Below, piece by piece: positions 1 to 64,000 of a stretch of DNA of 64,000 nucleotides. Made by a program: the position numbers and the translations under genes. The notes below the pieces were generated by a model that saw only the letters and a program-made list of their open reading frames with translations, did no database searches and had not been told where the DNA came from. The number at the start of each line of letters is the position of its first letter. Position 1 is the stretch's first letter. Origin of the DNA: a candidate division FCPU426 bacterium (GTDB taxonomy: Bacteria; Oederibacteriota; JAAXVQ01; JAUVAV01); contig DAOWGI010000002.1 of the NCBI GenBank assembly GCA_030637655.1, forward strand, positions 32,001-96,000, given 5' to 3'.

Positions 1-3000
1 TTAACGGTTGATTATCTTAATACCACACAGCTTCACCAAAAATTTTTTATCCGTCTAATTGATTTATTAATTATTAGATACTTTGAGCGGAATTTTTACT
101 GGTTCTTTTCTTCCCTGCAATTGATCGGTGTATTTGAACTGGAGGCCAAAGCAGAGGAGCCGGCGCTCTTTCAGAGCGAACACACCCGGTATACCATTTT
201 CTATGACCGCCTCCCCCGCATCTTCACAGAGCCAGCTGAAGTCTTTGCAGAAGTGTATGGCTGGGGCAATGCAAATTATGATCCGCAAAAATTATTAAAT
301 AATTTGGGTCTGTTTTTCCAATCTTTTGGCGGGCAATACCGACTGGGAAGACTTATCCGTAAAGCGGAAGAACAGTTTTTGGCCAGGCAAGTGCCGGAAG
401 CAGATGCTGATCCCATGCCCATGATGTCCATGAGTCTGTTACAGGGATTGGCTTGGGATGATTTGGATGTGGGATTGAATTTCTTTGGCCTTCGGTCTTC
501 TGCGCCCGGAGGAAATGACGGGGGTTTAGGCTTAGTACCGTATATAAAAGGAACTCCGGAAATTAGTTTTCAATTAATGGAGAATCTGTTTTTGGAAATT
601 GAGACCACGTTGGATATTCAAGGTGGCCTCGCCCTGTTTTTAAGACCAGGACAAGGTTTGCAACTTAAGTCCGGGTTGCTGGGTCAGGGTACCGGAAGTG
701 CATTGGCGAGCGGTAAACTGATGTTTGAAATTCGTCTGGGATCTGATGAGAGTGAGCCTGTGGGATTATTGGGTATTCCGGGTGGTTCAGGACTCTATGC
801 TCAAAAACTATTTATGAAATCGGGTGCTGGTGTCAGTGACTCGCGGGATTTGGATATTATTATTGAAGGCGGGATTGCCGGTGGAAAAATAATTTTAACT
901 GCCGGTGAAGGCGATGGATTCCTGCAAAAAGTTCTTCCCGGCGATCCCATGGAAATAGAATTTGATCTAACCATAGGCGTTTCCAGCCAAAAAGGTTTTT
1001 ATATCAAAGGCGGGGCCGGGCTAGCGTATACATTTCATATTAATAAGCAGATTGGGCCTATACTAATTAATTCTATTGATCTGGGTTTAAAGGCTCAGGA
1101 GCAAAATTTGAAACTATCTACCGGCCTAACCGGCGGAGTGGAACTGGGTCCCTTGACCGCGGTGGTACAGAACATGGGAATGACCGCGACCTTTACTTTT
1201 GGTGAATCCGGAAATCTGGGTAATGCAGACCTCTCCCTGGGCTTCAAACCCCCGGATGGTATAGGTCTATCTATTGACGCAGAGGGCATTACAGGCGGAG
1301 GATTTTTATCATTTGATTTTGAGAACGAGCGCTATGCCGGTGCTTTAGAACTCTCTTTTCAGGATTCTTTCTCCTTGTCTGCGGTTGGTCTGATAACCAC
1401 CCGCATGCCGGATGGCTCTAAAGGTTTCTCTCTGCTGATTATTATTACCGCGGAATTTGCTACGCCCATTGCCTTGGGTATGAATTTTTATCTGGCCGGC
1501 GTGGGCGGTCTGCTCGGTTTGCACCGCAGTGTCCACGTAGACAACCTGCGGGCCGGCGTGAAATCAAATGCCCTGGATAATATTCTTTTTCCGACTGATG
1601 TCGTAAAAAACATCACCAATATTATCAGTGACCTGCGCGCTATCTTTCCTCCGACCAAAGACCAATTTATTATCGGTCCCATGATTCTCATTACTTGGAG
1701 CACTCCGCCGCTGATCCGTGGGGAGCTCGGTCTGCTAATTGAATTTGTCAATCCACTACGCGTGGCGATACTCGGTGTGATCAAGGCCTGCATTCCGACG
1801 GAAGAAGAGGCACTGGTGAAGATTCAGGTCAATTTCCTGGGTCTGATTGATTTTGAAGCCGGGTATCTCTCTTTTGATGCCACCATTTATGATTCCTATA
1901 TTGGCTATAAAAGCCTGAAGTTCAGTCTGGCCGGGGATATGGCCCTGAGAATCAGCTGGGGAGAGAAGAAGGACTTTGTCTTGAGTGTGGGCGGGTTTCA
2001 TCCAGCGTTCAGTCCTCCTGCCTATCTAAAATTGTTCGGCATGAAGCGCCTTACCATCAGCCTGCTCAAGGATAATCCCAAACTCACGTTGACTACCTAC
2101 TTCGCGATCACCAGCAACACCGTGCAGTTTGGATCAGAGCTGGATTTTTATTTTAAAATTTCCAAATTCAAGGTGATTGGATATTTTGGGTTTGACGTCT
2201 TGTTTCAATTTTCGCCCTTTAAATTCATTGCTGAGATCCGGGCCGGCTTGGCTGTGAAACTTGGCAGCTCGACCTTGTTCGGAATAGAATTGAAATTCGA
2301 GTTATCCGGTCCGACTCCCTGGCGCGCCAAAGGCACGGGCAAATTCAAAATTCTTTTTATATCGTTTAAGGTCAAATTCGATAAAACCTTTGGCGAAAAA
2401 AAATCCCTGCCCCTGCCCGGCATTGAGGTTCTGCCCCTGGTCATGGAGGCTCTGGAGAATCATGAGAATTGGGAAGGCAGCATACCAGCCAATAAGTTTC
2501 TGCTGGTGAGTCTGGGCAAAGCAGTGGTCTCAGAGGGTGAGGTACTCATGCATGCGCACGGGACCCTGACCATTCATCAAAACATTCTGCCCCTGAATAC
2601 CATAATAGATTTATTCGGCAACTATGTTCCCCAAGATCTCAAAAAGCTCGTCATCGAAGAGATCCGGATAAGTGATGAGCAGGTAGATATTGATCCGGTG
2701 AAAGACATGTTTGCGCCGGCTACGTATAAAAATATGGAAGATAATGATAAATTGAGATCAGCTTCCTATGTAAAGATGGAAAACGGCGTGCAAGCCAAAG
2801 GTGGAGATGACCTCTTTGGCAGTTACAGCACGATCCGCGAGGTAGAGTATGAGCTGATTGTTTCCGACTACTCGCCCGCAGATGAGAACGATGAAACCAT
2901 TTGTGCGCCGGTTCATGTAGGACGAATCAGCGGGAAGAAAAATCTCTTCGAACCCTATATCCAAGGCGGCGCGGTGGGACAGAACGTGTTGTCGCAGAGG

Positions 3001-3225
3001 CTGGCCCGTAAAAACATCCAACTGGATGAGAAGAAGATCATCCTGGGCGAGGAAGAGTACTTAATCGTAAACTCCGGAACCTTGCAGCCCTATCAGGGGG
3101 ATCAAGGTGTGGTTTTGGGGAATAAAACCGAGGTGGTCGAGGCGCTCAAAGCCATCCTGTCTAAACATCCGGAGAAAACCGAGGAGCTGCAGGTTGTGGC
3201 TTCCTATCAAGCAGCAGAGGAATAG
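1..3225 (+). CDS. DUF6603-like large beta-strand-rich protein, 5'-truncated by the window edge (operon gene A)
   Basis: Frame 1 is open from base 1 (LTVDYLNTTQLHQKFFIRLIDLL...), so the real start lies upstream. Gly/aromatic-rich alternating beta segments include GGGFLSFD..RYAGALEL, SVGGFHPAF, YFAITSNTVQFG, GFDVLFQFSPF and LSGPTPWRAKG, which I recognise from DUF6603 proteins. Confidence 0.75.
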   Translation, partial: LTVDYLNTTQLHQKFFIRLIDLLIIRYFERNFYWFFSSLQLIGVFELEAKAEEPALFQSEHTRYTIFYDRLPRIFTEPAEVFAEVYGWGNANYDPQKLLNNLGLFFQSFGGQYRLGRLIRKAEEQFLARQVPEADADPMPMMSMSLLQGLAWDDLDVGLNFFGLRSSAPGGNDGGLGLVPYIKGTPEISFQLMENLFLEIETTLDIQGGLALFLRPGQGLQLKSGLLGQGTGSALASGKLMFEIRLGSDESEPVGLLGIPGGSGLYAQKLFMKSGAGVSDSRDLDIIIEGGIAGGKIILTAGEGDGFLQKVLPGDPMEIEFDLTIGVSSQKGFYIKGGAGLAYTFHINKQIGPILINSIDLGLKAQEQNLKLSTGLTGGVELGPLTAVVQNMGMTATFTFGESGNLGNADLSLGFKPPDGIGLSIDAEGITGGGFLSFDFENERYAGALELSFQDSFSLSAVGLITTRMPDGSKGFSLLIIITAEFATPIALGMNFYLAGVGGLLGLHRSVHVDNLRAGVKSNALDNILFPTDVVKNITNIISDLRAIFPPTKDQFIIGPMILITWSTPPLIRGELGLLIEFVNPLRVAILGVIKACIPTEEEALVKIQVNFLGLIDFEAGYLSFDATIYDSYIGYKSLKFSLAGDMALRISWGEKKDFVLSVGGFHPAFSPPAYLKLFGMKRLTISLLKDNPKLTLTTYFAITSNTVQFGSELDFYFKISKFKVIGYFGFDVLFQFSPFKFIAEIRAGLAVKLGSSTLFGIELKFELSGPTPWRAKGTGKFKILFISFKVKFDKTFGEKKSLPLPGIEVLPLVMEALENHENWEGSIPANKFLLVSLGKAVVSEGEVLMHAHGTLTIHQNILPLNTIIDLFGNYVPQDLKKLVIEEIRISDEQVDIDPVKDMFAPATYKNMEDNDKLRSASYVKMENGVQAKGGDDLFGSYSTIREVEYELIVSDYSPADENDETICAPVHVGRISGKKNLFEPYIQGGAVGQNVLSQRLARKNIQLDEKKIILGEEEYLIVNSGTLQPYQGDQGVVLGNKTEVVEALKAILSKHPEKTEELQVVASYQAAEE

Positions 3226-3228
3226 TCT

Positions 3229-6200
3229 ATGAGTGAACCGGCCCGATATACTTTTATGCCCTGGTTGCGACAGGGAATAGCTGCCAAGATCCGTGAGAAA
3301 GATGTCTTAGGTGGGCAGTTGCCTGGTAATGCGTCCAGACTACGAGCTTCCTTGCCTGTGACTCTAAAGCTGAAGGACACGAATATAAAAGATGGCAGCA
3401 CAGATACAACACTGATGGAAAAGGATATCAAGATTATAGGTCCAGGCGATATTGTGGGCATCCATAAAGACGCGATTGTGCGTACTGAACCCAAAAAAAA
3501 CGAGGTCAAATTTGAGGCCAATTGTCTGGCCTATATAGAATTTTATGAGGAAGATTTTATCTGGCGTTACACACCTGCCAGTCCGGAAATATCAGGCAGT
3601 CAAGCGCACAAACTGCGCCCCTGGCTGGCCCTGATCATCTTAACGGAAGATGAGTTTACTTATCAAACCAATCTGGAAGGATTGTCCTTTATCACGGTCC
3701 AAGATGGCAAGCTGGATACAGTTTTTCCTCCGCACACTCAAACCTGGGCCTGGGCGCATGTGCAGGTGAACCAGGAACTCACGCAACCGGCGGGGAGCGA
3801 GGCCTTGATTGAAGAATTATCCTCCTTGCTCATGCAAAATCCGGATGCAGCGGTCTGCCGTCTGCTCTGTCCACGAAAAATGAAAAAAGAGACAGCGTAT
3901 CACGCTTTTTTGGTCCCGGCTTTTGAGACCGGACGTCTGGCTGGTTTGGGGGAACCTATACCTGATATAGCGGCACAAGAACCTGCCTGGAAGACCGGGG
4001 AAGCGCCGGCTGCGGGTAAAAAACGGCCTTATGATTTTCCGGTTTATCATGAGTGGAAATTCAAGACCGGATTGTATGGTGATTTCGAGAGTCTGGTTTC
4101 AATACTGAAATCGAATCCTTTGGATCCTGAGCTTGGCAAGAGACCGATGGATATTCAGAAACCAGGATACGGGCTCAATGAAAATGTCAGCCCTGCTTTG
4201 AATTCGGTTAATTTAGGTCTGGAAGGCTCCATCAAACCGCCGGATTTCGTGAGTGACCCTTGGCCGCATGGATCGGGTGATGACAAATACCAGCAGCAGC
4301 TCAGGGATATTTTGAATGTTCCGGAAAATATGCAGGCCGAGAGTTACGATCCTGAGGATCTTCCGGATAATCCTTTTTATAATGAACCCATACCCGATGA
4401 TCCGATCATTATGCCGCCGATTTACGGCAAGAACCAGGCTGCCATACGATGCCTGGGAGATGCGGGCAACCCCGCCTGGGTGGATGCGCTCAATGAGGAC
4501 CCGCGCACCCGCGCTGTTGCCGGCTTGGGCGCGCAGGTGGTACAGAAAAACCAGGACAAACTTATGGAATCAGCCTGGCAGCAGATCGGTGAAGTCAATG
4601 CGGCCAATCAAAAAATCCGTGAAGCCGAATTGAGCCGACAGGTGAATCGCGCACTTTTCAATAAGCATCTTAAAAACAGATCGAGCGATACGTTCCTGGC
4701 TGCCACTTCTGCGATGCACAAATCCTTGCTCCCGGATACAGGGACGGATGCCAAGACAGTACAGCATGCGATCGAGACAAGTCAGGTCCCTCCGGCTGCC
4801 AAGAGTGCCGGTTTTCGCCGGATCATCCGTCCTGGGAAAAAAAGCAACAGACGTATGAACGAGAGCAGCCAGAACGATATTCGTATTCATAAGCAGGTGA
4901 TACCGAATTTTAACCGTGAACGTGACGAGGCCACAGGTCAGGAACCTTTGACAGCTGCCCGACCCAAAGTGGTTCCGGACATGGTTTTAAATACAGAAGC
5001 CATTCACGAGGATATCAATCAGGCCTTGAATGATTTCCAGGAGCCCAAAAGTTTGGCGATGCATACGTTTTTAGAAATTTTAGCGGCCCTGCGGCAGCCT
5101 GCGCTGGATCGGCCCCAATTACTCCAGGCGCTTAGTGAGAGAGCGTTAGATAATGCTGCAGCCATTACCTATGTGGAACAGATGATCAACCAGGTTGAAA
5201 ATTACAGGGTAGATGAAGGTATTACTGAGGTGCGTTTGTCCAAAGTTTTGTTTAAAGAACTCTGCGGAGACTACATGACCGGAAAATCCCACGACTGGGT
5301 TTTGGTCTACCGGTCATTAGATAGCGGAGAAGAAGAACATGTCACTCGGATGATTACTCTGGAAGAATTACAGACGTATCAGGCGGTGTTTACTGATTTC
5401 TCAGGCATGATCCGGAGTACGCAGAGCTTGCCCCAGGTCTTGCCGCCTTTGGCGGTCCTGGATCAATTCTCCAACTCTCTGAAAAATAGTCTGGATCCGC
5501 TTTATACCATAACCAAACGGGTGACACATGCAATCAAGGTCTGGTCTCAAGCGCAGCAAAAATTTGTCCGCCTTCAGACGCTCAAACCAGTGATGGCGCA
5601 TCCCACCTTTCCTCAACCCATGTTTCATCATCTGAAAAAATTGTCCCAGGAATTTATTTTGCCCAATATGAACAAAATTCCTCAGAACACACTGCTGCTT
5701 TTGGAGAGCAATCAAAAATTTATTGAGGCGTATCTGGCAGGTGTAAACCATGAGATGGCCCGGGAACTTCTCTGGCGCGAGTATCCCACAGATCAGCGGG
5801 GCACATACTTTGAAAAGTTCTGGGACACCAAGGATAACATCGTCGCTTTGGACGAGTCGCAGAAAAAAGACATCCTTCCCATGCATAAATGGAAAACGGA
5901 TTTAGGTACACACTCACCGCGTTCAGGTAATTACCTGGTGCTGCTCATTCGCGGAGAATTGTTTCAGAAATACCCTAACACGATTGTGTATGCACAGCGC
6001 GCCGCGTTTGCTGCGGATCTCCAGGCTCCCCGTCAATTGGCTGAGACTGAGGATCTGACCAATACCTCGATTTACCGCTTTCCGGTGTTCCAGGGCAGTC
6101 TGGATACGGATGTGGTTTTGTTCGGGTTTGATCTGGATAAACACGAGGCCCGCGGCAACCGCGCGGACAATCCCGGCTGGTTCTTTATCTTAAAAGAACG

Positions 6201-6489
6201 TCCTGGTGAACTACGGTTCGGTATGGATGATGTGGCGATTGATAGGAGCACAGGTGAGATTGTATTTCCTGCGGATCCGGCAGGGTCCTGGAGCGATCTG
6301 AATTGGGCGCATCTCGTGAATGATGCAGCTGCCATGGACGCGCTTGGGCAGATAGATTTGCAGCAACCCATTCGATTGACAGGTAATCTTATCACTGAGT
6401 GGCAGAACGCGAACGCGGCCAATTTCGCGAGTATTTTATTTCAGAATCCAGTGATTTTTGCACGGCACGCGCAGGAGATGCTGCCGTAA
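3229..6489 (+). CDS. Conserved hypothetical protein, 1086 aa (operon gene B)
   Basis: Long ORF starting 3 nt after the gene A stop. Motif-like blocks: PWLRQG, GPGDIVG, EFYEEDFIWRYTP, LRPWLAL, HEMARELLWREYPTDQRGTYF, LLIRGELFQKYPN. No signal peptide seen. Confidence 0.85.
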   Translation: MSEPARYTFMPWLRQGIAAKIREKDVLGGQLPGNASRLRASLPVTLKLKDTNIKDGSTDTTLMEKDIKIIGPGDIVGIHKDAIVRTEPKKNEVKFEANCLAYIEFYEEDFIWRYTPASPEISGSQAHKLRPWLALIILTEDEFTYQTNLEGLSFITVQDGKLDTVFPPHTQTWAWAHVQVNQELTQPAGSEALIEELSSLLMQNPDAAVCRLLCPRKMKKETAYHAFLVPAFETGRLAGLGEPIPDIAAQEPAWKTGEAPAAGKKRPYDFPVYHEWKFKTGLYGDFESLVSILKSNPLDPELGKRPMDIQKPGYGLNENVSPALNSVNLGLEGSIKPPDFVSDPWPHGSGDDKYQQQLRDILNVPENMQAESYDPEDLPDNPFYNEPIPDDPIIMPPIYGKNQAAIRCLGDAGNPAWVDALNEDPRTRAVAGLGAQVVQKNQDKLMESAWQQIGEVNAANQKIREAELSRQVNRALFNKHLKNRSSDTFLAATSAMHKSLLPDTGTDAKTVQHAIETSQVPPAAKSAGFRRIIRPGKKSNRRMNESSQNDIRIHKQVIPNFNRERDEATGQEPLTAARPKVVPDMVLNTEAIHEDINQALNDFQEPKSLAMHTFLEILAALRQPALDRPQLLQALSERALDNAAAITYVEQMINQVENYRVDEGITEVRLSKVLFKELCGDYMTGKSHDWVLVYRSLDSGEEEHVTRMITLEELQTYQAVFTDFSGMIRSTQSLPQVLPPLAVLDQFSNSLKNSLDPLYTITKRVTHAIKVWSQAQQKFVRLQTLKPVMAHPTFPQPMFHHLKKLSQEFILPNMNKIPQNTLLLLESNQKFIEAYLAGVNHEMARELLWREYPTDQRGTYFEKFWDTKDNIVALDESQKKDILPMHKWKTDLGTHSPRSGNYLVLLIRGELFQKYPNTIVYAQRAAFAADLQAPRQLAETEDLTNTSIYRFPVFQGSLDTDVVLFGFDLDKHEARGNRADNPGWFFILKERPGELRFGMDDVAIDRSTGEIVFPADPAGSWSDLNWAHLVNDAAAMDALGQIDLQQPIRLTGNLITEWQNANAANFASILFQNPVIFARHAQEMLP

Positions 6490-6492
6490 AAA

Positions 6493-6526
6493 TAATAGGG
6501 GGCGATCCGGTGGGTTGTCCTTATTA
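6493..6526. repeat. Degenerate REP-like hairpin between genes B and C
   Basis: TAATAGGGGGCGATCC-GGTG-GGTTGTCCTTATTA is an imperfect stem resembling the GTAGGGGCGACC..GGTCGCCC palindrome at 47032. Confidence 0.4.
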
Positions 6527-6533
6527 AGGCAGG

Positions 6534-9500
6534 GTGGATATGTTACCGGATATTCAAGCAGCAGAGTATATAGATCCTCAATTACAGGATATTATCAACA
6601 ACATTCACAGCAAAGATGACCGGATACCTTTTCTGCTATTACCTGTGCGTGTGGAAACCCGGTTTATGCAGGTTGACCGGCCACTCAACCAGAGCTGGCA
6701 TGGGATGGATCGCGTGCTGCCCGATTTGGTTGAAGCCAACGATCAATTGAGCCTTTTTGGGAGTCAATCCGGCCGGCCTTTTTCCGGTACCTTGAAGCAA
6801 CTCAAAGCCTTGGATAATAAGTTTAAACGCGCGATCAGCAGTTTGAAAAAAGCTGGAGAGATACCCGCGCAAGCACAGGTTTGGCTGAAACAACAGACGC
6901 AAACACTTCAGACCCAATCACAACGTCTTATGCAAAAACTGAATCAAATGCGGCCCTCCCGGGCAGAGGATCGCACGGCTCTAAAAAAACAGAAAGATGT
7001 ACTGGCGGCAAGATTGAGTGTCCTGAAAGATATCGCGAAAGAACAATTACGTCCGGAGAGGGCAAAAGCCGAAGGCGCCGGAATCATCCTGCAGAGTATT
7101 CAGGAGATCGTGACCAAGCTGGAAGCGGTCCGGGCGGAAAAACTGGATGGCCGGTCCAAACCTGAGCGCCGTCAACTTTATGATACATTAGACGGGACCA
7201 TAAAACACATTGAGCAAGCCTTAAAAAGTCTCGAGAGCAAATGGAAAGCTTCCTGGAGCGCGTCAACTGTCGAGATAAATCAATTAAAGTCAGCTTATCA
7301 AAAAATAATTAAGACTGTGGAGGCACTACCCGGAAAATTGACGCCGATGTATTCGCAGTTTAAACGCAACGAATATCAGGAAAAATTTAAGGTCTTGAAG
7401 CAACGGTGTGTTGATCCCTTGCAGGAGCGCATTTTAAACCAATATATACCGGACATACAGCTTCAGCAGACTTTGAAAAAACGATCAACCAATGAGGTGT
7501 ATTACCAGACGCTGCAATTGGATTTGGTTATGCGTCGATTGAGTAAACAAGCGGTAAGCACTCTGGCGCAATACAGGAGTCTGGGTCAACAGCTGCTCTT
7601 GGAAGTAAGGAAAATAGGAAAAACCTTGGACCGTGTTATCATCGGCCATAAGGCGGAGTATCACCTGCTTCGTAAAACCTGGGATTCTACCCGGCAAGTA
7701 CTGGGAACGATGTTAAAGAGCGTTAAGGTCTTTCATAAACAGAGTACTGGAGCGATACCCGCAAAAGATCAAAAACAATGGCAGGAAATCCAGAGGTGGT
7801 ATATACGCCTAAAAACTCTGGCTGCTCAGGAGCTTCCTCGTGGGGCATGTATTTCCCGTCAAGCTGTTATTCGCAGCGCGCGAGTGTTTACTGAGGTCAA
7901 AGAACAATTGGATAAGCTAAATACCCAACTTAAAACAGTGCAGGAGAACAGTTCGGCAAGTCACAAGTCAAGAATTGGGGTGCTGGAAAAATATCTCGCA
8001 ATATCCCCACGTTTGCAGGCCTATGGTCGTCAGCTGACCGTTTTGCCTAAGCAGCAGCTTGGTCAGTTGAAAAAGACGCATCAGCAGATCCAGACCATGG
8101 CTAGAGAAAGCATCCAGACGTTAGCCGCGCGAAAAATTACCAATCCTGCCAAAAAAAAGGTTTGGCAAAAATTCGTTCAAACTGCGGAACAAACACAGAT
8201 CAACCTGGAGAAGATATTTTACGCGACAATAACAGACAGTCCTGTATATACAGGGGACATAAGACCCGAGGATGGACCGGGAGTTGTTTTTGAGGAAGCC
8301 ACACAAACGGTTGATGAATTATGGGTCCGGATTTATCCGGATGATGTCTTTGTCCATTCGCACGAGCCGGAACTTACCGCAGATGAGGTGGAAGCTGGAA
8401 AAACGTTTTGGCAGGAGACCTGGCTGGCCCAGGGTGATAGTGATCACCAGCTCGCTGCCTGGCGGACCTTGACCGCGAGCTTTGGCTCGCAACGCTCGGC
8501 CTGGATAGCCAAGCTTCTAAAACCCAAGCAGCTGACTCTGCCCCCTGAGAGGGAGAACCCCTTTAGAGTGCAGGACACAGTTCTAGAGGCACTAACGCAG
8601 GCCAACCAGGGTGTTGCTGAATATCTGCAGGCTGACCCTGCGGACGTAGAAGCAGGGGTGAATACCCTTGGCAAGGTATCTGATGCTTTTAAAGCCATGG
8701 AGGATGTATTTGCAGTGGGAGAGAGATGGCCTATCAGCATTTATCAGAAAATGGCCGGACAGCAGAAGCGCCTGCATGGCAAAATGATCGGTTTGAATAA
8801 ACATCTCCAGCGGGCAGCTATTCCAGATTCGGATCTTCGTGAACGGGCGGCACAAACATTAGGGAAGATAGGTGCGCAATACCATAAACTACAGAAACAA
8901 TTTGCTGCAGCTCAACCCATTTCCAATCAGGCTTGGTTTAATGAATACGCTCGGGAGGTTCTGCTTTTTCCTGAGGTGGCTGTTAAAGCGGAGACCTGGG
9001 CCCATGCGCCCCACACCAAAGTCCTGCCCGATCGGTTTGCTGTGCTTGCCTTGCAAGACGGAAATTTCCAGCACATTCAAGTAGGCCGGCTGATACCGAA
9101 TCCCCTCAACGTGGGTTTGAATCCGGAGAAGTTCAATCTGGATCTTTTTGCGTATGATGCAGAGGGTAACTTGAGCCTGGATGAGGATATTCAATGGATG
9201 ACGGATTTCGACCAGGCAGTACAAAAAGGTATGGGACTGATTCTCACCTTGAATACCGCGCAAGCAAATCAGGGGTTTGATAAGCTGCTGGTTCTGGGTG
9301 TGAAGGACAGCAGTGCCGCAGACGGTCAAGCTCGTTTGGAGGAGCTTCTTCAAAATCATCATTATGCTGACGAGGGTATGGCGTTTCTGCCGATTGGGAC
9401 ACCTACCAATAACACAGCCGAGGGAAAGGCCGGGTATTCCAGTTCTGACAGAACGGATGAGGAATCTTTTGCAGTGGAACGAAGAGGGGATTTGTTTTCT

Positions 9501-12500
9501 GTGCAAGAATCCGACCCCTGGCGCCAATCCGACGGCTTGCGTATGGCTGAGGCACTGGGTATCACGGCCGATGTTTTCCAGAATATTGAGAACAGCCAGA
9601 GAACTGAGATCAGTCAGGCCTTGGTTATGAATCACGCTTTGTGGCATGGGACACTCGGTTATTATATGGAGGATATTTTAGACACTTTTTTTGACCTGGA
9701 TACGATTCGCAGAATGCGAAGCTTCACCACTCAGTATGTGTGCGGCCGAGGCCGGCTGCCTTCTCTGCGAATCGGGAGTCAACCTTATGGAATACTGCCT
9801 GTCACAGCGTTTTCCAAAATAGCCATCACCCCGGGAAATGTTCTGCCGGAAATCACAGCAGCGGATGAGAACAATCCAACTCTGCACGAAGAGAAAAAAG
9901 CCCAGCGGTTTGCTATTCAATATTTCAAGCTGCTCGGGCTCATGCAAAATGAATGGATGCAGCAGGCCAAGACCCAGGTGAAGTGTTCTGACAACACTGA
10001 TCCTCAGGATCCCCAGCTGCATTTTATGACTATGCTGGGTTTGCACGCTTCTTCGGTAGAGACCTATCAGCGGTATAACCTGAACGTAGCTGACCGCCGG
10101 ACTAATCCGACATCCCAAGAGAGCTCGGTCAATTTTAATGAGGGAGATTATTTTGGGCCGTTCGCGTTCTGGGCGAAATTCAAGGATGTCTTGAACACTT
10201 CACCTGAAGCTGAAAGGGACTGGCATAATAAGATCAGGCAAGCACGATTGTACCGGTCACGTTACTTGCAGACCCATTCCTGGTTAAAAGGTCCGCGGGT
10301 AGATGATAAGACTCTCTCAGAGAAAGCAAGCCTGCAGCCTGTTGAATATGACGGCAAGAACCAAACCTATATCGATTGGCTTTTGGGATCACACCTCTAT
10401 GCTCTCTGGAATGATAATAATCTGGAGACATTACCCTCCAGGTCTTTGCTTTTCCTGCTGCTGCGTCAGTCCCTCTTGCTGGAGTACCGCGACGCGGCAC
10501 TCAATGTATTTCAGAAAGAAAAATTGATCGATGAGAATATTCGGAGTCTGATAGGAGATCCGGGCTACTATTTTACATACTCGCCTTTTAAAAAAGGGCC
10601 TACCTTCATTACCAAATGGTCCTGGCTCTTCCACGGCATACAGAAACTGGACGGATTGTATCGCAATGTATTTCCCGATAACGCTCCCTTAAAACTTCAT
10701 CTCGGCGAACACTCGTTAGCGGAATTTCTCTATGATTCAGAGCACAATTCACTTTTTAATTCATACGCGCATATGGGCCAACATCAGCCGGCTATTGAGA
10801 GCATCAACAAAATGCGTCGCGCGGTTTCCGTGTTGAATGGCGTGCCTACCGCTCAATTGGACCGGCTTTTTTCTGAGCAGCTGGACATATGCTCTTATCG
10901 TTTGGATGCTTGGATATTGAGTCTGGCAAACGAACGGCTTGGTCAATGTCGCGCTCAGCAGCCGCAGGGAATTTATCTGGGCGCTTTTGGATGGCTGGAG
11001 AATCTCCGGCCCGGTGGGGAACGGGAAGTAGCGCCTCGTGTCCCGGATTCCCTCCAACGCCCCGGTGAACCACTGGTTTATACAGATGCAGACAACCAGG
11101 GTTTTATTCATGCGCCCTCTCTAAGCCATGCTGTGACAGCCGCCATTTTAAGAAGCGGATATAAGAGCAATCAAGCCACGGATGATGTTGAGAACCAGTT
11201 GGCAGTCAACCTGTCTTCGCGGCGGGTACGCGCAGCCTTGTATCTGCTGGAAGGTGTTCGTCAAGGTCATGAAATCGCGGCTCTGTTAGGTTATCAGTTT
11301 GAGCGCGGACTGCATGAACGTTATACTTCCGCCGGCTTGGAATTGGATGCCTATATTTTTCCTTTGCGCCGCAGATTTCCGTCAGTCGGAACAGTGGATG
11401 AAAACTTAGCCCGGACTGACGCGCAGACCCAGGTTGTCGATGGGCAGGCCTTGTTACAGGCGGTGCGCCAGAGTATTGAAGATTTGGATTCCGGACAGGA
11501 TACACTCTTAAACATATTGGAATCACATCCGGAACGTTATCCCTTTGGAGTAGAAGAGTCCGGTACGAGCCTGCTGCCTCCGAATGGCACTCTGGAATTG
11601 CGAGCCATCTTTAAAGAGATAAACCGCATTGCCGACGCGTTTGACGCGTTGGGAGATCTGCTGCTCTCTGAGAGTGTCTATCAAGTCGCGCGCGGAAATC
11701 ATACCCGGGCCGCGGCAGTGGTAACCGCTCTCTCTGAAGGGCGTTATCCGCCGGATGTGCAAATCATGAAAACCCCGCGGGGTGGGATTGCGGTGACACA
11801 ACGTGTGGGCTTGTGTCTGGCACCGGTTGACGGCCAAACGCTCTCGATAGCTTCCGGACTGCCTGAAAGTACGGTTGCGGGAAACATAGAAAACGCAAAA
11901 CCTGCAGGCTGGGAAGAGGTGACATATAGCGTCAGGGCTTTAGCAGAACCTAGTTTAAATAAATGGCTGGGTGAAATGATAGGTGATCCGGACAAGGTCC
12001 GTTGTGTGGTTGAATATTCGGGTGAAGAGGGGACAGAGAGTATTCCGGTGACTCTGAAAGCTTTGGATATTCAACCCTTGGATTTGGTCCAGATGATGGG
12101 CGCCGGACTGGCTGAAGGGGGAAGCGAGCTGAATAACCGGATAGCTTACTGGGTCCGACAGCACAGGCAATTAACCGTAGCACAAGAGTTGAAAATATTT
12201 GTCCAGGAACGAAGTCAACGGCTCCTTCTGCCTGAGAGCAACGAATTACTGACTACCGGTATAAAGACTTTTTATGAGATCGCACCGCTCGTGACAAATC
12301 TCTGGGAAGTAACCCAAGGAAGTCGGCCTCTAGCTGCCGATGACGTGATGATCCCCGAAGAAGAGCCGGATGCGCCGGCTGATCCCACGCGGCAGAATTT
12401 GTCAGAATATGCTTTCCGCCTTAGGCAAGCCAAGGCGGCCATGGAGAAGACAGGGATAGATATCCTTAAATTTTTTAGACAGACAGAGGCTGTCCCGGAG

Positions 12501-13529
12501 TCCCTGGCGGAAATTGATATCAAGGCTGAAATCTATTCCGATGAAACCATTGACCAGGAATCCGAATACATTCAGACCCGGATAGACACTTTGCGGACCC
12601 TGCTTTTCCAAGCCTCTGCTTTTGGTATTCCGCAGGCAGTGCCTGAAAGCGCGTTTGAGTCCACCCCTGAGATCGGCAAAGCCTTGACACAGCAGGTCGG
12701 CAGAGTCTTGCCCATCCTGGTGAAGCGCTTAAAAGAGTATGCTCAAGCCATGCTGCACCAGACAGCGTCTGCTTGCGATGAAGCTTTCCGGAAAATATTT
12801 GGACGCGCCTTTAGAACTTTACCGCTGTTTGAATTGCGCAATAGCCAGGAGTTGCAGACAGTTTATGCAGCTCGGGATGATCTTCTGCGGCATGTGCGCA
12901 GGCAGGTGTCTGCTTTTTCCCTGGACTTGTGGTTCCAAAGTGCAGCCAAGACCCGCAAACGTTTAGGCCCGCTAGAGAGCGTTGCTCTACTAGCGGACAC
13001 CTTTGGTCAGACCGCTCCCAGCCTGACAGCTTTGCAATTACCTTATCAAGCAGATGATTATTGGTTGGGATTGGAGTTCCCCGGAGACTGGGAGATAGAC
13101 AGTGACAAATTGTCTCTGGTCCTGGGAAACGCAGACCTGCTCTCTCAAAATAGCACGCATTACGCGGGTTTAATATTTGATGAGTGGGTGGAGATTATTC
13201 CCCACAAGCAAGAGGTGACCGGAATTACTTTTAACTATGATCAACCCGGTTCCATGCCGCCGCAGAGCGCCTTGCTGGCTGTGGCTCCCAATCAGACCGG
13301 GAATTGGTCTTGGGATAATCTGGTTTATACGCTCCTGGAGACTCTGGAATTGGCAAAACTCCGTGCGGTTGAGCCGGATCACCTGGATCAGACCTTGTTT
13401 TCCCAGATTGTTCCGGCAGTCATGAGTGAGGTTGTGCCTCAGCAAATGCAAGAGGGAGACGAGAATCCCATGGGAGTACAGATTGTTCTGGATTTTAAGG
13501 TCAACAATCCGCCTTCGGAAGAATCGTAA
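6534..13529 (+). CDS. Conserved hypothetical giant protein, 2331 aa (operon gene C)
   Basis: 7-kb uninterrupted ORF with a GTG/ATG start at 6534/6540. Motif-like blocks: LLLPVRVETRF, ELWVRIYPDD, GTPTNNT, LPSLRIGSQPYGILP, YRLDAW, GFIHAPSL, LLGYQFERGLH, FDEWVEIIP, PPQSALLAV, LELAKLRAVEPD. Confidence 0.85.
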   Translation: MDMLPDIQAAEYIDPQLQDIINNIHSKDDRIPFLLLPVRVETRFMQVDRPLNQSWHGMDRVLPDLVEANDQLSLFGSQSGRPFSGTLKQLKALDNKFKRAISSLKKAGEIPAQAQVWLKQQTQTLQTQSQRLMQKLNQMRPSRAEDRTALKKQKDVLAARLSVLKDIAKEQLRPERAKAEGAGIILQSIQEIVTKLEAVRAEKLDGRSKPERRQLYDTLDGTIKHIEQALKSLESKWKASWSASTVEINQLKSAYQKIIKTVEALPGKLTPMYSQFKRNEYQEKFKVLKQRCVDPLQERILNQYIPDIQLQQTLKKRSTNEVYYQTLQLDLVMRRLSKQAVSTLAQYRSLGQQLLLEVRKIGKTLDRVIIGHKAEYHLLRKTWDSTRQVLGTMLKSVKVFHKQSTGAIPAKDQKQWQEIQRWYIRLKTLAAQELPRGACISRQAVIRSARVFTEVKEQLDKLNTQLKTVQENSSASHKSRIGVLEKYLAISPRLQAYGRQLTVLPKQQLGQLKKTHQQIQTMARESIQTLAARKITNPAKKKVWQKFVQTAEQTQINLEKIFYATITDSPVYTGDIRPEDGPGVVFEEATQTVDELWVRIYPDDVFVHSHEPELTADEVEAGKTFWQETWLAQGDSDHQLAAWRTLTASFGSQRSAWIAKLLKPKQLTLPPERENPFRVQDTVLEALTQANQGVAEYLQADPADVEAGVNTLGKVSDAFKAMEDVFAVGERWPISIYQKMAGQQKRLHGKMIGLNKHLQRAAIPDSDLRERAAQTLGKIGAQYHKLQKQFAAAQPISNQAWFNEYAREVLLFPEVAVKAETWAHAPHTKVLPDRFAVLALQDGNFQHIQVGRLIPNPLNVGLNPEKFNLDLFAYDAEGNLSLDEDIQWMTDFDQAVQKGMGLILTLNTAQANQGFDKLLVLGVKDSSAADGQARLEELLQNHHYADEGMAFLPIGTPTNNTAEGKAGYSSSDRTDEESFAVERRGDLFSVQESDPWRQSDGLRMAEALGITADVFQNIENSQRTEISQALVMNHALWHGTLGYYMEDILDTFFDLDTIRRMRSFTTQYVCGRGRLPSLRIGSQPYGILPVTAFSKIAITPGNVLPEITAADENNPTLHEEKKAQRFAIQYFKLLGLMQNEWMQQAKTQVKCSDNTDPQDPQLHFMTMLGLHASSVETYQRYNLNVADRRTNPTSQESSVNFNEGDYFGPFAFWAKFKDVLNTSPEAERDWHNKIRQARLYRSRYLQTHSWLKGPRVDDKTLSEKASLQPVEYDGKNQTYIDWLLGSHLYALWNDNNLETLPSRSLLFLLLRQSLLLEYRDAALNVFQKEKLIDENIRSLIGDPGYYFTYSPFKKGPTFITKWSWLFHGIQKLDGLYRNVFPDNAPLKLHLGEHSLAEFLYDSEHNSLFNSYAHMGQHQPAIESINKMRRAVSVLNGVPTAQLDRLFSEQLDICSYRLDAWILSLANERLGQCRAQQPQGIYLGAFGWLENLRPGGEREVAPRVPDSLQRPGEPLVYTDADNQGFIHAPSLSHAVTAAILRSGYKSNQATDDVENQLAVNLSSRRVRAALYLLEGVRQGHEIAALLGYQFERGLHERYTSAGLELDAYIFPLRRRFPSVGTVDENLARTDAQTQVVDGQALLQAVRQSIEDLDSGQDTLLNILESHPERYPFGVEESGTSLLPPNGTLELRAIFKEINRIADAFDALGDLLLSESVYQVARGNHTRAAAVVTALSEGRYPPDVQIMKTPRGGIAVTQRVGLCLAPVDGQTLSIASGLPESTVAGNIENAKPAGWEEVTYSVRALAEPSLNKWLGEMIGDPDKVRCVVEYSGEEGTESIPVTLKALDIQPLDLVQMMGAGLAEGGSELNNRIAYWVRQHRQLTVAQELKIFVQERSQRLLLPESNELLTTGIKTFYEIAPLVTNLWEVTQGSRPLAADDVMIPEEEPDAPADPTRQNLSEYAFRLRQAKAAMEKTGIDILKFFRQTEAVPESLAEIDIKAEIYSDETIDQESEYIQTRIDTLRTLLFQASAFGIPQAVPESAFESTPEIGKALTQQVGRVLPILVKRLKEYAQAMLHQTASACDEAFRKIFGRAFRTLPLFELRNSQELQTVYAARDDLLRHVRRQVSAFSLDLWFQSAAKTRKRLGPLESVALLADTFGQTAPSLTALQLPYQADDYWLGLEFPGDWEIDSDKLSLVLGNADLLSQNSTHYAGLIFDEWVEIIPHKQEVTGITFNYDQPGSMPPQSALLAVAPNQTGNWSWDNLVYTLLETLELAKLRAVEPDHLDQTLFSQIVPAVMSEVVPQQMQEGDENPMGVQIVLDFKVNNPPSEES

Positions 13530-13555
13530 TAGGATATTTTGATAAGGAGTTTGTT

Positions 13556-15457
13556 ATGGCACGTTATAATGATTCAACTTGTGAGCCTTTCCGGTCGTGG
13601 AACCGGTTAGAACCACGCTGCCGGAAAGAGGACTTTGACCGGGTCTTAAAGGCAGAGATTCACGATCCTCTCTGGCTCTTGACCCGTCAGTGGCAATTTG
13701 GCGAGTTTAAAGGGGAAGACACAGGTTCAGCCATATTCGCTAAACTGGAGATGGATATTGTTAAATTATCCAAGTTTAAAGACCGGGTCAGTCCGGCCCA
13801 AGCCTATTCGGATAGTCTGCCTTTGGAAACGCGAATTGAACGCGAACCGATTCCTTTTGATTTTAAAACCCGGGTACAAATCGGGAGACAATGGTTCAAA
13901 CTGTTGGAACTGCAGGGGGAACAGTTTAATCAGACGTCACCCGGTGAACCCTATGTCTCGCATAGTTATAATAACCTCTTTTTTGAGAACTTTCCGCTTA
14001 CTCTACCGGAGATATTGGAAAACGAGACCCAGGAAGCTGTGGAAAAAAGTAAAATTCTAAGTGATCCGGCGCTGCATCAATTCCTCTCTGCTGTGACCGG
14101 GCGAGGTATAGATGGTGTTATTTTCTTCCAAAGCATTACTCAACCGGATTCTGACGTCATTGGTTTACCCGCCTTTCTGAACAACAGTATTTCTCCAGCC
14201 CATCGTAATTTTATCTTACAGGCGGCAACCGCTTTTGCCGAGTGGTTTAGAGGACTCTATTCACTGCCTGCAAGCGCAGGCGATGAGACCTGGTCTGAAG
14301 ATCATTTGGAGTATCAATGTGCTTGCGCGCTGACAAACAAAGATGGGACGAATACCGTATTAACAGCGGATGAGTTTTATCACAGTCATCTGGATTGGTA
14401 TGCGTTTGATGTTGATCCAAAGCCGGATCCGGGATCCGGCTTAACTATACCTGATACCCAGGTACAGGTGGAGACGAGGACGATTACGGTTATACCTACG
14501 GAGGCCCGATTTGGCGGTATGCCGAATCCGAGATGGTGGGAATTTGAGGACAGTTATATGGATCTGGGAAACATCCAGGCAGATACCACAGATGTGGCAA
14601 AAATACTCTTGTCAGAATTTGCTCTGGTTTTTAGCAATGATTGGTTTGTGATTCCTTGCGACCTGCCGGTAGGCAGTCTCTCACAGGTTAAGGGGATTGT
14701 GGTGACCGATGTTTTTGGACAGCGCACACTGGTGGAACCTGCCGGACAGGGTGCGGAGGACGCATGGTCGCGTTGGAGTATGTACAACCTGACAAGCAAA
14801 GAAACGTTGGAAGATGCAGTGCCAGCTGTGGACAGCCGGCTTTTTATTCCTCCGGCTATTGGTCAAAAGCAAGAGAGCGAGGCTGTCGAGGCAGTCCGCC
14901 TGGTTCGCGATGAGACGACAAATATGGTCTGGGCTGTGGAAACGCGCGTTCCGAACATGCTGGGGACCGGACGTGACGGTTTGGATGCAGCGCGTGAATT
15001 AAAAGAGTATATGCAGAAGTTAGCAACCGCTTCGGAAACCAATATTCCAGAAACGGAAAACCAGGCTCTGCTCAAGTATACTTTGAGCAACACGTTGCCG
15101 GAAAATTGGATTCCTTTTATACCGATACACAAACCTGGGCAGAATCGTTCTGTTGTTTTACAGCGTGGATCCATGCCCAGGATGTTTAGAGAAACGGTGA
15201 TGCCGGTGCGTCCCCGCAATCAACTATTGCGCCCCGGTTTGCGTGCCAACAACACGCAAGCTGAACCGTATTACATCTTTGAAGAAGAGGTCCCCAGAGC
15301 CGGGGTGGAAATCAAGAGCGCGTTCCAACGTACCCGCTGGTATAACGGCAAATTGTTTACCTGGTATGGACGTCAGAAGAAAACCGGGCGGGGAGAGGGC
15401 AGTAGTGGATTGCGTTTCGATATTTTGACAGATATTAAACACAGTCGGGAAAAATAA
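13556..15457 (+). CDS. Conserved hypothetical protein, 633 aa (operon gene D)
   Basis: SD TAAGGAG precedes the ATG. Motif-like blocks: WNRLEPR, DPLWLLTRQWQFGEF.GED.GS, LDWYAFD, GMPNPRWWEFED, NDWFVIP, RDETTNMVWAVE, PENWIPF, EEEVPRAG, GRGEGSSGLRFD. Confidence 0.85.
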   Translation: MARYNDSTCEPFRSWNRLEPRCRKEDFDRVLKAEIHDPLWLLTRQWQFGEFKGEDTGSAIFAKLEMDIVKLSKFKDRVSPAQAYSDSLPLETRIEREPIPFDFKTRVQIGRQWFKLLELQGEQFNQTSPGEPYVSHSYNNLFFENFPLTLPEILENETQEAVEKSKILSDPALHQFLSAVTGRGIDGVIFFQSITQPDSDVIGLPAFLNNSISPAHRNFILQAATAFAEWFRGLYSLPASAGDETWSEDHLEYQCACALTNKDGTNTVLTADEFYHSHLDWYAFDVDPKPDPGSGLTIPDTQVQVETRTITVIPTEARFGGMPNPRWWEFEDSYMDLGNIQADTTDVAKILLSEFALVFSNDWFVIPCDLPVGSLSQVKGIVVTDVFGQRTLVEPAGQGAEDAWSRWSMYNLTSKETLEDAVPAVDSRLFIPPAIGQKQESEAVEAVRLVRDETTNMVWAVETRVPNMLGTGRDGLDAARELKEYMQKLATASETNIPETENQALLKYTLSNTLPENWIPFIPIHKPGQNRSVVLQRGSMPRMFRETVMPVRPRNQLLRPGLRANNTQAEPYYIFEEEVPRAGVEIKSAFQRTRWYNGKLFTWYGRQKKTGRGEGSSGLRFDILTDIKHSREK

Positions 15458-15497
15458 GGAAAGAAGACGATACTACGTATTTTACTAATCGTGCCAA

Positions 15498-15533
15498 CTA
15501 AAACACCACAGGCGTGAGCCTGTGGTGTTTTAG
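15498..15533 (+). terminator. Perfect 16-bp hairpin after the four-gene operon (terminator or REP-type palindrome)
   Basis: CTAAAACACCACAGGC-GTGA-GCCTGTGGTGTTTTAG, 40 nt after the gene D stop. Confidence 0.6.
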
Positions 15534-15582
15534 ACAAAAACGTTTGTAATATTGAATGCGTGGTTTAGAAAAGGAGAACAAC

Positions 15583-16104
15583 ATGCCAAAACGTTTCGGG
15601 TACATACACATTTATACCGGCAATGGCAAAGGCAAGACCACGGCGGCCATGGGGTTGACCTTGCGGGCAGCCGGTGCGGGCCTGAAGGTCTATTTTATCC
15701 AGTTCTTAAAAGGCGGGAATTATTCGGAGCATAAAATGCTCAAAAAAATACCGGGTGTAACTTTAAAACAGTTCGGGCGTGATTGTTTGGTTAAGAAAAA
15801 ACCGTCAGCCCGGGATATTCAAGAGGCGCAGCACGGTTGGACGGCTTTAATTAAAGTTCTTACTGCAGGCCGGCACGATATTGTGGTGGCAGATGAAATC
15901 TGTGTGGCACAAAGCTTAGGTCTTTTACGGGAAGCCGATGTGCTGGAAGCTATACAGGCCAGGCCGGCACACGTGGAACTGGTATTAACCGGACGCCAGG
16001 CTACAGCGGCAGTGCAACGCTGCGCTGATTTGGTCACAGTCATGCAAGAGAAAAAGCATTATTATAAGCAGGGTGTTATTGCCCGGCGAGGGATTGAATT
16101 TTAG
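15583..16104 (+). CDS. cobO: Cob(I)yrinic acid a,c-diamide adenosyltransferase (CobO/BtuR)
   Basis: IHIYTGNGKGKTTAAMG P-loop, IQFLKG, ELVLTGR, ADLVT, KHYY..G..ARRGIEF. SD AAGGAG precedes ATG 15583. Confidence 0.93.
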   Translation: MPKRFGYIHIYTGNGKGKTTAAMGLTLRAAGAGLKVYFIQFLKGGNYSEHKMLKKIPGVTLKQFGRDCLVKKKPSARDIQEAQHGWTALIKVLTAGRHDIVVADEICVAQSLGLLREADVLEAIQARPAHVELVLTGRQATAAVQRCADLVTVMQEKKHYYKQGVIARRGIEF

Positions 16105-16105
16105 T

Positions 16106-16175
16106 GTAGGGAACGGTCCCCCGACCTGAAGAATATAGAGGAAAGGGATTTCCTTCGGTCGCGACCGTTCCCTAC
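16106..16175. repeat. GTAG-type REP palindrome interrupted by a 42-bp insert
   Basis: GTAGGGAACGGTC (16106-16118) and GACCGTTCCCTAC (16163-16175) are perfect complements. Confidence 0.75.
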
Positions 16176-16182
16176 GCAGATT

Positions 16183-16491
16183 TTATGTGTCGAAAATACC
16201 GTAAATAGGCGGGCCGATCATAAATTCCTGGAAAGGAAGTTTGCGCAAGTTAAAATGTTTTTGCATGGCATGTGTGCATTCTGCCAGACATTTTAAGTTA
16301 TCATATTCCGCGTAGATTAGAATGGATTGGTTGTCCAGATAGGGTAATGAGGGATCTTTGACCATGGAATTGACAACAGCAGTACGGCAGCCGGGCCTGG
16401 TTCTTTTGAAGGCGGAGTAGTGTTCGAACAATTGGATAGCCTCGTTTCGGACCTCGGATTTTAGCTTGAGAATAGTAATTTCTCTGACCAT
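16183..16491 (-). CDS. Small hypothetical protein, possibly ABM-like dimeric alpha-beta barrel
   Basis: Probable start MVREITILKLK after an AGAGGAG SD. The beta-alpha-beta pattern (..RPGCRTAVV..ILIYAEYDN) resembles antibiotic biosynthesis monooxygenase folds. Confidence 0.5.
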   Translation of the reverse strand: MVREITILKLKSEVRNEAIQLFEHYSAFKRTRPGCRTAVVNSMVKDPSLPYLDNQSILIYAEYDNLKCLAECTHAMQKHFNLRKLPFQEFMIGPPIYGIFDT

Positions 16492-16581
16492 GGGGCACAC
16501 TCCTCTTGGCAATAAAAACAATGCTATCATATATAAGGCATGAGTTGTGGTCAATGCTTTTCGCTATGGAATAAAATTAAA

Positions 16582-16844
16582 GGCAGATTGTAACTCATAT
16601 TGCAACATTACCTGATTGCTACACAAATAGGCAAATAGTTACTTTATCCTTAAAAAACTCACCACAAAGGCACTAAGGCTACAAAGGTTCACTAAGCAGC
16701 ATAATGATTAATAATTAAGGTCTATCTTAGGCTTTACTTTGTGTATCTTAGTGTCCTTTGTGCTTTTGTGGTGGATCTTTTTCTTTAAGTCTTTATAGTT
16801 CAATAATAAATGATAAAATGTTGCACTTGTGATTACAATTCACC
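16582..16844. mobile_element. MITE family 1, copy 1 (263 bp, GG-ended imperfect TIRs, 16-bp direct repeat)
   Basis: Near-identical to 49201-49462. Ends are GGCAGATTGTAA and TTACAATTCACC. Flanked by ATGGAATAAAATTAAA at 16566-16581 and 16845-16860. Confidence 0.88.
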
Positions 16845-16991
16845 ATGGAATAAAATTAAATAATTAGCAAAAATATATTTATACTCAAACCGAATCATCT
16901 TATAATACAAATCACTGTCTTGGGTATCGAAGTACGAGAGCGGAAATGAAGACATAGCTGATAGTATTGGCAATTGTGATACAGAAGGAAA

Positions 16992-17552
16992 ATGTGGATG
17001 GAAATAATCATTAATCAGACCAAGCTTAGCCTGGAAAAAGGGGATATTACCAAATACCCGGTGGACGCTATTGTGAATGCAGCCAATCCCTCTTTGCTGG
17101 GAGGAGGAGGAGTGGACGGAGCGATTCATCGGGTAGGTGGACGAGCAATTTTGCATGAATGCAAACAGTTAACTACCAGGATAGGGAAACTCGCAACCGG
17201 AAAAGCAGTGATTACCACAGCAGGTAATTTGCCGGCCAGGAATGTGATACATACTGTAGGACCGATATGGCAAAGAAATACGGCTGTGGCCCCTCGACTG
17301 CTGGCAGCAGCGTATCGGAATTCTTTGAGTCTGGCCGATGACATGACGTTGCGAACCATAGCCTTTCCTTCGATTTCCACTGGAGCGTACGGTTATCCTA
17401 TTCAGGCAGCGGCACACACGGCACTATCGACAGTAAAAGCGTATCTGGAAAAAAGGACTTTTTTACAGCAAGTCATTTTTGTGTTGTTTTCTGACGGTGA
17501 TTTGGAAGTATATAGCCAAGAATTGTCAAAGTTAAATACTACACCTGTGTAA
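16992..17552 (+). CDS. ymdB: Macro-domain O-acetyl-ADP-ribose deacetylase (YmdB-like)
   Basis: GDIT, DAIVNAANPSLLGGGGVDGAIH, VIHTVGP, IAFPSISTGAYGYP. Confidence 0.92.
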   Translation: MWMEIIINQTKLSLEKGDITKYPVDAIVNAANPSLLGGGGVDGAIHRVGGRAILHECKQLTTRIGKLATGKAVITTAGNLPARNVIHTVGPIWQRNTAVAPRLLAAAYRNSLSLADDMTLRTIAFPSISTGAYGYPIQAAAHTALSTVKAYLEKRTFLQQVIFVLFSDGDLEVYSQELSKLNTTPV

Positions 17553-17594
17553 CATATCGGCGAAGTGCTGTGCTTTGTCAAATAACCCGGAAAC
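17549..17594. mobile_element. Isolated degenerate end of MITE family 2
   Basis: GTAACATATCGGCGAAGTGCTGTGCTTTGTCAAATAACCCGGAAAC matches the reverse complement of 59006-59051 at 40 of 46 positions. Confidence 0.75.
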
Positions 17595-17600
17595 GTAAGC

Positions 17601-17630
17601 TGTAGAGACGCGATTAATCGCGTCTCTACA
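17601..17630. repeat. GTAG-type REP palindrome
   Basis: Perfect palindrome TGTAGAGACGCGATTAATCGCGTCTCTACA; identical copy at 62828-62857. Confidence 0.9.
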
Positions 17631-17649
17631 TAGAACCAGGAGGTACGTC

Positions 17650-18327
17650 ATGGTTAAAAAGTTGGGTTTAGGAGTTCTAGTTCTGATGTTTTGTTGTTAC
17701 TCATCGCTGTTGGCAAAGACAACAGCGAAAAAACAGGAAATAGATCCGAAGAAACCACGCCTGGTGATGGTGCAAGTTCCTTCATGGAAAACCACTTTTT
17801 TTGGGTTGCCACAGGAACTGCCCTTGTTGATAAAACCGGGTGAAAAATTTACCGGGAAGTCAAAGCATTATGATTTTACAGAAGGCATATCCGCCATGGA
17901 AGTCTTTATTGCCCTGCGTCCGAAAGAGCAGCAGAGTCAGGCCTACCGGTTGTTCATTAAAAAATGGCCGTTGTATCAAAATTTTTTTAAAGCCGTGGAG
18001 CAGGAAAAGTATGCTGAGGCAGCGCAGTGGTTGGATACCATTATAGGTATTGATCCGAAAGAACCGGCTGTGCACTTTTATTGGGGAAGTTTGAACACCC
18101 AAACAAAAAAATACGCGGCCGCCGAAAAGAGTTACCAGGCTTGTATTGAAGCCTATCCGGGATACGGACCTGCCTATATTAATTTAGCGCGTTTGGTGAA
18201 ATCCAGAGGAGATGATACCCAGGCACGCGTACTTTTGAAAAAAGCGTTGGAACAATTACAGGACGGTGATCAGGACGATGCCAGACGCATAGCACAGAAA
18301 ATGTTGGGAAGTCTTTCGGGAAAATAA
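17650..18327 (+). CDS. Secreted TPR-repeat protein
   Basis: N-terminal signal peptide; TPR-like helices (AVHFYWGSL, AAAEKSYQACIEAYPGYGPAYINLARL); SD AGGAGG. Confidence 0.8.
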   Translation: MVKKLGLGVLVLMFCCYSSLLAKTTAKKQEIDPKKPRLVMVQVPSWKTTFFGLPQELPLLIKPGEKFTGKSKHYDFTEGISAMEVFIALRPKEQQSQAYRLFIKKWPLYQNFFKAVEQEKYAEAAQWLDTIIGIDPKEPAVHFYWGSLNTQTKKYAAAEKSYQACIEAYPGYGPAYINLARLVKSRGDDTQARVLLKKALEQLQDGDQDDARRIAQKMLGSLSGK

Positions 18328-18380
18328 CGAGTAAAATATTCAGTTGCCAAGGAGTTGGCAATCCATTTTAAGGAAGGAGA

Positions 18381-18863
18381 TTGTCCATGGTGGAATTAAA
18401 GCAAATCGAGTCAGGTAAGTTGTTGTGCCTTGAGGCCAAAAGTTCATTATTGGATGTCAGTGCGCTATTTCAGCAGATCAAGGACTATACCGGAGAACGT
18501 AAGGTGCCATTGAAAGGGGATCATCTGGTAATTGTGTACGATCCGCCCGAGGCGATCAATCGGGAACAAGCGCACTATGCAGCAGCCGTGGAATTGGCCG
18601 GGGATTGTACCGGGGACGGTGAGTTAACAGTAGTTGTGCAGAGCAATATGACGGTGGCGTATGAATGTTTTCAGGGCCCGTATGAGGGCTTGGCGGACGT
18701 ATATCAAAGGATTATATCCTGGATTCACGACAAAGGCTATCAGGTGGCCGGACCTGCGCGCGAATTTTATCTGGTTGGACCGCCGGCGGATCCCGCCTCG
18801 TTTATAACAGAAGTGCAGATTCCGATCCGGCGTTTTAGAGCAGGAAACAGCAGTGAAACTTAG
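18381..18863 (+). CDS. GyrI-like small-molecule-binding domain protein
   Basis: FQGPYEGLADVYQRIISWIHDKGY..AGPAREFYL..P.....TEVQIPI. The start may be ATG 18387. Confidence 0.85.
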   Translation: MSMVELKQIESGKLLCLEAKSSLLDVSALFQQIKDYTGERKVPLKGDHLVIVYDPPEAINREQAHYAAAVELAGDCTGDGELTVVVQSNMTVAYECFQGPYEGLADVYQRIISWIHDKGYQVAGPAREFYLVGPPADPASFITEVQIPIRRFRAGNSSET

Positions 18864-19659
18864 GCCGATCCCTCGGGACCGTCTGGAAGTCTGGCGCAAA
18901 AAGTATTATGCCTATTTGGGTATTCCGGTGATTCCGGATTTTCATGAGGCCTTATGTCAAACCGGGGAAGCTTTCATGGTGGAAGATGCCGGTCATGCGT
19001 TGGGATATGTTATTATTACGCGCGAGTTTTTTTTGCCGAATGTCGCACCGGTGATTCCTGAATTTTACTTGGAAGTCGAACAAACACGCTATGCCAGGCA
19101 ATTGGTGGAGGCGCTGATTCGCGAGTTGGAACCTCTGACTATTTTGGGCCGGACCGATGATACGCATGGATTTCCATTGCTGATGGATTTGAGAATTCCT
19201 AACAGTGTGGCTTATTCTGTTTATCTGTTAAAAAATGAGCCGCAGTGGGCGGAAAATGACGAATTACGCATAGAAGAAAGTTCTATGGATGAAGCATTGG
19301 ATCTGTTGCCATTCTATGCTTCTGTACCGCTGGAGGATGGTGGGATTCCGGACGAAATGTCTCTGACCAAGAGTTTGGCCTTGTGGCAACATTACCGCTT
19401 ACGGGTGCAAGGAAACATCGCTGCCGTATGCTATATTATTCCGCTGGTCCGGCGTTATATTACTGCTGCTACCATTGTGTTGGCCGTGGCACGTAGCAAT
19501 GGCTACGGACGTTATTTAACAGCCTACGCAGTTGCTCGTGAGATAAGAGCTGGAAATGTTTTTGTTGCAGCCGGCGATCCGGAAAATGAGGCGGCCCGGG
19601 GGTTGATTGAGTCTTTGGGCGCGTGCCTGACTGCTCATTATATTTATTTTCGTCCGTAG
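18853..19659 (+). CDS. GNAT-family N-acetyltransferase-like protein
   Basis: C-terminal motif A-like VLAVARSNGYGRYL and N.AARGLIESLG; overlaps the upstream gene. Confidence 0.65.
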   Translation: MKLRPIPRDRLEVWRKKYYAYLGIPVIPDFHEALCQTGEAFMVEDAGHALGYVIITREFFLPNVAPVIPEFYLEVEQTRYARQLVEALIRELEPLTILGRTDDTHGFPLLMDLRIPNSVAYSVYLLKNEPQWAENDELRIEESSMDEALDLLPFYASVPLEDGGIPDEMSLTKSLALWQHYRLRVQGNIAAVCYIIPLVRRYITAATIVLAVARSNGYGRYLTAYAVAREIRAGNVFVAAGDPENEAARGLIESLGACLTAHYIYFRP

Positions 19660-19709
19660 TCATAAGGGCGTAAGAGATTTTTCGCTATGTCTGGAATGAC
19701 ATGTAAACC

Positions 19710-19788
19710 GTAGGGGCGCACTGAGTGCGCCCTGAACAGAGCGTAGGGGCGAACCTTGCCTGTGCCCGTCTTTTGGGTATGTTCGCCC
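19710..19788. repeat. Tandem GTAG-type REPs, the second carrying a micro-insertion
   Basis: GTAGGGGCGCACTGAGTGCGCCC (19710-19732, identical to 46934-46956), then GTAGGGGCGAAC...GTTCGCCC (19743-19788). Confidence 0.8.
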
Positions 19789-19873
19789 GCCAACGATGTA
19801 TTTACCGCAGGGATGATCTTTATGATCGCTGTGGGGCTCCATGCGGAAAAATGGCGTTCTGTCAAATTCAGGG

Positions 19874-19902
19874 TTGAAGAATATGTGATCTGTGGTTAGA
19901 AT
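19874..19902 (+). promoter_or_regulatory. Putative sigma70 promoter
   Basis: TTGAAG-17 nt-TAGAAT upstream of the GATase gene. Confidence 0.45.
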
Positions 19903-19921
19903 TAAGAGCAGGTGTTCCTAA

Positions 19922-20647
19922 ATGCGGAGGGTTAACCCAGTGAAAAAATTCTATGTTTTACAGCATATTGATTGTGAGCCGTTAGGTATTTGGGAAGAAG
20001 AACTTAAACGTTGGTATGCCCGGTACGAGTATATTAAAGTCTGGGAAGGAGCACCCCTGCCGGAACCGGAAAACACCTTAGCGGCGATAGTGTTGGGTGG
20101 TCCTATGAGCGTGAATGACACTGAAAATTTTCCTTTTGTGACAAAAGAGATTGAGTATTTGCGGAAATTAGTTGATGCCAAAGTGCACGTGTTGGGAGTA
20201 TGTCTGGGAGCGCAATTGCTGGCTGCGGCCTTAGGCGCTGAAATTTCCAATGGTTCCAAAGCGGAAATTGGCTATTCGACCATTACTCTGACACATGAAG
20301 GAACCGAGGATCGTCTGATGCTGGGGTTTCCTATGGAATTTCCAGTATTCCAGTGGCATGAACAAGGATTTGAATTACCCAGGGGTGCTAAAAGACTGGC
20401 TGGGACAGAAGACTATCCCAACCAAGCATTTCGCTATGAAAATGTCTGGGGTCTGCAATTTCATTTGGAAGTCACACCGGAAATGGCGGAAAATTTCAGC
20501 CAAGCGTATGCCGATATGTTGGAACAGGTACCCAATCTCACACCGCGAAAATTAAAAGAACAAGCGGCAGTTAATGGCCATATGGTAACCTTGTATGGCC
20601 GGCAAGTGATTAGGCGTTTTTGGGATTCTGTAACGACCGGCGATTAA
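19922..20647 (+). CDS. Type 1 glutamine amidotransferase (GMP-synthase-like, stand-alone)
   Basis: VLQH, LGGPMSV, LGVCLGAQL (Cys nucleophile), FQWH, GLQFHLE (His-Glu). The start may be GTG 19940. Confidence 0.9.
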   Translation: MRRVNPVKKFYVLQHIDCEPLGIWEEELKRWYARYEYIKVWEGAPLPEPENTLAAIVLGGPMSVNDTENFPFVTKEIEYLRKLVDAKVHVLGVCLGAQLLAAALGAEISNGSKAEIGYSTITLTHEGTEDRLMLGFPMEFPVFQWHEQGFELPRGAKRLAGTEDYPNQAFRYENVWGLQFHLEVTPEMAENFSQAYADMLEQVPNLTPRKLKEQAAVNGHMVTLYGRQVIRRFWDSVTTGD

Positions 20648-20711
20648 TGATGAATATTAATTTCCCAGGAACACAACCCCTAGGTAAAGGTTTGTCGACG
20701 ACAGGGTATTA

Positions 20712-21092
20712 TTGAATAGTGAGAGTATGGCAATGATAAAAACGACTAAGCAGCATCCCTGGCAGCTCTTGCTGCTCTTGGCTATTGGAATATTTATTGG
20801 TAGCTTTTGGTTTCTTTTTGGTTTTTTGACCGTAGTGGGAGCTTCAGCAGCCTGGTGGTACTATCCGCTTTCTTTGGCGCCAGGCAGCGCGATAATTTTT
20901 CTAGTAGTCATGGCTCGGCGAGCGCCTGTGCCTTATGGTACTGGTTTAATGGTCCTGGGATTGTCTTTGATTATTTTGTCAGCGGTGCGGGGAAGCTCGG
21001 TAGTGACCGGGATCGCCGTTGGAACACCGGTTTTTATCGTAGGTTTATGTTTTGCGTGGTTGAACAAGATTCTGTCTAAAGTTTCTGCTTAG
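20712..21092 (+). CDS. Small integral membrane protein (~4 TM)
   Basis: Four hydrophobic segments; start uncertain. Confidence 0.6.
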   Translation: MNSESMAMIKTTKQHPWQLLLLLAIGIFIGSFWFLFGFLTVVGASAAWWYYPLSLAPGSAIIFLVVMARRAPVPYGTGLMVLGLSLIILSAVRGSSVVTGIAVGTPVFIVGLCFAWLNKILSKVSA

Positions 21093-21154
21093 CCATTTGT
21101 CCTGGAGTCCTGTTTTTATACCGAATGGTGTATTCTGAGTTGCCTCGCTGATTA

Positions 21155-21183
21155 TTGACTTTGCGAATCAAACAGTATACGAT
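21155..21183 (+). promoter_or_regulatory. Putative sigma70 promoter
   Basis: TTGACT-17 nt-TACGAT upstream of the zinc-ribbon gene. Confidence 0.5.
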
Positions 21184-21218
21184 CATGATATATTATTTTT
21201 AAAAAAGAGGTGTTGAAA

Positions 21219-21461
21219 ATGGCACGATATGTGTATTTGTGTGATACCTGTAAGCAAAAATTCGAAGTGGATAAACCCATGGCGCAGTCCGGTCAGGTTG
21301 AGTCTTGTCCGCAATGTAAAACTGCGGGGGAAAGAGTTTTTACCAGACCTGGAATTACCATTAAAGGAGCGCCGATAAAATTTAAAGATGGTGATCAGAG
21401 CGCAGAAGCGGGTGGTTGTGATGGATGTTGTCATGACAGCTGTGATATGAAACAGCATTGA
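21219..21461 (+). CDS. FmdB-family zinc-ribbon protein
   Basis: MARYVYLCDTCKQKFE...CPQC...ERVF with a Cys-rich tail GGCDGCCHDSC; SD AGAGG. Confidence 0.85.
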   Translation: MARYVYLCDTCKQKFEVDKPMAQSGQVESCPQCKTAGERVFTRPGITIKGAPIKFKDGDQSAEAGGCDGCCHDSCDMKQH

Positions 21462-21525
21462 GTACCGCGTGTCAAGGCTGTTTTGGGAAAACGGGTTGGG
21501 TCGTGACGGCAAGGAAGGTTAGCTC

Positions 21526-23364
21526 ATGAAAATTTTGCCTTCATCTACGCTTAAACGATTATCACATCATTTTGAATTAAATATTATTGGAAAATGGATT
21601 TTTATTGGCATCCTGATCGGTGTGGTGGGTGGATTGGGAGCCTGGATTTTTATGCTCCTACTCAACCTGGTCCGGGCTGTATTTACAACCGGGTTGCTTC
21701 ATCACTTGGCTCCCCAGAGTGCTGATTTGCCTGGTTATTTTTCCACTTTGTTTCAATCCAAATGGTGGTGGGTTATTCCCTTGATTCCTGTGGTTGGTGG
21801 TCTGATTTCCGGACTTTTGGTTTATCTCTGGGCCCCGGAAGCTGAGGGTCATGGAACCGATGGTGTAATTCACAGTTTTCATCGGGGTCGTGGATTGATT
21901 CGTGCCCGGGTTCCGCTAATTAAAACCCTGGCTTCGGCAGCAGTGATTGGCACTGGCGGAAGCGCGGGGCGGGAAGGGCCCATTGCACAGATTGGCGCGG
22001 GTTTTGGATCTGTGCTGGGACGGTTTCTGAAAGTATCTGTGAAAGATCGGCGTTTGATGATATTGGCCGGAGCGGCAGCCGGTATATCCGCGATTTTTCA
22101 AGCACCCCTGGGTGGCGCTATTTTCACCACTGAAGTGTTGTATCGTAATCATGAATTGGAAACCGAAGCTTTAATACCCGGCATTATTTCTTCGCTGACA
22201 GCCTATTCTTTGTATACTCGTTTGGTGGGTCGCGAGCAGTTATTCATGATACCGACCTTACGTTTTGAACGGGCCGAAGAACTGGTGATTTATACAATTC
22301 TTGGTTTGCTCTGTGCCGTGGTAGGTATCGTGTACGTAAAAGTGTTTTATGGTTTCCGGGATCATTTTTTTAGGCCGTTGAAGATACCGAAGTGGCTAAA
22401 ACCGGCTTTTGGTGGATTGTTGTTAGGATTGCTGGCTGTTTTTTTACCGCAAGTATGGGGTGGTGGATATGACGTCATGCAACAAGCCATGACACATCAA
22501 TTGACAGCGACCTTAATGTTGCTTTTGGTGTTTGGAAAAATACTCGCAACCTCGTTTTCGATCAGTTCCGGCGGTTCGGGCGGTGTTTTCGCGCCCTCGT
22601 TATTCATTGGAGCCATGTTGGGAGGGTGCGTGGGAGTGACACTGACTGGTTGGTTGCCAAGTAATTTTGTGCCTGATCCTACAGCCTTGGTGGTAGTGGG
22701 TATGGGTGGTTTTTTTGCCGGGATTGCCAAAGTGCCGATTGCCAGCATTATTATGGTGTCCGAAATGACAGGTGGCTATGGCCTGCTGGTGCCCATGATG
22801 TTGGTATCTACCATTACCGTACTCTTTACGCGTCATCACACCTTGTATGAAAGACAGGTACTCTCCACCATCGATTCTCCGGCCCATAAAGGGGATTTTA
22901 TTACGGATCTGTTGGCCGGCTTATCTACCCGGGATACCAAGGCGTTACAGCAAAAGCCGGTTACAGTACGTGCAGTGACCTCCCTCAGCGACATGCTGAA
23001 AAAATTAAGCGGCAGTGATCAAAATTTGATACCAGTGGTGGATCAACAAGACATAGTGGTGGGCATGATTAATTTTCAGGATTTGCGGGATGTTTTGTTT
23101 GAGGGGGAGTTGGATTTGAACCTGGTCATTGCTGCGGATGTAGCCAAGACCACCTTTCCCTTTATCACGCCGGACACAAATCTTCATGAAGTGATTACCA
23201 AATTTGCCCAGTACAGCATGAACGAATTTCCGGTGATTGATGCTGAGAATCGTCATTTACAGGGCGTTCTAACCAAACATGAAGTCATTTATTCATATAA
23301 CAAGGAATTGCAGGGTTTTAAGGCCAAAGAGGCCAAGCTGACCAAGCGTGGAGGATTTTTATAG
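21526..23364 (+). CDS. ClC-family chloride channel / H+/Cl- antiporter with C-terminal CBS pair
   Basis: GHGTD, GGSAGREGPIAQIG (gating Glu), GGSGGVFAPSL, many TM helices, two CBS domains. Confidence 0.93.
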   Translation: MKILPSSTLKRLSHHFELNIIGKWIFIGILIGVVGGLGAWIFMLLLNLVRAVFTTGLLHHLAPQSADLPGYFSTLFQSKWWWVIPLIPVVGGLISGLLVYLWAPEAEGHGTDGVIHSFHRGRGLIRARVPLIKTLASAAVIGTGGSAGREGPIAQIGAGFGSVLGRFLKVSVKDRRLMILAGAAAGISAIFQAPLGGAIFTTEVLYRNHELETEALIPGIISSLTAYSLYTRLVGREQLFMIPTLRFERAEELVIYTILGLLCAVVGIVYVKVFYGFRDHFFRPLKIPKWLKPAFGGLLLGLLAVFLPQVWGGGYDVMQQAMTHQLTATLMLLLVFGKILATSFSISSGGSGGVFAPSLFIGAMLGGCVGVTLTGWLPSNFVPDPTALVVVGMGGFFAGIAKVPIASIIMVSEMTGGYGLLVPMMLVSTITVLFTRHHTLYERQVLSTIDSPAHKGDFITDLLAGLSTRDTKALQQKPVTVRAVTSLSDMLKKLSGSDQNLIPVVDQQDIVVGMINFQDLRDVLFEGELDLNLVIAADVAKTTFPFITPDTNLHEVITKFAQYSMNEFPVIDAENRHLQGVLTKHEVIYSYNKELQGFKAKEAKLTKRGGFL

Positions 23365-23562
23365 CCGGCACCGCGTCGCCGGTCAAATTGAACATTATAT
23401 ATGATTTAAGCGGATAGTTTTGAGACCGAGAATATTAGTACAGCTGGTTTAGAAAGTGGAAAACGCGATCATTGAACAATAATGACTTTTTTGCAGATTC
23501 GGTTTTTGCCTGATCGAGTAAAAAAATTTGGAAAAACAATGATATTCACGTGTGGATATTCA

Positions 23563-23591
23563 TTGTCAGCAAATCCCAGGCAGGCTATAAT
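23563..23591 (+). promoter_or_regulatory. Putative sigma70 promoter
   Basis: TTGTCA-17 nt-TATAAT upstream of the SBP-MCP pair. Confidence 0.6.
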
Positions 23592-23648
23592 GCGGCCTAA
23601 CCCGGGGTCTAATGATTGAGTTGTTGAGGATTACTGGAGTGGTACAAT

Positions 23649-24584
23649 ATGTTGATAAAAAAAATAACTGTGCGGACATTTTTACACCCCAAGCGTGTAT
23701 TCCTGTATATGCTGATGGTTTTATTTTCGATTGTACCGGCATCAGTTTGGGCTGAAAAAATCGTAGTCGTTCTCAGCCGGGCATTGCTGCCTTATGAACA
23801 AGCTTGGGAAGGGTTTAAACTCAACACCAGCATGAAAGTGGAAAAACTGGACATGCAAGGGGATGCGGCAAAGGGTGAAAAAATTATGAGTGGCATCTCA
23901 GGAGATTCTGTTGCGCTGGTTGTAACCATTGGTTCAGAGGCTACCATGATGGCGGGTAAATACTTGGGCGCCATACCAATGGTATATACCATGGTACTGG
24001 AACAGCCGAAGATTACCGGGAAAATCAACCGAGGTGTATTAATGCGAGTAAAATTAAAAAAGCAACTGGAGACCTTGAACAAACTTTTTCCGGATAACAA
24101 GGGTATAGGTGTAATTTATAATCTGCATTATTCAGGAGCGACCATCAATGAAGCCAGAAAAATTACCAAGGCCTTGAACGCTTATTTGCTTCCGATTGCA
24201 GTGGAAAATGTTTCCGATATTCCAAGTGCTTTGAAAAAAATAACCCGAAAAGAAATCGGTGTTTTGTGGTCCATTGTCGATGCTACTGTGGCTAAACCAG
24301 AGGCCGTTAAAATGTTGATTCAACACGCGCTAAAGGAGAAATTGCCTTTTTTGGCCTTGTCGCGTTATCATGTGAAAGCAGGCGCTTTAGCCGCTTTGTC
24401 TGTGGATTACCAGGACATAGGCGCTCAAACCGCCCACTTGTCAAAAAAAATGTTGGCCGACGGGACTTCGCAACCAGCCGAGGAACCGCGAAAATTGATT
24501 CTGTTCATTAATAAAGAAACCCAAAAAAAAATGGATATTGGTAATTTGCCGGAATTAAAAGGCATACAGGTTATCGCAAAATAG
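23649..24584 (+). CDS. ABC-type substrate-binding protein (ABC_sub_bind-like)
   Basis: Signal peptide; VVTIGSEA, IPMVYTMV, IGVIYN, VKAGALAALSVDYQDIGAQTA, LFINKET. Confidence 0.8.
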   Translation: MLIKKITVRTFLHPKRVFLYMLMVLFSIVPASVWAEKIVVVLSRALLPYEQAWEGFKLNTSMKVEKLDMQGDAAKGEKIMSGISGDSVALVVTIGSEATMMAGKYLGAIPMVYTMVLEQPKITGKINRGVLMRVKLKKQLETLNKLFPDNKGIGVIYNLHYSGATINEARKITKALNAYLLPIAVENVSDIPSALKKITRKEIGVLWSIVDATVAKPEAVKMLIQHALKEKLPFLALSRYHVKAGALAALSVDYQDIGAQTAHLSKKMLADGTSQPAEEPRKLILFINKETQKKMDIGNLPELKGIQVIAK

Positions 24585-24599
24585 CGAAGGGACAACTGC

Positions 24600-26339
24600 A
24601 TGAAGAAAAGAAAGAGTATTAAAAAGTTTATTTTTGTTTTTATTTATTCCTTTGTTTTCAGTCTATGCGTGGCGTTCTTTATTCCCAGTTTAATCCAGAC
24701 GCAGCGGCATATAAAAAGTGAGTTTCTAGAGCGGGGCAAGTCATTGACTCGCAATATTGCCTTGAATTGTCAAAATGTCATGGGTGGTGCTATGGACCGA
24801 CAGGCGCTTTTTACTTTGGCGGACAGCTTAATGCGTGAGACGGATATTCTATGGGTTGTCGTTTTGGATAAAAAAGGCGAAGTGTTGGCTGAGACCGGGA
24901 CAGTGGATTTTACCTACTTGGTTGAAGAAGTATCAGAACTCGGACATAAAGAGAAAATCGATCTGCGCGAATTACGCCTTCCGGATGGGAAAAAGGCCAT
25001 TAATTATTATATCGGCATCCGTAAGAGCGCGTCAGACACTGCGGCCATGGTCAATAAGGAATTGTCATTGCTGGAAGGTTTTGGGGGAGAAATGGCGATT
25101 CCGGAGCAATCATCCGGCGTGTCTTTTTTGGGGGACGTACACGTAGGCATGTCCTTGCAAAGATTAAACGCATCCTTTCGGAAGCTCGGTTTGCAACTGC
25201 TGATTATTTGTTTGCTGGCCTTGTGTGCCGGCACGGTGGCAGGATCCTATTTTGCCAAATTCCTGTTGGTCCCCATTAATCAATTTATCGCCCGCATGAA
25301 GGATATCGCTTCGCGCAAGGGTGATTTAACCCAGCGTCTTGCCTTGGACCGTGATGATGAGTTCGGTGAAATGGCTGATTATTTCAATGATTTTATTCAA
25401 AATGTTGCTCTGATTGTGAAAGAAACCGTTCAACTCATCGACAAAATGAATGTTTCTTTGGAGGAAATATCCGCCACCTCCGAAGAATTGAGCGCGAATG
25501 CCGACAATGTAAATGTCACGGTGCAAGGCGTTACCAATGATCTGGAAACGCAAGAGGGGGAATCCACCACCACGCACAATACCATTGAGCAAGTGCTTAC
25601 CACCATTTTACAGATTACCCGGAAATCCCAAGATGCCTATCAGGTCTCGGCTGAGACCAAAAATGTCTCGCGTGAAAGCGGCAAAACCGTCCAAGCGTCA
25701 GTAAAAATGATCGACGGAATTTCAGATAGGATGAATTTGATCGAGGAACGGATGAAGCGTCTTGATCAGTCGTTAGGCGGTATTGGGGAATTTGTGGAGG
25801 CGATTCGTAAAGTTGTCTCCCAAACCAACCTTTTATCTCTGAATGCCGCCATTGAAGCTGCGCGTGCCGGCGAGGCCGGACGCGGGTTTTCTGTGGTGGC
25901 GGAGGAAGTGCGCAAGCTCGCGGAAGATGCCAGTTCTGCTTCAGAAAAGATTCAGAATTTGATTGAAAAAATTCAAGCCGAAGTCAAAGGCACGGGCGAG
26001 GCCACACGGCAGGGTACTGAAGCGGTGTCGCAGGGCACTCGCATGGTAAACGAGGCAGGTGTTTCGCTTGGAAAAATCATGCAGAGCGCCGAGCATTCGG
26101 CCGGTGTTTCCGAGGACATCTCCAACAGTCTGACACAACAATCCGATTCCCTGAAGGGTATGATAGGGCAGGTGGAGAAGGTGAAAATATTGGTGAAGAA
26201 TAATTTTGTGGCTGCGCAATCGCTAACTGCTTCCGTGGAAGAGCAAACTGTTTCATTTGAACAAATCACTACCTCGATTCAGAAATTAAGTGAGGATGCG
26301 CAAAATATTCGAAAATTAGTAGTGGAATTTAAAATTTAA
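24600..26339 (+). CDS. Methyl-accepting chemotaxis protein
   Basis: Two TMs, HAMP (GDLTQRL..DEFGEMA..FN) and signalling hairpin [35 protein letters not shown]. Confidence 0.95.
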
Positions 26340-26429
26340 TAACCCTTTTTTTCTTGATTTTACCAGCAGCAATACATATCATACTACGACCATCTGAATT
26401 TCAAAAAACATCTAAGGAGTGATGATGCG

Positions 26430-27002
26430 ATGCATAAGGTGAAGGAATTGTGGAATCGTGTGGTATTTCGTGAAGCTGTTGAACCGGATAGTGTTTATGA
26501 AAACAGACTGTCAACCACCGAGGTGAACGACGGATACTTAAATCTGTCCAATATGGATATTCCTCCGCGTTGTTATATTGATAATGAGCTTCTGCATGTG
26601 GTCATGATTAATGTAAACGGTAAAAATGAGGAACCGGTTACGTTTCGTTGTCTGCAACGCCGGGCCACAGGAAAAAAGGGCAAGGTGTTTAAACGCCAGC
26701 GTTTTTGGCCGATTGGCTTTGGGCTGAAGGAGTGGTTCCATAAACAAGGTGTTGAGACCGGGGATTTGATCCTCATGGCCGTGGCTACGAAGTGCAATTA
26801 CCTGATTTTTCGGGCGATTCGTCCGAAAACCTTTATTATTCTACATGATCGCAGAAACGATGAACGGCGTGATTTGGAACGCCGTTTTGATGATCGCCGT
26901 AATACTATTGTGCATGTTAGTAATGACCGCCGGGCTAAAGAAAGACGTCGTTTGGATCGTCGGACTCTGGAACGCCGGGAAGAAAGCGATCTGAAAAAGT
27001 AA
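26430..27002 (+). CDS. Hypothetical protein with C-terminal (D/E)RR repeats
   Basis: SD AAGGAG; tail HDRRNDERRDLERRFDDRR...NDRRAKERRRLDRRTLERR. Confidence 0.75.
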   Translation: MHKVKELWNRVVFREAVEPDSVYENRLSTTEVNDGYLNLSNMDIPPRCYIDNELLHVVMINVNGKNEEPVTFRCLQRRATGKKGKVFKRQRFWPIGFGLKEWFHKQGVETGDLILMAVATKCNYLIFRAIRPKTFIILHDRRNDERRDLERRFDDRRNTIVHVSNDRRAKERRRLDRRTLERREESDLKK

Positions 27003-27191
27003 CCAAGTTTATTTAGTTAACCATATTATCGTGTTGACGCGAATAATTATTCGTATGGCCTCTAAAACCGAAATGGAAATTTCATAAAATAGAAACCAGC
27101 GATTTTAAAATACGCCTTAAATCATGGAATCGGTCCAAATCAAAATCAACCTTTTGGATTATTTTATTTTCGTCATTGCCGGCAACGCGGA

Positions 27192-27221
27192 TGTAGGGGC
27201 GTTTAATTAAACGCCCCTACA
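27192..27221. repeat. GTAG-type REP palindrome
   Basis: Perfect palindrome TGTAGGGGCGTTTAATTAAACGCCCCTACA. Confidence 0.88.
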
Positions 27222-27295
27222 CAAACGATATACTTGCCCCTCTGCTTGTGGTCGCTGGAGTTTATTGTTGTGAGAATATTAAACGAGGTGAGAAC

Positions 27296-27658
27296 ATGTT
27301 GTATGCACTGGGAATGATTGTGATTGGACTGGCGGCGGGAACAGCCAGCGGAGCGTTTGGGATAGGTGGCGCGATATTAATTATTCCTGTTTTGGTATAT
27401 TTGGTTGGAATGGAACAAAAAATAGCTCAGGGAACAACACTTTTACTTATGTTGCCGCCTATAGGCCTGTTGGCCGCTCTGGAATACCTACGCCGCGGTC
27501 AGGCGGATTGGCAGGCTGCAGTATGGATCTGTGTTGGATTTTTGGTTGGCGGATATATTGGCGCTAAGTTAATCGCAGGATTGTCTCCCATCCTGCTGAA
27601 ACGTACTTTTGGGGTATTACTGTTTTTGGTGGGATTGAAAATGATATTACGTCCCTGA
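27296..27658 (+). CDS. TauE/SafE (TSUP) family transporter, single-repeat form
   Basis: GLAAGTASGAFGIGGAILIIP, AQGTTL, G.IGAK; SD GAGG precedes ATG 27296. Confidence 0.85.
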   Translation: MLYALGMIVIGLAAGTASGAFGIGGAILIIPVLVYLVGMEQKIAQGTTLLLMLPPIGLLAALEYLRRGQADWQAAVWICVGFLVGGYIGAKLIAGLSPILLKRTFGVLLFLVGLKMILRP

Positions 27659-27786
27659 GATTATGAATTGGATATGGAGGTAAATACGCGGGATAATTTT
27701 TACGAACTTCGGAATAGGTATACGTAATAAAATAAAATATGTTAGAATAAATAATAAGGTTACGAATGTTGAAGGAGGAAAGTGCA

Positions 27787-28602
27787 ATGGAAAAATATCG
27801 GGAGTCGAGAAAAGAAATACTGCTGGTGCCGGTTGGAAAAGTCTTGGTTGACATTTTAGGCGAAATTGCAGTCGCCTTGCGGAAAACATATAAATTTCAT
27901 GTCCATATTGGCAGGTCGGAAGAACCCGGCATGGATGAGTATTCGGATGAACGTCGGCAATACGATGCTAAAAAACTATTGGCTTTACCGACGGCGCGAA
28001 AACGCGATAGTCTGGTGGCTGTGCTGGGTGTGGTTGACGCGGATATGTTTGCCGGGGAAAAAAGTTTTGTTTTTGGTTTGAATAAACCGGAAAAAGGAAT
28101 CGGTATTATTGCTTTGTCCCGGCTGCGTGAGGAATTTTATAAAAAACCATCCAATTCGGAATTGTTTTTACGTCGGGCTGTGACAGAAGCCATTTATCAA
28201 GTTGGTATGGCAATGCAATTATCTCCCTGCGTTATGAAAAAATGCGTCTTGCTGCCCACAACCACATTATGGCGCTTAGACAGTAAAGCGCAGACCTTTT
28301 GCGATGCCTGTCAAAACCGAATGGAGCAAAAGTTACATCCCACGGCTGAACCAGCGGATAAAAAAAAGGAACCGGAAGATAACCTTGAAGACACTATCAG
28401 CGAAGGTCCGGCTGGTGAAGAAGTTTTAGCAGATCCAACAGAGTTACAAATCGAGGAGAAACGTCCGGAGGACGAATCCGAAATATCCGCCGAACTGGTA
28501 GAACCGGAAGGTCCGATTGCCGCCGAGGCTGCTGCCATACATACTGAAACCGCCGGTCCTGAGGAACCATTGGTCGCAGATGCTCAAGAGAATGAAAAAT
28601 AG
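27787..28602 (+). CDS. Archaemetzincin (M54)-like protein with degenerate zinc site and acidic tail
   Basis: RRQYDA, LGVVDADMF..FVFG, IALSRL, terminal C..C..FCDAC. The HExxH position reads YQVGM. Confidence 0.75.
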   Translation: MEKYRESRKEILLVPVGKVLVDILGEIAVALRKTYKFHVHIGRSEEPGMDEYSDERRQYDAKKLLALPTARKRDSLVAVLGVVDADMFAGEKSFVFGLNKPEKGIGIIALSRLREEFYKKPSNSELFLRRAVTEAIYQVGMAMQLSPCVMKKCVLLPTTTLWRLDSKAQTFCDACQNRMEQKLHPTAEPADKKKEPEDNLEDTISEGPAGEEVLADPTELQIEEKRPEDESEISAELVEPEGPIAAEAAAIHTETAGPEEPLVADAQENEK

Positions 28603-28628
28603 GGACCACTTGGTAAGCGTATCCCTCT

Positions 28629-29771
28629 ATGATCTCAGAATCCATTCGCAATTTACAAATAATTTCTTCACCCGGTGTCGGAGGACGGGAAATTGATGTT
28701 CCGGTTTTAGCGCGAAAACTTATAGCGCAAGGACATCCGACTTGGGTGATGTGCCGCCCGAATACGCTGGTGGATCGTCTTTCAGCAGAGTGGGATTTGC
28801 CTTGCGAGCCAACCGGAATGCACTGGTATTTTGATCCCAAAGATGTTCTGGGGTTAGCCCGTTTTCTAAAAGCAAACAAGATTCAAATAATCCACTCTCA
28901 TTGGTCGCGGGATCTGTCCAATCTCATTTTAGCCGCCGGTTTGGCTGGTCGGATACCGGTGGTCTTAACCAAACACGTGTATTCCACAGAGATAAAACGT
29001 GATATTTTCCATGATTGGGTATACCGGCACACAGATCGGGTTATTGCCATATCGGATTTAGTGGCGGATAACATCGCAGCTACGGTCTGTGTAGCGCGTG
29101 AGCGGGTTGTTACTATTTATAACGGTATTGAATTGGCAAACCAATGGAATCCGGAGTTGACACAGCAAGTGGATCTACGTCCGGAATTTGGTGTTCCTCC
29201 CGGCAAACCGGTTTTAGGGTATGTCGGGCGCTTGAATCGCGGAAAAGGACCGCATATGATTCTGGCTGCCTTTGCTCGTGTGGCCGCGGCTTTCCCGGAG
29301 TGGCACTTAGTCTTGGTAGGCAAAGCGGTAGGGGAGAGCGAAACCAAATACGCGAAAAAACTCAAAACCGAGGTATTCACGCAGGGCTTGGAATCGCGCG
29401 TTCATTTTCCGGGATATCGCACGGACATGCCCGCTGTGATGCACACCTTTGATCTTTTGGCCAATGCCTCAGAGTTTGAATCTCTAGGTATGGTGATGGT
29501 AGAAGCCATGGCCATGGAACGGCCGGTTATCGGTCCGAACACAGGTGGTGTGCCGGAAATAATAGAGCCGGGAGTTTGTGGGGAGCTTTTTAATTACACT
29601 GATCCCCAAGATCTATCTGACAAGTTAAAAAAGCTCATGGGAGATACTGCTTTGCGGACAGCCATGGGGAAAAAAGGCCGCGAAATTGTATTGCGTAAAT
29701 TTAATTTGGATCTTATGGCAGAGCAAGTAGTAACTGTTTTTCGTGATGTGTTGCAAAAGCAGAAGAGATAG
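28629..29771 (+). CDS. Glycosyltransferase family 4
   Basis: IIHSH, IYNGI, YVGRL..GKG, ESLGMVMVEAMAMERPVI, GGVPEII. Confidence 0.92.
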   Translation: MISESIRNLQIISSPGVGGREIDVPVLARKLIAQGHPTWVMCRPNTLVDRLSAEWDLPCEPTGMHWYFDPKDVLGLARFLKANKIQIIHSHWSRDLSNLILAAGLAGRIPVVLTKHVYSTEIKRDIFHDWVYRHTDRVIAISDLVADNIAATVCVARERVVTIYNGIELANQWNPELTQQVDLRPEFGVPPGKPVLGYVGRLNRGKGPHMILAAFARVAAAFPEWHLVLVGKAVGESETKYAKKLKTEVFTQGLESRVHFPGYRTDMPAVMHTFDLLANASEFESLGMVMVEAMAMERPVIGPNTGGVPEIIEPGVCGELFNYTDPQDLSDKLKKLMGDTALRTAMGKKGREIVLRKFNLDLMAEQVVTVFRDVLQKQKR

Positions 29772-29925
29772 ACACGCGCGCTTTTGCGCATCTTAGCAAG
29801 CGCGAAAATCCACACGTTATAACGCTTCGAAATGAAACACACCTTTTAAAACAATTGAATTTCTTTTTTATTATAACCCTTGCTTTCTTCATTTTCTGTG
29901 CTATATTTAAAATATATGGATATTA

Positions 29926-30139
29926 GTAACTACTCAGGTCTGCAAGGAGCAGGGCGGTTTGGTCTTTTTTCAAGCGTGGCAGCGGTAACTGCGGAAATGT
30001 GGTTTAGAAAAGCATATCCCCCTATTGCCTGTTACCAGCTTAGACCTTGGTTTTCCGCTTTGCAATGCTTGAAAAAAAACCAAAGTGACCTGCCGGGCGT
30101 GAAGATTTGAATACTTTTTTTACCCACCTGAGTAGTTAC
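29926..30139. mobile_element. MITE family 3 (214 bp, GTAA-ended TIRs, 8-bp target duplication), IS66-like ends
   Basis: Perfect 14-bp TIR GTAACTACTCAGGT / ACCTGAGTAGTTAC; flanks GGATATTA and GAATATTA match at 7 of 8; internal fold-back. Confidence 0.75.
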
Positions 30140-30162
30140 GAATATTAGGGAGAAAAATCTCA

Positions 30163-33100
30163 ATGAATAAAATCCCATCTATTGCTGCTTTTCGCCATCC
30201 CCGGCTTAGCATTTGGCTGAAAGCTTGCGCCATTTTGATGACCGTGAGTTTTGTGCTGCCCTACGTGACCTGGGCCTTTGATGCCGGGAATTATGCTATA
30301 TCCCAACCTCATTTTCTGCGAATTGCTCACCTGGGAAAAGCGCTGAACGTTCCGGATAAAATCGGCGTCATTAAACAGGGTTTTCAGGGTAATGGCAAAA
30401 CCGTGGTCTGTATCCAGGATTTGCATTGCAATTATGAGGTACAGAAGAATATTGCCAATATTATCCAGCACCTGGTAAAAAAGCACGGCTTGAAGCTAGT
30501 GGGCGAGGAAGGGGCATTTCATACGGTCGATACCTCGCCAATCAGCGCTTTCCCTATAAAAAAAGTCCGGGAAGAAGTAAGCGATTATTTTGTCAAGCAG
30601 GGCAAGATCACAGGCGCGGAGCATTATGCCGCCATCAGCGGCGGCGTTATTCAACTGGAAGGCATTGAAACTCCCAAACTGTATGCAGCCGGCCAAAAAG
30701 CAGTGCGTAGCTTTTTGAATGCCGAGAGCCAGGGCTATTGCTATGATCTGCGCGATATGCTGGAAGAATTGAAAGCTGATATTTATAATTCCCAACTCTT
30801 GAAATTCGATGGCAAGCGCGTGGCTTATCGCGAAGGCGATATAGACATTCTGAAATACAGCGCATATCTGCATCGTATAGCCCGCAAGCTGCAAGTGGAT
30901 TTGAGCGTGTATCCCAATTTGGCCCGCTTTCTCAGTCTGAAGCAGAATATTTTCTCCGCAAAAGTTGACCCGGACCAGCTTTTCCAGGAACTGGACAAAC
31001 TGGATGCCCAAATCCGGCAACAGCTCTATACGGATAAAAAGCAACAGGAGTTGGATGAATTATATACCCGCCTGGATATTGTCGAAAGACTTCTCAATAT
31101 TTCCGTTTCCCAGGAAGAATTGCAAGCCTTTCGCACAGAGCGGGAAAAATATACAACCCAGGCATTTATAAATTTCGTAGGGGCGATTCGTGAATCGCCC
31201 ACCAATGAAGTGGATTATATTGAAAGTGATATGTATATCCTGGATGAATATTTAAAACAAGTGGAAGAGTTCTATCGCCTGGCAGATGAGCGGAGCATCC
31301 ACTTTGTGGACAACCTGGTCCGCAAAATGGACCGCCTGGACGAGAACCTGGCAGTCATGATCAACGGCGGTTTTCATACTGACAAAGTCCTGGCTGAACT
31401 CAAGCGCCGGGATATCACCTATGTTTCCATCAAGCCACGCGTGACCCAACAGGATGTGGTGAATCCGTATTTTTCCCTGCTTCAGGGTCGTAAAACCCCG
31501 TTGGAAAAGCTGCTGGCCAAGAATCAGACGATAATGGCGATAATGAATGGGTGGGAGAAGGATCCATCATTGACTCAACAAGTTGTATTATCTGTAAAAA
31601 CATTTCGCGAACTTATGAGACACGGCGAGATAAAGATAATCCTAAAAGATTATCAGAAGAAATCTTTAGCTGCCTATATGGAACAATTTTCCAGCATTAA
31701 ATTACTTAAAATAGAAGGCGAAGGCCTTCCGGACGGAGTTTATGCTTATTATTTATCAATTAACGGGAAGAAATCAGATAACGTTTCGCTGGTTATGCGT
31801 AAAGGTCTTGTGCCGGAGATATGGCTGAACCAGCTTAATTTCGTTAGTTTTCAAAAATATTCGCGATGGATTTTATTGGTTGTTAGGTCCGTGAAAAAGG
31901 TTGGTCAAGTGCGGCAGGCGGTTCGGAAAAGTCCGAAGGCCTGGCCTGAAATGTTTTTCAAGGCGTGTGTGCTAGCAGTACCGGCATGGATAAAAGCAAT
32001 AAAAAAAGAAGCATTAGCAGGCGTGGCAGTTGGAATCGCGCTGGCAGTATTTATAGTCAGCGTCAATGTACCGGGCATTGTAATAACAGTACTGTTGAGT
32101 TTAACTATACTAACACAAATGAGAATGGATTTAAGGTATATGCAATTAGCCGGAGTGCCGCGAGTGGCAGGACAATGGATGTCCAAGGTTAGACAAAAAA
32201 CCAAACTTGCTTTATTGAACGAAGGGTTGCCGGCGAAAACAGTGCCAGGCACCGAAGCCGAAAAAAAGATACCTCAACATAAAGAGTTGAATACCAAAAA
32301 TAACGAGACAAGTAAAACCTTGAAGGATCGCTTCGCGAACTTGCTGCTGCACTCGGATAACATTCCGCGGGGCGCGTCGCTTACTCACGAATTATTCCGT
32401 TCATTGTTGGCTATTGATGAAAATACTGCCCTTGAGGGATGGCTGAAATATTTTGTGCCGGTTTATAGTGGTGTTACAGAAGAGGTGTGTAGGTTTAATT
32501 CGGAAATGCCCCAGACGCGCATGCCGGAAATACTGATTTTGGTAGGTTTGAAATTAGCTGACCGGGAGCTGGAATACCAAGCGCAATTAGCTCGCTTGAT
32601 AAGAGGGCAAAAGGTGGACTTGAAGGCAGTGGGCCCGGTTTTTGATACTAGTATGAATAATTATTATAATATTTTAGGAGTTTCACGCGATGCTTCTAGC
32701 CATGAGATTAAAAAAGCTTATAGAAAATTGGCTTTAAAATATCATCCGGACCAAACTCGCGGAAATAAAGAGGCTGAGGAGAAGTTTAAGAAAATAGAAG
32801 GGGCTTATTCGGTCCTAAGTGATCCAGATAAGAGAAAAACGTATAATTTGATGGGCCATGCTGCTTATACAAAAAGGCAGAGGTTTGGCGGCGGTATTAT
32901 GTTGTGGCTGCGGAGTATTTGGGTCGGGATAGGCAATTTTTTAGATAGTCTGGGAGTAGAGGCAGCTTGGGTTAAGAAGGTATTTAGCGAAAAGACTTAT
33001 GACTACGCGGTGGCCTCGATCGCGGAAAATGCCATTGTCAAGTATGCCGGACCATTACTGGCTCCGGCTCTCATAATTTTGTTTCCCGAAATCACTCAGA

Positions 33101-36100
33101 ATCAGGCAGCCTGGGCGCTTTTCCTCGGACTGCATATTCCTCAGATGTTTTGGAAAAAAGGCCGGCAGCTGCGCTATACTCTGCCCACTTTTGCACTAAC
33201 AGCCATTGGCTTGTATTCTGACCTTTCGCCCCTGGGCGATGGTTTGATTGTGCATTTAGCCGTGAATTTGGTTCTATACGGGATCGCACCGTGGATTATG
33301 AGCCGTATGGGCAGGGCTAAACTAAAGGAAAAAGCACAGAAATTAATTAAGCAGTTAGCTGGAATGTTGAAAAAGGAGCCAGGTGCCGAAAAAAAATCTA
33401 AAACAATGCAATATTCGCCGCTCTCTATAGCAGAAAGCGCTTTAGAGGAAACTCATCCAGGATTTGCTGAAAATCATCCTGACCTATACTATGAAATCAC
33501 TACGGAAATAGTGCCTAAATATGAATCATTACTATTTATTTGGGGCAAGAGGGAGGTGGCATTTAAGAAATTAAGAACAGAAGTAAATGAGCTTCTTGAG
33601 AAAGAAGGGCTGCAAGAAATAGAATTGAAGATGGAAGAAGTATATATACTTCCTTATGAAAAGCTGACCAAACATTTTATAGTAGGGAGTTTGTCGGTTT
33701 TCCTAATGTTTCAATATCCCGGGATAGCGTATCTTATAGCGGCAACAATACCGTCGTTGATTTATACACTGGTTCGAACCAATATTTATCAATTAATGTA
33801 CAAAGGGAGAGAAAAAGAAAAACGGTTATGGTGGGTCGGCTTTGTTTTGGCAGTTACGATGAATTTCAGGATGCTGATTTTGCCTATGTTGATTTATGTG
33901 ATATCAGTAATATTTAAAATAACAGGGATATTATTTGGGATTTGGATTTTTACTCTCGCTTGTTACGGAGTGTGGTACGGCATAAAACTAACACAGGAGG
34001 ATGATAAAGCGCGACGATTAACTATCCGAATTATTGCCTGGTATAATAAAAAAGTTCTGGAGTGGAGAAAAAAGGGGAAGGGCTTAAGAGCCAGGAGTAA
34101 GGGGCTCTCAACAGCAGACAAAAAAGCGGAGCAAAGCTTTGATGAAGCATTAAAAGCAGCGGAGATAAAAATAAATAAATATTTAACAATTCTGAATATA
34201 CCTGATATCCCTTTGGATGAAATTAATTATGATGTGATCGTGGAATATGCCGAGAAAAAAACCTATGGATATGGGTCATTTAAAGAAACAGATGAACAGC
34301 ATAAAGCATGTTCGGTATTACGGGAACTATATGAAATAATGGGCAAGATGATTCTGAGGCAATTATATGAAGATGTCAAAATAGTCAATGAAAAAATGAT
34401 TTCTGCTCAGAAAATTATACAACTGCGTGATCTGTTGAAAAAAATTGATGAAAGTACTGATAAAAGTGTTTGGGAGTCGACCTTAAACGGGATTGTTGAG
34501 AAAAGCAAAGAGTTCCAATTGAGTTTTAATATAAATATTGTACAACCAACGTCAGCCGGTTATCCTTCAGAAAAAGAATATCGCGAAAATGTGTCGGAGA
34601 TGATTGAACTTGTTCGGAAGTTCACTGAGTTGGAAAAACAAATATCTCCGGCAGCTGCGGGCGAGTTTCGCGCAAGTGAAAGCAAACATGATGGCATTCT
34701 GGCGGTAGAACCGCCTATCGGAAAGATGATTTCAATAATTGAGCTAGAGTATCTTGTGCGTAAGGAGAAGTATGAGGATTCAAAATCCAGTCATAATGTC
34801 GAAAAGCTAATTGAGGATGTGAAAATAAATACCCCGGGCACACTGATAGAAGAATTTCTTCGCGTATTTTTAGTGCTAAAAGAGAATTATGAAATAAAGC
34901 GAAAAGATATACAGTCAGGCATTACTACACCCCTTGGCGGGAAATCCAGTCTGCTAAAGAAATGGACGCTTATGCTGTTTCCGGATTGGGCAGGGCGTAA
35001 GTATACCAAGCTTCGTCTGGTTTTCATTGAAACCGGCTGGGTGCTGTTTTTGGGCGGGGTAGTGATGACCGGGCTGTGGGTTTTGAGCATGCTGGGAATG
35101 CCAATGCTCGCGGATTGGTTTCCGATTGACACCATAATAGGGCAAATGCAGAGCATGTTTGAGATAGCCTTGATTTTCTTCCCAATTTTGCATTTGGATA
35201 AGGTATTTAATTGGATATTGGATAGAGCGCCCCCTGATCTTGATCGTTTATTAAGCCCGGTTTTACGCACTAAAGAACCAACCCCCTTGCCCAATGCCGC
35301 GATCGCTGCCGGTATATCCGCGCTGGCCTATATTTCCCTGCTGCAGGCCTGGGGTATTGTGATTGGCCTGCTGGTCTTTATTCTTTCCCACGCGGCAGTT
35401 AATCTGTATTTAGATATAGTACCCACCATTGCCCAAACTGTTAAAGCCGACCCAGTGCCTTTGACTTCCGGTTCAGTGCGGCCTCAAGGGGTTGGCGATT
35501 TGTTCGGCGCTAGTGGCGAAAACATGGTTAAGCGCCACTGGTTTTTTAAAATTCCAGGCACGAAATTGCTGGTGCTGCCGCTTATAGCACTTTTGTTTTT
35601 CCTGATCCCGTCTAAAGTTGTGGGTAATATGACAATTACGAATAAGGAGATTCTGCAAGCGCAATTGGCCTGCCGGCAGGCATTGCATGGACAAACTGTT
35701 AAAAATTCAAAGCAGCTGGCAGCGGGCAAGACGATCTATGAATTAATATTCGGCAAATTTTCAAGCGCCAATGACTTTCCAATGTACTTGAAATACATGA
35801 CCGATTCGGTCGAACTGCGGGTGGTGGAACCGGCTGATGATAATGCCTCCTTTTTTGAAAAATTCAAAACCACTATACATGCAATCACAGCAGCTTTTTT
35901 TGGAACTCATACTGATACCCATCAAACGAATATATACGTATCAAAAAGCATGCTGGCATTGGCACTGGCAGAATCGAAAAATCAGCCTCAAACCTGGAAA
36001 GAGCAGCTGCTTACCCGGCTGGCAAAATTGCATTTGGGCCTGGTAATATGGTTTCAGAGCAATCTTTGCAAGACAATAATAAAGATTAGTTTAATCCCAT

Positions 36101-37887
36101 CTGAGCTGGGCCTGGACGCAGCTGTTAATGTTTTGAAGCATCTTGGTTTTGGCCAAAAGTCCGGCGAAAAATTTCCTGCCGGCCATATGGACGTAACTGA
36201 TTATACTGCCAAGATCCAGGCAGCCGGGAGCATGACCTGCGACAGCTCGCTCTTGCTGAACTTGATAGGACAGTACAGTCTGGATGTACAGAAAGTGCTT
36301 CAAAATCCCATGATCATGCCTTTGCTAAAGATTCTCATGCTGAAAGCATATCTCCTGGGTGATGTCAGGATGAATGCGGATACCTTAATCAGGGCAGCGC
36401 AAATGCCCATTGACGATTTGTTGCTCAGGGATGAGAAAGGGAATCCAGTAATTGATTTTACGGCCTTGAATGAGTTGACCGTCCAATACGGCCTGGCTGA
36501 GTTTGAATTTTTGCCGGAAAACATTGAGGCCATCATTTTCGAGGCCAAGGAAAATCCGGTCATGGAAACCATGCTGGTCCAGGTGTTGTCCGCGAATCCT
36601 GAAGCCAGGGAAGTACCATTAGCAAATATTGGCACCATGCTCAACGCACTGCTGGCTGATCAAAAAAGCTATAGGCCGGATACATCACAGGCCGGTCGAG
36701 TGCCTGAGACGATGGCAATTCAGGATATGCAAATATTACTGCCCCGGGAGACAGCTAAAGCAATGTTGCGCCAGGTCAATAAACTGCTGGCAGATCTTGG
36801 CAGGCATTCTGCGCCCGGCTTAGTTAAACGTCTCACAGTTTTGCAGAGTATCCTGCAAACTGCCGGGGATAATACTGCTTCCGGGCTGATTATAAAACTA
36901 ACCGCTGAAGACCGCCCCTTCATTCAGGAACTGGCCGGCGAAATAATGCGTATTCAGCGCAGTAGTTCGGCGGTGGCATTCGTACCCCAGTTAGACCAAT
37001 ATGGCGCGCTGGTTGCATCTGATACGGGCGAGATAAAGCAAGTGCGGGTTGAAACCACCCCAGGGCAATTTGAAGTTTTAGAAATTTTTAAGCGGGATTT
37101 ATTCGACCTCGCAGCCACATCGGTTGAGGCCTTACAAGCAGGTGTCAAAGCGATTTATAAGCGCCAAACCCCGGCTCAGGCTGAGATGAGGTTGTTTAGC
37201 GGTAAATACAAAGCCTGGGTGACAAATAAGCCCATAACCGGTTTATCTGCGGCTGATCAATTCTGGCTGCTGATGGCCAAAATCATACCTTTGCGGGTAT
37301 TTAAAATCGCAGTTCACAAGCGTATTCAATATAGGAAGCCCTATGGATACATAAAAGCCCGGATATGGGATACCCTGCCAATGGAACTCAGAAATGCGCC
37401 TCTGGCCCGGGAATTTTTCCGAAAAGTGAAAAATGAAGCCAATGAAATATCACTGGCGCCCGGCAAACGCGCGGTTTTCAATACTTGCTGGAATTTTACG
37501 AGCGCTGATTGGAAGAATAAAGAAGCCTCGGCTAAGGCAGAATTGGAATTTGCCCTGAGCATGGTACTTTTCCTGGAAAAGCATAAAGGGCCCAGGCATT
37601 ATCAAAACCTGGCTCTGTTTTTCCATGTGGTCAGACAGATGCAATCCATAACCCCGCTGCACTTTGCCAAAATGGATAAAACCTGGCAGTCTCAATATCC
37701 TTATCTTATTCATTCCGAATATCATATTCCGGCTGCTTTGAGGAAAGTATCCAGAGGATTTTTCGGCAAAGTAAAAGAACTGGTCGAATACAGCACTTCT
37801 CAGGAGTATTCGCCGTTTGTGGTTATTGATAAGTGGCTCGATCTGTTTGAGCGTAAAATTCAGCGTTGTTTTGGTGGGTCAGCGTAA
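30163..37887 (+). CDS. Giant (2574 aa) multidomain membrane protein with an internal DnaJ J-domain
   Basis: 7.7-kb ORF with SD AGGGAG and an N-terminal signal/TM. IQDLH..EEG..GGFH domain; J-domain [40 protein letters not shown] at ~32653-32850; several TM clusters. Confidence 0.85.
31177..31200. repeat. GTAG-type REP lying in frame inside the giant CDS
   Basis: GTAGGGGCGATTCGTGAATCGCCC, translated as VGAIRESP. Confidence 0.8.
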
Positions 37888-38030
37888 AATTTTGTGAAAC
37901 TTTGGGCAGGTTGGTTCTTACAGGGCATTATGCCTGACAGGAGGACTGATTTTCTATAGAAACGCCTCCCTGCCACGGCAGGCAATGCGCGGGACCGCGG
38001 GTATTCTGGCTTTTCTGTGGACTGCCGGAG

Positions 38031-38750
38031 TTAGCGGAAGATTATAGTTGCAGGTTTTTTAAAGGGTAAATGAATTTCAACACTCTCACCAGCCGGTGAG
38101 CGCAATTCGGTGAGGGTTACAGCGTTAGGTTTGATAAGGAATTCATAGTCGGATACTTGAAATTTTGAAAAAGAGGTTTGTCCCAGACTTCCCAGAAAAA
38201 CATCGGATTTGCGTCCTGTTGGGAGCACTACTTTTTTAGGAAACAATTGGTTGTTTTTAATTATCCAAGCGTTACGATAAGCGCGGACCGGTCCGGGCCA
38301 GCGTTTGGCATGAATGTAGCATTTAAGACGATCGAGTGTTTCGGAGGGTTCGCCTGTTTCCGCATCCCTAGTATGACCACTGCTGGTATCAACAAAGAAA
38401 AGATGGTCACCGAATTTTAGCTTGCCAAAACCGATGGTTTTATAGGTTTTGGGCGCTATCCGGTATTTTATCTTAGGATTTGCCCGGGTTACGATAAGGG
38501 GTACTTCAGAAAGATTTAATACGTGTAAAATAACTTCAGCGCCGCCAGGCGAATAAAATTTTGCCGGATACAATGTAGCCTGGTGATAGACCATGCCGAA
38601 TTCCCAAGGCTGGGACGCCTGGTCGGATAAACGGGTGTTTTCGGTAATCGGAGCGTGTTCCCAGACCGCTTGCGTACTTGCCGGCAGAAATATAATTCCT
38701 GTCAAAAAAATAATGCCATACATTGTGGTGTGAAGTTGGAAAATTGACAT
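38031..38750 (-). CDS. Secreted hypothetical protein (beta-rich)
   Basis: Signal-peptide-like N-terminus (..LPASTQA); no recognisable family. Confidence 0.6.
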   Translation of the reverse strand: MSIFQLHTTMYGIIFLTGIIFLPASTQAVWEHAPITENTRLSDQASQPWEFGMVYHQATLYPAKFYSPGGAEVILHVLNLSEVPLIVTRANPKIKYRIAPKTYKTIGFGKLKFGDHLFFVDTSSGHTRDAETGEPSETLDRLKCYIHAKRWPGPVRAYRNAWIIKNNQLFPKKVVLPTGRKSDVFLGSLGQTSFSKFQVSDYEFLIKPNAVTLTELRSPAGESVEIHLPFKKPATIIFR

Positions 38751-38805
38751 GGGGCTATTTTATAAGAAAGCACCGGGTTTGTCATGCTGAAATTCCGATC
38801 GGAAG

Positions 38806-38982
38806 GTAACATGTCAGTGAACTAATAGAAAGAAAATTAACCGCCGATGAACGCCGATAAATACAGATTTAATTTTTTTATCTCTTAAGTTCTAAATATC
38901 TGCGTCTATCTGCGTTCATCGGCGGCTAATTTTGGTTTCGGTTTATCCGAATTAGGTTTTTTTCGCTTCACTGACATGTTAC
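38806..38982. mobile_element. MITE family 2, copy 1 (GTAA-ended, IS66-like)
   Basis: Perfect 16-bp TIR GTAACATGTCAGTGAA / TTCACTGACATGTTAC; body similar to 58856-59051; no target duplication visible at this copy. Confidence 0.85.
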
Positions 38983-39003
38983 GGATACGCAGTTAAAAAA
39001 AAA

Positions 39004-39033
39004 TTGACAGGCCAAGCTGCGGTTTGATAGCAT
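39004..39033 (+). promoter_or_regulatory. Putative sigma70 promoter
   Basis: TTGACA-18 nt-TAGCAT upstream of the hydrolase gene. Confidence 0.4.
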
Positions 39034-39092
39034 AATGCGACTCGGAAATTAGGGCTGTGAATCCATTAGGAATGTGAGGTTGGAGAGATACG

Positions 39093-40025
39093 ATGAAGTG
39101 GAAACGGATTGTGTACTTGGGGCTGCTGCTGGTACTGGTGGGTACTGGTATACTCTATTTTCTGCGTTTTCACGCCGGAAAAGCAATTTTTCCAGTACGC
39201 GGTGAATTTATTCAGGTGGAAAACACAAAAATATATACCACCGTACGCGGTGAGGGGAAAACCGTGCTTTTTTTGCATGGTTTTCCGTATAATTCGGAAT
39301 CTTTTTATTCTCTAGCTACTCGTCCTTTTCCAGGATATCGTTTTATTACTGTTGATTTTCCGGGTTTGGGCTTGTCTGAGAAAAACATCAATAAAAATTT
39401 AACCCCGGAGGATATGGCGCTCTTGGTAAAGCTTTTTCTTGATCGTATTGGAGTACAGGAAGTGGATCTGGTAGGACACGACCTGGGGGGCGGTGTTGCT
39501 ATTGTGTGTGCTGCGAATTTTCCGCAAATTGTGAATAAAGTAGTTTTGCTGGCCCCGGACTCCTCAGGCGGAAGCGCAACCTCGATAATGAACGGATTGT
39601 GGCAGATTCCAGTGCTGGGAGAATTATGGGCTACTTTTCGTTTGGATCGTAGATTTGTCAGGGATTTCTTGCAACGGTCTTGGGCGCCGGCGGCTTCAGA
39701 ATGGAGCCAAATGGTTGAACGCTATACACGCGTGCTTAACACCCGAAACGGCAGAAAAGGTTTTTTGGAATTACACCGGGGACGTCAGGGGTTTGACTAC
39801 CTAAAGCACGAGGAGCGTATGCAGGTCGAAACTTTGATTCTGTGGGGAGAGGAAGATCGCGTTGTTGAGCTCGGTGCGTCAGAGCGATTGCTGCAAAGTT
39901 TGGAACATTCGACACTTAAGACCATTCCCAAGGTTGGCCATCTACTTCACGAAGAAGCGCCGGAGCAAGTCTATCAACTGATTAAAGGTTTTTTGCTTAC
40001 TCCTGAAAAGAAAGACGAAGAATAA
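39093..40025 (+). CDS. Membrane-anchored alpha/beta hydrolase with an Asp nucleophile motif
   Basis: N-terminal TM, LFLHGFP, DFPGLGLS, GHDLGG, ILWGEED, VGHLLHEE. Confidence 0.85.
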   Translation: MKWKRIVYLGLLLVLVGTGILYFLRFHAGKAIFPVRGEFIQVENTKIYTTVRGEGKTVLFLHGFPYNSESFYSLATRPFPGYRFITVDFPGLGLSEKNINKNLTPEDMALLVKLFLDRIGVQEVDLVGHDLGGGVAIVCAANFPQIVNKVVLLAPDSSGGSATSIMNGLWQIPVLGELWATFRLDRRFVRDFLQRSWAPAASEWSQMVERYTRVLNTRNGRKGFLELHRGRQGFDYLKHEERMQVETLILWGEEDRVVELGASERLLQSLEHSTLKTIPKVGHLLHEEAPEQVYQLIKGFLLTPEKKDEE

Positions 40026-40085
40026 CTTAACTGCGATGGTACGAAAAAAACACCAGCGACGATCGCAAATAGCCGGGAGGAAGTA

Positions 40086-40868
40086 ATGCAGGATGTGCAG
40101 AATCAAATGGATGATCGCAACATTGCGATTGATAAAGTCGGTATTCGGAATATTAAATATCCCATATCTGTTTTGGATAAAGCGCATAAAGTACAGCATA
40201 CGGTAGCGGACATCAATTTATACGTGCACCTGCCTAAACATTTTCGCGGAACGCATATGAGCCGTTTTGTGGAAGTGCTGAATGAACATAAGCGTGAAAT
40301 TAATGTCGAAAACATCGACGCGATTTTAGATAATATTCGTCAAACCTTGAAATCCGAGGCAGCCTACTTAGAACTTTCATTCCCGTATTTTATAGAAAAA
40401 ACCGCCCCAATATCCAAAGCGTCCAGCCTGATGGAATACACCTGCTCCATGATGGCCAGTCATCATCGCGATGGGGAAAAGGACTTTGTGTTAACCGTTC
40501 ACGTGCCGGTGACAACACTTTGTCCCTGTTCCAAAGAAATCAGTGACCGTGGCGCGCATAATCAGCGTTCCCTGGTAACACTTTCTGTTCGGATAAACAC
40601 CTTGGTTTGGATTGAAGAATTAATTACCTTGGTCGAAAACTGCGCGGTTTGTGATTTGTACGCTTTGCTGAAGCGTGAAGACGAAAAGCACGTGACGGAA
40701 CGTGCGTATGACAATCCGGCTTTTGTGGAAGATATTGTGCGGGAAATAGCCGGCAAACTCAAATTGGATGAACGCCTCACCTGGTTTACAGTGGAGTGTG
40801 AGAATATGGAAAGTATTCATAACCACAATGCGTATGCCTTGGTAGAGAGCGGAAACGCCCAAAAATAA
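40086..40868 (+). CDS. folE2: GTP cyclohydrolase IB
   Basis: IDKVGI, RGTHMSRF, TTLCPCSKEIS..GAHNQRS, LLKREDEK.VTERAYDNP.FVED, ESIHNHNAYA. Confidence 0.96.
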   Translation: MQDVQNQMDDRNIAIDKVGIRNIKYPISVLDKAHKVQHTVADINLYVHLPKHFRGTHMSRFVEVLNEHKREINVENIDAILDNIRQTLKSEAAYLELSFPYFIEKTAPISKASSLMEYTCSMMASHHRDGEKDFVLTVHVPVTTLCPCSKEISDRGAHNQRSLVTLSVRINTLVWIEELITLVENCAVCDLYALLKREDEKHVTERAYDNPAFVEDIVREIAGKLKLDERLTWFTVECENMESIHNHNAYALVESGNAQK

Positions 40869-40920
40869 ATCAAGGCAGGGGTTCGAAAATAAAAGCCGGG
40901 AATGAAAAAGCCTTTTTACG

Positions 40921-40949
40921 TTGCAGCAAACTATTGCTTAAGTTATAAT
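40921..40949 (+). promoter_or_regulatory. Putative sigma70 promoter
   Basis: TTGCAG-17 nt-TATAAT. Confidence 0.5.
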
Positions 40950-40993
40950 TTATAAGAAGCGCGGGCGATTCGTCGCAAAAGGAGGGATATGAT

Positions 40994-41614
40994 ATGAGTT
41001 GGACCGGTGGCGATAAAATAAAAGAAATGAAATTTTTGGTGGATTTACAAAATCATACCTACATCAGCGAGAAGAGCCATCAAGAAATTATTGATTTAGC
41101 ACGATTGGCACCAGCCGGCTATGACAATTATCTCAAGGGCTGGGTCAAAGCTGATGGAACCATCAAAGTGTGGGTTGAGAGTATTGAAGACATTGTGTTT
41201 CGGTATTGGGATCAGATCAAATTGGGGTTTAGTCTGTTGGTAAAAGAAAAAATCACAAAAAAACAGGCCAAGACCTATGCCATCGTAAACCGCATTGAAC
41301 GTTATGCCGGCGTGGTGAATAATTTTCTGGCCACGCGCAGCAAAAATAAATATTTTGAAGATCAACTGGGGTATGCCATTCAGTTTTATGGTCAACCCAA
41401 AATAGCGAAAAACAGTTCGGTTATGTTGTTAGTTAATTATAAGGCGGATAAAAACCGCTATATTTTTGCCGGCACACGTGGGAAAGTGGTTGCCACGGCA
41501 GGATCACAAGCCAAGAAATTGAGGGTAAAATGGAGCGTTAGTCACAGCGGAATCATGAAAAAACGCGGTGGGATTGAACTGCTGACGGATCGCCGGATAT
41601 TGTCGTTGGTCTGA
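40994..41614 (+). CDS. Hypothetical basic protein
   Basis: SD GGAGG; 206-aa ORF; no recognisable family. Confidence 0.7.
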   Translation: MSWTGGDKIKEMKFLVDLQNHTYISEKSHQEIIDLARLAPAGYDNYLKGWVKADGTIKVWVESIEDIVFRYWDQIKLGFSLLVKEKITKKQAKTYAIVNRIERYAGVVNNFLATRSKNKYFEDQLGYAIQFYGQPKIAKNSSVMLLVNYKADKNRYIFAGTRGKVVATAGSQAKKLRVKWSVSHSGIMKKRGGIELLTDRRILSLV

Positions 41615-41632
41615 TTATAGTGGAGGCGGTTC

Positions 41633-42394
41633 ATGCAGATTCTTCTTTGTTCTGATCTAAGAGGAGAAATTGACAAATTGGAATCCCTGATTGAGCAGAG
41701 TAGAAATTTTGCTCTCAACGCGGTTTGCTTTTGTGGCAACATTGTGCGAGGTAGATTGCGCTTGGATGAGTGGGCATCTGCCATTCATTCCGGTCGTGTG
41801 CCGAATAGGAACAAGCGCGACATTATGGAAGAAGCTTTGGAAGACCTGAAGCTGTATAAAAAATTTTGCCGGCTGCTGGATTCCCTGGGTATTCCGGTGT
41901 TGGTGATTCCCGGTAAATTGGATGCTCCGGAAGAACGTTATTTCATGTTTATGCAGCAAGTTGCCTTTCTCTCGGACAATATTATTTTATTACATGAAAA
42001 TACGGTCAAAATGGAATCGTACCTTGTGACCGGATTTGGCGGTGAATTGACTGAGCATGAAAAAGAGGATTATTTTGTTCTGCAATATCCCCGGAACGAA
42101 ACACTTTTTGGCACTCGTCGTATGCGCTATATCAATCCGCCGCGAATTTTATTGTTTCACACGCCGCCGATTATTCAGATGGATGAACTAGCCGGCGTTC
42201 AGAAGGGAAGCAGGCTGGTAAATGAAATAATCAATGCAGTTGCTCCTTCTTTTCTTTTTTGCGGACCTTCTTTTTCTGTGTCGCAAACTTATAAAATTGG
42301 CAGTACGGTTGTGATTAATCCGGGGTCCTTAGCTGACGGGCACTTTGCTGTAGTCAAAACCAAGAACCGGGAGGCGGAATTCCACACCATCTGA
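41633..42394 (+). CDS. Calcineurin-like metallophosphoesterase fold with degenerate metal ligands
   Basis: Motif positions read SDLRG, CGNI, IPGKLD, FHTPP, FCGPS and INPGSL. Confidence 0.75.
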   Translation: MQILLCSDLRGEIDKLESLIEQSRNFALNAVCFCGNIVRGRLRLDEWASAIHSGRVPNRNKRDIMEEALEDLKLYKKFCRLLDSLGIPVLVIPGKLDAPEERYFMFMQQVAFLSDNIILLHENTVKMESYLVTGFGGELTEHEKEDYFVLQYPRNETLFGTRRMRYINPPRILLFHTPPIIQMDELAGVQKGSRLVNEIINAVAPSFLFCGPSFSVSQTYKIGSTVVINPGSLADGHFAVVKTKNREAEFHTI

Positions 42395-42424
42395 TTTTCG
42401 GGAAAGGTTGAATACATTACAACA

Positions 42425-42452
42425 GCAGGGGCACAGCGCGCTGTGCCCCTGC
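42425..42452. repeat. REP palindrome, GCAG variant
   Basis: Perfect palindrome GCAGGGGCACAGCGCGCTGTGCCCCTGC. Confidence 0.8.
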
Positions 42453-42469
42453 AATTTAACTTGTAATTC

Positions 42470-42620
42470 ACTAACCCGGACAAAGCCGGAACCAAAAAAT
42501 CTTTGACAGGATTAACAGGATGCACAGGATTTTATAAAAAAATCATGCCAATCCTGTTATCCTGTTAAAAGAATTTCTTTGCGTCTTCTTGTGCCCGTTT
42601 TTTGGGTATGCGGTGAATAA
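42470..42620. repeat. Composite repeat: end motif shared with MITE family 2, a 9-nt-period hairpin and a micro-insertion
   Basis: CTAACCCGGACAAAGCCGGAACCAAAA resembles the reverse complement of 58980-59006. It is followed by TTGACAGGATTAACAGGATGCACAGGATT ... AATCCTGTTATCCTGTTAA. Confidence 0.6.
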
Positions 42621-42719
42621 TTTTCTTGCCAAAAAAGCAAGAATTTAAGACGTAAGTTACTACAGCTTGCTGAAGGTTTTTTTAAAAATAATTCAAAATT
42701 AATTGAGGTTGTCTGGCGC

Positions 42720-44039
42720 ATGAAATATATTCATTTATTAGGTTTACTTGGTTTTCTGGTTACAGGTTGTGCCTCAACGCCGCCCATACTAAAATTACAG
42801 GCTGGGGATGGTGTGCCGTTGACCCAGGAGTTATTGGACAGTGCCCAGGAAGAGATTATCCTTGCCACCCAGAGCTATGCTGCCGGGGATCTGGCCGGCG
42901 CAGAGCAAGCTGTGGTAAGAGCTGCCCGCATCTTGTATGCGGCTGAATCACCGAGTAACGGGATGGGTAAACGGTATGCGGATCTAACCTCGACGCTGAG
43001 TTTGCTGACCGTACGCCTAAATCGCATGTTGCACGAGAGAGCGCCGGAATTGGAACCGGAAAAATTCACTATGCCGATTCCGCACAATCCGCGTATTGAG
43101 CGCTGGATTGATTATTATCTCTCGCGCGGCCGGGTAGGGTTCGCGCGCTGGCTGCGGCGTTCCGGCCGCTATGTTCCGATCCTGGAGGAATTATTTGTTC
43201 AGGAAGGATTGCCTGGTGATCTGGTGTATCTGGCATTGGTGGAATCCGGTTTTAATCCACGGAACCGGTCTTCCAAGCATGCTGTTGGTCTTTTTCAGTT
43301 TATAAAAGGGACCGCGGAATTGGTTGGTTTAAAGGAAAATTTTTGGATGGATGAACGGCGTCATCCGGAAAAAGCAGCTTTAGCTGCAATTCGTCATTTG
43401 AAATCATTGTACCGGGAATTTGATAAGGATTGGGATTTGGCTTTGGCTGCCTACAATGCCGGTTCGGGCAGAGTTGGCAGAGCCATTCGCGCGCAAAAAG
43501 TGAAGGATTATTGGAAGTTGGCTTTGCCGCCGGAAACCGAGGCCTATGTCCCGAAATTTTACGCCACCTTGATTATTGCCCGTGAGCCGGATCTGTATGG
43601 TTTTAATTTAAACTATGAAGAGGAAGAGAATGTCGAAGTGGTGGAGATTCCCGGTGGAGTGGATTTTCAAGTTATTGCCGATGCTGTTGGAGTGACACTT
43701 ACGGTAGTCAAAGATTTGAATACCGAATTAACCAAAGGGTGCACTCCTCCCGGCGAGGAACCCTATGGTGTACGCTTGCCCAAGGGATCCGGGGAGAAAT
43801 TCAATACTGCGTTTGCTTTACTGCCAAAGGAAGCGAAACTTTTAAGTGAAGAAGAATTGGGCAGGCGTAAATACAAGGGTGTGTATGTGGTCTATAAGAT
43901 AAAACCCGGAGATTCCTTGTATACCATTGCCAAGAAACACCATACCACAGTGGCAAAAATACGTCGCTGGAATTCAAGTGTGCGTAATAGTAAATATATC
44001 CACTCAGGTAAAAAGCTGCGTATTTATCGTACCCGATGA
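42720..44039 (+). CDS. mltD: MltD-like lytic transglycosylase lipoprotein with LysM
   Basis: Lipobox LVTGC; LALVESGFNP, AVGLFQF, LALAAYNAG, ETEAYVPK; C-terminal LysM YKIKPGDSLYTIAKKH. Confidence 0.88.
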   Translation: MKYIHLLGLLGFLVTGCASTPPILKLQAGDGVPLTQELLDSAQEEIILATQSYAAGDLAGAEQAVVRAARILYAAESPSNGMGKRYADLTSTLSLLTVRLNRMLHERAPELEPEKFTMPIPHNPRIERWIDYYLSRGRVGFARWLRRSGRYVPILEELFVQEGLPGDLVYLALVESGFNPRNRSSKHAVGLFQFIKGTAELVGLKENFWMDERRHPEKAALAAIRHLKSLYREFDKDWDLALAAYNAGSGRVGRAIRAQKVKDYWKLALPPETEAYVPKFYATLIIAREPDLYGFNLNYEEEENVEVVEIPGGVDFQVIADAVGVTLTVVKDLNTELTKGCTPPGEEPYGVRLPKGSGEKFNTAFALLPKEAKLLSEEELGRRKYKGVYVVYKIKPGDSLYTIAKKHHTTVAKIRRWNSSVRNSKYIHSGKKLRIYRTR

Positions 44040-44057
44040 TCTGAATATCTGAATAAT

Positions 44058-44109
44058 GGTAGAGACGCACTATAGTGCGTCTCTACCTGAAAGTGCGTCT
44101 CTACCTGAA
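44058..44109. repeat. GTAG-type REP with an 18-bp tandem duplication of its right arm
   Basis: GGTAGAGACGCACTATAGTGCGTCTCTACC; AGTGCGTCTCTACCTGAA occurs at 44074-44091 and 44092-44109. Confidence 0.85.
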
Positions 44110-44122
44110 GGAAATTAGGGAA

Positions 44123-45826
44123 ATGAAAACCATTAGAATTGCTTTGGCACAAATCAATCCGGTGATGGGGGATTTCCAGGGAAATATCCGAAAAGTAATA
44201 GCTCAAGTGGAGGCTGTTAAAGCCGCCGGGCTGGATTTTGTGGTTTTTCCGGAAATGGTGCTTTGCGGTTATCCGCCGGAAGATCTATTGCATCGTCAGG
44301 GGTTTGTCGCGGAAACCGAAGCTGCGCTGGATCAAGTGGCATACTCAACCAAACACATGACTGCTGTGGTGGGGTATGCGTATCAGCAGGAAGATAAGGT
44401 CTACAACGCAGCAGCGCTGCTGCATGATGCTGAAAATGTTGCTGTGTATAACAAAATAGAGCTCCCTAATTATGGGGTGTTCGATGAGAAACGCTATTTT
44501 TCTCCGGGGACAAAACCGCTGATTTTTGTATATGCGGGAGTGCGGATGGCTGTAACCATTTGTGAGGACATCTGGATTGAAGAGGGACAGGTACAATATT
44601 TTCTCAGGGAACAACAGGTGGATGTTATTCTCAATTTGTCGGCTTCGCCGTTTCATGCCGGGAAAATCGAGCAACGTATTCAACGTTTAACTCAAACGGC
44701 CAAAAAAACCAAGGCCTATGTCTGCTATGTAAATTTGGTAGGTGGACAGGATGAATTGGTCTTTGATGGCGGCAGTATGGCGCTTACGCCAACCGGAGAA
44801 ATTCTGGCCGCTGGCGCGCGTTTTCAAGAAACCTTACTGGTGACTGAGATTCAACTGGCAGCACCCAAGACCCATTCGCAGTTTCCGGCTGCTGTGGTGA
44901 TTTCCTCCGAATCTAAATCAGAACTTCCGGAAAAGATCGTCTGTAATCCGAAGTTGCCGCAACTTTCCCGGCTGGAAGAAGTATATGCCGCGCTGATCAT
45001 GGGAACCCGTGATTATGTGCATAAAAATGGGTTCTCAAAAGTGGTGCTTGGTTTAAGCGGTGGGATTGATTCCGCCCTGGTAGCAGCTCTGGCAGTAACA
45101 GCCCTGGGCGCGGAGAATGTGATTGCAGTCACCATGCCTTCGGAAATAAGCTCTGCGGAAACGCGAGCAGATGCCGAGTTGCAAGCAAAGCAGCTGGGTA
45201 TTCGTTTTATGACTATACCGATCAACCCCATGCTCGCGGCCTTTGTAGAAAGTTTGCAAGACGCCTTTGGTCCGGGCGAGCCGGGTATTGAACATGAAAA
45301 TTTGCAAGCTCGGATACGTGGGAATATTCTAATGGCGCTTTCCAATCGATTTGGCTGGTTGGTGCTTACTACCGGGAACAAAAGTGAAACAGCGGTAGGG
45401 TACTGTACACTATATGGGGATATGGCCGGAGGGTTTGCGGTTATTAAAGATGTACCCAAGACCCTGGTTTACGCACTGGCGGATTTCATAAATGCAAAAG
45501 CGCCGGGTAAGCGCATTGTGCAAAGTATTATTGACCGGCCGCCGACAGCGGAATTGAGACCCAACCAAAAAGACCAAGATAGTCTGCCGCCGTACGCGCA
45601 ATTGGATGAGATTATCAAAGCCTATGTGGAAGAGGATCGAGATCCGAGCGAGATAAAGAAAATGGGTTTTGCTCTTGAGATAATCTCCCAGAGCGTCCGG
45701 CTGGTGGATCGGAGTGAATATAAACGCCGGCAAGCGCCTCCGGGTGTGAAGATTACACCCAAGGCATTTGGGCGTGACCGGCGTCTTCCATTGACCAACC
45801 GCTATCAATCCGGGTTTTCAAAATAA
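44123..45826 (+). CDS. nadE: Glutamine-dependent NAD+ synthetase
   Basis: Nitrilase domain (FPE, KIELPNYGVFDEKRYF, ICED) plus LGLSGGIDSA, ENLQARIRG, TGNKSE, GYCTLYGD, EYKRRQAPPG. Confidence 0.97.
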   Translation: MKTIRIALAQINPVMGDFQGNIRKVIAQVEAVKAAGLDFVVFPEMVLCGYPPEDLLHRQGFVAETEAALDQVAYSTKHMTAVVGYAYQQEDKVYNAAALLHDAENVAVYNKIELPNYGVFDEKRYFSPGTKPLIFVYAGVRMAVTICEDIWIEEGQVQYFLREQQVDVILNLSASPFHAGKIEQRIQRLTQTAKKTKAYVCYVNLVGGQDELVFDGGSMALTPTGEILAAGARFQETLLVTEIQLAAPKTHSQFPAAVVISSESKSELPEKIVCNPKLPQLSRLEEVYAALIMGTRDYVHKNGFSKVVLGLSGGIDSALVAALAVTALGAENVIAVTMPSEISSAETRADAELQAKQLGIRFMTIPINPMLAAFVESLQDAFGPGEPGIEHENLQARIRGNILMALSNRFGWLVLTTGNKSETAVGYCTLYGDMAGGFAVIKDVPKTLVYALADFINAKAPGKRIVQSIIDRPPTAELRPNQKDQDSLPPYAQLDEIIKAYVEEDRDPSEIKKMGFALEIISQSVRLVDRSEYKRRQAPPGVKITPKAFGRDRRLPLTNRYQSGFSK

Positions 45827-45829
45827 CCC

Positions 45830-45858
45830 GTAGAGACGTTGCATTGCAACGTCTCTAC
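45830..45858. repeat. GTAG-type REP palindrome
   Basis: GTAGAGACGTTGCA-T-TGCAACGTCTCTAC. Confidence 0.88.
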
Positions 45859-45885
45859 AATAAATAATCAACGAAAACAAAAGGA

Positions 45886-46851
45886 ATGTTCGTGCTGACT
45901 ATTGGTGCCCAAAAAATAACTCCCCCTTTGCTACTGGCCCCCATGATGGACATTACCGGATTTGCGTTTCGTAACCTGATTCGTCAATACGGCGGTTGCG
46001 GCCTGTTATATTCTGAAATGCTTAGCAGTCGGCGTGTTCCCAAAGAGACGGATCATTCACCTATTTTCAAGGGTTTTGCAACAGAAGATCATTTGATGCT
46101 GCAGCTTTTGGGAAATGATCCGAAATGTTTAAGTGAATCCATAAAACGTCTGGAAGCCTTTAATCCCTTTGGTTTTGATTTGAACATGGGTTGTTCACGC
46201 GTGCCCATCATGCGGCAGGGGTGGGGAGCAGCCCTGCTTTCTGATGTCAAGCGCGCCGCCCAGGTAGTAGCAGCCATGCGCAAGACGACGGAAAAACCCC
46301 TGACAGTAAAATTACGCATAGCCTGGCAGGAGCAAACAGAGTCTGAAACATTTTTGCGCATGTTGGAAAATGAAGGAGTGGATGCAGTGATTGTGCATGC
46401 CCGCACACCGGAAAAAATATTTACCCGTCCTGCCAAGTGGGGATGGATTAGCGAGGTAAAAGCCAAGCTGAATATTCCTGTGATTGGAAATGGAGATGTG
46501 TTTACCGCCCAACAAGGCCTGGAAATGCTTGAACAAACACAGTGCGATGCGATTATGCTCGGCCGGGGAGCAATTGCCCGCCCCACACTCTTTCGGGAGA
46601 TCATGGCTCTGCTGGAAAAAAAGCCTTTGCCGCCTGCACCCGGCAAACTGGAAATATTTAATACATTTGTGAAAGAACTTGGAGAATCCATACATAGCAG
46701 AAAACGTACAGCAGAACTGAAGACCTTTTGCGAGTATTTTGCCCAAGGCTTGCCGGTACCGCACTGGTTTTGGGGTCCTATACAAGGAAAACAGGACGCT
46801 GGGGAAATTGTCGAGCAGGGAAGAAGTTTTTTGGAACGCAATCAATTATGA
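45886..46851 (+). CDS. dusB: tRNA-dihydrouridine synthase (DusB-like)
   Basis: LLAPM, DLNMGC, GAALL, TVKLR, VHART, IPVIGNGDV, IMLGRGA. Confidence 0.88.
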   Translation: MFVLTIGAQKITPPLLLAPMMDITGFAFRNLIRQYGGCGLLYSEMLSSRRVPKETDHSPIFKGFATEDHLMLQLLGNDPKCLSESIKRLEAFNPFGFDLNMGCSRVPIMRQGWGAALLSDVKRAAQVVAAMRKTTEKPLTVKLRIAWQEQTESETFLRMLENEGVDAVIVHARTPEKIFTRPAKWGWISEVKAKLNIPVIGNGDVFTAQQGLEMLEQTQCDAIMLGRGAIARPTLFREIMALLEKKPLPPAPGKLEIFNTFVKELGESIHSRKRTAELKTFCEYFAQGLPVPHWFWGPIQGKQDAGEIVEQGRSFLERNQL

Positions 46852-47056
46852 GGAGTCAAAGCTTTGACTCCTTTATGGCCCACAACCATCCCACAGGTGA
46901 CGTATTACCGCGCCAAGGCGTTTTTTTAGGAATGTAGGGGCGCACTGAGTGCGCCCTTTAATATCGTAGGGGCAGGTTCCAAACCTGCCCTTTACGGTAA
47001 TTGATAGGAGAAAGGCGATAGGAGATTATGTGTAGGGGCGACCCTTGCGGTCGCCC
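46851..47056. repeat. Palindrome cluster between convergent genes (BIME-like)
   Basis: AGGAGTCAAAGCTTTGACTCCT (46851-46872), then GTAG REPs at 46934-46956, 46966-46990 and 47032-47056. Confidence 0.8.
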
Positions 47057-47060
47057 GAAA

Positions 47061-48086
47061 TTATTTTCCGTTTTTATTTTGGTGGTTATACCCGAGCAGC
47101 AGAATGCGCTGCATGAGTTGGGAATACGGAATTTTACCTTTGATGGCAGATTGGGCCAGTTCATCTTCCCGGTTCAAAGCCGGATTAGGATTTACTTCAA
47201 TCACATAAATTTCATTCTCCGGTGTGATCCGCAAATCCAAACGACCATAACCTTTTAAATTTAAAGCCCGAAACGCCGTGCGGCTGATATGAGAGATTTT
47301 TTTCTCCAGGCCATTGGGCAGGGGAGCGGCAAAAGTATTTTGAATACCCCACTTTTTACGGAAGCCTTCATCCCACTTGGCTTTGAAGGAGGCAAATTTG
47401 GGTTTCTCTTCCGGGAATTCGGTCCAGATCATCTCGCGTAGAGGCAGAACACGCAAACGCTGATTTCCAATCACACTGGCATACAGCTCCCGGCCTTCTA
47501 TATATTCTTCCACCAGAGCATCGGTACGCATGTTTTCATGCAAAAACTTAACTCGCTCCAGGCAGGCGTTGGTATTTTCCGCGAAAGAATGCTCGGCAAT
47601 GCCTTCGGATCCTTCCTGGCCGAGAGGCTTTACGAAAACCGGAAATTTCAAGTTTTTCAGACTGCGATTTAATTTGCCTGGTGGAAATACCACAGAACGA
47701 GGAACCTTGATACGGTGGGGCGCTAAAATCCGCTTGGCGAACAATTTGTTGCGGCAAATGCTCAAAGTCGCGGCATCCGAACCAGTATAGCGTACATTCA
47801 ACATTTCCAGCAAACCGGCCACATTACTCTCGTGTTTGCGGTCATTATTAAAAACTTCCAATAGATTAAAAACAATATCCGGCGGATGCCGGCGGATTTC
47901 TGTGATTAATGGCCGGATGCGGTCGTGGATACCAAGCAAGCGGACCTCATGGCCGGCTTTTTTTACGGCCTTGATTATTTCCTGATCATTCTTCCAATCT
48001 TCCGGCCGGAAATGTTCGGCCCAATCCGAACTGGTAGGGCGTTCCGGTACATCGAAAATTATGAGAACCTTGAGTTTTTGTTTCAT
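47061..48086 (-). CDS. D-Ala-D-Ala-ligase-like ATP-grasp enzyme
   Basis: DIVFNL.E, YTGS, FPVFVKP..QEGSEGI, LVEEYIEGRE, GYGRLDLR, IEVNPNP. Confidence 0.88.
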   Translation of the reverse strand: MKQKLKVLIIFDVPERPTSSDWAEHFRPEDWKNDQEIIKAVKKAGHEVRLLGIHDRIRPLITEIRRHPPDIVFNLLEVFNNDRKHESNVAGLLEMLNVRYTGSDAATLSICRNKLFAKRILAPHRIKVPRSVVFPPGKLNRSLKNLKFPVFVKPLGQEGSEGIAEHSFAENTNACLERVKFLHENMRTDALVEEYIEGRELYASVIGNQRLRVLPLREMIWTEFPEEKPKFASFKAKWDEGFRKKWGIQNTFAAPLPNGLEKKISHISRTAFRALNLKGYGRLDLRITPENEIYVIEVNPNPALNREDELAQSAIKGKIPYSQLMQRILLLGYNHQNKNGK

Positions 48087-49117
48087 GCATGTACCTTGAA
48101 TTTGCCGGTGAATAGATAATTGGAGACCAGTGCAGTTAAATACGCGGTAATCTCTATCCCGGTTTTTATCTCATCCGGATCCACAAACAATTTGAGTTCA
48201 TCACAACGTATGGCCAATTTTTTTATCAGACGATTTACTGTGAATTTGCGCCCGCGCGTCCAGAAGGGGATGACTCCCAAATACAAGGTGCGGTGCTGCC
48301 GTAAAAAGCGCGAAGCTTTCAGGCCTTGATGTCCGGTGGCATCTGCCGGGATGAAGATGCGGCGTAAATCCGAATCAAATAGGGCAGGATCATCTTCAGA
48401 ATAAAATTTGCGCCGTTGTTCGTAGTGGGTCTTCAAACGCCGTTTTAAGCGGTTAACAGCACAGGGTTTGTCAATACTAGTTTGGTTGGGAGATTTGTTT
48501 TTTAAGTCCTGGATAAGTTTATCAACATACTTCAATTTTTTTAGGGCCGGCCAACCCTGATATTGTTTCTTCCAATCCAGGTCCGGTGTGAGACGGACCG
48601 CGAAGGTCTCGGCAAAATCTTCTTCCGGATGACTCTGGGCATACCAGTTTTCCAGATGCCGGACATAACTGCGGCTGTATGGTTGATAGTGGTAATAATC
48701 ATCAAACTCTTCGGATGGAGAACCAAAGACCGCCTGCCAGAGCCGGCGGCGCGGCAGACGGAAGGCATGACAGAGCGCGTGTCCAGCCTCGTGGCGTAAG
48801 AGTTTCATACACTCTTCTTCTGAATCGCCTTCTACTTCCAGCATGATTTTTTTTTCCAAATGTTTTAATTTCGGATGGGCCAAATAAAAGGGAATAGAGA
48901 TAGCCGGACTTTTGTCCGGGGAAAACCATTCGTCTCCCAGATAACAAGGAGGTTTAAATTGGAGACCGCAGGTTTCGAGCTCTGTATAGAGTTGAGAAAC
49001 GCATTTTTCCAGATAGGTGTTGGAAATGGAGAGCTTGAGATCGCACATGCGATAGTTCAGCAGTTCATCGTCCGGAAGATCTGCCCATTTTTCCTGCATA
49101 TTTTGGGCCTGACTCAT
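48083..49117 (-). CDS. Putative zinc-binding metallopeptidase (zincin, Peptidase_Mx-like)
   Basis: LLRHEAGHA (HExxH) and YAQSHPEEDFAETFA; 4-nt ATGA overlap with the ATP-grasp gene. Confidence 0.8.
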   Translation of the reverse strand: MSQAQNMQEKWADLPDDELLNYRMCDLKLSISNTYLEKCVSQLYTELETCGLQFKPPCYLGDEWFSPDKSPAISIPFYLAHPKLKHLEKKIMLEVEGDSEEECMKLLRHEAGHALCHAFRLPRRRLWQAVFGSPSEEFDDYYHYQPYSRSYVRHLENWYAQSHPEEDFAETFAVRLTPDLDWKKQYQGWPALKKLKYVDKLIQDLKNKSPNQTSIDKPCAVNRLKRRLKTHYEQRRKFYSEDDPALFDSDLRRIFIPADATGHQGLKASRFLRQHRTLYLGVIPFWTRGRKFTVNRLIKKLAIRCDELKLFVDPDEIKTGIEITAYLTALVSNYLFTGKFKVHA

Positions 49118-49200
49118 TGTCACCCCCAATGGGTTGTATACCTGGCCTTGGTATTAAAATACCGGAAAATAGGGTGAATTACCAGATAAATCTTATTAAA

Positions 49201-49462
49201 GGCAGATTGTAACTCATATTGCAACATTACCTGATTGCTACACAAACAGGCAAATAGTTACTTTATCCCTAAAAGATCCACCACCAAGGCACAAAGGCAC
49301 AAAGGTTCACTAAGCAGCATAATGATTAATAATTAAGGTCTATCTTAGGCTTTCCTTTGTGTATCTTAGTGTCCTTTGTGCCTTGGTGGTGGATCTTTTT
49401 CTTTAAGTCTTTATAGTTCAATAATAAATGATAAAATGTTGCACTTGTGATTACAATTCACC
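49201..49462. mobile_element. MITE family 1, copy 2
   Basis: Near-identical to 16582-16844; TAAATCTTATTAAA repeated at 49187-49200 and 49465-49478. Confidence 0.88.
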
Positions 49463-49566
49463 TTTAAATCTTATTAAATCAAAAAATAGCACACCCCCCT
49501 TCGGGGCACAAGCAATGATTTTTTAGCGGGTTTTGCAGCGGAAGCACAAGCTAAGACCGTCTCTGT

Positions 49567-50400
49567 TTATAAATCCATATTTGCCCTTACCCAAATTGTA
49601 AAAAAGTCCGGGTCTTGTAGAAAGATTTGTTCGGCATGCACCCCGTTTACGATTTTTAACCATGATTTGGAGACTTTGACGGCATTATAGACTTTTTTAC
49701 TTAAGGATTCATAAACCAGAGTATCCTGGCCGCCTACCAGAAAATGACAAGGGATTTGGATATTCCCGGCCAGTTCTGCGCCGCTAGGTTTGGCGGCCAA
49801 AATCGGACCCCAGCGAAAAAATATGTCGTCTTCAGGCTTGATCTGGAAACTGGTCTGCCGGAAGGCCACGGCCAGAGGATTCAAAAAGGCTGCGCCACTC
49901 AAGATGATGTCTTCCACCTGGGTGGGGCAGGAAACCAGCAAAAGACGGTCAGCCAGGCCTGGAAATTCAACACAAGCTCGCAGGCTGCTGTAGGCGCCCA
50001 GAGAAAAACCTAAAAGCGTAATATCGCTATATTGCGGCCTGGCCCAATTTAAGACCGGTTCAAGATCCAGGTGTTCCTTGGCGCCAAACCAATAATATCC
50101 ATAACTTTCTCCGGTACCGCGAAAATCAATAATCAGAACGTCGGCCGTGGAAGTCAACCCGGAGGTCAAGGCTTGCATGGAGCGGGTTGCGTGGTGTTGG
50201 GCAAACCCGGGAGCTACGATTATAAGCCTTTGACAGGACGGTTTTGGCCCCGATTTGAACTCGGCGAATAGCTTGACTTCATCAGAGGTAGTAAAGGTAA
50301 AATATTTACAGTCCGCCGCCAAAAGTGGAACCAAAAGGAAAAGCCACAGAAATATAACAACCCAAAGGCAATATCTCATCTTAAAATCCATAACTGCCAA
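49567..50400 (-). CDS. Secreted alpha/beta hydrolase
   Basis: Signal peptide; DFRGTGES, GFSLG nucleophile elbow, GGQD, GVHAE. Start uncertain. Confidence 0.85.
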   Translation of the reverse strand: MAVMDFKMRYCLWVVIFLWLFLLVPLLAADCKYFTFTTSDEVKLFAEFKSGPKPSCQRLIIVAPGFAQHHATRSMQALTSGLTSTADVLIIDFRGTGESYGYYWFGAKEHLDLEPVLNWARPQYSDITLLGFSLGAYSSLRACVEFPGLADRLLLVSCPTQVEDIILSGAAFLNPLAVAFRQTSFQIKPEDDIFFRWGPILAAKPSGAELAGNIQIPCHFLVGGQDTLVYESLSKKVYNAVKVSKSWLKIVNGVHAEQIFLQDPDFFTIWVRANMDL

Positions 50401-50566
50401 AAGTCCGGAACTGCTTTAGTGATACCCGCAGGTCAATCCGACCGGCATATAGTTGGTTTAACTTGAACTTATTTTATTGATGTGCCGGTATTTTATCAAG
50501 TCTAATTTTAGAGATCATTGGGAATAGGATGTCTCTTTCTATTCCCAATAGCCCGGATTTTTGTCA

Positions 50567-50596
50567 TTGACGTACTATTCCAGCTTTTGTTATACT
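50567..50596 (+). promoter_or_regulatory. Putative sigma70 promoter with extended -10
   Basis: TTGACG-18 nt-TATACT, with TGn directly before the -10. Confidence 0.55.
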
Positions 50597-50640
50597 AATT
50601 TTCTAAAGCAATTTCTTATCAACTGATTACAGGTATATCC

Positions 50641-51192
50641 GTGAAAATCACTATTTTTAATGGAAATCCCGATTCATCGAATCGGATATTTGATCACTAC
50701 CTTTCAACCTTAGCCGCTAGGTTAAAAACCTCCCAACATCGTACCGAAATATTAATTTGCAGGGACATGGTTTTAAAATCCTGTGTTGGTTGCTGGGATT
50801 GCTGGGTACGAACACCGGGCCGATGCTCCCATTCTGACGACACCACACATGCACGTCATGCCATACTCCATTCCGATTTAGCTATTTGGGCATCACCTTT
50901 GATTATGGGATTTACCAGTGCTTTATTAAAAACAGTACAGGATAAAATGGTTCCGATTATCAGCCCTTATTTTCGGATGGTCCAGGGCGAAATACATCAT
51001 CGGCCCCGTTACCGTCATTACCCTAAATTCGGCTTGCTCCTGGGACCGGAAGCAGATACAGATGAGGAAGATATTGCTATTACCAAAGAGCTTTATGAAC
51101 GTTTGGCACTGAATTTAATAAGCAAACTAAGCTTTACAGCTACCAGCAATCAACCGGTTGAAGAGGTGTGCTATGCGATTAATATGCTTTAA
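50641..51192 (+). CDS. Flavodoxin-like / iron-sulfur flavoprotein family protein
   Basis: IFNGNP, CVGCWDCWVRTPGRC, SDLAIWASP. Confidence 0.82.
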   Translation: MKITIFNGNPDSSNRIFDHYLSTLAARLKTSQHRTEILICRDMVLKSCVGCWDCWVRTPGRCSHSDDTTHARHAILHSDLAIWASPLIMGFTSALLKTVQDKMVPIISPYFRMVQGEIHHRPRYRHYPKFGLLLGPEADTDEEDIAITKELYERLALNLISKLSFTATSNQPVEEVCYAINML

Positions 51193-51850
51193 TGGATCAC
51201 CTCGAGGCATCCACAGCAACACCCGCTTGATTTTAAATTATTTTAATGCCGGCCTTCGCAAAGGCGGATATGCAGAAGCTGAGTTTTACTACCTCAATCG
51301 GGAAAATTGTCGTGATAAAAATATCAAATTGCTTCAGGCAGGAACTCATATCATTATTGCTCTTCCTTTATATGTCGATTCCATGCCTTCGAAAGTCAAG
51401 CGCTTTTTTGAAGATATGGCCCCCTTACGAGGAAAACTAAAGGATAAGCACATTGGGTTTATCGTCCAATCCGGTTTTCCCGAACCCCTTCACTCTCGTT
51501 ATATAGAAAAATATCTTAAACGTTTAGCTGGACGGTTGGGCTGCCATTACATTGGTACAGCCGTACGAGGTGGTGTGGAATCGGTCCGTGGTATTCCGCA
51601 ACCGTTGATAAAAGTTCAGCTTTATTACGAATTTATGCGATTGGGACGGGCTTTGGCAAAAGACAGCACACAATTTTCACCGAAAGCCTTAAAGCGATTA
51701 GCTGTTTTTGAAAAAATGTCAGGTCTGCGCAAATGGGCAATGGTTCCTTTCTGGATTTGGGTGACTCGCTATTTCCACTGGGGATTATTCCTGATTAAGA
51801 ACAAGGCCTGGAAAAAAAGACATGCCCAACCGGAGTTGATCCTGGAATAA
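51173..51850 (+). CDS. Flavodoxin-like NAD(P)H-dependent oxidoreductase
   Basis: FNGSPRG..SNT, ALPLYVDSMP, IVQSGFPE; overlaps the upstream gene. Confidence 0.82.
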   Translation: MRLICFNGSPRGIHSNTRLILNYFNAGLRKGGYAEAEFYYLNRENCRDKNIKLLQAGTHIIIALPLYVDSMPSKVKRFFEDMAPLRGKLKDKHIGFIVQSGFPEPLHSRYIEKYLKRLAGRLGCHYIGTAVRGGVESVRGIPQPLIKVQLYYEFMRLGRALAKDSTQFSPKALKRLAVFEKMSGLRKWAMVPFWIWVTRYFHWGLFLIKNKAWKKRHAQPELILE

Positions 51851-51851
51851 T

Positions 51852-51995
51852 GTGACTTTGCTTCTCCGTCTGCTGTCAAAAAAAGAATGGTCCTCCTTTT
51901 CCATTCGCTTAATTTATCACAGTCGCAAGATTTGCGAAGCCAAAAAGCCCAAATGTCCGGAATGTCCGTTGAAAAAAATATATCCCTACGCCGTA
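51852..51995 (+). pseudogene. nth: Endonuclease III C-terminal remnant
   Basis: LLRLLSKKEWSSFSIRLIYHSRKICEAKKPKCPECPLKKIYP matches the Nth C-terminal FCL region, with Tyr at the fourth Cys. The rest of the gene is missing. Confidence 0.7.
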
Positions 51996-52885
51996 TGCTC
52001 GGATTTAAAAAGACCTGCTATCCATCCCAGCGAAATGAAAACAGCGAGTACTATGATTCCGATGATTCCTTGAAGATGCGCCCAGTGCGGATCATTGAGT
52101 CTGGTGAAGGTTAGTGGAATAAGGGCGCTGCCAAACAGCGTGGCGTGAGCAAGGGCGGGAACAAACACATTTCCTGACAACCTGCGTAACCATGTCAGTA
52201 CGATTCCGGTTTCCAGGGCAAAACAGAGGCTGATCCCAAGTGCCAGAGTGGTTTTATCGATATAGATATATCCGTGAAGATAAAGCGGCAGCCGCCAAAG
52301 CCACCAGACTAAGCCGGTAAGTATTCCGGTAAGCCAAAAACCTGTTTTTTTCAGCCACTGATACAAATACCCGCGCCAGGCGATTTCTTCAGCCCAAGCA
52401 GGCAGAAACCATACCACCGGTCCAAATAGAAGATACCCGGAAATGAGTGCGAACGGATTGGGAGAATGTTGGGTGGGTAAAATAAAATTATGAGACACAC
52501 TAAAATAGAGATTCTGAGACGCAGTGCCCATATGCCAATCCCACTCGGCGAATCCCGCAAAAACACTTATGGCTGCTGCCAGAGCAGCGAGTAAAGGAAA
52601 TAAGAACCAGGCAGGGATAAGATAAAAGAATTTTCCCTGAGTCAAGCCCAATTCCGAAGCCCTGCTGCTGTGGCCAAAGAAAAAGGCGGCCAGAACAGCC
52701 AAGCCAGGTCCAAAACTGAGTAACATGATACCCAAGGTCAGTTGCCCGGCCCGGTCCCAGGTAAACTCCCAGCCCCATTCCAGGAATTTGACCACCGGAA
52801 GCCAGCCGGCAGCTAAAACCAGCAAGATAAAAAGGATGTGAGCTAAAATACTCCGATGTTGGTGGAAAAAAGAAAAAAGTTGCAT
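51986..52885 (-). CDS. CPBP/Abi-family intramembrane metalloprotease-like protein
   Basis: Multi-TM with AEEIAWRGYL; later motifs read WLWRLP and AHATLF (partly degenerate). Start uncertain. Confidence 0.8.
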   Translation of the reverse strand: MQLFSFFHQHRSILAHILFILLVLAAGWLPVVKFLEWGWEFTWDRAGQLTLGIMLLSFGPGLAVLAAFFFGHSSRASELGLTQGKFFYLIPAWFLFPLLAALAAAISVFAGFAEWDWHMGTASQNLYFSVSHNFILPTQHSPNPFALISGYLLFGPVVWFLPAWAEEIAWRGYLYQWLKKTGFWLTGILTGLVWWLWRLPLYLHGYIYIDKTTLALGISLCFALETGIVLTWLRRLSGNVFVPALAHATLFGSALIPLTFTRLNDPHWAHLQGIIGIIVLAVFISLGWIAGLFKSEHTA

Positions 52886-53025
52886 AGGGGTATTATAGGA
52901 GGCTAAAGGGGAAACCGGCAATATGAAAAACACAAAAGCAGGAGTCGGAATTCAGCTAATCCTAGGGCACAGGGGTTTTGCTCCTACTATTTGTCTCCTG
53001 TATTCTGTTTTTAGTATGAAGAGAC

Positions 53026-53054
53026 TTGACATGACCCCCAAGTAAGGGTAACGT
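53026..53054 (+). promoter_or_regulatory. Putative sigma70 promoter, probably leaderless transcript
   Basis: TTGACA-17 nt-TAACGT; only 6 nt separate the -10 from the ATG and there is no SD. Confidence 0.55.
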
Positions 53055-53060
53055 ATTGCC

Positions 53061-53462
53061 ATGAGTGAAAAAAGCTATCTGCATCATATCTGTTTGTGTG
53101 TCTCAAATCTAAGGCAATCAGAGGTATTTTACGAAGGCTTTTTAGGTCTTCGGAAACAGTATGAATTCATTGTTACCGAAGAACAAGCCCAAATCCTGTT
53201 CAATATTCCTGCGGAATGCCAATTTATCTCTTTTGAATGTCCGGATGGTGGTGGTTTGGAGATTTTTACGGCAGTAGATGCCATGCCTACATCCTCTCCC
53301 GGCTCTCATTTTTGTCTGGCTGTCACAAACCGGGAAGCCTTGTTGGAAAGGTTGAGGATGGCCAATGTCGAGATTCGGGAACTTGCCCGTGAAGATAAAA
53401 AAGTTGTCTTTATTGCTGATCCGGATGATAATTTGATTGAATTAAAGGAAATGGAAACTTAA
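53061..53462 (+). CDS. VOC / glyoxalase-family protein
   Basis: LHHICLCVSNL..SEVFY..FLG, LEIF, HFCLAV, FIADPDDNLIEL. Confidence 0.88.
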   Translation: MSEKSYLHHICLCVSNLRQSEVFYEGFLGLRKQYEFIVTEEQAQILFNIPAECQFISFECPDGGGLEIFTAVDAMPTSSPGSHFCLAVTNREALLERLRMANVEIRELAREDKKVVFIADPDDNLIELKEMET

Positions 53463-53598
53463 GGTTTTTTTGCTGCGGAATATCAGAACATTTTTTGGTC
53501 ACTACTCACGATAAAATCCAACACAAATAAATATGAGAAATGGCATATTTTATAAAAATGGATAATTAAAGGTAAAGATATCAAACAAGGAGTTGCTC

Positions 53599-53946
53599 AT
53601 GCCGTATTGCCCAAAATGTGGTTATGAATACCAGCCTGACATTAATACCTGTCCGGATTGTAATGAACAGTTGGTAGCCTTTTTGCCGCCGGATCCCAAT
53701 CAGGGAGAATTGTTCGAAACCGTTCAATTATGTAAAGTGCCGGATGAAATTACCGGCATGGCATTGCAATCTTTATTACGGGATGCGGGAATTGATGCTA
53801 ATCTCAGAGACATGCGAGCCAGTTTTTATGGCAGCGTGTTGTCCAACATGCAGGGTTTCTGGGGAACCATTATTGTGTATAAAAAAGATGAGAAAAAAGC
53901 CCAAAAACTCTATGCCACATTTCAGAAAGATTTTCAAGGAAAGTAA
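53599..53946 (+). CDS. Zinc-ribbon + DUF2007-like protein
   Basis: MPYCPKCGYEY....TCPDC, followed by LQSLLRDAGI..IIV...D.KKA. Confidence 0.75.
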   Translation: MPYCPKCGYEYQPDINTCPDCNEQLVAFLPPDPNQGELFETVQLCKVPDEITGMALQSLLRDAGIDANLRDMRASFYGSVLSNMQGFWGTIIVYKKDEKKAQKLYATFQKDFQGK

Positions 53947-54015
53947 ATAAATAGAGTTGTACAATTGAAAGAAACCCGGAAATCTTTGTTGTGGATTGAT
54001 GAAAAGGAGCTTCAT

Positions 54016-54771
54016 ATGAGCCAAGAATCTGAAAATTTGGAACAAAAGCAGGAAAAAGATAAGGAAAGTATAGAATCCTTTTACGTTAAAATGCCGGATA
54101 TGCCGCAGGTCGGGAGCGCAGAAGCAACTCAGGCAGAACAGCAGTTGCTGGCACATCTCAAATCCCGCGGTCCTCGCGCGGAAACTTTAAAACCATTGGT
54201 TGTTTTTTACAGCCGGGTAGGGCAACAGGAGCGAGCTTATCAATATTTAAAAATGTGGATGAAGTACACCAAGAACAGAGATGAATTGGCGGAATCTCTG
54301 ATGATGTCCGGACAATTGGCGGAACAAGTAGGACAACCGGAACCAGCCATCTCTTTTTATCGCGAGGCATTATTACAGCACTCAGAAGATTATAAGATTA
54401 ATTATTATATTCATAATAATCTGGCGTATTGTCTTAATACTCAGGGTGAGCCGGAGAAGGCCATAAAGCATTGCGATGCTGCGATTAAATTGGATCCCTC
54501 ACGCGCGAATGCTTTTAAAAATTTGGGTGTAAGTCTTTCCGGATTGGGTAAATATGCGGAAGCTGCCAACATGTGGTTGAAAGCCACGCATGTGGATGTG
54601 TCGGATAGTCGAGCTTTAGATCAGTTGGAGAAACTAGTTGCAAAACAGCGTGAGGCTATTGTACCGGATATTCCGGATATTGATGACAAATTAAAAGCCT
54701 GCCGGCGTGCGGTGGAATCCGCCAAAACCGGGCGCTTTGCCGATTGGGCCAGAGGTCTTACTTTGAATTAA
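54016..54771 (+). CDS. TPR-repeat protein
   Basis: HNNLAYCL..GEPEKAIKHCDAAIKLDPSRANAFKNLGVSL..LGKYAEA; SD AAGGAG. Confidence 0.85.
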   Translation: MSQESENLEQKQEKDKESIESFYVKMPDMPQVGSAEATQAEQQLLAHLKSRGPRAETLKPLVVFYSRVGQQERAYQYLKMWMKYTKNRDELAESLMMSGQLAEQVGQPEPAISFYREALLQHSEDYKINYYIHNNLAYCLNTQGEPEKAIKHCDAAIKLDPSRANAFKNLGVSLSGLGKYAEAANMWLKATHVDVSDSRALDQLEKLVAKQREAIVPDIPDIDDKLKACRRAVESAKTGRFADWARGLTLN

Positions 54772-54920
54772 TTATTTTTCAAGGGTGAGGGTTACCTGAA
54801 GACTCCGTGCTTCAGTGCGGGGATGATTTATTGTTATTAATTCATTGGAAAACGAAAAACCCTATGGTATCATGAAAATTCATTTAATTATGTAATTAAT
54901 GTGACGGAGGCGTAACCTAC

Positions 54921-55568
54921 ATGCCAACGACAATTAAGCCCAGAAAAGACCATTCGAAACGCTCCCCAGCGGCGCGCAGAAAAATGAAAGGCGCAGCCAG
55001 AAAAGCATGGGCTCAAGAACCTCGGTTGACGGTTACTTCTGAAGTGGAAAATGAGGAACCTATGGCAAGCGCGAATTCTTATCCTGATCAAGTTTCTGAA
55101 ATGCCGCTGAATTTCGCAACTCCGGAAGCAGAGGATGAAAATCAGGAAGCTTTGGCCGTAATGGTGAAAAAATTTCGTGAGGGAATTATCATTGAACAAT
55201 CAGTGGAATATGTAGCCGGCAAGGGAAAGCCGGTAATTTACGCCAAAATACGTTTAACCACAGCCTTGCGCGGGAAGCGTAAGACCGATGGTCTGATTGA
55301 AGGTGCATATATATTACGGTTGGAAGTGTTGGCCGGCAGCCGGGCTGTGAAAGTGGAAGGTTTGCGTTTGGGACCTTGGCAAATAGATGATATGCAATTG
55401 GAGACCGGTTCGGTGTACTTGGCAGAACCAATTTGGGCAGGATTTCAGTCAGTGAGTGGATCTTGTAACGGAAGGATTCATATAGGCGATGTTGCTCTCA
55501 AACGTTTACTGGATCTGCCGCTGAATACTGAGGCAGTACTGCCAGGACCTGAAACATTTAGTGGATGA
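54921..55568 (+). CDS. Hypothetical protein overlapping hydG
   Basis: SD GGAGG; basic then acidic disordered N-terminus, beta-rich C-terminus; ATGA overlap with hydG. Confidence 0.65.
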   Translation: MPTTIKPRKDHSKRSPAARRKMKGAARKAWAQEPRLTVTSEVENEEPMASANSYPDQVSEMPLNFATPEAEDENQEALAVMVKKFREGIIIEQSVEYVAGKGKPVIYAKIRLTTALRGKRKTDGLIEGAYILRLEVLAGSRAVKVEGLRLGPWQIDDMQLETGSVYLAEPIWAGFQSVSGSCNGRIHIGDVALKRLLDLPLNTEAVLPGPETFSG

Positions 55569-56968
55569 GGGTGGCCATTACTAATATCATTTCAGATGAA
55601 CGGATTTGCTGGGCCATGCAGGCCGCTCAACACGCGTCAGAGCAAACTGTGTGGGATATTTTGAAAAAAGCGCGCTTGAGAAAGGGGCTGACTCCCGAAG
55701 AGACTGCTGTGTTGTTGTATCAGGACCGGCATTCTGAAATTTTACCTGAAATTATGGCTGCCGCGCGTCAGGTCAAAGAGGAGATCTACGGAAAACGCCT
55801 GGTTTTATTTGCTCCTTTGTATATTACCAATCAATGTTCCAATAACTGTATGTATTGTGCCTATCGTAAGGATAACACTTCTTTAGAACGAAAAACCTTA
55901 ACATCACAAGAGCTTGTCCAACAGGTAGAGATACTGGAAGACCAGGGACACAAGCGTTTGCTTTTGGTTGCCGGTGAAACCCAGCGCTTCCAGGAAATAC
56001 CGGATGCTTTGGAAACCATCTATGCCACCCGAAAAAATCAAGGTGAAATCCGGCGCGTGAATGTCAACATTGCGCCTTTGACCATTGAACAATTTAAAGC
56101 TCTTAAAAAAGTGGGGATCGGTACTTATCAGTGCTTTCAGGAAACGTATCATCTGCCTACATATCAGAAAATGCATCCGTCCGGACCCAAAGCAGATTAT
56201 GCTTGGCGCCTTACGGTCATGGACCGGGCCTTACAAGCCGGGGTGGATGATCTTTCAACCGGTGTGTTACTTGGGTTGTATGATTATCATTATGATGTAA
56301 CCGCGTTGATTATGCATGGTCAGTATCTGGATGATCAATACCGGGTAGGACCGCACGCGGTTTCTGTTCCGCGTTTACGAGTAGCGCGGGGCACACCATT
56401 ATGCCATGATGTGTTGCCGGCATCTAACCGGTATTTACTCTCAGATGAGCAATTCAAATTGGTGGTGGCTGTCATTCGTTTGGCTCTGCCGTATACCGGA
56501 TTGATCCTGACCACACGTGAGACTCCGGAAATGCGTCATACCCTGCTCAATGCGGGTGTTTCCCAGATTTCCGCCGGAAGTCAAACGGATGTTGGGGGAT
56601 ATTCAGAGGCTAGAGAGCAAAATGGGAAACAATTTGAGATAGAGGACACCCGTTCTTTAGAGGAAGTTTTACTGGATGTTATTGAAAGCGGCAATATCGC
56701 TTCCTTTTGTACTGCCTGCTATCGAACCGGCCGAACCGGGGAAAAAATTATGGATTTATTGAAACCCGGCACCATTAAGAACTTTTGTCTGCCCAATGCC
56801 ATTCTCACCTTCAAAGAATATCTGATTGACTATGCCGGTCCTGAGACCTATAAAAAAGGGGAAGCCTGTATAGAACAGGCGCTCACTGGCTTGGAGGAAG
56901 CAGTTAGAACTGAAACCCAAGCTTGTTTGAAACGCTTGGCTGCGGGTGAACGCGACCTCTATTTTTAA
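55565..56968 (+). CDS. hydG: [FeFe]-hydrogenase maturase radical SAM HydG
   Basis: LFAPLY..N.CSNNCMYC, FQETYH, GPHAVSVPR, and C-terminal CTAC-x22-C (the CX2CX22C auxiliary cluster motif that distinguishes HydG from ThiH). Confidence 0.9.
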   Translation: MRVAITNIISDERICWAMQAAQHASEQTVWDILKKARLRKGLTPEETAVLLYQDRHSEILPEIMAAARQVKEEIYGKRLVLFAPLYITNQCSNNCMYCAYRKDNTSLERKTLTSQELVQQVEILEDQGHKRLLLVAGETQRFQEIPDALETIYATRKNQGEIRRVNVNIAPLTIEQFKALKKVGIGTYQCFQETYHLPTYQKMHPSGPKADYAWRLTVMDRALQAGVDDLSTGVLLGLYDYHYDVTALIMHGQYLDDQYRVGPHAVSVPRLRVARGTPLCHDVLPASNRYLLSDEQFKLVVAVIRLALPYTGLILTTRETPEMRHTLLNAGVSQISAGSQTDVGGYSEAREQNGKQFEIEDTRSLEEVLLDVIESGNIASFCTACYRTGRTGEKIMDLLKPGTIKNFCLPNAILTFKEYLIDYAGPETYKKGEACIEQALTGLEEAVRTETQACLKRLAAGERDLYF

Positions 56969-56994
56969 ATCCTGCATAGGGACCGGATGGAAAA

Positions 56995-57819
56995 ATGTCC
57001 AAAAAGTTTTTTCTGTATTTGGAATACAAAAATCAAAAATATCCTTGCGAACTTATCCCTAAAAAGCGTAATCGCAATATTCGCATCCGTATTGCCAAAA
57101 CCTCGGAGTATTCGGCGGAATTTAAGCAAGCAGGATTTCCTTTTGATCCAGAGGGGAATAATCAACTGGATTTGTTTTTGCCGCTTGCTTCACCAGCGTA
57201 TATCGTAAAAGTATCCTATCCTCCCGGACTTTCGCGCTGGCAAGTAAAAGCAAGCTTGACGGAATCTGCCGCCTGGATTGCTGCACATTTCAAAAAAATA
57301 TCCAAAGAACAAAAACAGCAGGCAAATCCGATATTGAAAACCGGAACGCGGATTATGTTTCAAGGCAGGAAACTGACCTTGGTATTCCTGCCCACAACGC
57401 GGCGCAAACAGAAAGTGAAACTGGCCGGCACCCGGCTGCTCTGCGCCATGTTCAGTACGCAGCAACAGAAGCTTAAAAAGGTCTTGGAACAATGGTATCG
57501 GGAGCAGGCAGCGCGTTATATTGAAAACCGGACAACTTTTTTGGCAGCGGGAATAACCCGGAAACCGTATCGCATACGGATTGCCGGCCAGAAAACCCAA
57601 TGGGGAAGTTGTTCTGCCGCGGGTGTATTGAGCTTTAATTGGAAATTGATGATGGCGCCAAAGTATATTCTGGATTATATTATTGTTCATGAATTGGCCC
57701 ATTTGGAAGAGATGAATCATTCTCAACGTTTTTGGCAGGTGGTGCGCGCCCACTCTCGGACAGTGGACAGAGCAAAACAGTGGCTGAAAAAGCATGGCGC
57801 GTGTTTGGACAGTATTTGA
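56995..57819 (+). CDS. YgjP/DUF45-like zinc metalloprotease
   Basis: QKTQWGSCS, FNWKL, DYIIVHELAHLEEMNHSQRFW. Confidence 0.88.
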   Translation: MSKKFFLYLEYKNQKYPCELIPKKRNRNIRIRIAKTSEYSAEFKQAGFPFDPEGNNQLDLFLPLASPAYIVKVSYPPGLSRWQVKASLTESAAWIAAHFKKISKEQKQQANPILKTGTRIMFQGRKLTLVFLPTTRRKQKVKLAGTRLLCAMFSTQQQKLKKVLEQWYREQAARYIENRTTFLAAGITRKPYRIRIAGQKTQWGSCSAAGVLSFNWKLMMAPKYILDYIIVHELAHLEEMNHSQRFWQVVRAHSRTVDRAKQWLKKHGACLDSI

Positions 57820-57836
57820 ATCCGGAGGAGGAACCT

Positions 57837-58130
57837 ATGCAACAAGAAATTTGGACACTGGTGGGTATTTGTGCGGCGGCCTTAACAGCCACCTCGTTTG
57901 TTCCGCAATTGATTATCCGGCTGAGAAATCCGCAAGCAGCACGGGTTTCCTATATAACCTTAACCTGCTTTTTAACGGGTGTTTCCCTATGGGCTGCCTA
58001 TGGTATCCATTTGCAGGATCTCATCATTATCGGAGCCAATATCTTCCTTTTTGTAAATTTGGCAGCCATTACATTAGTGCAGCTTTGGCAAGATAAATTG
58101 AGTCTGAAAAAAGATGAATCCAAGGAATAA
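57837..58130 (+). CDS. SemiSWEET / PQ-loop transporter
   Basis: VGICAAALTATSFVPQ, VSY, LWAAYG, IIGAN; 3 TM; SD GGAGG. Confidence 0.88.
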   Translation: MQQEIWTLVGICAAALTATSFVPQLIIRLRNPQAARVSYITLTCFLTGVSLWAAYGIHLQDLIIIGANIFLFVNLAAITLVQLWQDKLSLKKDESKE

Positions 58131-58174
58131 AGCATAAACATCAGGATTCGATACCAGCGTAGACCATTAATAAA

Positions 58175-58747
58175 TTAAAAATAAAACAATACGCCGCCGG
58201 ACAAACTGCTGGCAGCGTGTTCCGTGATGCCGATATTGCCTTCAAATATAAATTCCATCTGACGCGCAATGGGAATTGCCACACCGAGGTCAAAGTATAT
58301 GGGCAAAATAATTTCTGTTTCATTTCCCGTGTCTACAAACTCAATATCCGCATCCAAAGCACCGAAAAAGCTAAAAGTGCGAAAGTTATTTGAGAGCAAT
58401 AATGTGGCATCCAATCCCAGGTTTGAAGAGCCATGGGCACCGGCGGCAAAAGAGAGGCCGGGCGTATTTTTAGTGTCCCGTATCAGACCAAACTCCAGGT
58501 CTGCGCCAAAAACCATATCAGCACCAAGTCCGAGTTGTACATCCAAATCAATGCTGCGGGTCAATCCCAATCCCCCATGAATCCAGAGTATGAAATGGGA
58601 AGGTGAAAACGCAATTTCAGGTTCTAAACCGAAAGTAAAATGACCTGGTTTTAAGAGGCCGGCAGTTCCGAAAACACCGGCCTGGGCAGGACGAAGCAGA
58701 CTAAACATTAAGAGTAAACAACCCAGGAGAATCATTGGTTTTTTCAT
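58175..58747 (-). CDS. Small outer-membrane beta-barrel protein
   Basis: Signal peptide (AQA), amphipathic beta strands, terminal ..GVLFYF. Confidence 0.7.
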   Translation of the reverse strand: MKKPMILLGCLLLMFSLLRPAQAGVFGTAGLLKPGHFTFGLEPEIAFSPSHFILWIHGGLGLTRSIDLDVQLGLGADMVFGADLEFGLIRDTKNTPGLSFAAGAHGSSNLGLDATLLLSNNFRTFSFFGALDADIEFVDTGNETEIILPIYFDLGVAIPIARQMEFIFEGNIGITEHAASSLSGGVLFYF

Positions 58748-58855
58748 TTTTTCACCCCATGCTTCTAAAGAATATTTTGTTTGTCGCTTGATTGTTGAAT
58801 TGACCGCTATTATAGCATGCTCAGAAGGGAAGACAAGTCAGAAAACCAGGAGAAA

Positions 58856-59051
58856 GTATCATGTCAGTGAACTAATGGAAAGAAAATTAACCGCCGATGA
58901 ACGCCGATAAATACAGATTGATTTTTTTTATCTCTTAAACTATAAATATCTGCGTTTATTTGCGTTCATCGGCGGTTAATTTTGGTTCCGGTTTATCCGG
59001 AATAGGTTCCCGGGTTATTTGACAAAACACAGCACTTCACTGACATATTAC
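58856..59051. mobile_element. MITE family 2, copy 2, with 8-bp target duplication
   Basis: TIRs GTATCATGTCAGTGAA / TTCACTGACATATTAC; AGGAGAAA at 58848-58855 and 59052-59059. Confidence 0.88.
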
Positions 59052-59061
59052 AGGAGAAAAA

Positions 59062-59988
59062 TTATTTGCTTAAAGAGAACCAGCGTTTCCACCAGGGCTG
59101 TCTGGCACGCAAGGCTTTTTGTATAACCGGGAGAGCCTGTTCAGCAGCTTGTTCACCGGCTGCGATGATTTCCTGAGCAGCATCAAAGGCGTACCACTCG
59201 TAGGTCATATTATCTACGGAAATGACAGCCTGAGTTTCTTTTAAATACTGGTCGCGCAGTGTTTTTCCGGTGATTTGATCAGCCCTAAGCCAGATTTCAA
59301 TACCGGTTCGGTATAATTTGGTGGTGGAGATAAAAGGAGAAACATCAATAGCAATAACGAAATTGGCTCCCATGCCAAATGTTTCCTGGACAGGAACCAG
59401 AGATACAATAGCGCCATCCACCAGCTGCATGTTTTTGAATTCCACCGGTGGAAATACTCCGGGAATGGCTGCTGAAGCCTGGGTAGCTTGTTGGATGGAT
59501 CCTTCCCGGAAAAGATGGGGTTTTCCTTGTAAAAGATCAGCAGCCACAGCGCCAAAGGGTAAGGCTAAGTCTTCGATATTTCCTTTTGGCAACAGCAGGG
59601 AAAGGAGTGTTTTTACTTTTTCCTCCGCAATAATATGATCTTTGGTGAGCACGGAAGTCAACATATAGATGCGTGAGAGATGTTCCAGGGTTTTTTGCAG
59701 GTTGCGTTTGATGAGTTCTTTGGATTTTTCTTGTTGGAATTTGCCTAAACCCAGATCAGCCATTTTGGGACTTTTTAATTGCTGGATGACCTTTTCAGCG
59801 GTAACTTGAGCATTACGATAGTGACAGTACAAAGCGCCGATGATAGACCCCATGGAGGTGCCAACCACCACATCGGGGATAATATTAGCCTGCTCCATAA
59901 CCTTGAGCACACCCACATGAGCCAAGCCGCGGGCTCCGCCTCCGCCTAAAGCCAAGCCAATGCGGAGTTTTTTATTTCTGTTGGCCAT
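59062..59988 (-). CDS. Patatin-like phospholipase
   Basis: LALGGGGARG, GTSMG, ASAAIPG.F, LVDGA. Start ATG 59988 or GTG 59994. Confidence 0.92.
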   Translation of the reverse strand: MANRNKKLRIGLALGGGGARGLAHVGVLKVMEQANIIPDVVVGTSMGSIIGALYCHYRNAQVTAEKVIQQLKSPKMADLGLGKFQQEKSKELIKRNLQKTLEHLSRIYMLTSVLTKDHIIAEEKVKTLLSLLLPKGNIEDLALPFGAVAADLLQGKPHLFREGSIQQATQASAAIPGVFPPVEFKNMQLVDGAIVSLVPVQETFGMGANFVIAIDVSPFISTTKLYRTGIEIWLRADQITGKTLRDQYLKETQAVISVDNMTYEWYAFDAAQEIIAAGEQAAEQALPVIQKALRARQPWWKRWFSLSK

Positions 59989-60026
59989 CGTCACTGCGTG
60001 CTCCTTCCTTGGGTATGCCAAATTAT

Positions 60027-60045
60027 GTAATATGTCAGTGAAGCG
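60027..60045. mobile_element. Solo terminal repeat of MITE family 2
   Basis: GTAATATGTCAGTGAAGCG is the reverse complement of the family-2 right end. Confidence 0.65.
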
Positions 60046-60053
60046 CGAAAAAT

Positions 60054-61334
60054 TTATATACTTACCCGGTTGCGCCCTTTATTTTTGGCTTTATATAGGG
60101 CTTGATCGGATTTTTCCAGCAGCGTATCCGTGGAGACGATGTTTTTGGAAGGATAGGCGGCAACCCCCATACTGACTGTGAGATCCTTGCCGGGCTGTTT
60201 TTCTTCCATGGGGAAAATATGGTTTTTTATGCGTAAACGAAGACTTTCCGCCAATTTAACCGCTTCTTCCCGTGTGGTTTCAGGGAGCATAATTATGAAT
60301 TCCTCACCGCCAAAGCGCGCCACCATATCCGTTTCGCGGATGGATTCCTTGAGAATGTTGGAGAGTTCTTTTAATAATAAATCTCCCATAGGATGACCAT
60401 TCGTATCGTTATAATGCTTGAAGTGGTCAATGTCAATCATTACCAAGGATAGGTGGCGATGGTAGCGTTCCGCACGTTTCATTTCTTCGTTAATCGCATG
60501 CTTGAAATGGCGGAAATTGAATAGCTGGGTTTTCTCATCCATAATGGTCAGGGCAGTGAGTTTTTGGCGATCATGTTTGATATTTTTGGCCATTTCATTG
60601 AAGGCGCCGGACAATTCGCCGATTTCATCCTGGGAAACTACTGGTACTTGGGCAGCGAAATTTCCTCCGGAAAATTTACGCACTCCGTCCATCAGACGCT
60701 TGATGGGCATAATAATATTTTGGTTTAAGATGAAAACCAGCAAAGCTGAGGTAAAGGTGACCAGTAGGATAACACCCACGCTCAAACGTTGATTAAAACG
60801 TTTGAGGTTTTTGGCCTGTTCCAAACGTTCTTCCAAACGCCCGACATTCAGCACAATAAGCTGGTCCAAATTTTTAACAATGTCTTCTACCACGCTTTCC
60901 TGAGACCGTAGGTGTTGTTGTAGTTCAATATCAATCAGGCCTTGTTCAAAGCGTTTGATCTGATTTTTGATTTGCCGGGTATAAGTTCGATGCAGTTTTT
61001 GAATGGCAAGAATTAATTTTTTTTCCAGTTCGCGAACTAAATTTCGCTTGATTTCTATAAAAACACCTTTAAATTCACGCTGCGCCCGGTAAATGGTATT
61101 TCTCCAGGAGGGATTACGGGTCAGTTGGTATTTAGAAAGAGCCCAATCCGTATGCAGTAAATGCTGGAGCATTTTTTGGGCATTGAGTATATTTTTCATA
61201 TCCTCATTAATAATCATATTGGTAAGTTTTGTAATGCGGGTACTGTTGCTGTAAATCATAAAAATTGCGCTGCCGGAAACGAGAATAACCAAAAGGAAGG
61301 CCAAAAGAATTTTTTGGCGAATATTCAGACCCAT
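60054..61334 (-). CDS. Membrane diguanylate cyclase (2 TM, four-helix sensor, HAMP, GGDEF)
   Basis: DIDHFK.YND..GH..GD, RETD I-site, RFGGEEF, ALYKAK..GRN. Confidence 0.94.
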   Translation of the reverse strand: MGLNIRQKILLAFLLVILVSGSAIFMIYSNSTRITKLTNMIINEDMKNILNAQKMLQHLLHTDWALSKYQLTRNPSWRNTIYRAQREFKGVFIEIKRNLVRELEKKLILAIQKLHRTYTRQIKNQIKRFEQGLIDIELQQHLRSQESVVEDIVKNLDQLIVLNVGRLEERLEQAKNLKRFNQRLSVGVILLVTFTSALLVFILNQNIIMPIKRLMDGVRKFSGGNFAAQVPVVSQDEIGELSGAFNEMAKNIKHDRQKLTALTIMDEKTQLFNFRHFKHAINEEMKRAERYHRHLSLVMIDIDHFKHYNDTNGHPMGDLLLKELSNILKESIRETDMVARFGGEEFIIMLPETTREEAVKLAESLRLRIKNHIFPMEEKQPGKDLTVSMGVAAYPSKNIVSTDTLLEKSDQALYKAKNKGRNRVSI

Positions 61335-61679
61335 ACAAAATCCTCCGTAAAAAGATATTTTTCATTGTAAAAGAGCAGAGTCACAAGAGCAAGTGTTTTT
61401 ACGAAGCAAAAACGCAGTGCAGGTGAACAATGGGCAGTGCAAAATAGGCCAGGGCATCCTTGGCCTAAAATACTACGGTTTTCGCCCTGAAAAGTCCACA
61501 ATTGCATAATATTATGTTGCTTCTGTAAAAAAAAGGGCGGCAAAATTCCCATCAGTGCACAAAAAAATAAACGATTTCAAGTTTATTTCAAGTTATATTA
61601 GCCGATACTTAAACTATTAAAAGAAATAACGAGATATTGAAAACCTGATTTATTGAGTGAAGTAATATGAAAGGTTAGA

Positions 61680-62822
61680 ATGCGTAAAATTTTGGTTGTG
61701 GATGATGAATGCTTGCTTTTATCTATTGTGAGTCGCATGCTTTCCAAAGATGGCTATGAGGTGGACCAAGCGACTAATATGGCAGAAGCCAGGAATAAAA
61801 TATCCGTCAATAATTATATCGTAATAATAACGGATATGAATATGCCGGATACTCAAGGCAGTCAGATTGTTAAAACCCTTAAACAGATCAAATCAAATAT
61901 AGAGATTATTGTAATAACCGAATACGGGACACTGGACAAAGCAGTGGATTGCCTGCGGGCCGGCGCCGTTGATTTTATTGTTAAACCAATCAAACGAAAA
62001 CAGCTTCAAGATGCGGTAGTCAAGACTATTCAAAAGAAAGAAATATCCCATGAAAATATATTGCTGCGCGGTTTGAATGAGATGAAGGATAAATTTTTAA
62101 CCCTGGTTTCGCATGAACTACGTACACCGCTGACGCTTATTTTTGGATATTTAACGATTCTCCAGCGGCAGAGTTTTAATTTTTCCGAAGAACAAATGAG
62201 TCTGCTCAATATAATTATGAAGTCCAGTAAAAAACTCATTGATTTGGTGAACAACATACAAACCATAACGCAAGCGGGTTCCGGAGAAATTAACCTGCAT
62301 CTACAGTCCATTCACCCGAATAAATTGATCTCGGATGTTTTGTCGGAAATTAAAACTTCGCTTCTTGACCGGAAACTAAACATTCATCTGGATAAAGAAG
62401 TGGAGCTTGAATTATTTGACGGCGATCGGATACGTTTGTATCAATGTATCTCTGAATTGGTGCAAAATGCGGTTCGCAATACCAAGGACGGGGGAGAGAT
62501 CATCCTGGGTGCGCGAAAAGAAGGAGAGTATATCGTTTTTTATGTAAAGGACAATGGTATTGGCATTCCGGAAGAAGAACAGGGGAAAATATTTGAACCG
62601 TTTTATGAGATTGCGGATGTTGAGTTGCATACCACCAGCCGTTCTAGATTTGGCGGAGGCGGAATGGGTATCGGCCTGCCGCTGGTCAAACGGGTGGCGG
62701 AAGCGCATAGCGGCACGATATGTTTTGATTCGAAATCCGGGGAAGGTACCTGTGTCGAGATTTTGTTGCCTGTTGGCCGGAAATCGGTTGCAAACGGATT
62801 TGAAGATAAACTGGGAGATTAA
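61680..62822 (+). CDS. Hybrid receiver-histidine kinase
   Basis: REC domain (ILVVDDE, TDMNMP, FIVKP), H-box SHELRTPL, ELVQNA, DNGIGI, GMGIGL. Confidence 0.93.
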   Translation: MRKILVVDDECLLLSIVSRMLSKDGYEVDQATNMAEARNKISVNNYIVIITDMNMPDTQGSQIVKTLKQIKSNIEIIVITEYGTLDKAVDCLRAGAVDFIVKPIKRKQLQDAVVKTIQKKEISHENILLRGLNEMKDKFLTLVSHELRTPLTLIFGYLTILQRQSFNFSEEQMSLLNIIMKSSKKLIDLVNNIQTITQAGSGEINLHLQSIHPNKLISDVLSEIKTSLLDRKLNIHLDKEVELELFDGDRIRLYQCISELVQNAVRNTKDGGEIILGARKEGEYIVFYVKDNGIGIPEEEQGKIFEPFYEIADVELHTTSRSRFGGGGMGIGLPLVKRVAEAHSGTICFDSKSGEGTCVEILLPVGRKSVANGFEDKLGD

Positions 62823-62826
62823 ATCG

Positions 62827-62858
62827 TTGTAGAGACGCGATTAATCGCGTCTCTACAA
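62827..62858. repeat. GTAG-type REP palindrome
   Basis: Perfect 32-bp palindrome TTGTAGAGACGCGATTAATCGCGTCTCTACAA. Confidence 0.9.
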
Positions 62859-62952
62859 TACATAAGGTGAATTTCGGTAAACCATATCTATTTGTTTTTC
62901 GATTTCAGCCATGCTACAATCCTCGCAAATTGTATGTTTTGGAAAGGAAATT

Positions 62953-63627
62953 ATGGATGAAACCAGGCTGGAAAAAATTACTCTGAATACAATCGCTGCT
63001 GTTATTTTTGATATGGATGGCGTGATTATTAATGGCATGCCGTATCATGCGCAGGCCTGGAAAGAGACTTTTCAGGCTGTGGGATTGCACATTACATTGG
63101 AAGAGGTATATGAGCGGGAAGGTGAAGCCGGTACGGCGGCAGTGGCGCATTTTTTAAAAGAACGCGACGTTAATGCTTCGTTATCAGAAGTGGAAGCGCT
63201 TATTTGTAAAAAAGAGACCCGGTACAAAGAGATCGTGCAAGTAGAAGTGTTTGAGGGTGCGTCGGAATTACTGGTAGAACTCCAGACACGAGGGAAACGT
63301 TTGGCTTTGGTTACCGGGACCGCCCGACATGAGCTTGAAATCAGCTTGCCTCAAGAGATTAAAGCCAAGTTTGAGATTATTATTACCGGAGATGCGGTAG
63401 AAAAAGGGAAACCGGATCCGGAACCGTATCAACGCGCTTTGAGTGCCTTGCGGTTGACGCCGGAACAAGCCATAGTGATTGAGAACGCGCCTTTGGGTAT
63501 ACAATCTGCCAGGGCTGCCGGGCTTCGCTGTTTGGCAGTGGAAACCTCTTTGGCCTGCGAGCGCTTATCCGGCGCTGAGCTGTGTTTTCCTAATATTTCT
63601 GTTTTATCTGAGTATTTATTGTCCTAG
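62953..63627 (+). CDS. HAD-family phosphatase (beta-PGM/CbbY-like)
   Basis: FDMDGV, LVTG, GKPDPEPY, IENAPLG..SARAAG. Confidence 0.9.
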   Translation: MDETRLEKITLNTIAAVIFDMDGVIINGMPYHAQAWKETFQAVGLHITLEEVYEREGEAGTAAVAHFLKERDVNASLSEVEALICKKETRYKEIVQVEVFEGASELLVELQTRGKRLALVTGTARHELEISLPQEIKAKFEIIITGDAVEKGKPDPEPYQRALSALRLTPEQAIVIENAPLGIQSARAAGLRCLAVETSLACERLSGAELCFPNISVLSEYLLS

Positions 63628-64000
63628 CATTTACGCATTCTAAGTGTTTGTAATGAAGCTACCTCTATAACCCGCTTGTTGATCATAACCAGATCAAGGA
63701 TGTTCTCTAAAATCTCTTTTTATAGGTAATCGATACTATATATTTTTGCTGTGCTTCCTTGGTAAAAAAAAGTACAAGCTATAAAGTTTGCATATTTATA
63801 GCTCTATTCTGAAGAAAAATTAATTTGCAAAAAATCAAAAGTGTTTCAAATTAAAACACAAATAATAATAAATAATAAAAACAAGAATAAAATATTAACC
63901 GAATATTTGCGCTATCTGATTATTATGCTATAATATATGTATATATTTAATTTATATTTTTAATACGGGGATCAGATGCGAATGCGGTTACCAATATCCA

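Follow-up and report, generated by a model that had tools for sequence, protein, structure and literature searches.

The analysed window, a 64,000-nucleotide stretch of DNA from a candidate division FCPU426 bacterium, contains a giant gene on the forward strand (P0001; 30163–37887). Its reading frame is open throughout, and the ORF list and translation give a multi-pass membrane protein of 2,574 residues in which soluble domains lie between membrane modules; all parts of it described below are on the same strand. The first part (30163–31554) encodes a signal-anchor helix (residues 15–39) and a conserved N-terminal domain of about 460 residues, delineated by BLASTP and invariant columns, that is common to all related giants. 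Giants homologous to P0001 comprise P0003, P0004, P0005, P0006 and P0007, and BLASTP gave 41–84% identity to P0003, P0005, P0006 and P0007 over residues 1–464/609. Although it has no named family and no Pfam match, the domain was confirmed at 264 genomic places, from 301 pattern matches, in GTDB genomes. It is followed by a long hydrophobic stretch at residues ~617–650 (32011–32112; hydropathy peak 2.51 at residues 627–645), homologous to residues 1287–1380 of P0003, which we take as a helix that probably brings the chain back to the cytoplasm.

The only Pfam family found in a search of the whole protein was DnaJ. The J domain occupies residues 833–895 (32659–32847) and scored 97.1 bits against PF00226 (E 6.5e-28; cut-off 27.8 bits), with the HPD motif present in the translation as KYHPDQ; NCBIfam DnaJ models matched it as well. 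Fourteen residues downstream of its end, a GGG opens the first of two hydrophobic modules that are the subject of this analysis, module 1 (residues 909–1053; 32887–33321) and module 2 (residues 1588–1764; 34924–35454). After module 2 comes a single further hydrophobic helix at residues ~1800–1825 (35560–35637; hydropathy 2.51), which precedes a C-terminal region of about 750 residues with no known family and no Pfam match.

CPBP proteins (type II CAAX/Abi) are the Rce1-like family of intramembrane glutamic proteases. The available part of PMC13692083 describes a catalytic set, made up of a dyad plus oxyanion hole, that comprises the first Glu of motif 1, the His of motif 2 and the motif-3 residues His and Asn; it describes the second Glu and the Arg of motif 1 as a structural salt bridge. 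The original prediction had placed counterparts of these motifs in both modules, and each of the positions holds in frame. Module 1, with about four hydrophobic helices, carries GGG at 909–911, Y946, E955 (33025) followed by N956, FLGLH at 987–991 (33121–33135) and HLAVN at 1031–1035 (33253–33267). Module 2, with four hydrophobic helices, carries GG at 1592–1593, Y1614, E1623 (35029) within IET, FPILH at 1673–1677 (35179–35193) at the start of a motif-2 stretch that runs to residue 1684, DRAPP at 1687–1691 and HAAVN at 1743–1747 (35389–35403). The predicted Gly-Gly linkers are also present, the GGG lying 44 residues upstream of E955 and the GG 30 residues upstream of E1623, as are the transmembrane helices around each motif set, which appear in Kyte–Doolittle windows and coincide with all-helical segments of low-confidence AF2 models. 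Hydropathy and the secondary structure of these low-confidence models place E on the first, H on the second and H...N on the fourth hydrophobic helix.

Motifs 2 (FxxxH) and 3 (HxxxN/D) are thus found in both modules, whereas motif 1 is incomplete: instead of EExxxR, module 1 reads E955-N-A-I-V-K (ENxxxK) and module 2 reads E1623-T-G-W-V-L (ETxxxL). The motifs of module 2 are spaced by 54 and 66 residues, compared with about 33 and 55 in the CPBP sequences aligned here. Only 3 of the 44 histidines of P0001 fall in 19-residue windows whose mean hydropathy exceeds 0.9, and each of them belongs to one of the motifs. An F...H followed 30–75 residues later by an H...N, a pattern that was defined after seeing the data, occurs twice in P0001, compared with a mean of 0.046 in 5,000 composition-preserving shuffles, of which 0.14% had two or more. 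A third hydrophobic cluster, recognized by hydropathy at residues ~1180–1275 (33700–33987), was considered as a further module of the same kind and rejected, as it has no E/H/H/N pattern and no membrane-embedded His. A weak match to DUF6142 (E 0.0085), below the cut-off of that family, was observed for the same cluster.

In our judgement, conservation is stronger evidence that the modules are real than the motif count. There are six copies homologous to module 2 (two each in P0003 and P0005, one each in P0004 and P0006); all five close homologues keep E, H, H and N unchanged, and in a wider set of seven both His and the Asn/Asp are kept throughout and the Glu in six. The homologue of module 1 lies at residues 1515–1620 of P0007, and the four residues are invariant in both module-1 sequences. 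They are likewise invariant in the five members of the wider module-1 family, A6 (two modules of L014 and one each of L002, L005 and L013), whose invariant columns read GG, Y, EN, W..F...HF, RAPP and H...N. Module 1 was drawn into this family by jackhmmer at an inclusion E of 2.6e-4, and hhalign assigned it there with a probability of 96.8% (E 2.7e-10, 139 columns). Across an alignment of 19 modules that are otherwise 17–35% identical, six columns are conserved in 16 or more sequences: Tyr (16), Glu (18), Phe (17), His (19), His (19) and Asn (17, or 18 when Asp is counted). In all 14 modules of families A6, A4 and A1, motif 1 has N or T at its second position and lacks a conserved Arg. Both segments are genuine and conserved membrane modules of roughly four helices. 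They belong to a set of related modules found, frequently in several copies per protein, among the giant multi-domain membrane proteins of Firestonebacteria-, Goldiibacteriota- and Elusimicrobiota-like bacteria.

The original proposal that the two modules are repeats of one another was not borne out directly. Direct alignment failed (best BLASTP E 0.22; hhalign probability 0.4%), and the two are linked only through a third profile, A6. The A6 and module-2 profiles aligned by hhalign weakly but over their full length, 130 columns, with GG, Y, E, LH, RAPP and H...N in register (score 27.9, probability 16%, P 0.0016). No control reached this score, whether block-shuffled (50 controls) or globally shuffled (50 controls), and the reversed alignment scored only 17.5.

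PF02517 matched neither module at E ≤ 10, nor the whole of P0001 at E ≤ 1, nor any of five A6 members; no other Pfam family matched either module at E ≤ 10, and NCBIfam CPBP models at the same threshold matched none of seven sequences (modules 1 and 2 and the five A6 members). The same genome encodes a stand-alone CPBP protein, P0008, separate from the giant gene (51986–52933, reverse strand; PF02517 49.4 bits, E 5.5e-13), which served as positive control and profile seed; it lacks the motif-2 His and the motif-3 Asn, and its profile, A5, finds Rce1 (4cad) at 1.2e-12. Stand-alone CPBP profiles found nothing in either module, but the same profiles also fail on the positive control A7 (probability 1.5%), so this comparison has little power. 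Eight other single modules from giants gave short local matches only. At the level of structure, AF2 models were poor (pLDDT 64.1 and pTM 0.46 for module 2; pLDDT 54.0 and pTM 0.36 for module 1), and with these models as queries the best Foldseek matches in the PDB had E values of 3.8 and 1.0, respectively, Rce1 not being listed. ESM Atlas look-alikes of module 2 were generic membrane helices (MscS TM1, 0.90), and none was found for module 1.

A tentative link to CPBP comes instead from A7, the modules of Endomicrobia-type giants that share the N-terminal domain of P0001. PF02517 scored 26.4 bits on L059 (gathering score 22.4), 21.5 and 21.1 bits on the two copies of L044 (28.1 for the whole protein) and 18.5 bits on L078, and the NCBIfam MroQ and MrtJ models matched four of the five A7 members, weakly. 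The A7 modules are CPBP modules, and related giants hold bona fide CPBP modules in the same slot as the A6 module: in L044, PPDK_N (1938–2235) is directly followed by the CPBP module (2243–2412), and in L005, PPDK_N (1620–1928) is directly followed by the A6 module (~1935–2076). A6 and A7 aligned by hhalign over 102 columns with the motifs in register (probability 5.3%, P 0.0073), a score reached by 1 of 55 block-shuffles; the link to A7 is weaker when the merged module-1 profile is used (P 0.042; 1 of 48 shuffles attains the score). Motif 1 forms a graded series from EExxxR (L059) through EExxxK (L044) and ENxxx (L047, A6 and module 1) to ETxxx (module 2). L047, which belongs to A7 beyond dispute (jackhmmer E 1e-57), carries E-N in place of E-E and is already missed by PF02517; failure of the Pfam model is therefore expected for single-Glu variants.

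The proposal that these are divergent single-Glu CPBP-like units thus stands in part: the catalytic residue set, its order and apparent placement on the helices, which would suit a four-helix core, the in-register A7 alignments and the shared slot speak for it, whereas no CPBP model matches and the bridging alignments have probabilities of 16% and 5%. We infer a shared ancestry of modules 1 and 2 with CPBP and read both as most likely very divergent CPBP descendants, a reading to which we give about even weight. It is probable that the modules are proteases or anchors built into the chain and that their motifs did not arise by chance. As descendants of CPBP they would have kept the catalytic first Glu of EExxxR, Phe-x3-His from motif 2 and His-x3-Asn from motif 3. 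The other Glu of EExxxR and its Arg, the partners of a structural salt bridge in known CPBPs, would have been lost. A conserved Gly-Gly opens each module and is followed by an amphipathic stretch; because the number of helices is even, the chain would return to the side from which it entered the membrane. This is presumably the cytoplasmic side, in which case the J domain and all other soluble parts would stay cytoplasmic. The Glu/His/His/Asn set may form an active site near the cytoplasmic leaflet, and the modules would be active endopeptidases that possibly act on their own chain. Taken one step further, the giant could be a self-processing, membrane-tethered polyprotein in which each module is an active intramembrane glutamic protease that cleaves its own chain at, or close to, the upstream Gly-Gly boundary and thereby frees or activates the preceding cytoplasmic cargo, the J domain in P0001 and kinase, FHA, LRR or PPDK domains in its relatives. 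Iterated cis-acting CPBP cassettes would then turn one long gene into a set of membrane-proximal enzymes; we consider this full scheme quite unlikely.

Alternatively, the modules may derive from CPBP but be non-catalytic, serving as anchors or interaction scaffolds through which cytoplasmic domains (J domain, kinase, FHA, PPDK) are held at the membrane, with the conserved polar residues kept for helix packing or metal binding. An even helix count suits a pure anchor, the Glu–Arg pair of motif 1 is missing in 14 of 14 A6, A4 and A1 modules, and the loss of the motif-2 His and motif-3 Asn in the stand-alone P0008 shows the family degenerating in this lineage; CPBPs that lack catalysis are also documented in the available parts of PMC13692083 and 10.1101/516906. 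The residues kept across the modules, however, are exactly those of the chemistry (Glu in 18 of 19, each His in 19 of 19, Asn/Asp in 18 of 19). Loss of the salt bridge is itself no argument for inactivity, because, according to the accessible text of PMC13692083, the bridge occurs in catalytic and non-catalytic CPBPs alike. We regard the non-catalytic reading as somewhat unlikely.

An origin unrelated to CPBP, in which a lineage-specific four-helix unit (for example, ion- or metal-binding or transport-like) acquired E...H...HxxxN by convergence, would account for the silence of the CPBP models on both modules, for the missing structural matches of the low-confidence models and for the ESM features of module 2, which point to generic channel helices; the links to A7, moreover, rest on P values of 0.007–0.04, with about 2% of shuffles reaching the observed score. 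Against convergence, the A7 alignments run over the full length with all three motifs in the same columns, the slot directly after PPDK_N is identical in L005 and L044, and motif 1 changes step by step from EExxxR to ETxxx. We consider an unrelated origin unlikely. That the motifs arose by chance in ordinary transmembrane helices with no shared function is hardly credible: the pattern was picked after viewing the sequence and a lone Glu is often found within about 50 residues, but two such pairs are rare in shuffles and the residues are invariant in homologues of other organisms, a conservation that effectively refutes this reading.

The known CPBP proteins are stand-alone membrane proteins whose roles in bacteria are mostly unclear. 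If descent from CPBP is true, the family extends to a single-Glu form that is missed by current profiles and that keeps the catalytic dyad and the oxyanion hole while dispensing with the salt bridge thought to stabilize the fold. The CPBP domain would also be used as a repeated cassette in giant multi-domain proteins of poorly known phyla, offering a testable idea for how giants are held in the membrane and, perhaps, divided into functional pieces, a question raised and left open in the giant-gene literature, as far as the available part of 10.1101/2023.11.21.568195 shows. A literature search of papers readable without a subscription found none describing CPBP domains inside giant proteins.

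Compared with CPBP/Rce1-like proteases (PF02517; MmRce1, PDB 4CAD; MroQ; myxosortase), the modules show the same motif order and spacing class, with the motifs apparently on helices 1, 2 and 4 of a putative four-helix core, and retain the first Glu, Phe-x3-His and His-x3-Asn/Asp. They differ in that the P0001 modules lack the second Glu and the Arg of EExxxR and an HMM match, in being embedded more than once in a protein of several thousand residues rather than forming a stand-alone CPBP of 200–350 residues, in the conserved Gly-Gly and amphipathic stretch before each giant-protein module, and in an extra RAPP loop motif after motif 2 in the A6 and module-2 families. The J domain recalls DjlA, in which a J domain with HPD is likewise held beside the membrane, and the NCBIfam DjlA model matches P0001 weakly (E 7e-7, below the cut-off). 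DjlA, however, is a small protein with one N-terminal helix, whereas the J domain of P0001 is internal and followed by a multi-helix module. With the non-catalytic bacterial CPBP/Abi proteins Abx1, CflP and SpdC, which act as membrane scaffolds according to the available parts of 10.1101/516906 and PMC13692083, the modules share a divergent and incomplete motif set; CflP, as portrayed there, lacks the catalytic first Glu and keeps the salt-bridge Glu–Arg, the opposite of what is found here. Finally, P0001 resembles the giant multi-transmembrane proteins of Omnitrophota, Elusimicrobiota and other PVC-group bacteria, which have very long ORFs, many transmembrane helices and mosaic domains (10.1101/2023.11.21.568195, available part), although P0001 is much shorter (2,574 residues). 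The terms CAAX, CPBP and DnaJ do not occur in the text of that paper, and its available part holds no description of the shared N-terminal domain; the same part does put forward the possibility that embedded peptidase domains (C39, S8) cut the giants into pieces.

The giant gene at window 30163–37887 (+ strand) is a single long ORF in the ORF list and translation, encoding a 2574-aa protein (P0001). The motif residues that the original prediction had read as two repeated, divergent modules of the CPBP family (type II CAAX/Abi, Rce1-like intramembrane proteases; Pfam PF02517) were recovered exactly, all in this one reading frame: E955, FLGLH (residues 987–991) and HLAVN (1031–1035) in module 1 (residues 909–1053), and E1623, FPILH (1673–1677) and HAAVN (1743–1747) in module 2 (residues 1588–1764). 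The GG linker and hydrophobic helices described around each motif set were also borne out, with GGG at 909–911 upstream of module 1, GG at 1592–1593 upstream of module 2 and hydropathy peaks flanking both sets. The only Pfam family in P0001 is a J domain (residues 833–895; 97.1 bits, HPD present), whose C-terminal end lies 14 residues upstream of the GGG run. F...H followed by H...N at 30–75 residues occurs as two pairs in P0001, compared with a mean of 0.046 in 5000 shuffles, 0.14% of which held at least two pairs; three of the 44 histidines lie in strongly hydrophobic surroundings, and all three are motif histidines. As this pattern was set after the fact, conservation is a better test than the count. 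A third hydrophobic cluster (window 33700–33987, residues ~1180–1275) comprises three to four helices without any E/H/H/N pattern and gives a weak, sub-threshold match to DUF6142 (E 0.0085).

An exhaustive HMMER search with residues 901–1800 of P0001 against 1.84 billion representatives (E ≤ 0.001) returned only four proteins, and a word-indexed search three; all homologues from these searches are giants of 2127–4702 aa. Copies of module 2 are present in the homologous giants P0003 (two), P0004, P0005 (two) and P0006. The five closest copies share invariant GG, Y, I-E-T, H-L-D-K-V, R-T, N-A-x-I-A-A and H...N, and across seven copies both histidines and the Asn/Asp are kept in 7/7 and the Glu in 6/7, the exception being the second copy of P0005, in which the N-terminal half is divergent. 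For module 1 a single weak homologue was found, P0007 1515–1620 (E 6e-4 library-wide), which is identical to it at E-N, G-L-H and V-H-L-x-V-N. The soluble domains vary among the giants, from the J domain of P0001 to protein kinase, FHA, LRR, AAA_5 and ARM/HEAT domains in the others. A search with the module-2 alignment for longer proteins, covering lengths of up to 2000 aa, recovered nothing beyond the identical fragment P0002; a genome scan with this alignment gave 218 pattern matches, none of which was confirmed.

The giants also have in common their first ~460 residues (residues 1–464 of P0001, window 30163–31554), a conserved, unnamed domain with no Pfam match whose invariant stretches are a 16-residue segment and NGGFH. 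A scan of GTDB genomes, built on an alignment of this domain from five giants, gave 301 pattern matches; 264 of them were confirmed to be relatives, and 79 loci (L001–L079) were kept. Their host MAGs are labelled Firestonebacteria, Goldiibacteriota, Elusimicrobiota/Endomicrobia, Omnitrophota, Sumerlaeota and others; the domain often occurs as several paralogues per genome and invariably opens a very long ORF. These loci and P0001–P0007 together hold 112 ORFs of 900 aa or more, 17 of which contain HxxxN/D within a hydrophobic stretch; two of 13 such segments gave sub-threshold matches to PF02517. Module HMMs and jackhmmer seeded from modules 1 and 2 found no new members among the ORFs of the 79 loci; when jackhmmer was seeded from L014 instead, members were recovered.

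Iterative searches sorted the modules of these giants into families. Family A7 comprises modules in L044 (twice), L047, L078 and L059 and a fragment in L042, with the motifs EExx[FL][KR], F-P-L-A-H and H-S-x-x-N. Four of five A7 members match PF02517 at E ≤ 10: L059 scores 26.4 bits (gathering score 22.4), L044 21.5 and 21.1 bits per copy and 28.1 bits as a whole protein, and L078 18.5 bits. Weak matches to the NCBIfam models MroQ or MrtJ were likewise obtained for four of five, and by Pfam A7 is a CPBP family. L047, an unquestioned A7 homologue (E 1e-57) in which motif 1 reads A-E-N, has no PF02517 match. Family A6 comprises modules in L014 (twice), L002, L005 and L013, with invariant GG, P, Y, E-N, W, F...H-F, R-A-P-P and H...N columns; none of its five members matches PF02517. 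Eight more single modules with a membrane-embedded HxxxN/D (in L001, L012, L029, L035, L058, L059b, P0004 at 2080 and P0007 at 664) showed no convincing link to any profile. Module duplication within a giant is recurrent, since L014 (9941–21346) and L044 (5790–16541) also hold two copies each, the two A6 modules of L014 being 54% and the two CPBP modules of L044 53% identical. Pyruvate-phosphate-dikinase-type domains (PPDK_N, PEP-utilizers) are present in the giants L044:5790-16541, L005:9968-21709, L078:1-7599 and L047:6026-12019, and other giants embed a methyltransferase (L014) or HTH domains (L013).

Module 1 falls within A6, because two independent approaches agree. In the third round of jackhmmer from L014, P0001 938–1053 was retrieved at E 2.6e-4 (next unrelated match, 0.15), and hhalign of A6 with a profile of module 1 and its P0007 homologue (A4) gave a probability of 96.8% (E 2.7e-10, 139 columns), aligning GG, YD, EN, W..F.GLH and H..VN. 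The claim that modules 1 and 2 repeat each other was not borne out by direct alignment, where BLASTP yielded only 9–11-residue matches (best E 0.22) and hhalign of the module-2 profile (A1) with A4 gave 0.4%; the two are linked, weakly, only when A6 is used as a bridge. A6 and the module-2 family aligned over 130 columns (probability 16%, P 0.0016) with GG, Y, E, LH, RAPP and H...N in register. None of 100 shuffles, comprising 50 global column shuffles (mean 11.8) and 50 block-of-10 shuffles (mean 15.7, maximum 21.8), scored as high as the observed 27.9, and neither did the reversed-alignment control, at 17.5. With the merged module-1 profile this link stays (26.2; 0/60 shuffles).

A6 also aligned with A7 over 102 columns (probability 5.3%, P 0.0073), the E, F...H and H...N positions coinciding, at a score of 23.2 that 1/55 block shuffles reached; the merged module-1 profile was weaker against A7 (18.7; 1/48 shuffles). 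Domain order is an independent argument linking A6 to CPBP modules: in L044, PPDK_N (1938–2235) stands directly before a CPBP module (2243–2412), in L005, PPDK_N (1620–1928) stands directly before an A6 module (about 1935–2076), and the two PPDK_N domains are homologous (BLASTP E 2e-19). Aligned with MAFFT, the 19 modules were colinear. Six positions are conserved in 16 or more of them: a Tyr (16), a Glu (18), a Phe (17), two His (19 each) and an Asn (17, or 18 when Asp is counted). The Glu is followed by E in four modules, by N in eight and by T in seven. The motifs are confirmed and do not arise by chance, and both modules genuinely belong to a recurring set of modules, for which CPBP ancestry is the best-supported reading.

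Direct tests of modules 1 and 2 themselves against CPBPs were either negative or of little information. Pfam at E ≤ 10 returned no family and NCBIfam nothing relevant for either module. ESM Atlas placed module 2 among generic membrane-helix clusters (0.90, 165 shared features) and found no look-alikes of module 1. Foldseek of both modules against the PDB listed nothing below E 1 and no Rce1, a result that is little informative given the low-confidence AF2 models (pLDDT 64.1 with a 7-sequence alignment and 54.0 with a 2-sequence alignment). Nor did hmmsearch of A1 and A7 against PDB sequences find Rce1. A profile (A5) of the stand-alone CPBP of the window (51986–52933, − strand; PF02517, 49.4 bits) and 16 homologues detected Rce1 (4cad) at 1.2e-12; this profile and a 7-sequence canonical CPBP core gave no signal on modules 1 and 2, nor did they recognize the PF02517-positive A7. 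Because both are also silent on Pfam-called CPBP modules they lack power, and their silence was therefore not counted against homology.

A partnership between the stand-alone CPBP and the giant was considered and rejected for want of evidence, the two genes being 14 kb apart on opposite strands, although in L003 and L022 its orthologues are found 2.7 kb and 8 kb from giant genes. This protein may itself be non-catalytic, as it and its closest homologues carry Arg at the motif-2 His position of canonical relatives and HxxxF or RxxxS as motif 3. Immediately 5′ of the giant gene, and reading in the same direction, are genes for an M54 (archaemetzincin-type) peptidase and a GT4 glycosyltransferase (window 27766–29771, +). 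Further upstream, four large co-directional ORFs (window 1–15457, +) may constitute a separate, unexplained system; the first, 5′-open at window 1 and ending at 3225, matches DUF6603 (450 bits), and the next (1086, 2331 and 633 aa) match no Pfam family.

In the modules, Lys and Arg are abundant in the segment following GG and in the loop behind motif 2, and loops 1–2 and 3–4 are short or acidic. With four helices per module, this charge distribution and the hydropathy predict a cytoplasmic location for both module ends and for the J domain. The conserved polar residues of module 2 and A6 would sit in the membrane's cytoplasmic half; this is less clear for module 1, whose final helix has a shorter run ahead of the His. 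Giants carry many transmembrane helices, and embedded peptidases have been suggested to cut them (10.1101/2023.11.21.568195); the text of that source contains no occurrence of CAAX, CPBP or DnaJ, an in-text search of 10.64898/2026.06.07.730766 gave no occurrences, and a search of open-access literature for CPBP in giant proteins returned nothing relevant. Hypothetically, the modules could cleave their own chain and release cargo.

EExxxR, FxxxH and HxxxN/D are the defining motifs of CPBPs; the catalytic dyad of Rce1 consists of the first Glu and the motif-2 His, the oxyanion hole is made by the motif-3 His and Asn, and the second Glu of motif 1 is buried and salt-bridged to Arg (as described in PMC13692083; motif roles and non-catalytic CPBPs are treated there and in 10.1101/516906). 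The proposal of divergent, single-Glu CPBP-like units stands in that the four residues are kept, in register with A7; because motif 1 is incomplete and no curated profile matches, we file the modules as CPBP-like rather than as members. Motif 1 forms a graded series, from EExxxR (L059) and EExxxK (L044) to ENxxx (L047, A6 and module 1) and ETxxx (module 2). That the modules are CPBP-derived but serve as non-catalytic anchors seems rather unlikely, and we see an about even chance that they are active or potentially active CPBP-derived units. Compared with Rce1 and other CPBPs, modules 1 and 2 keep the first Glu, the motif-2 His and the motif-3 His and Asn, whereas the salt-bridge pair, the second Glu and the Arg, has been lost together.
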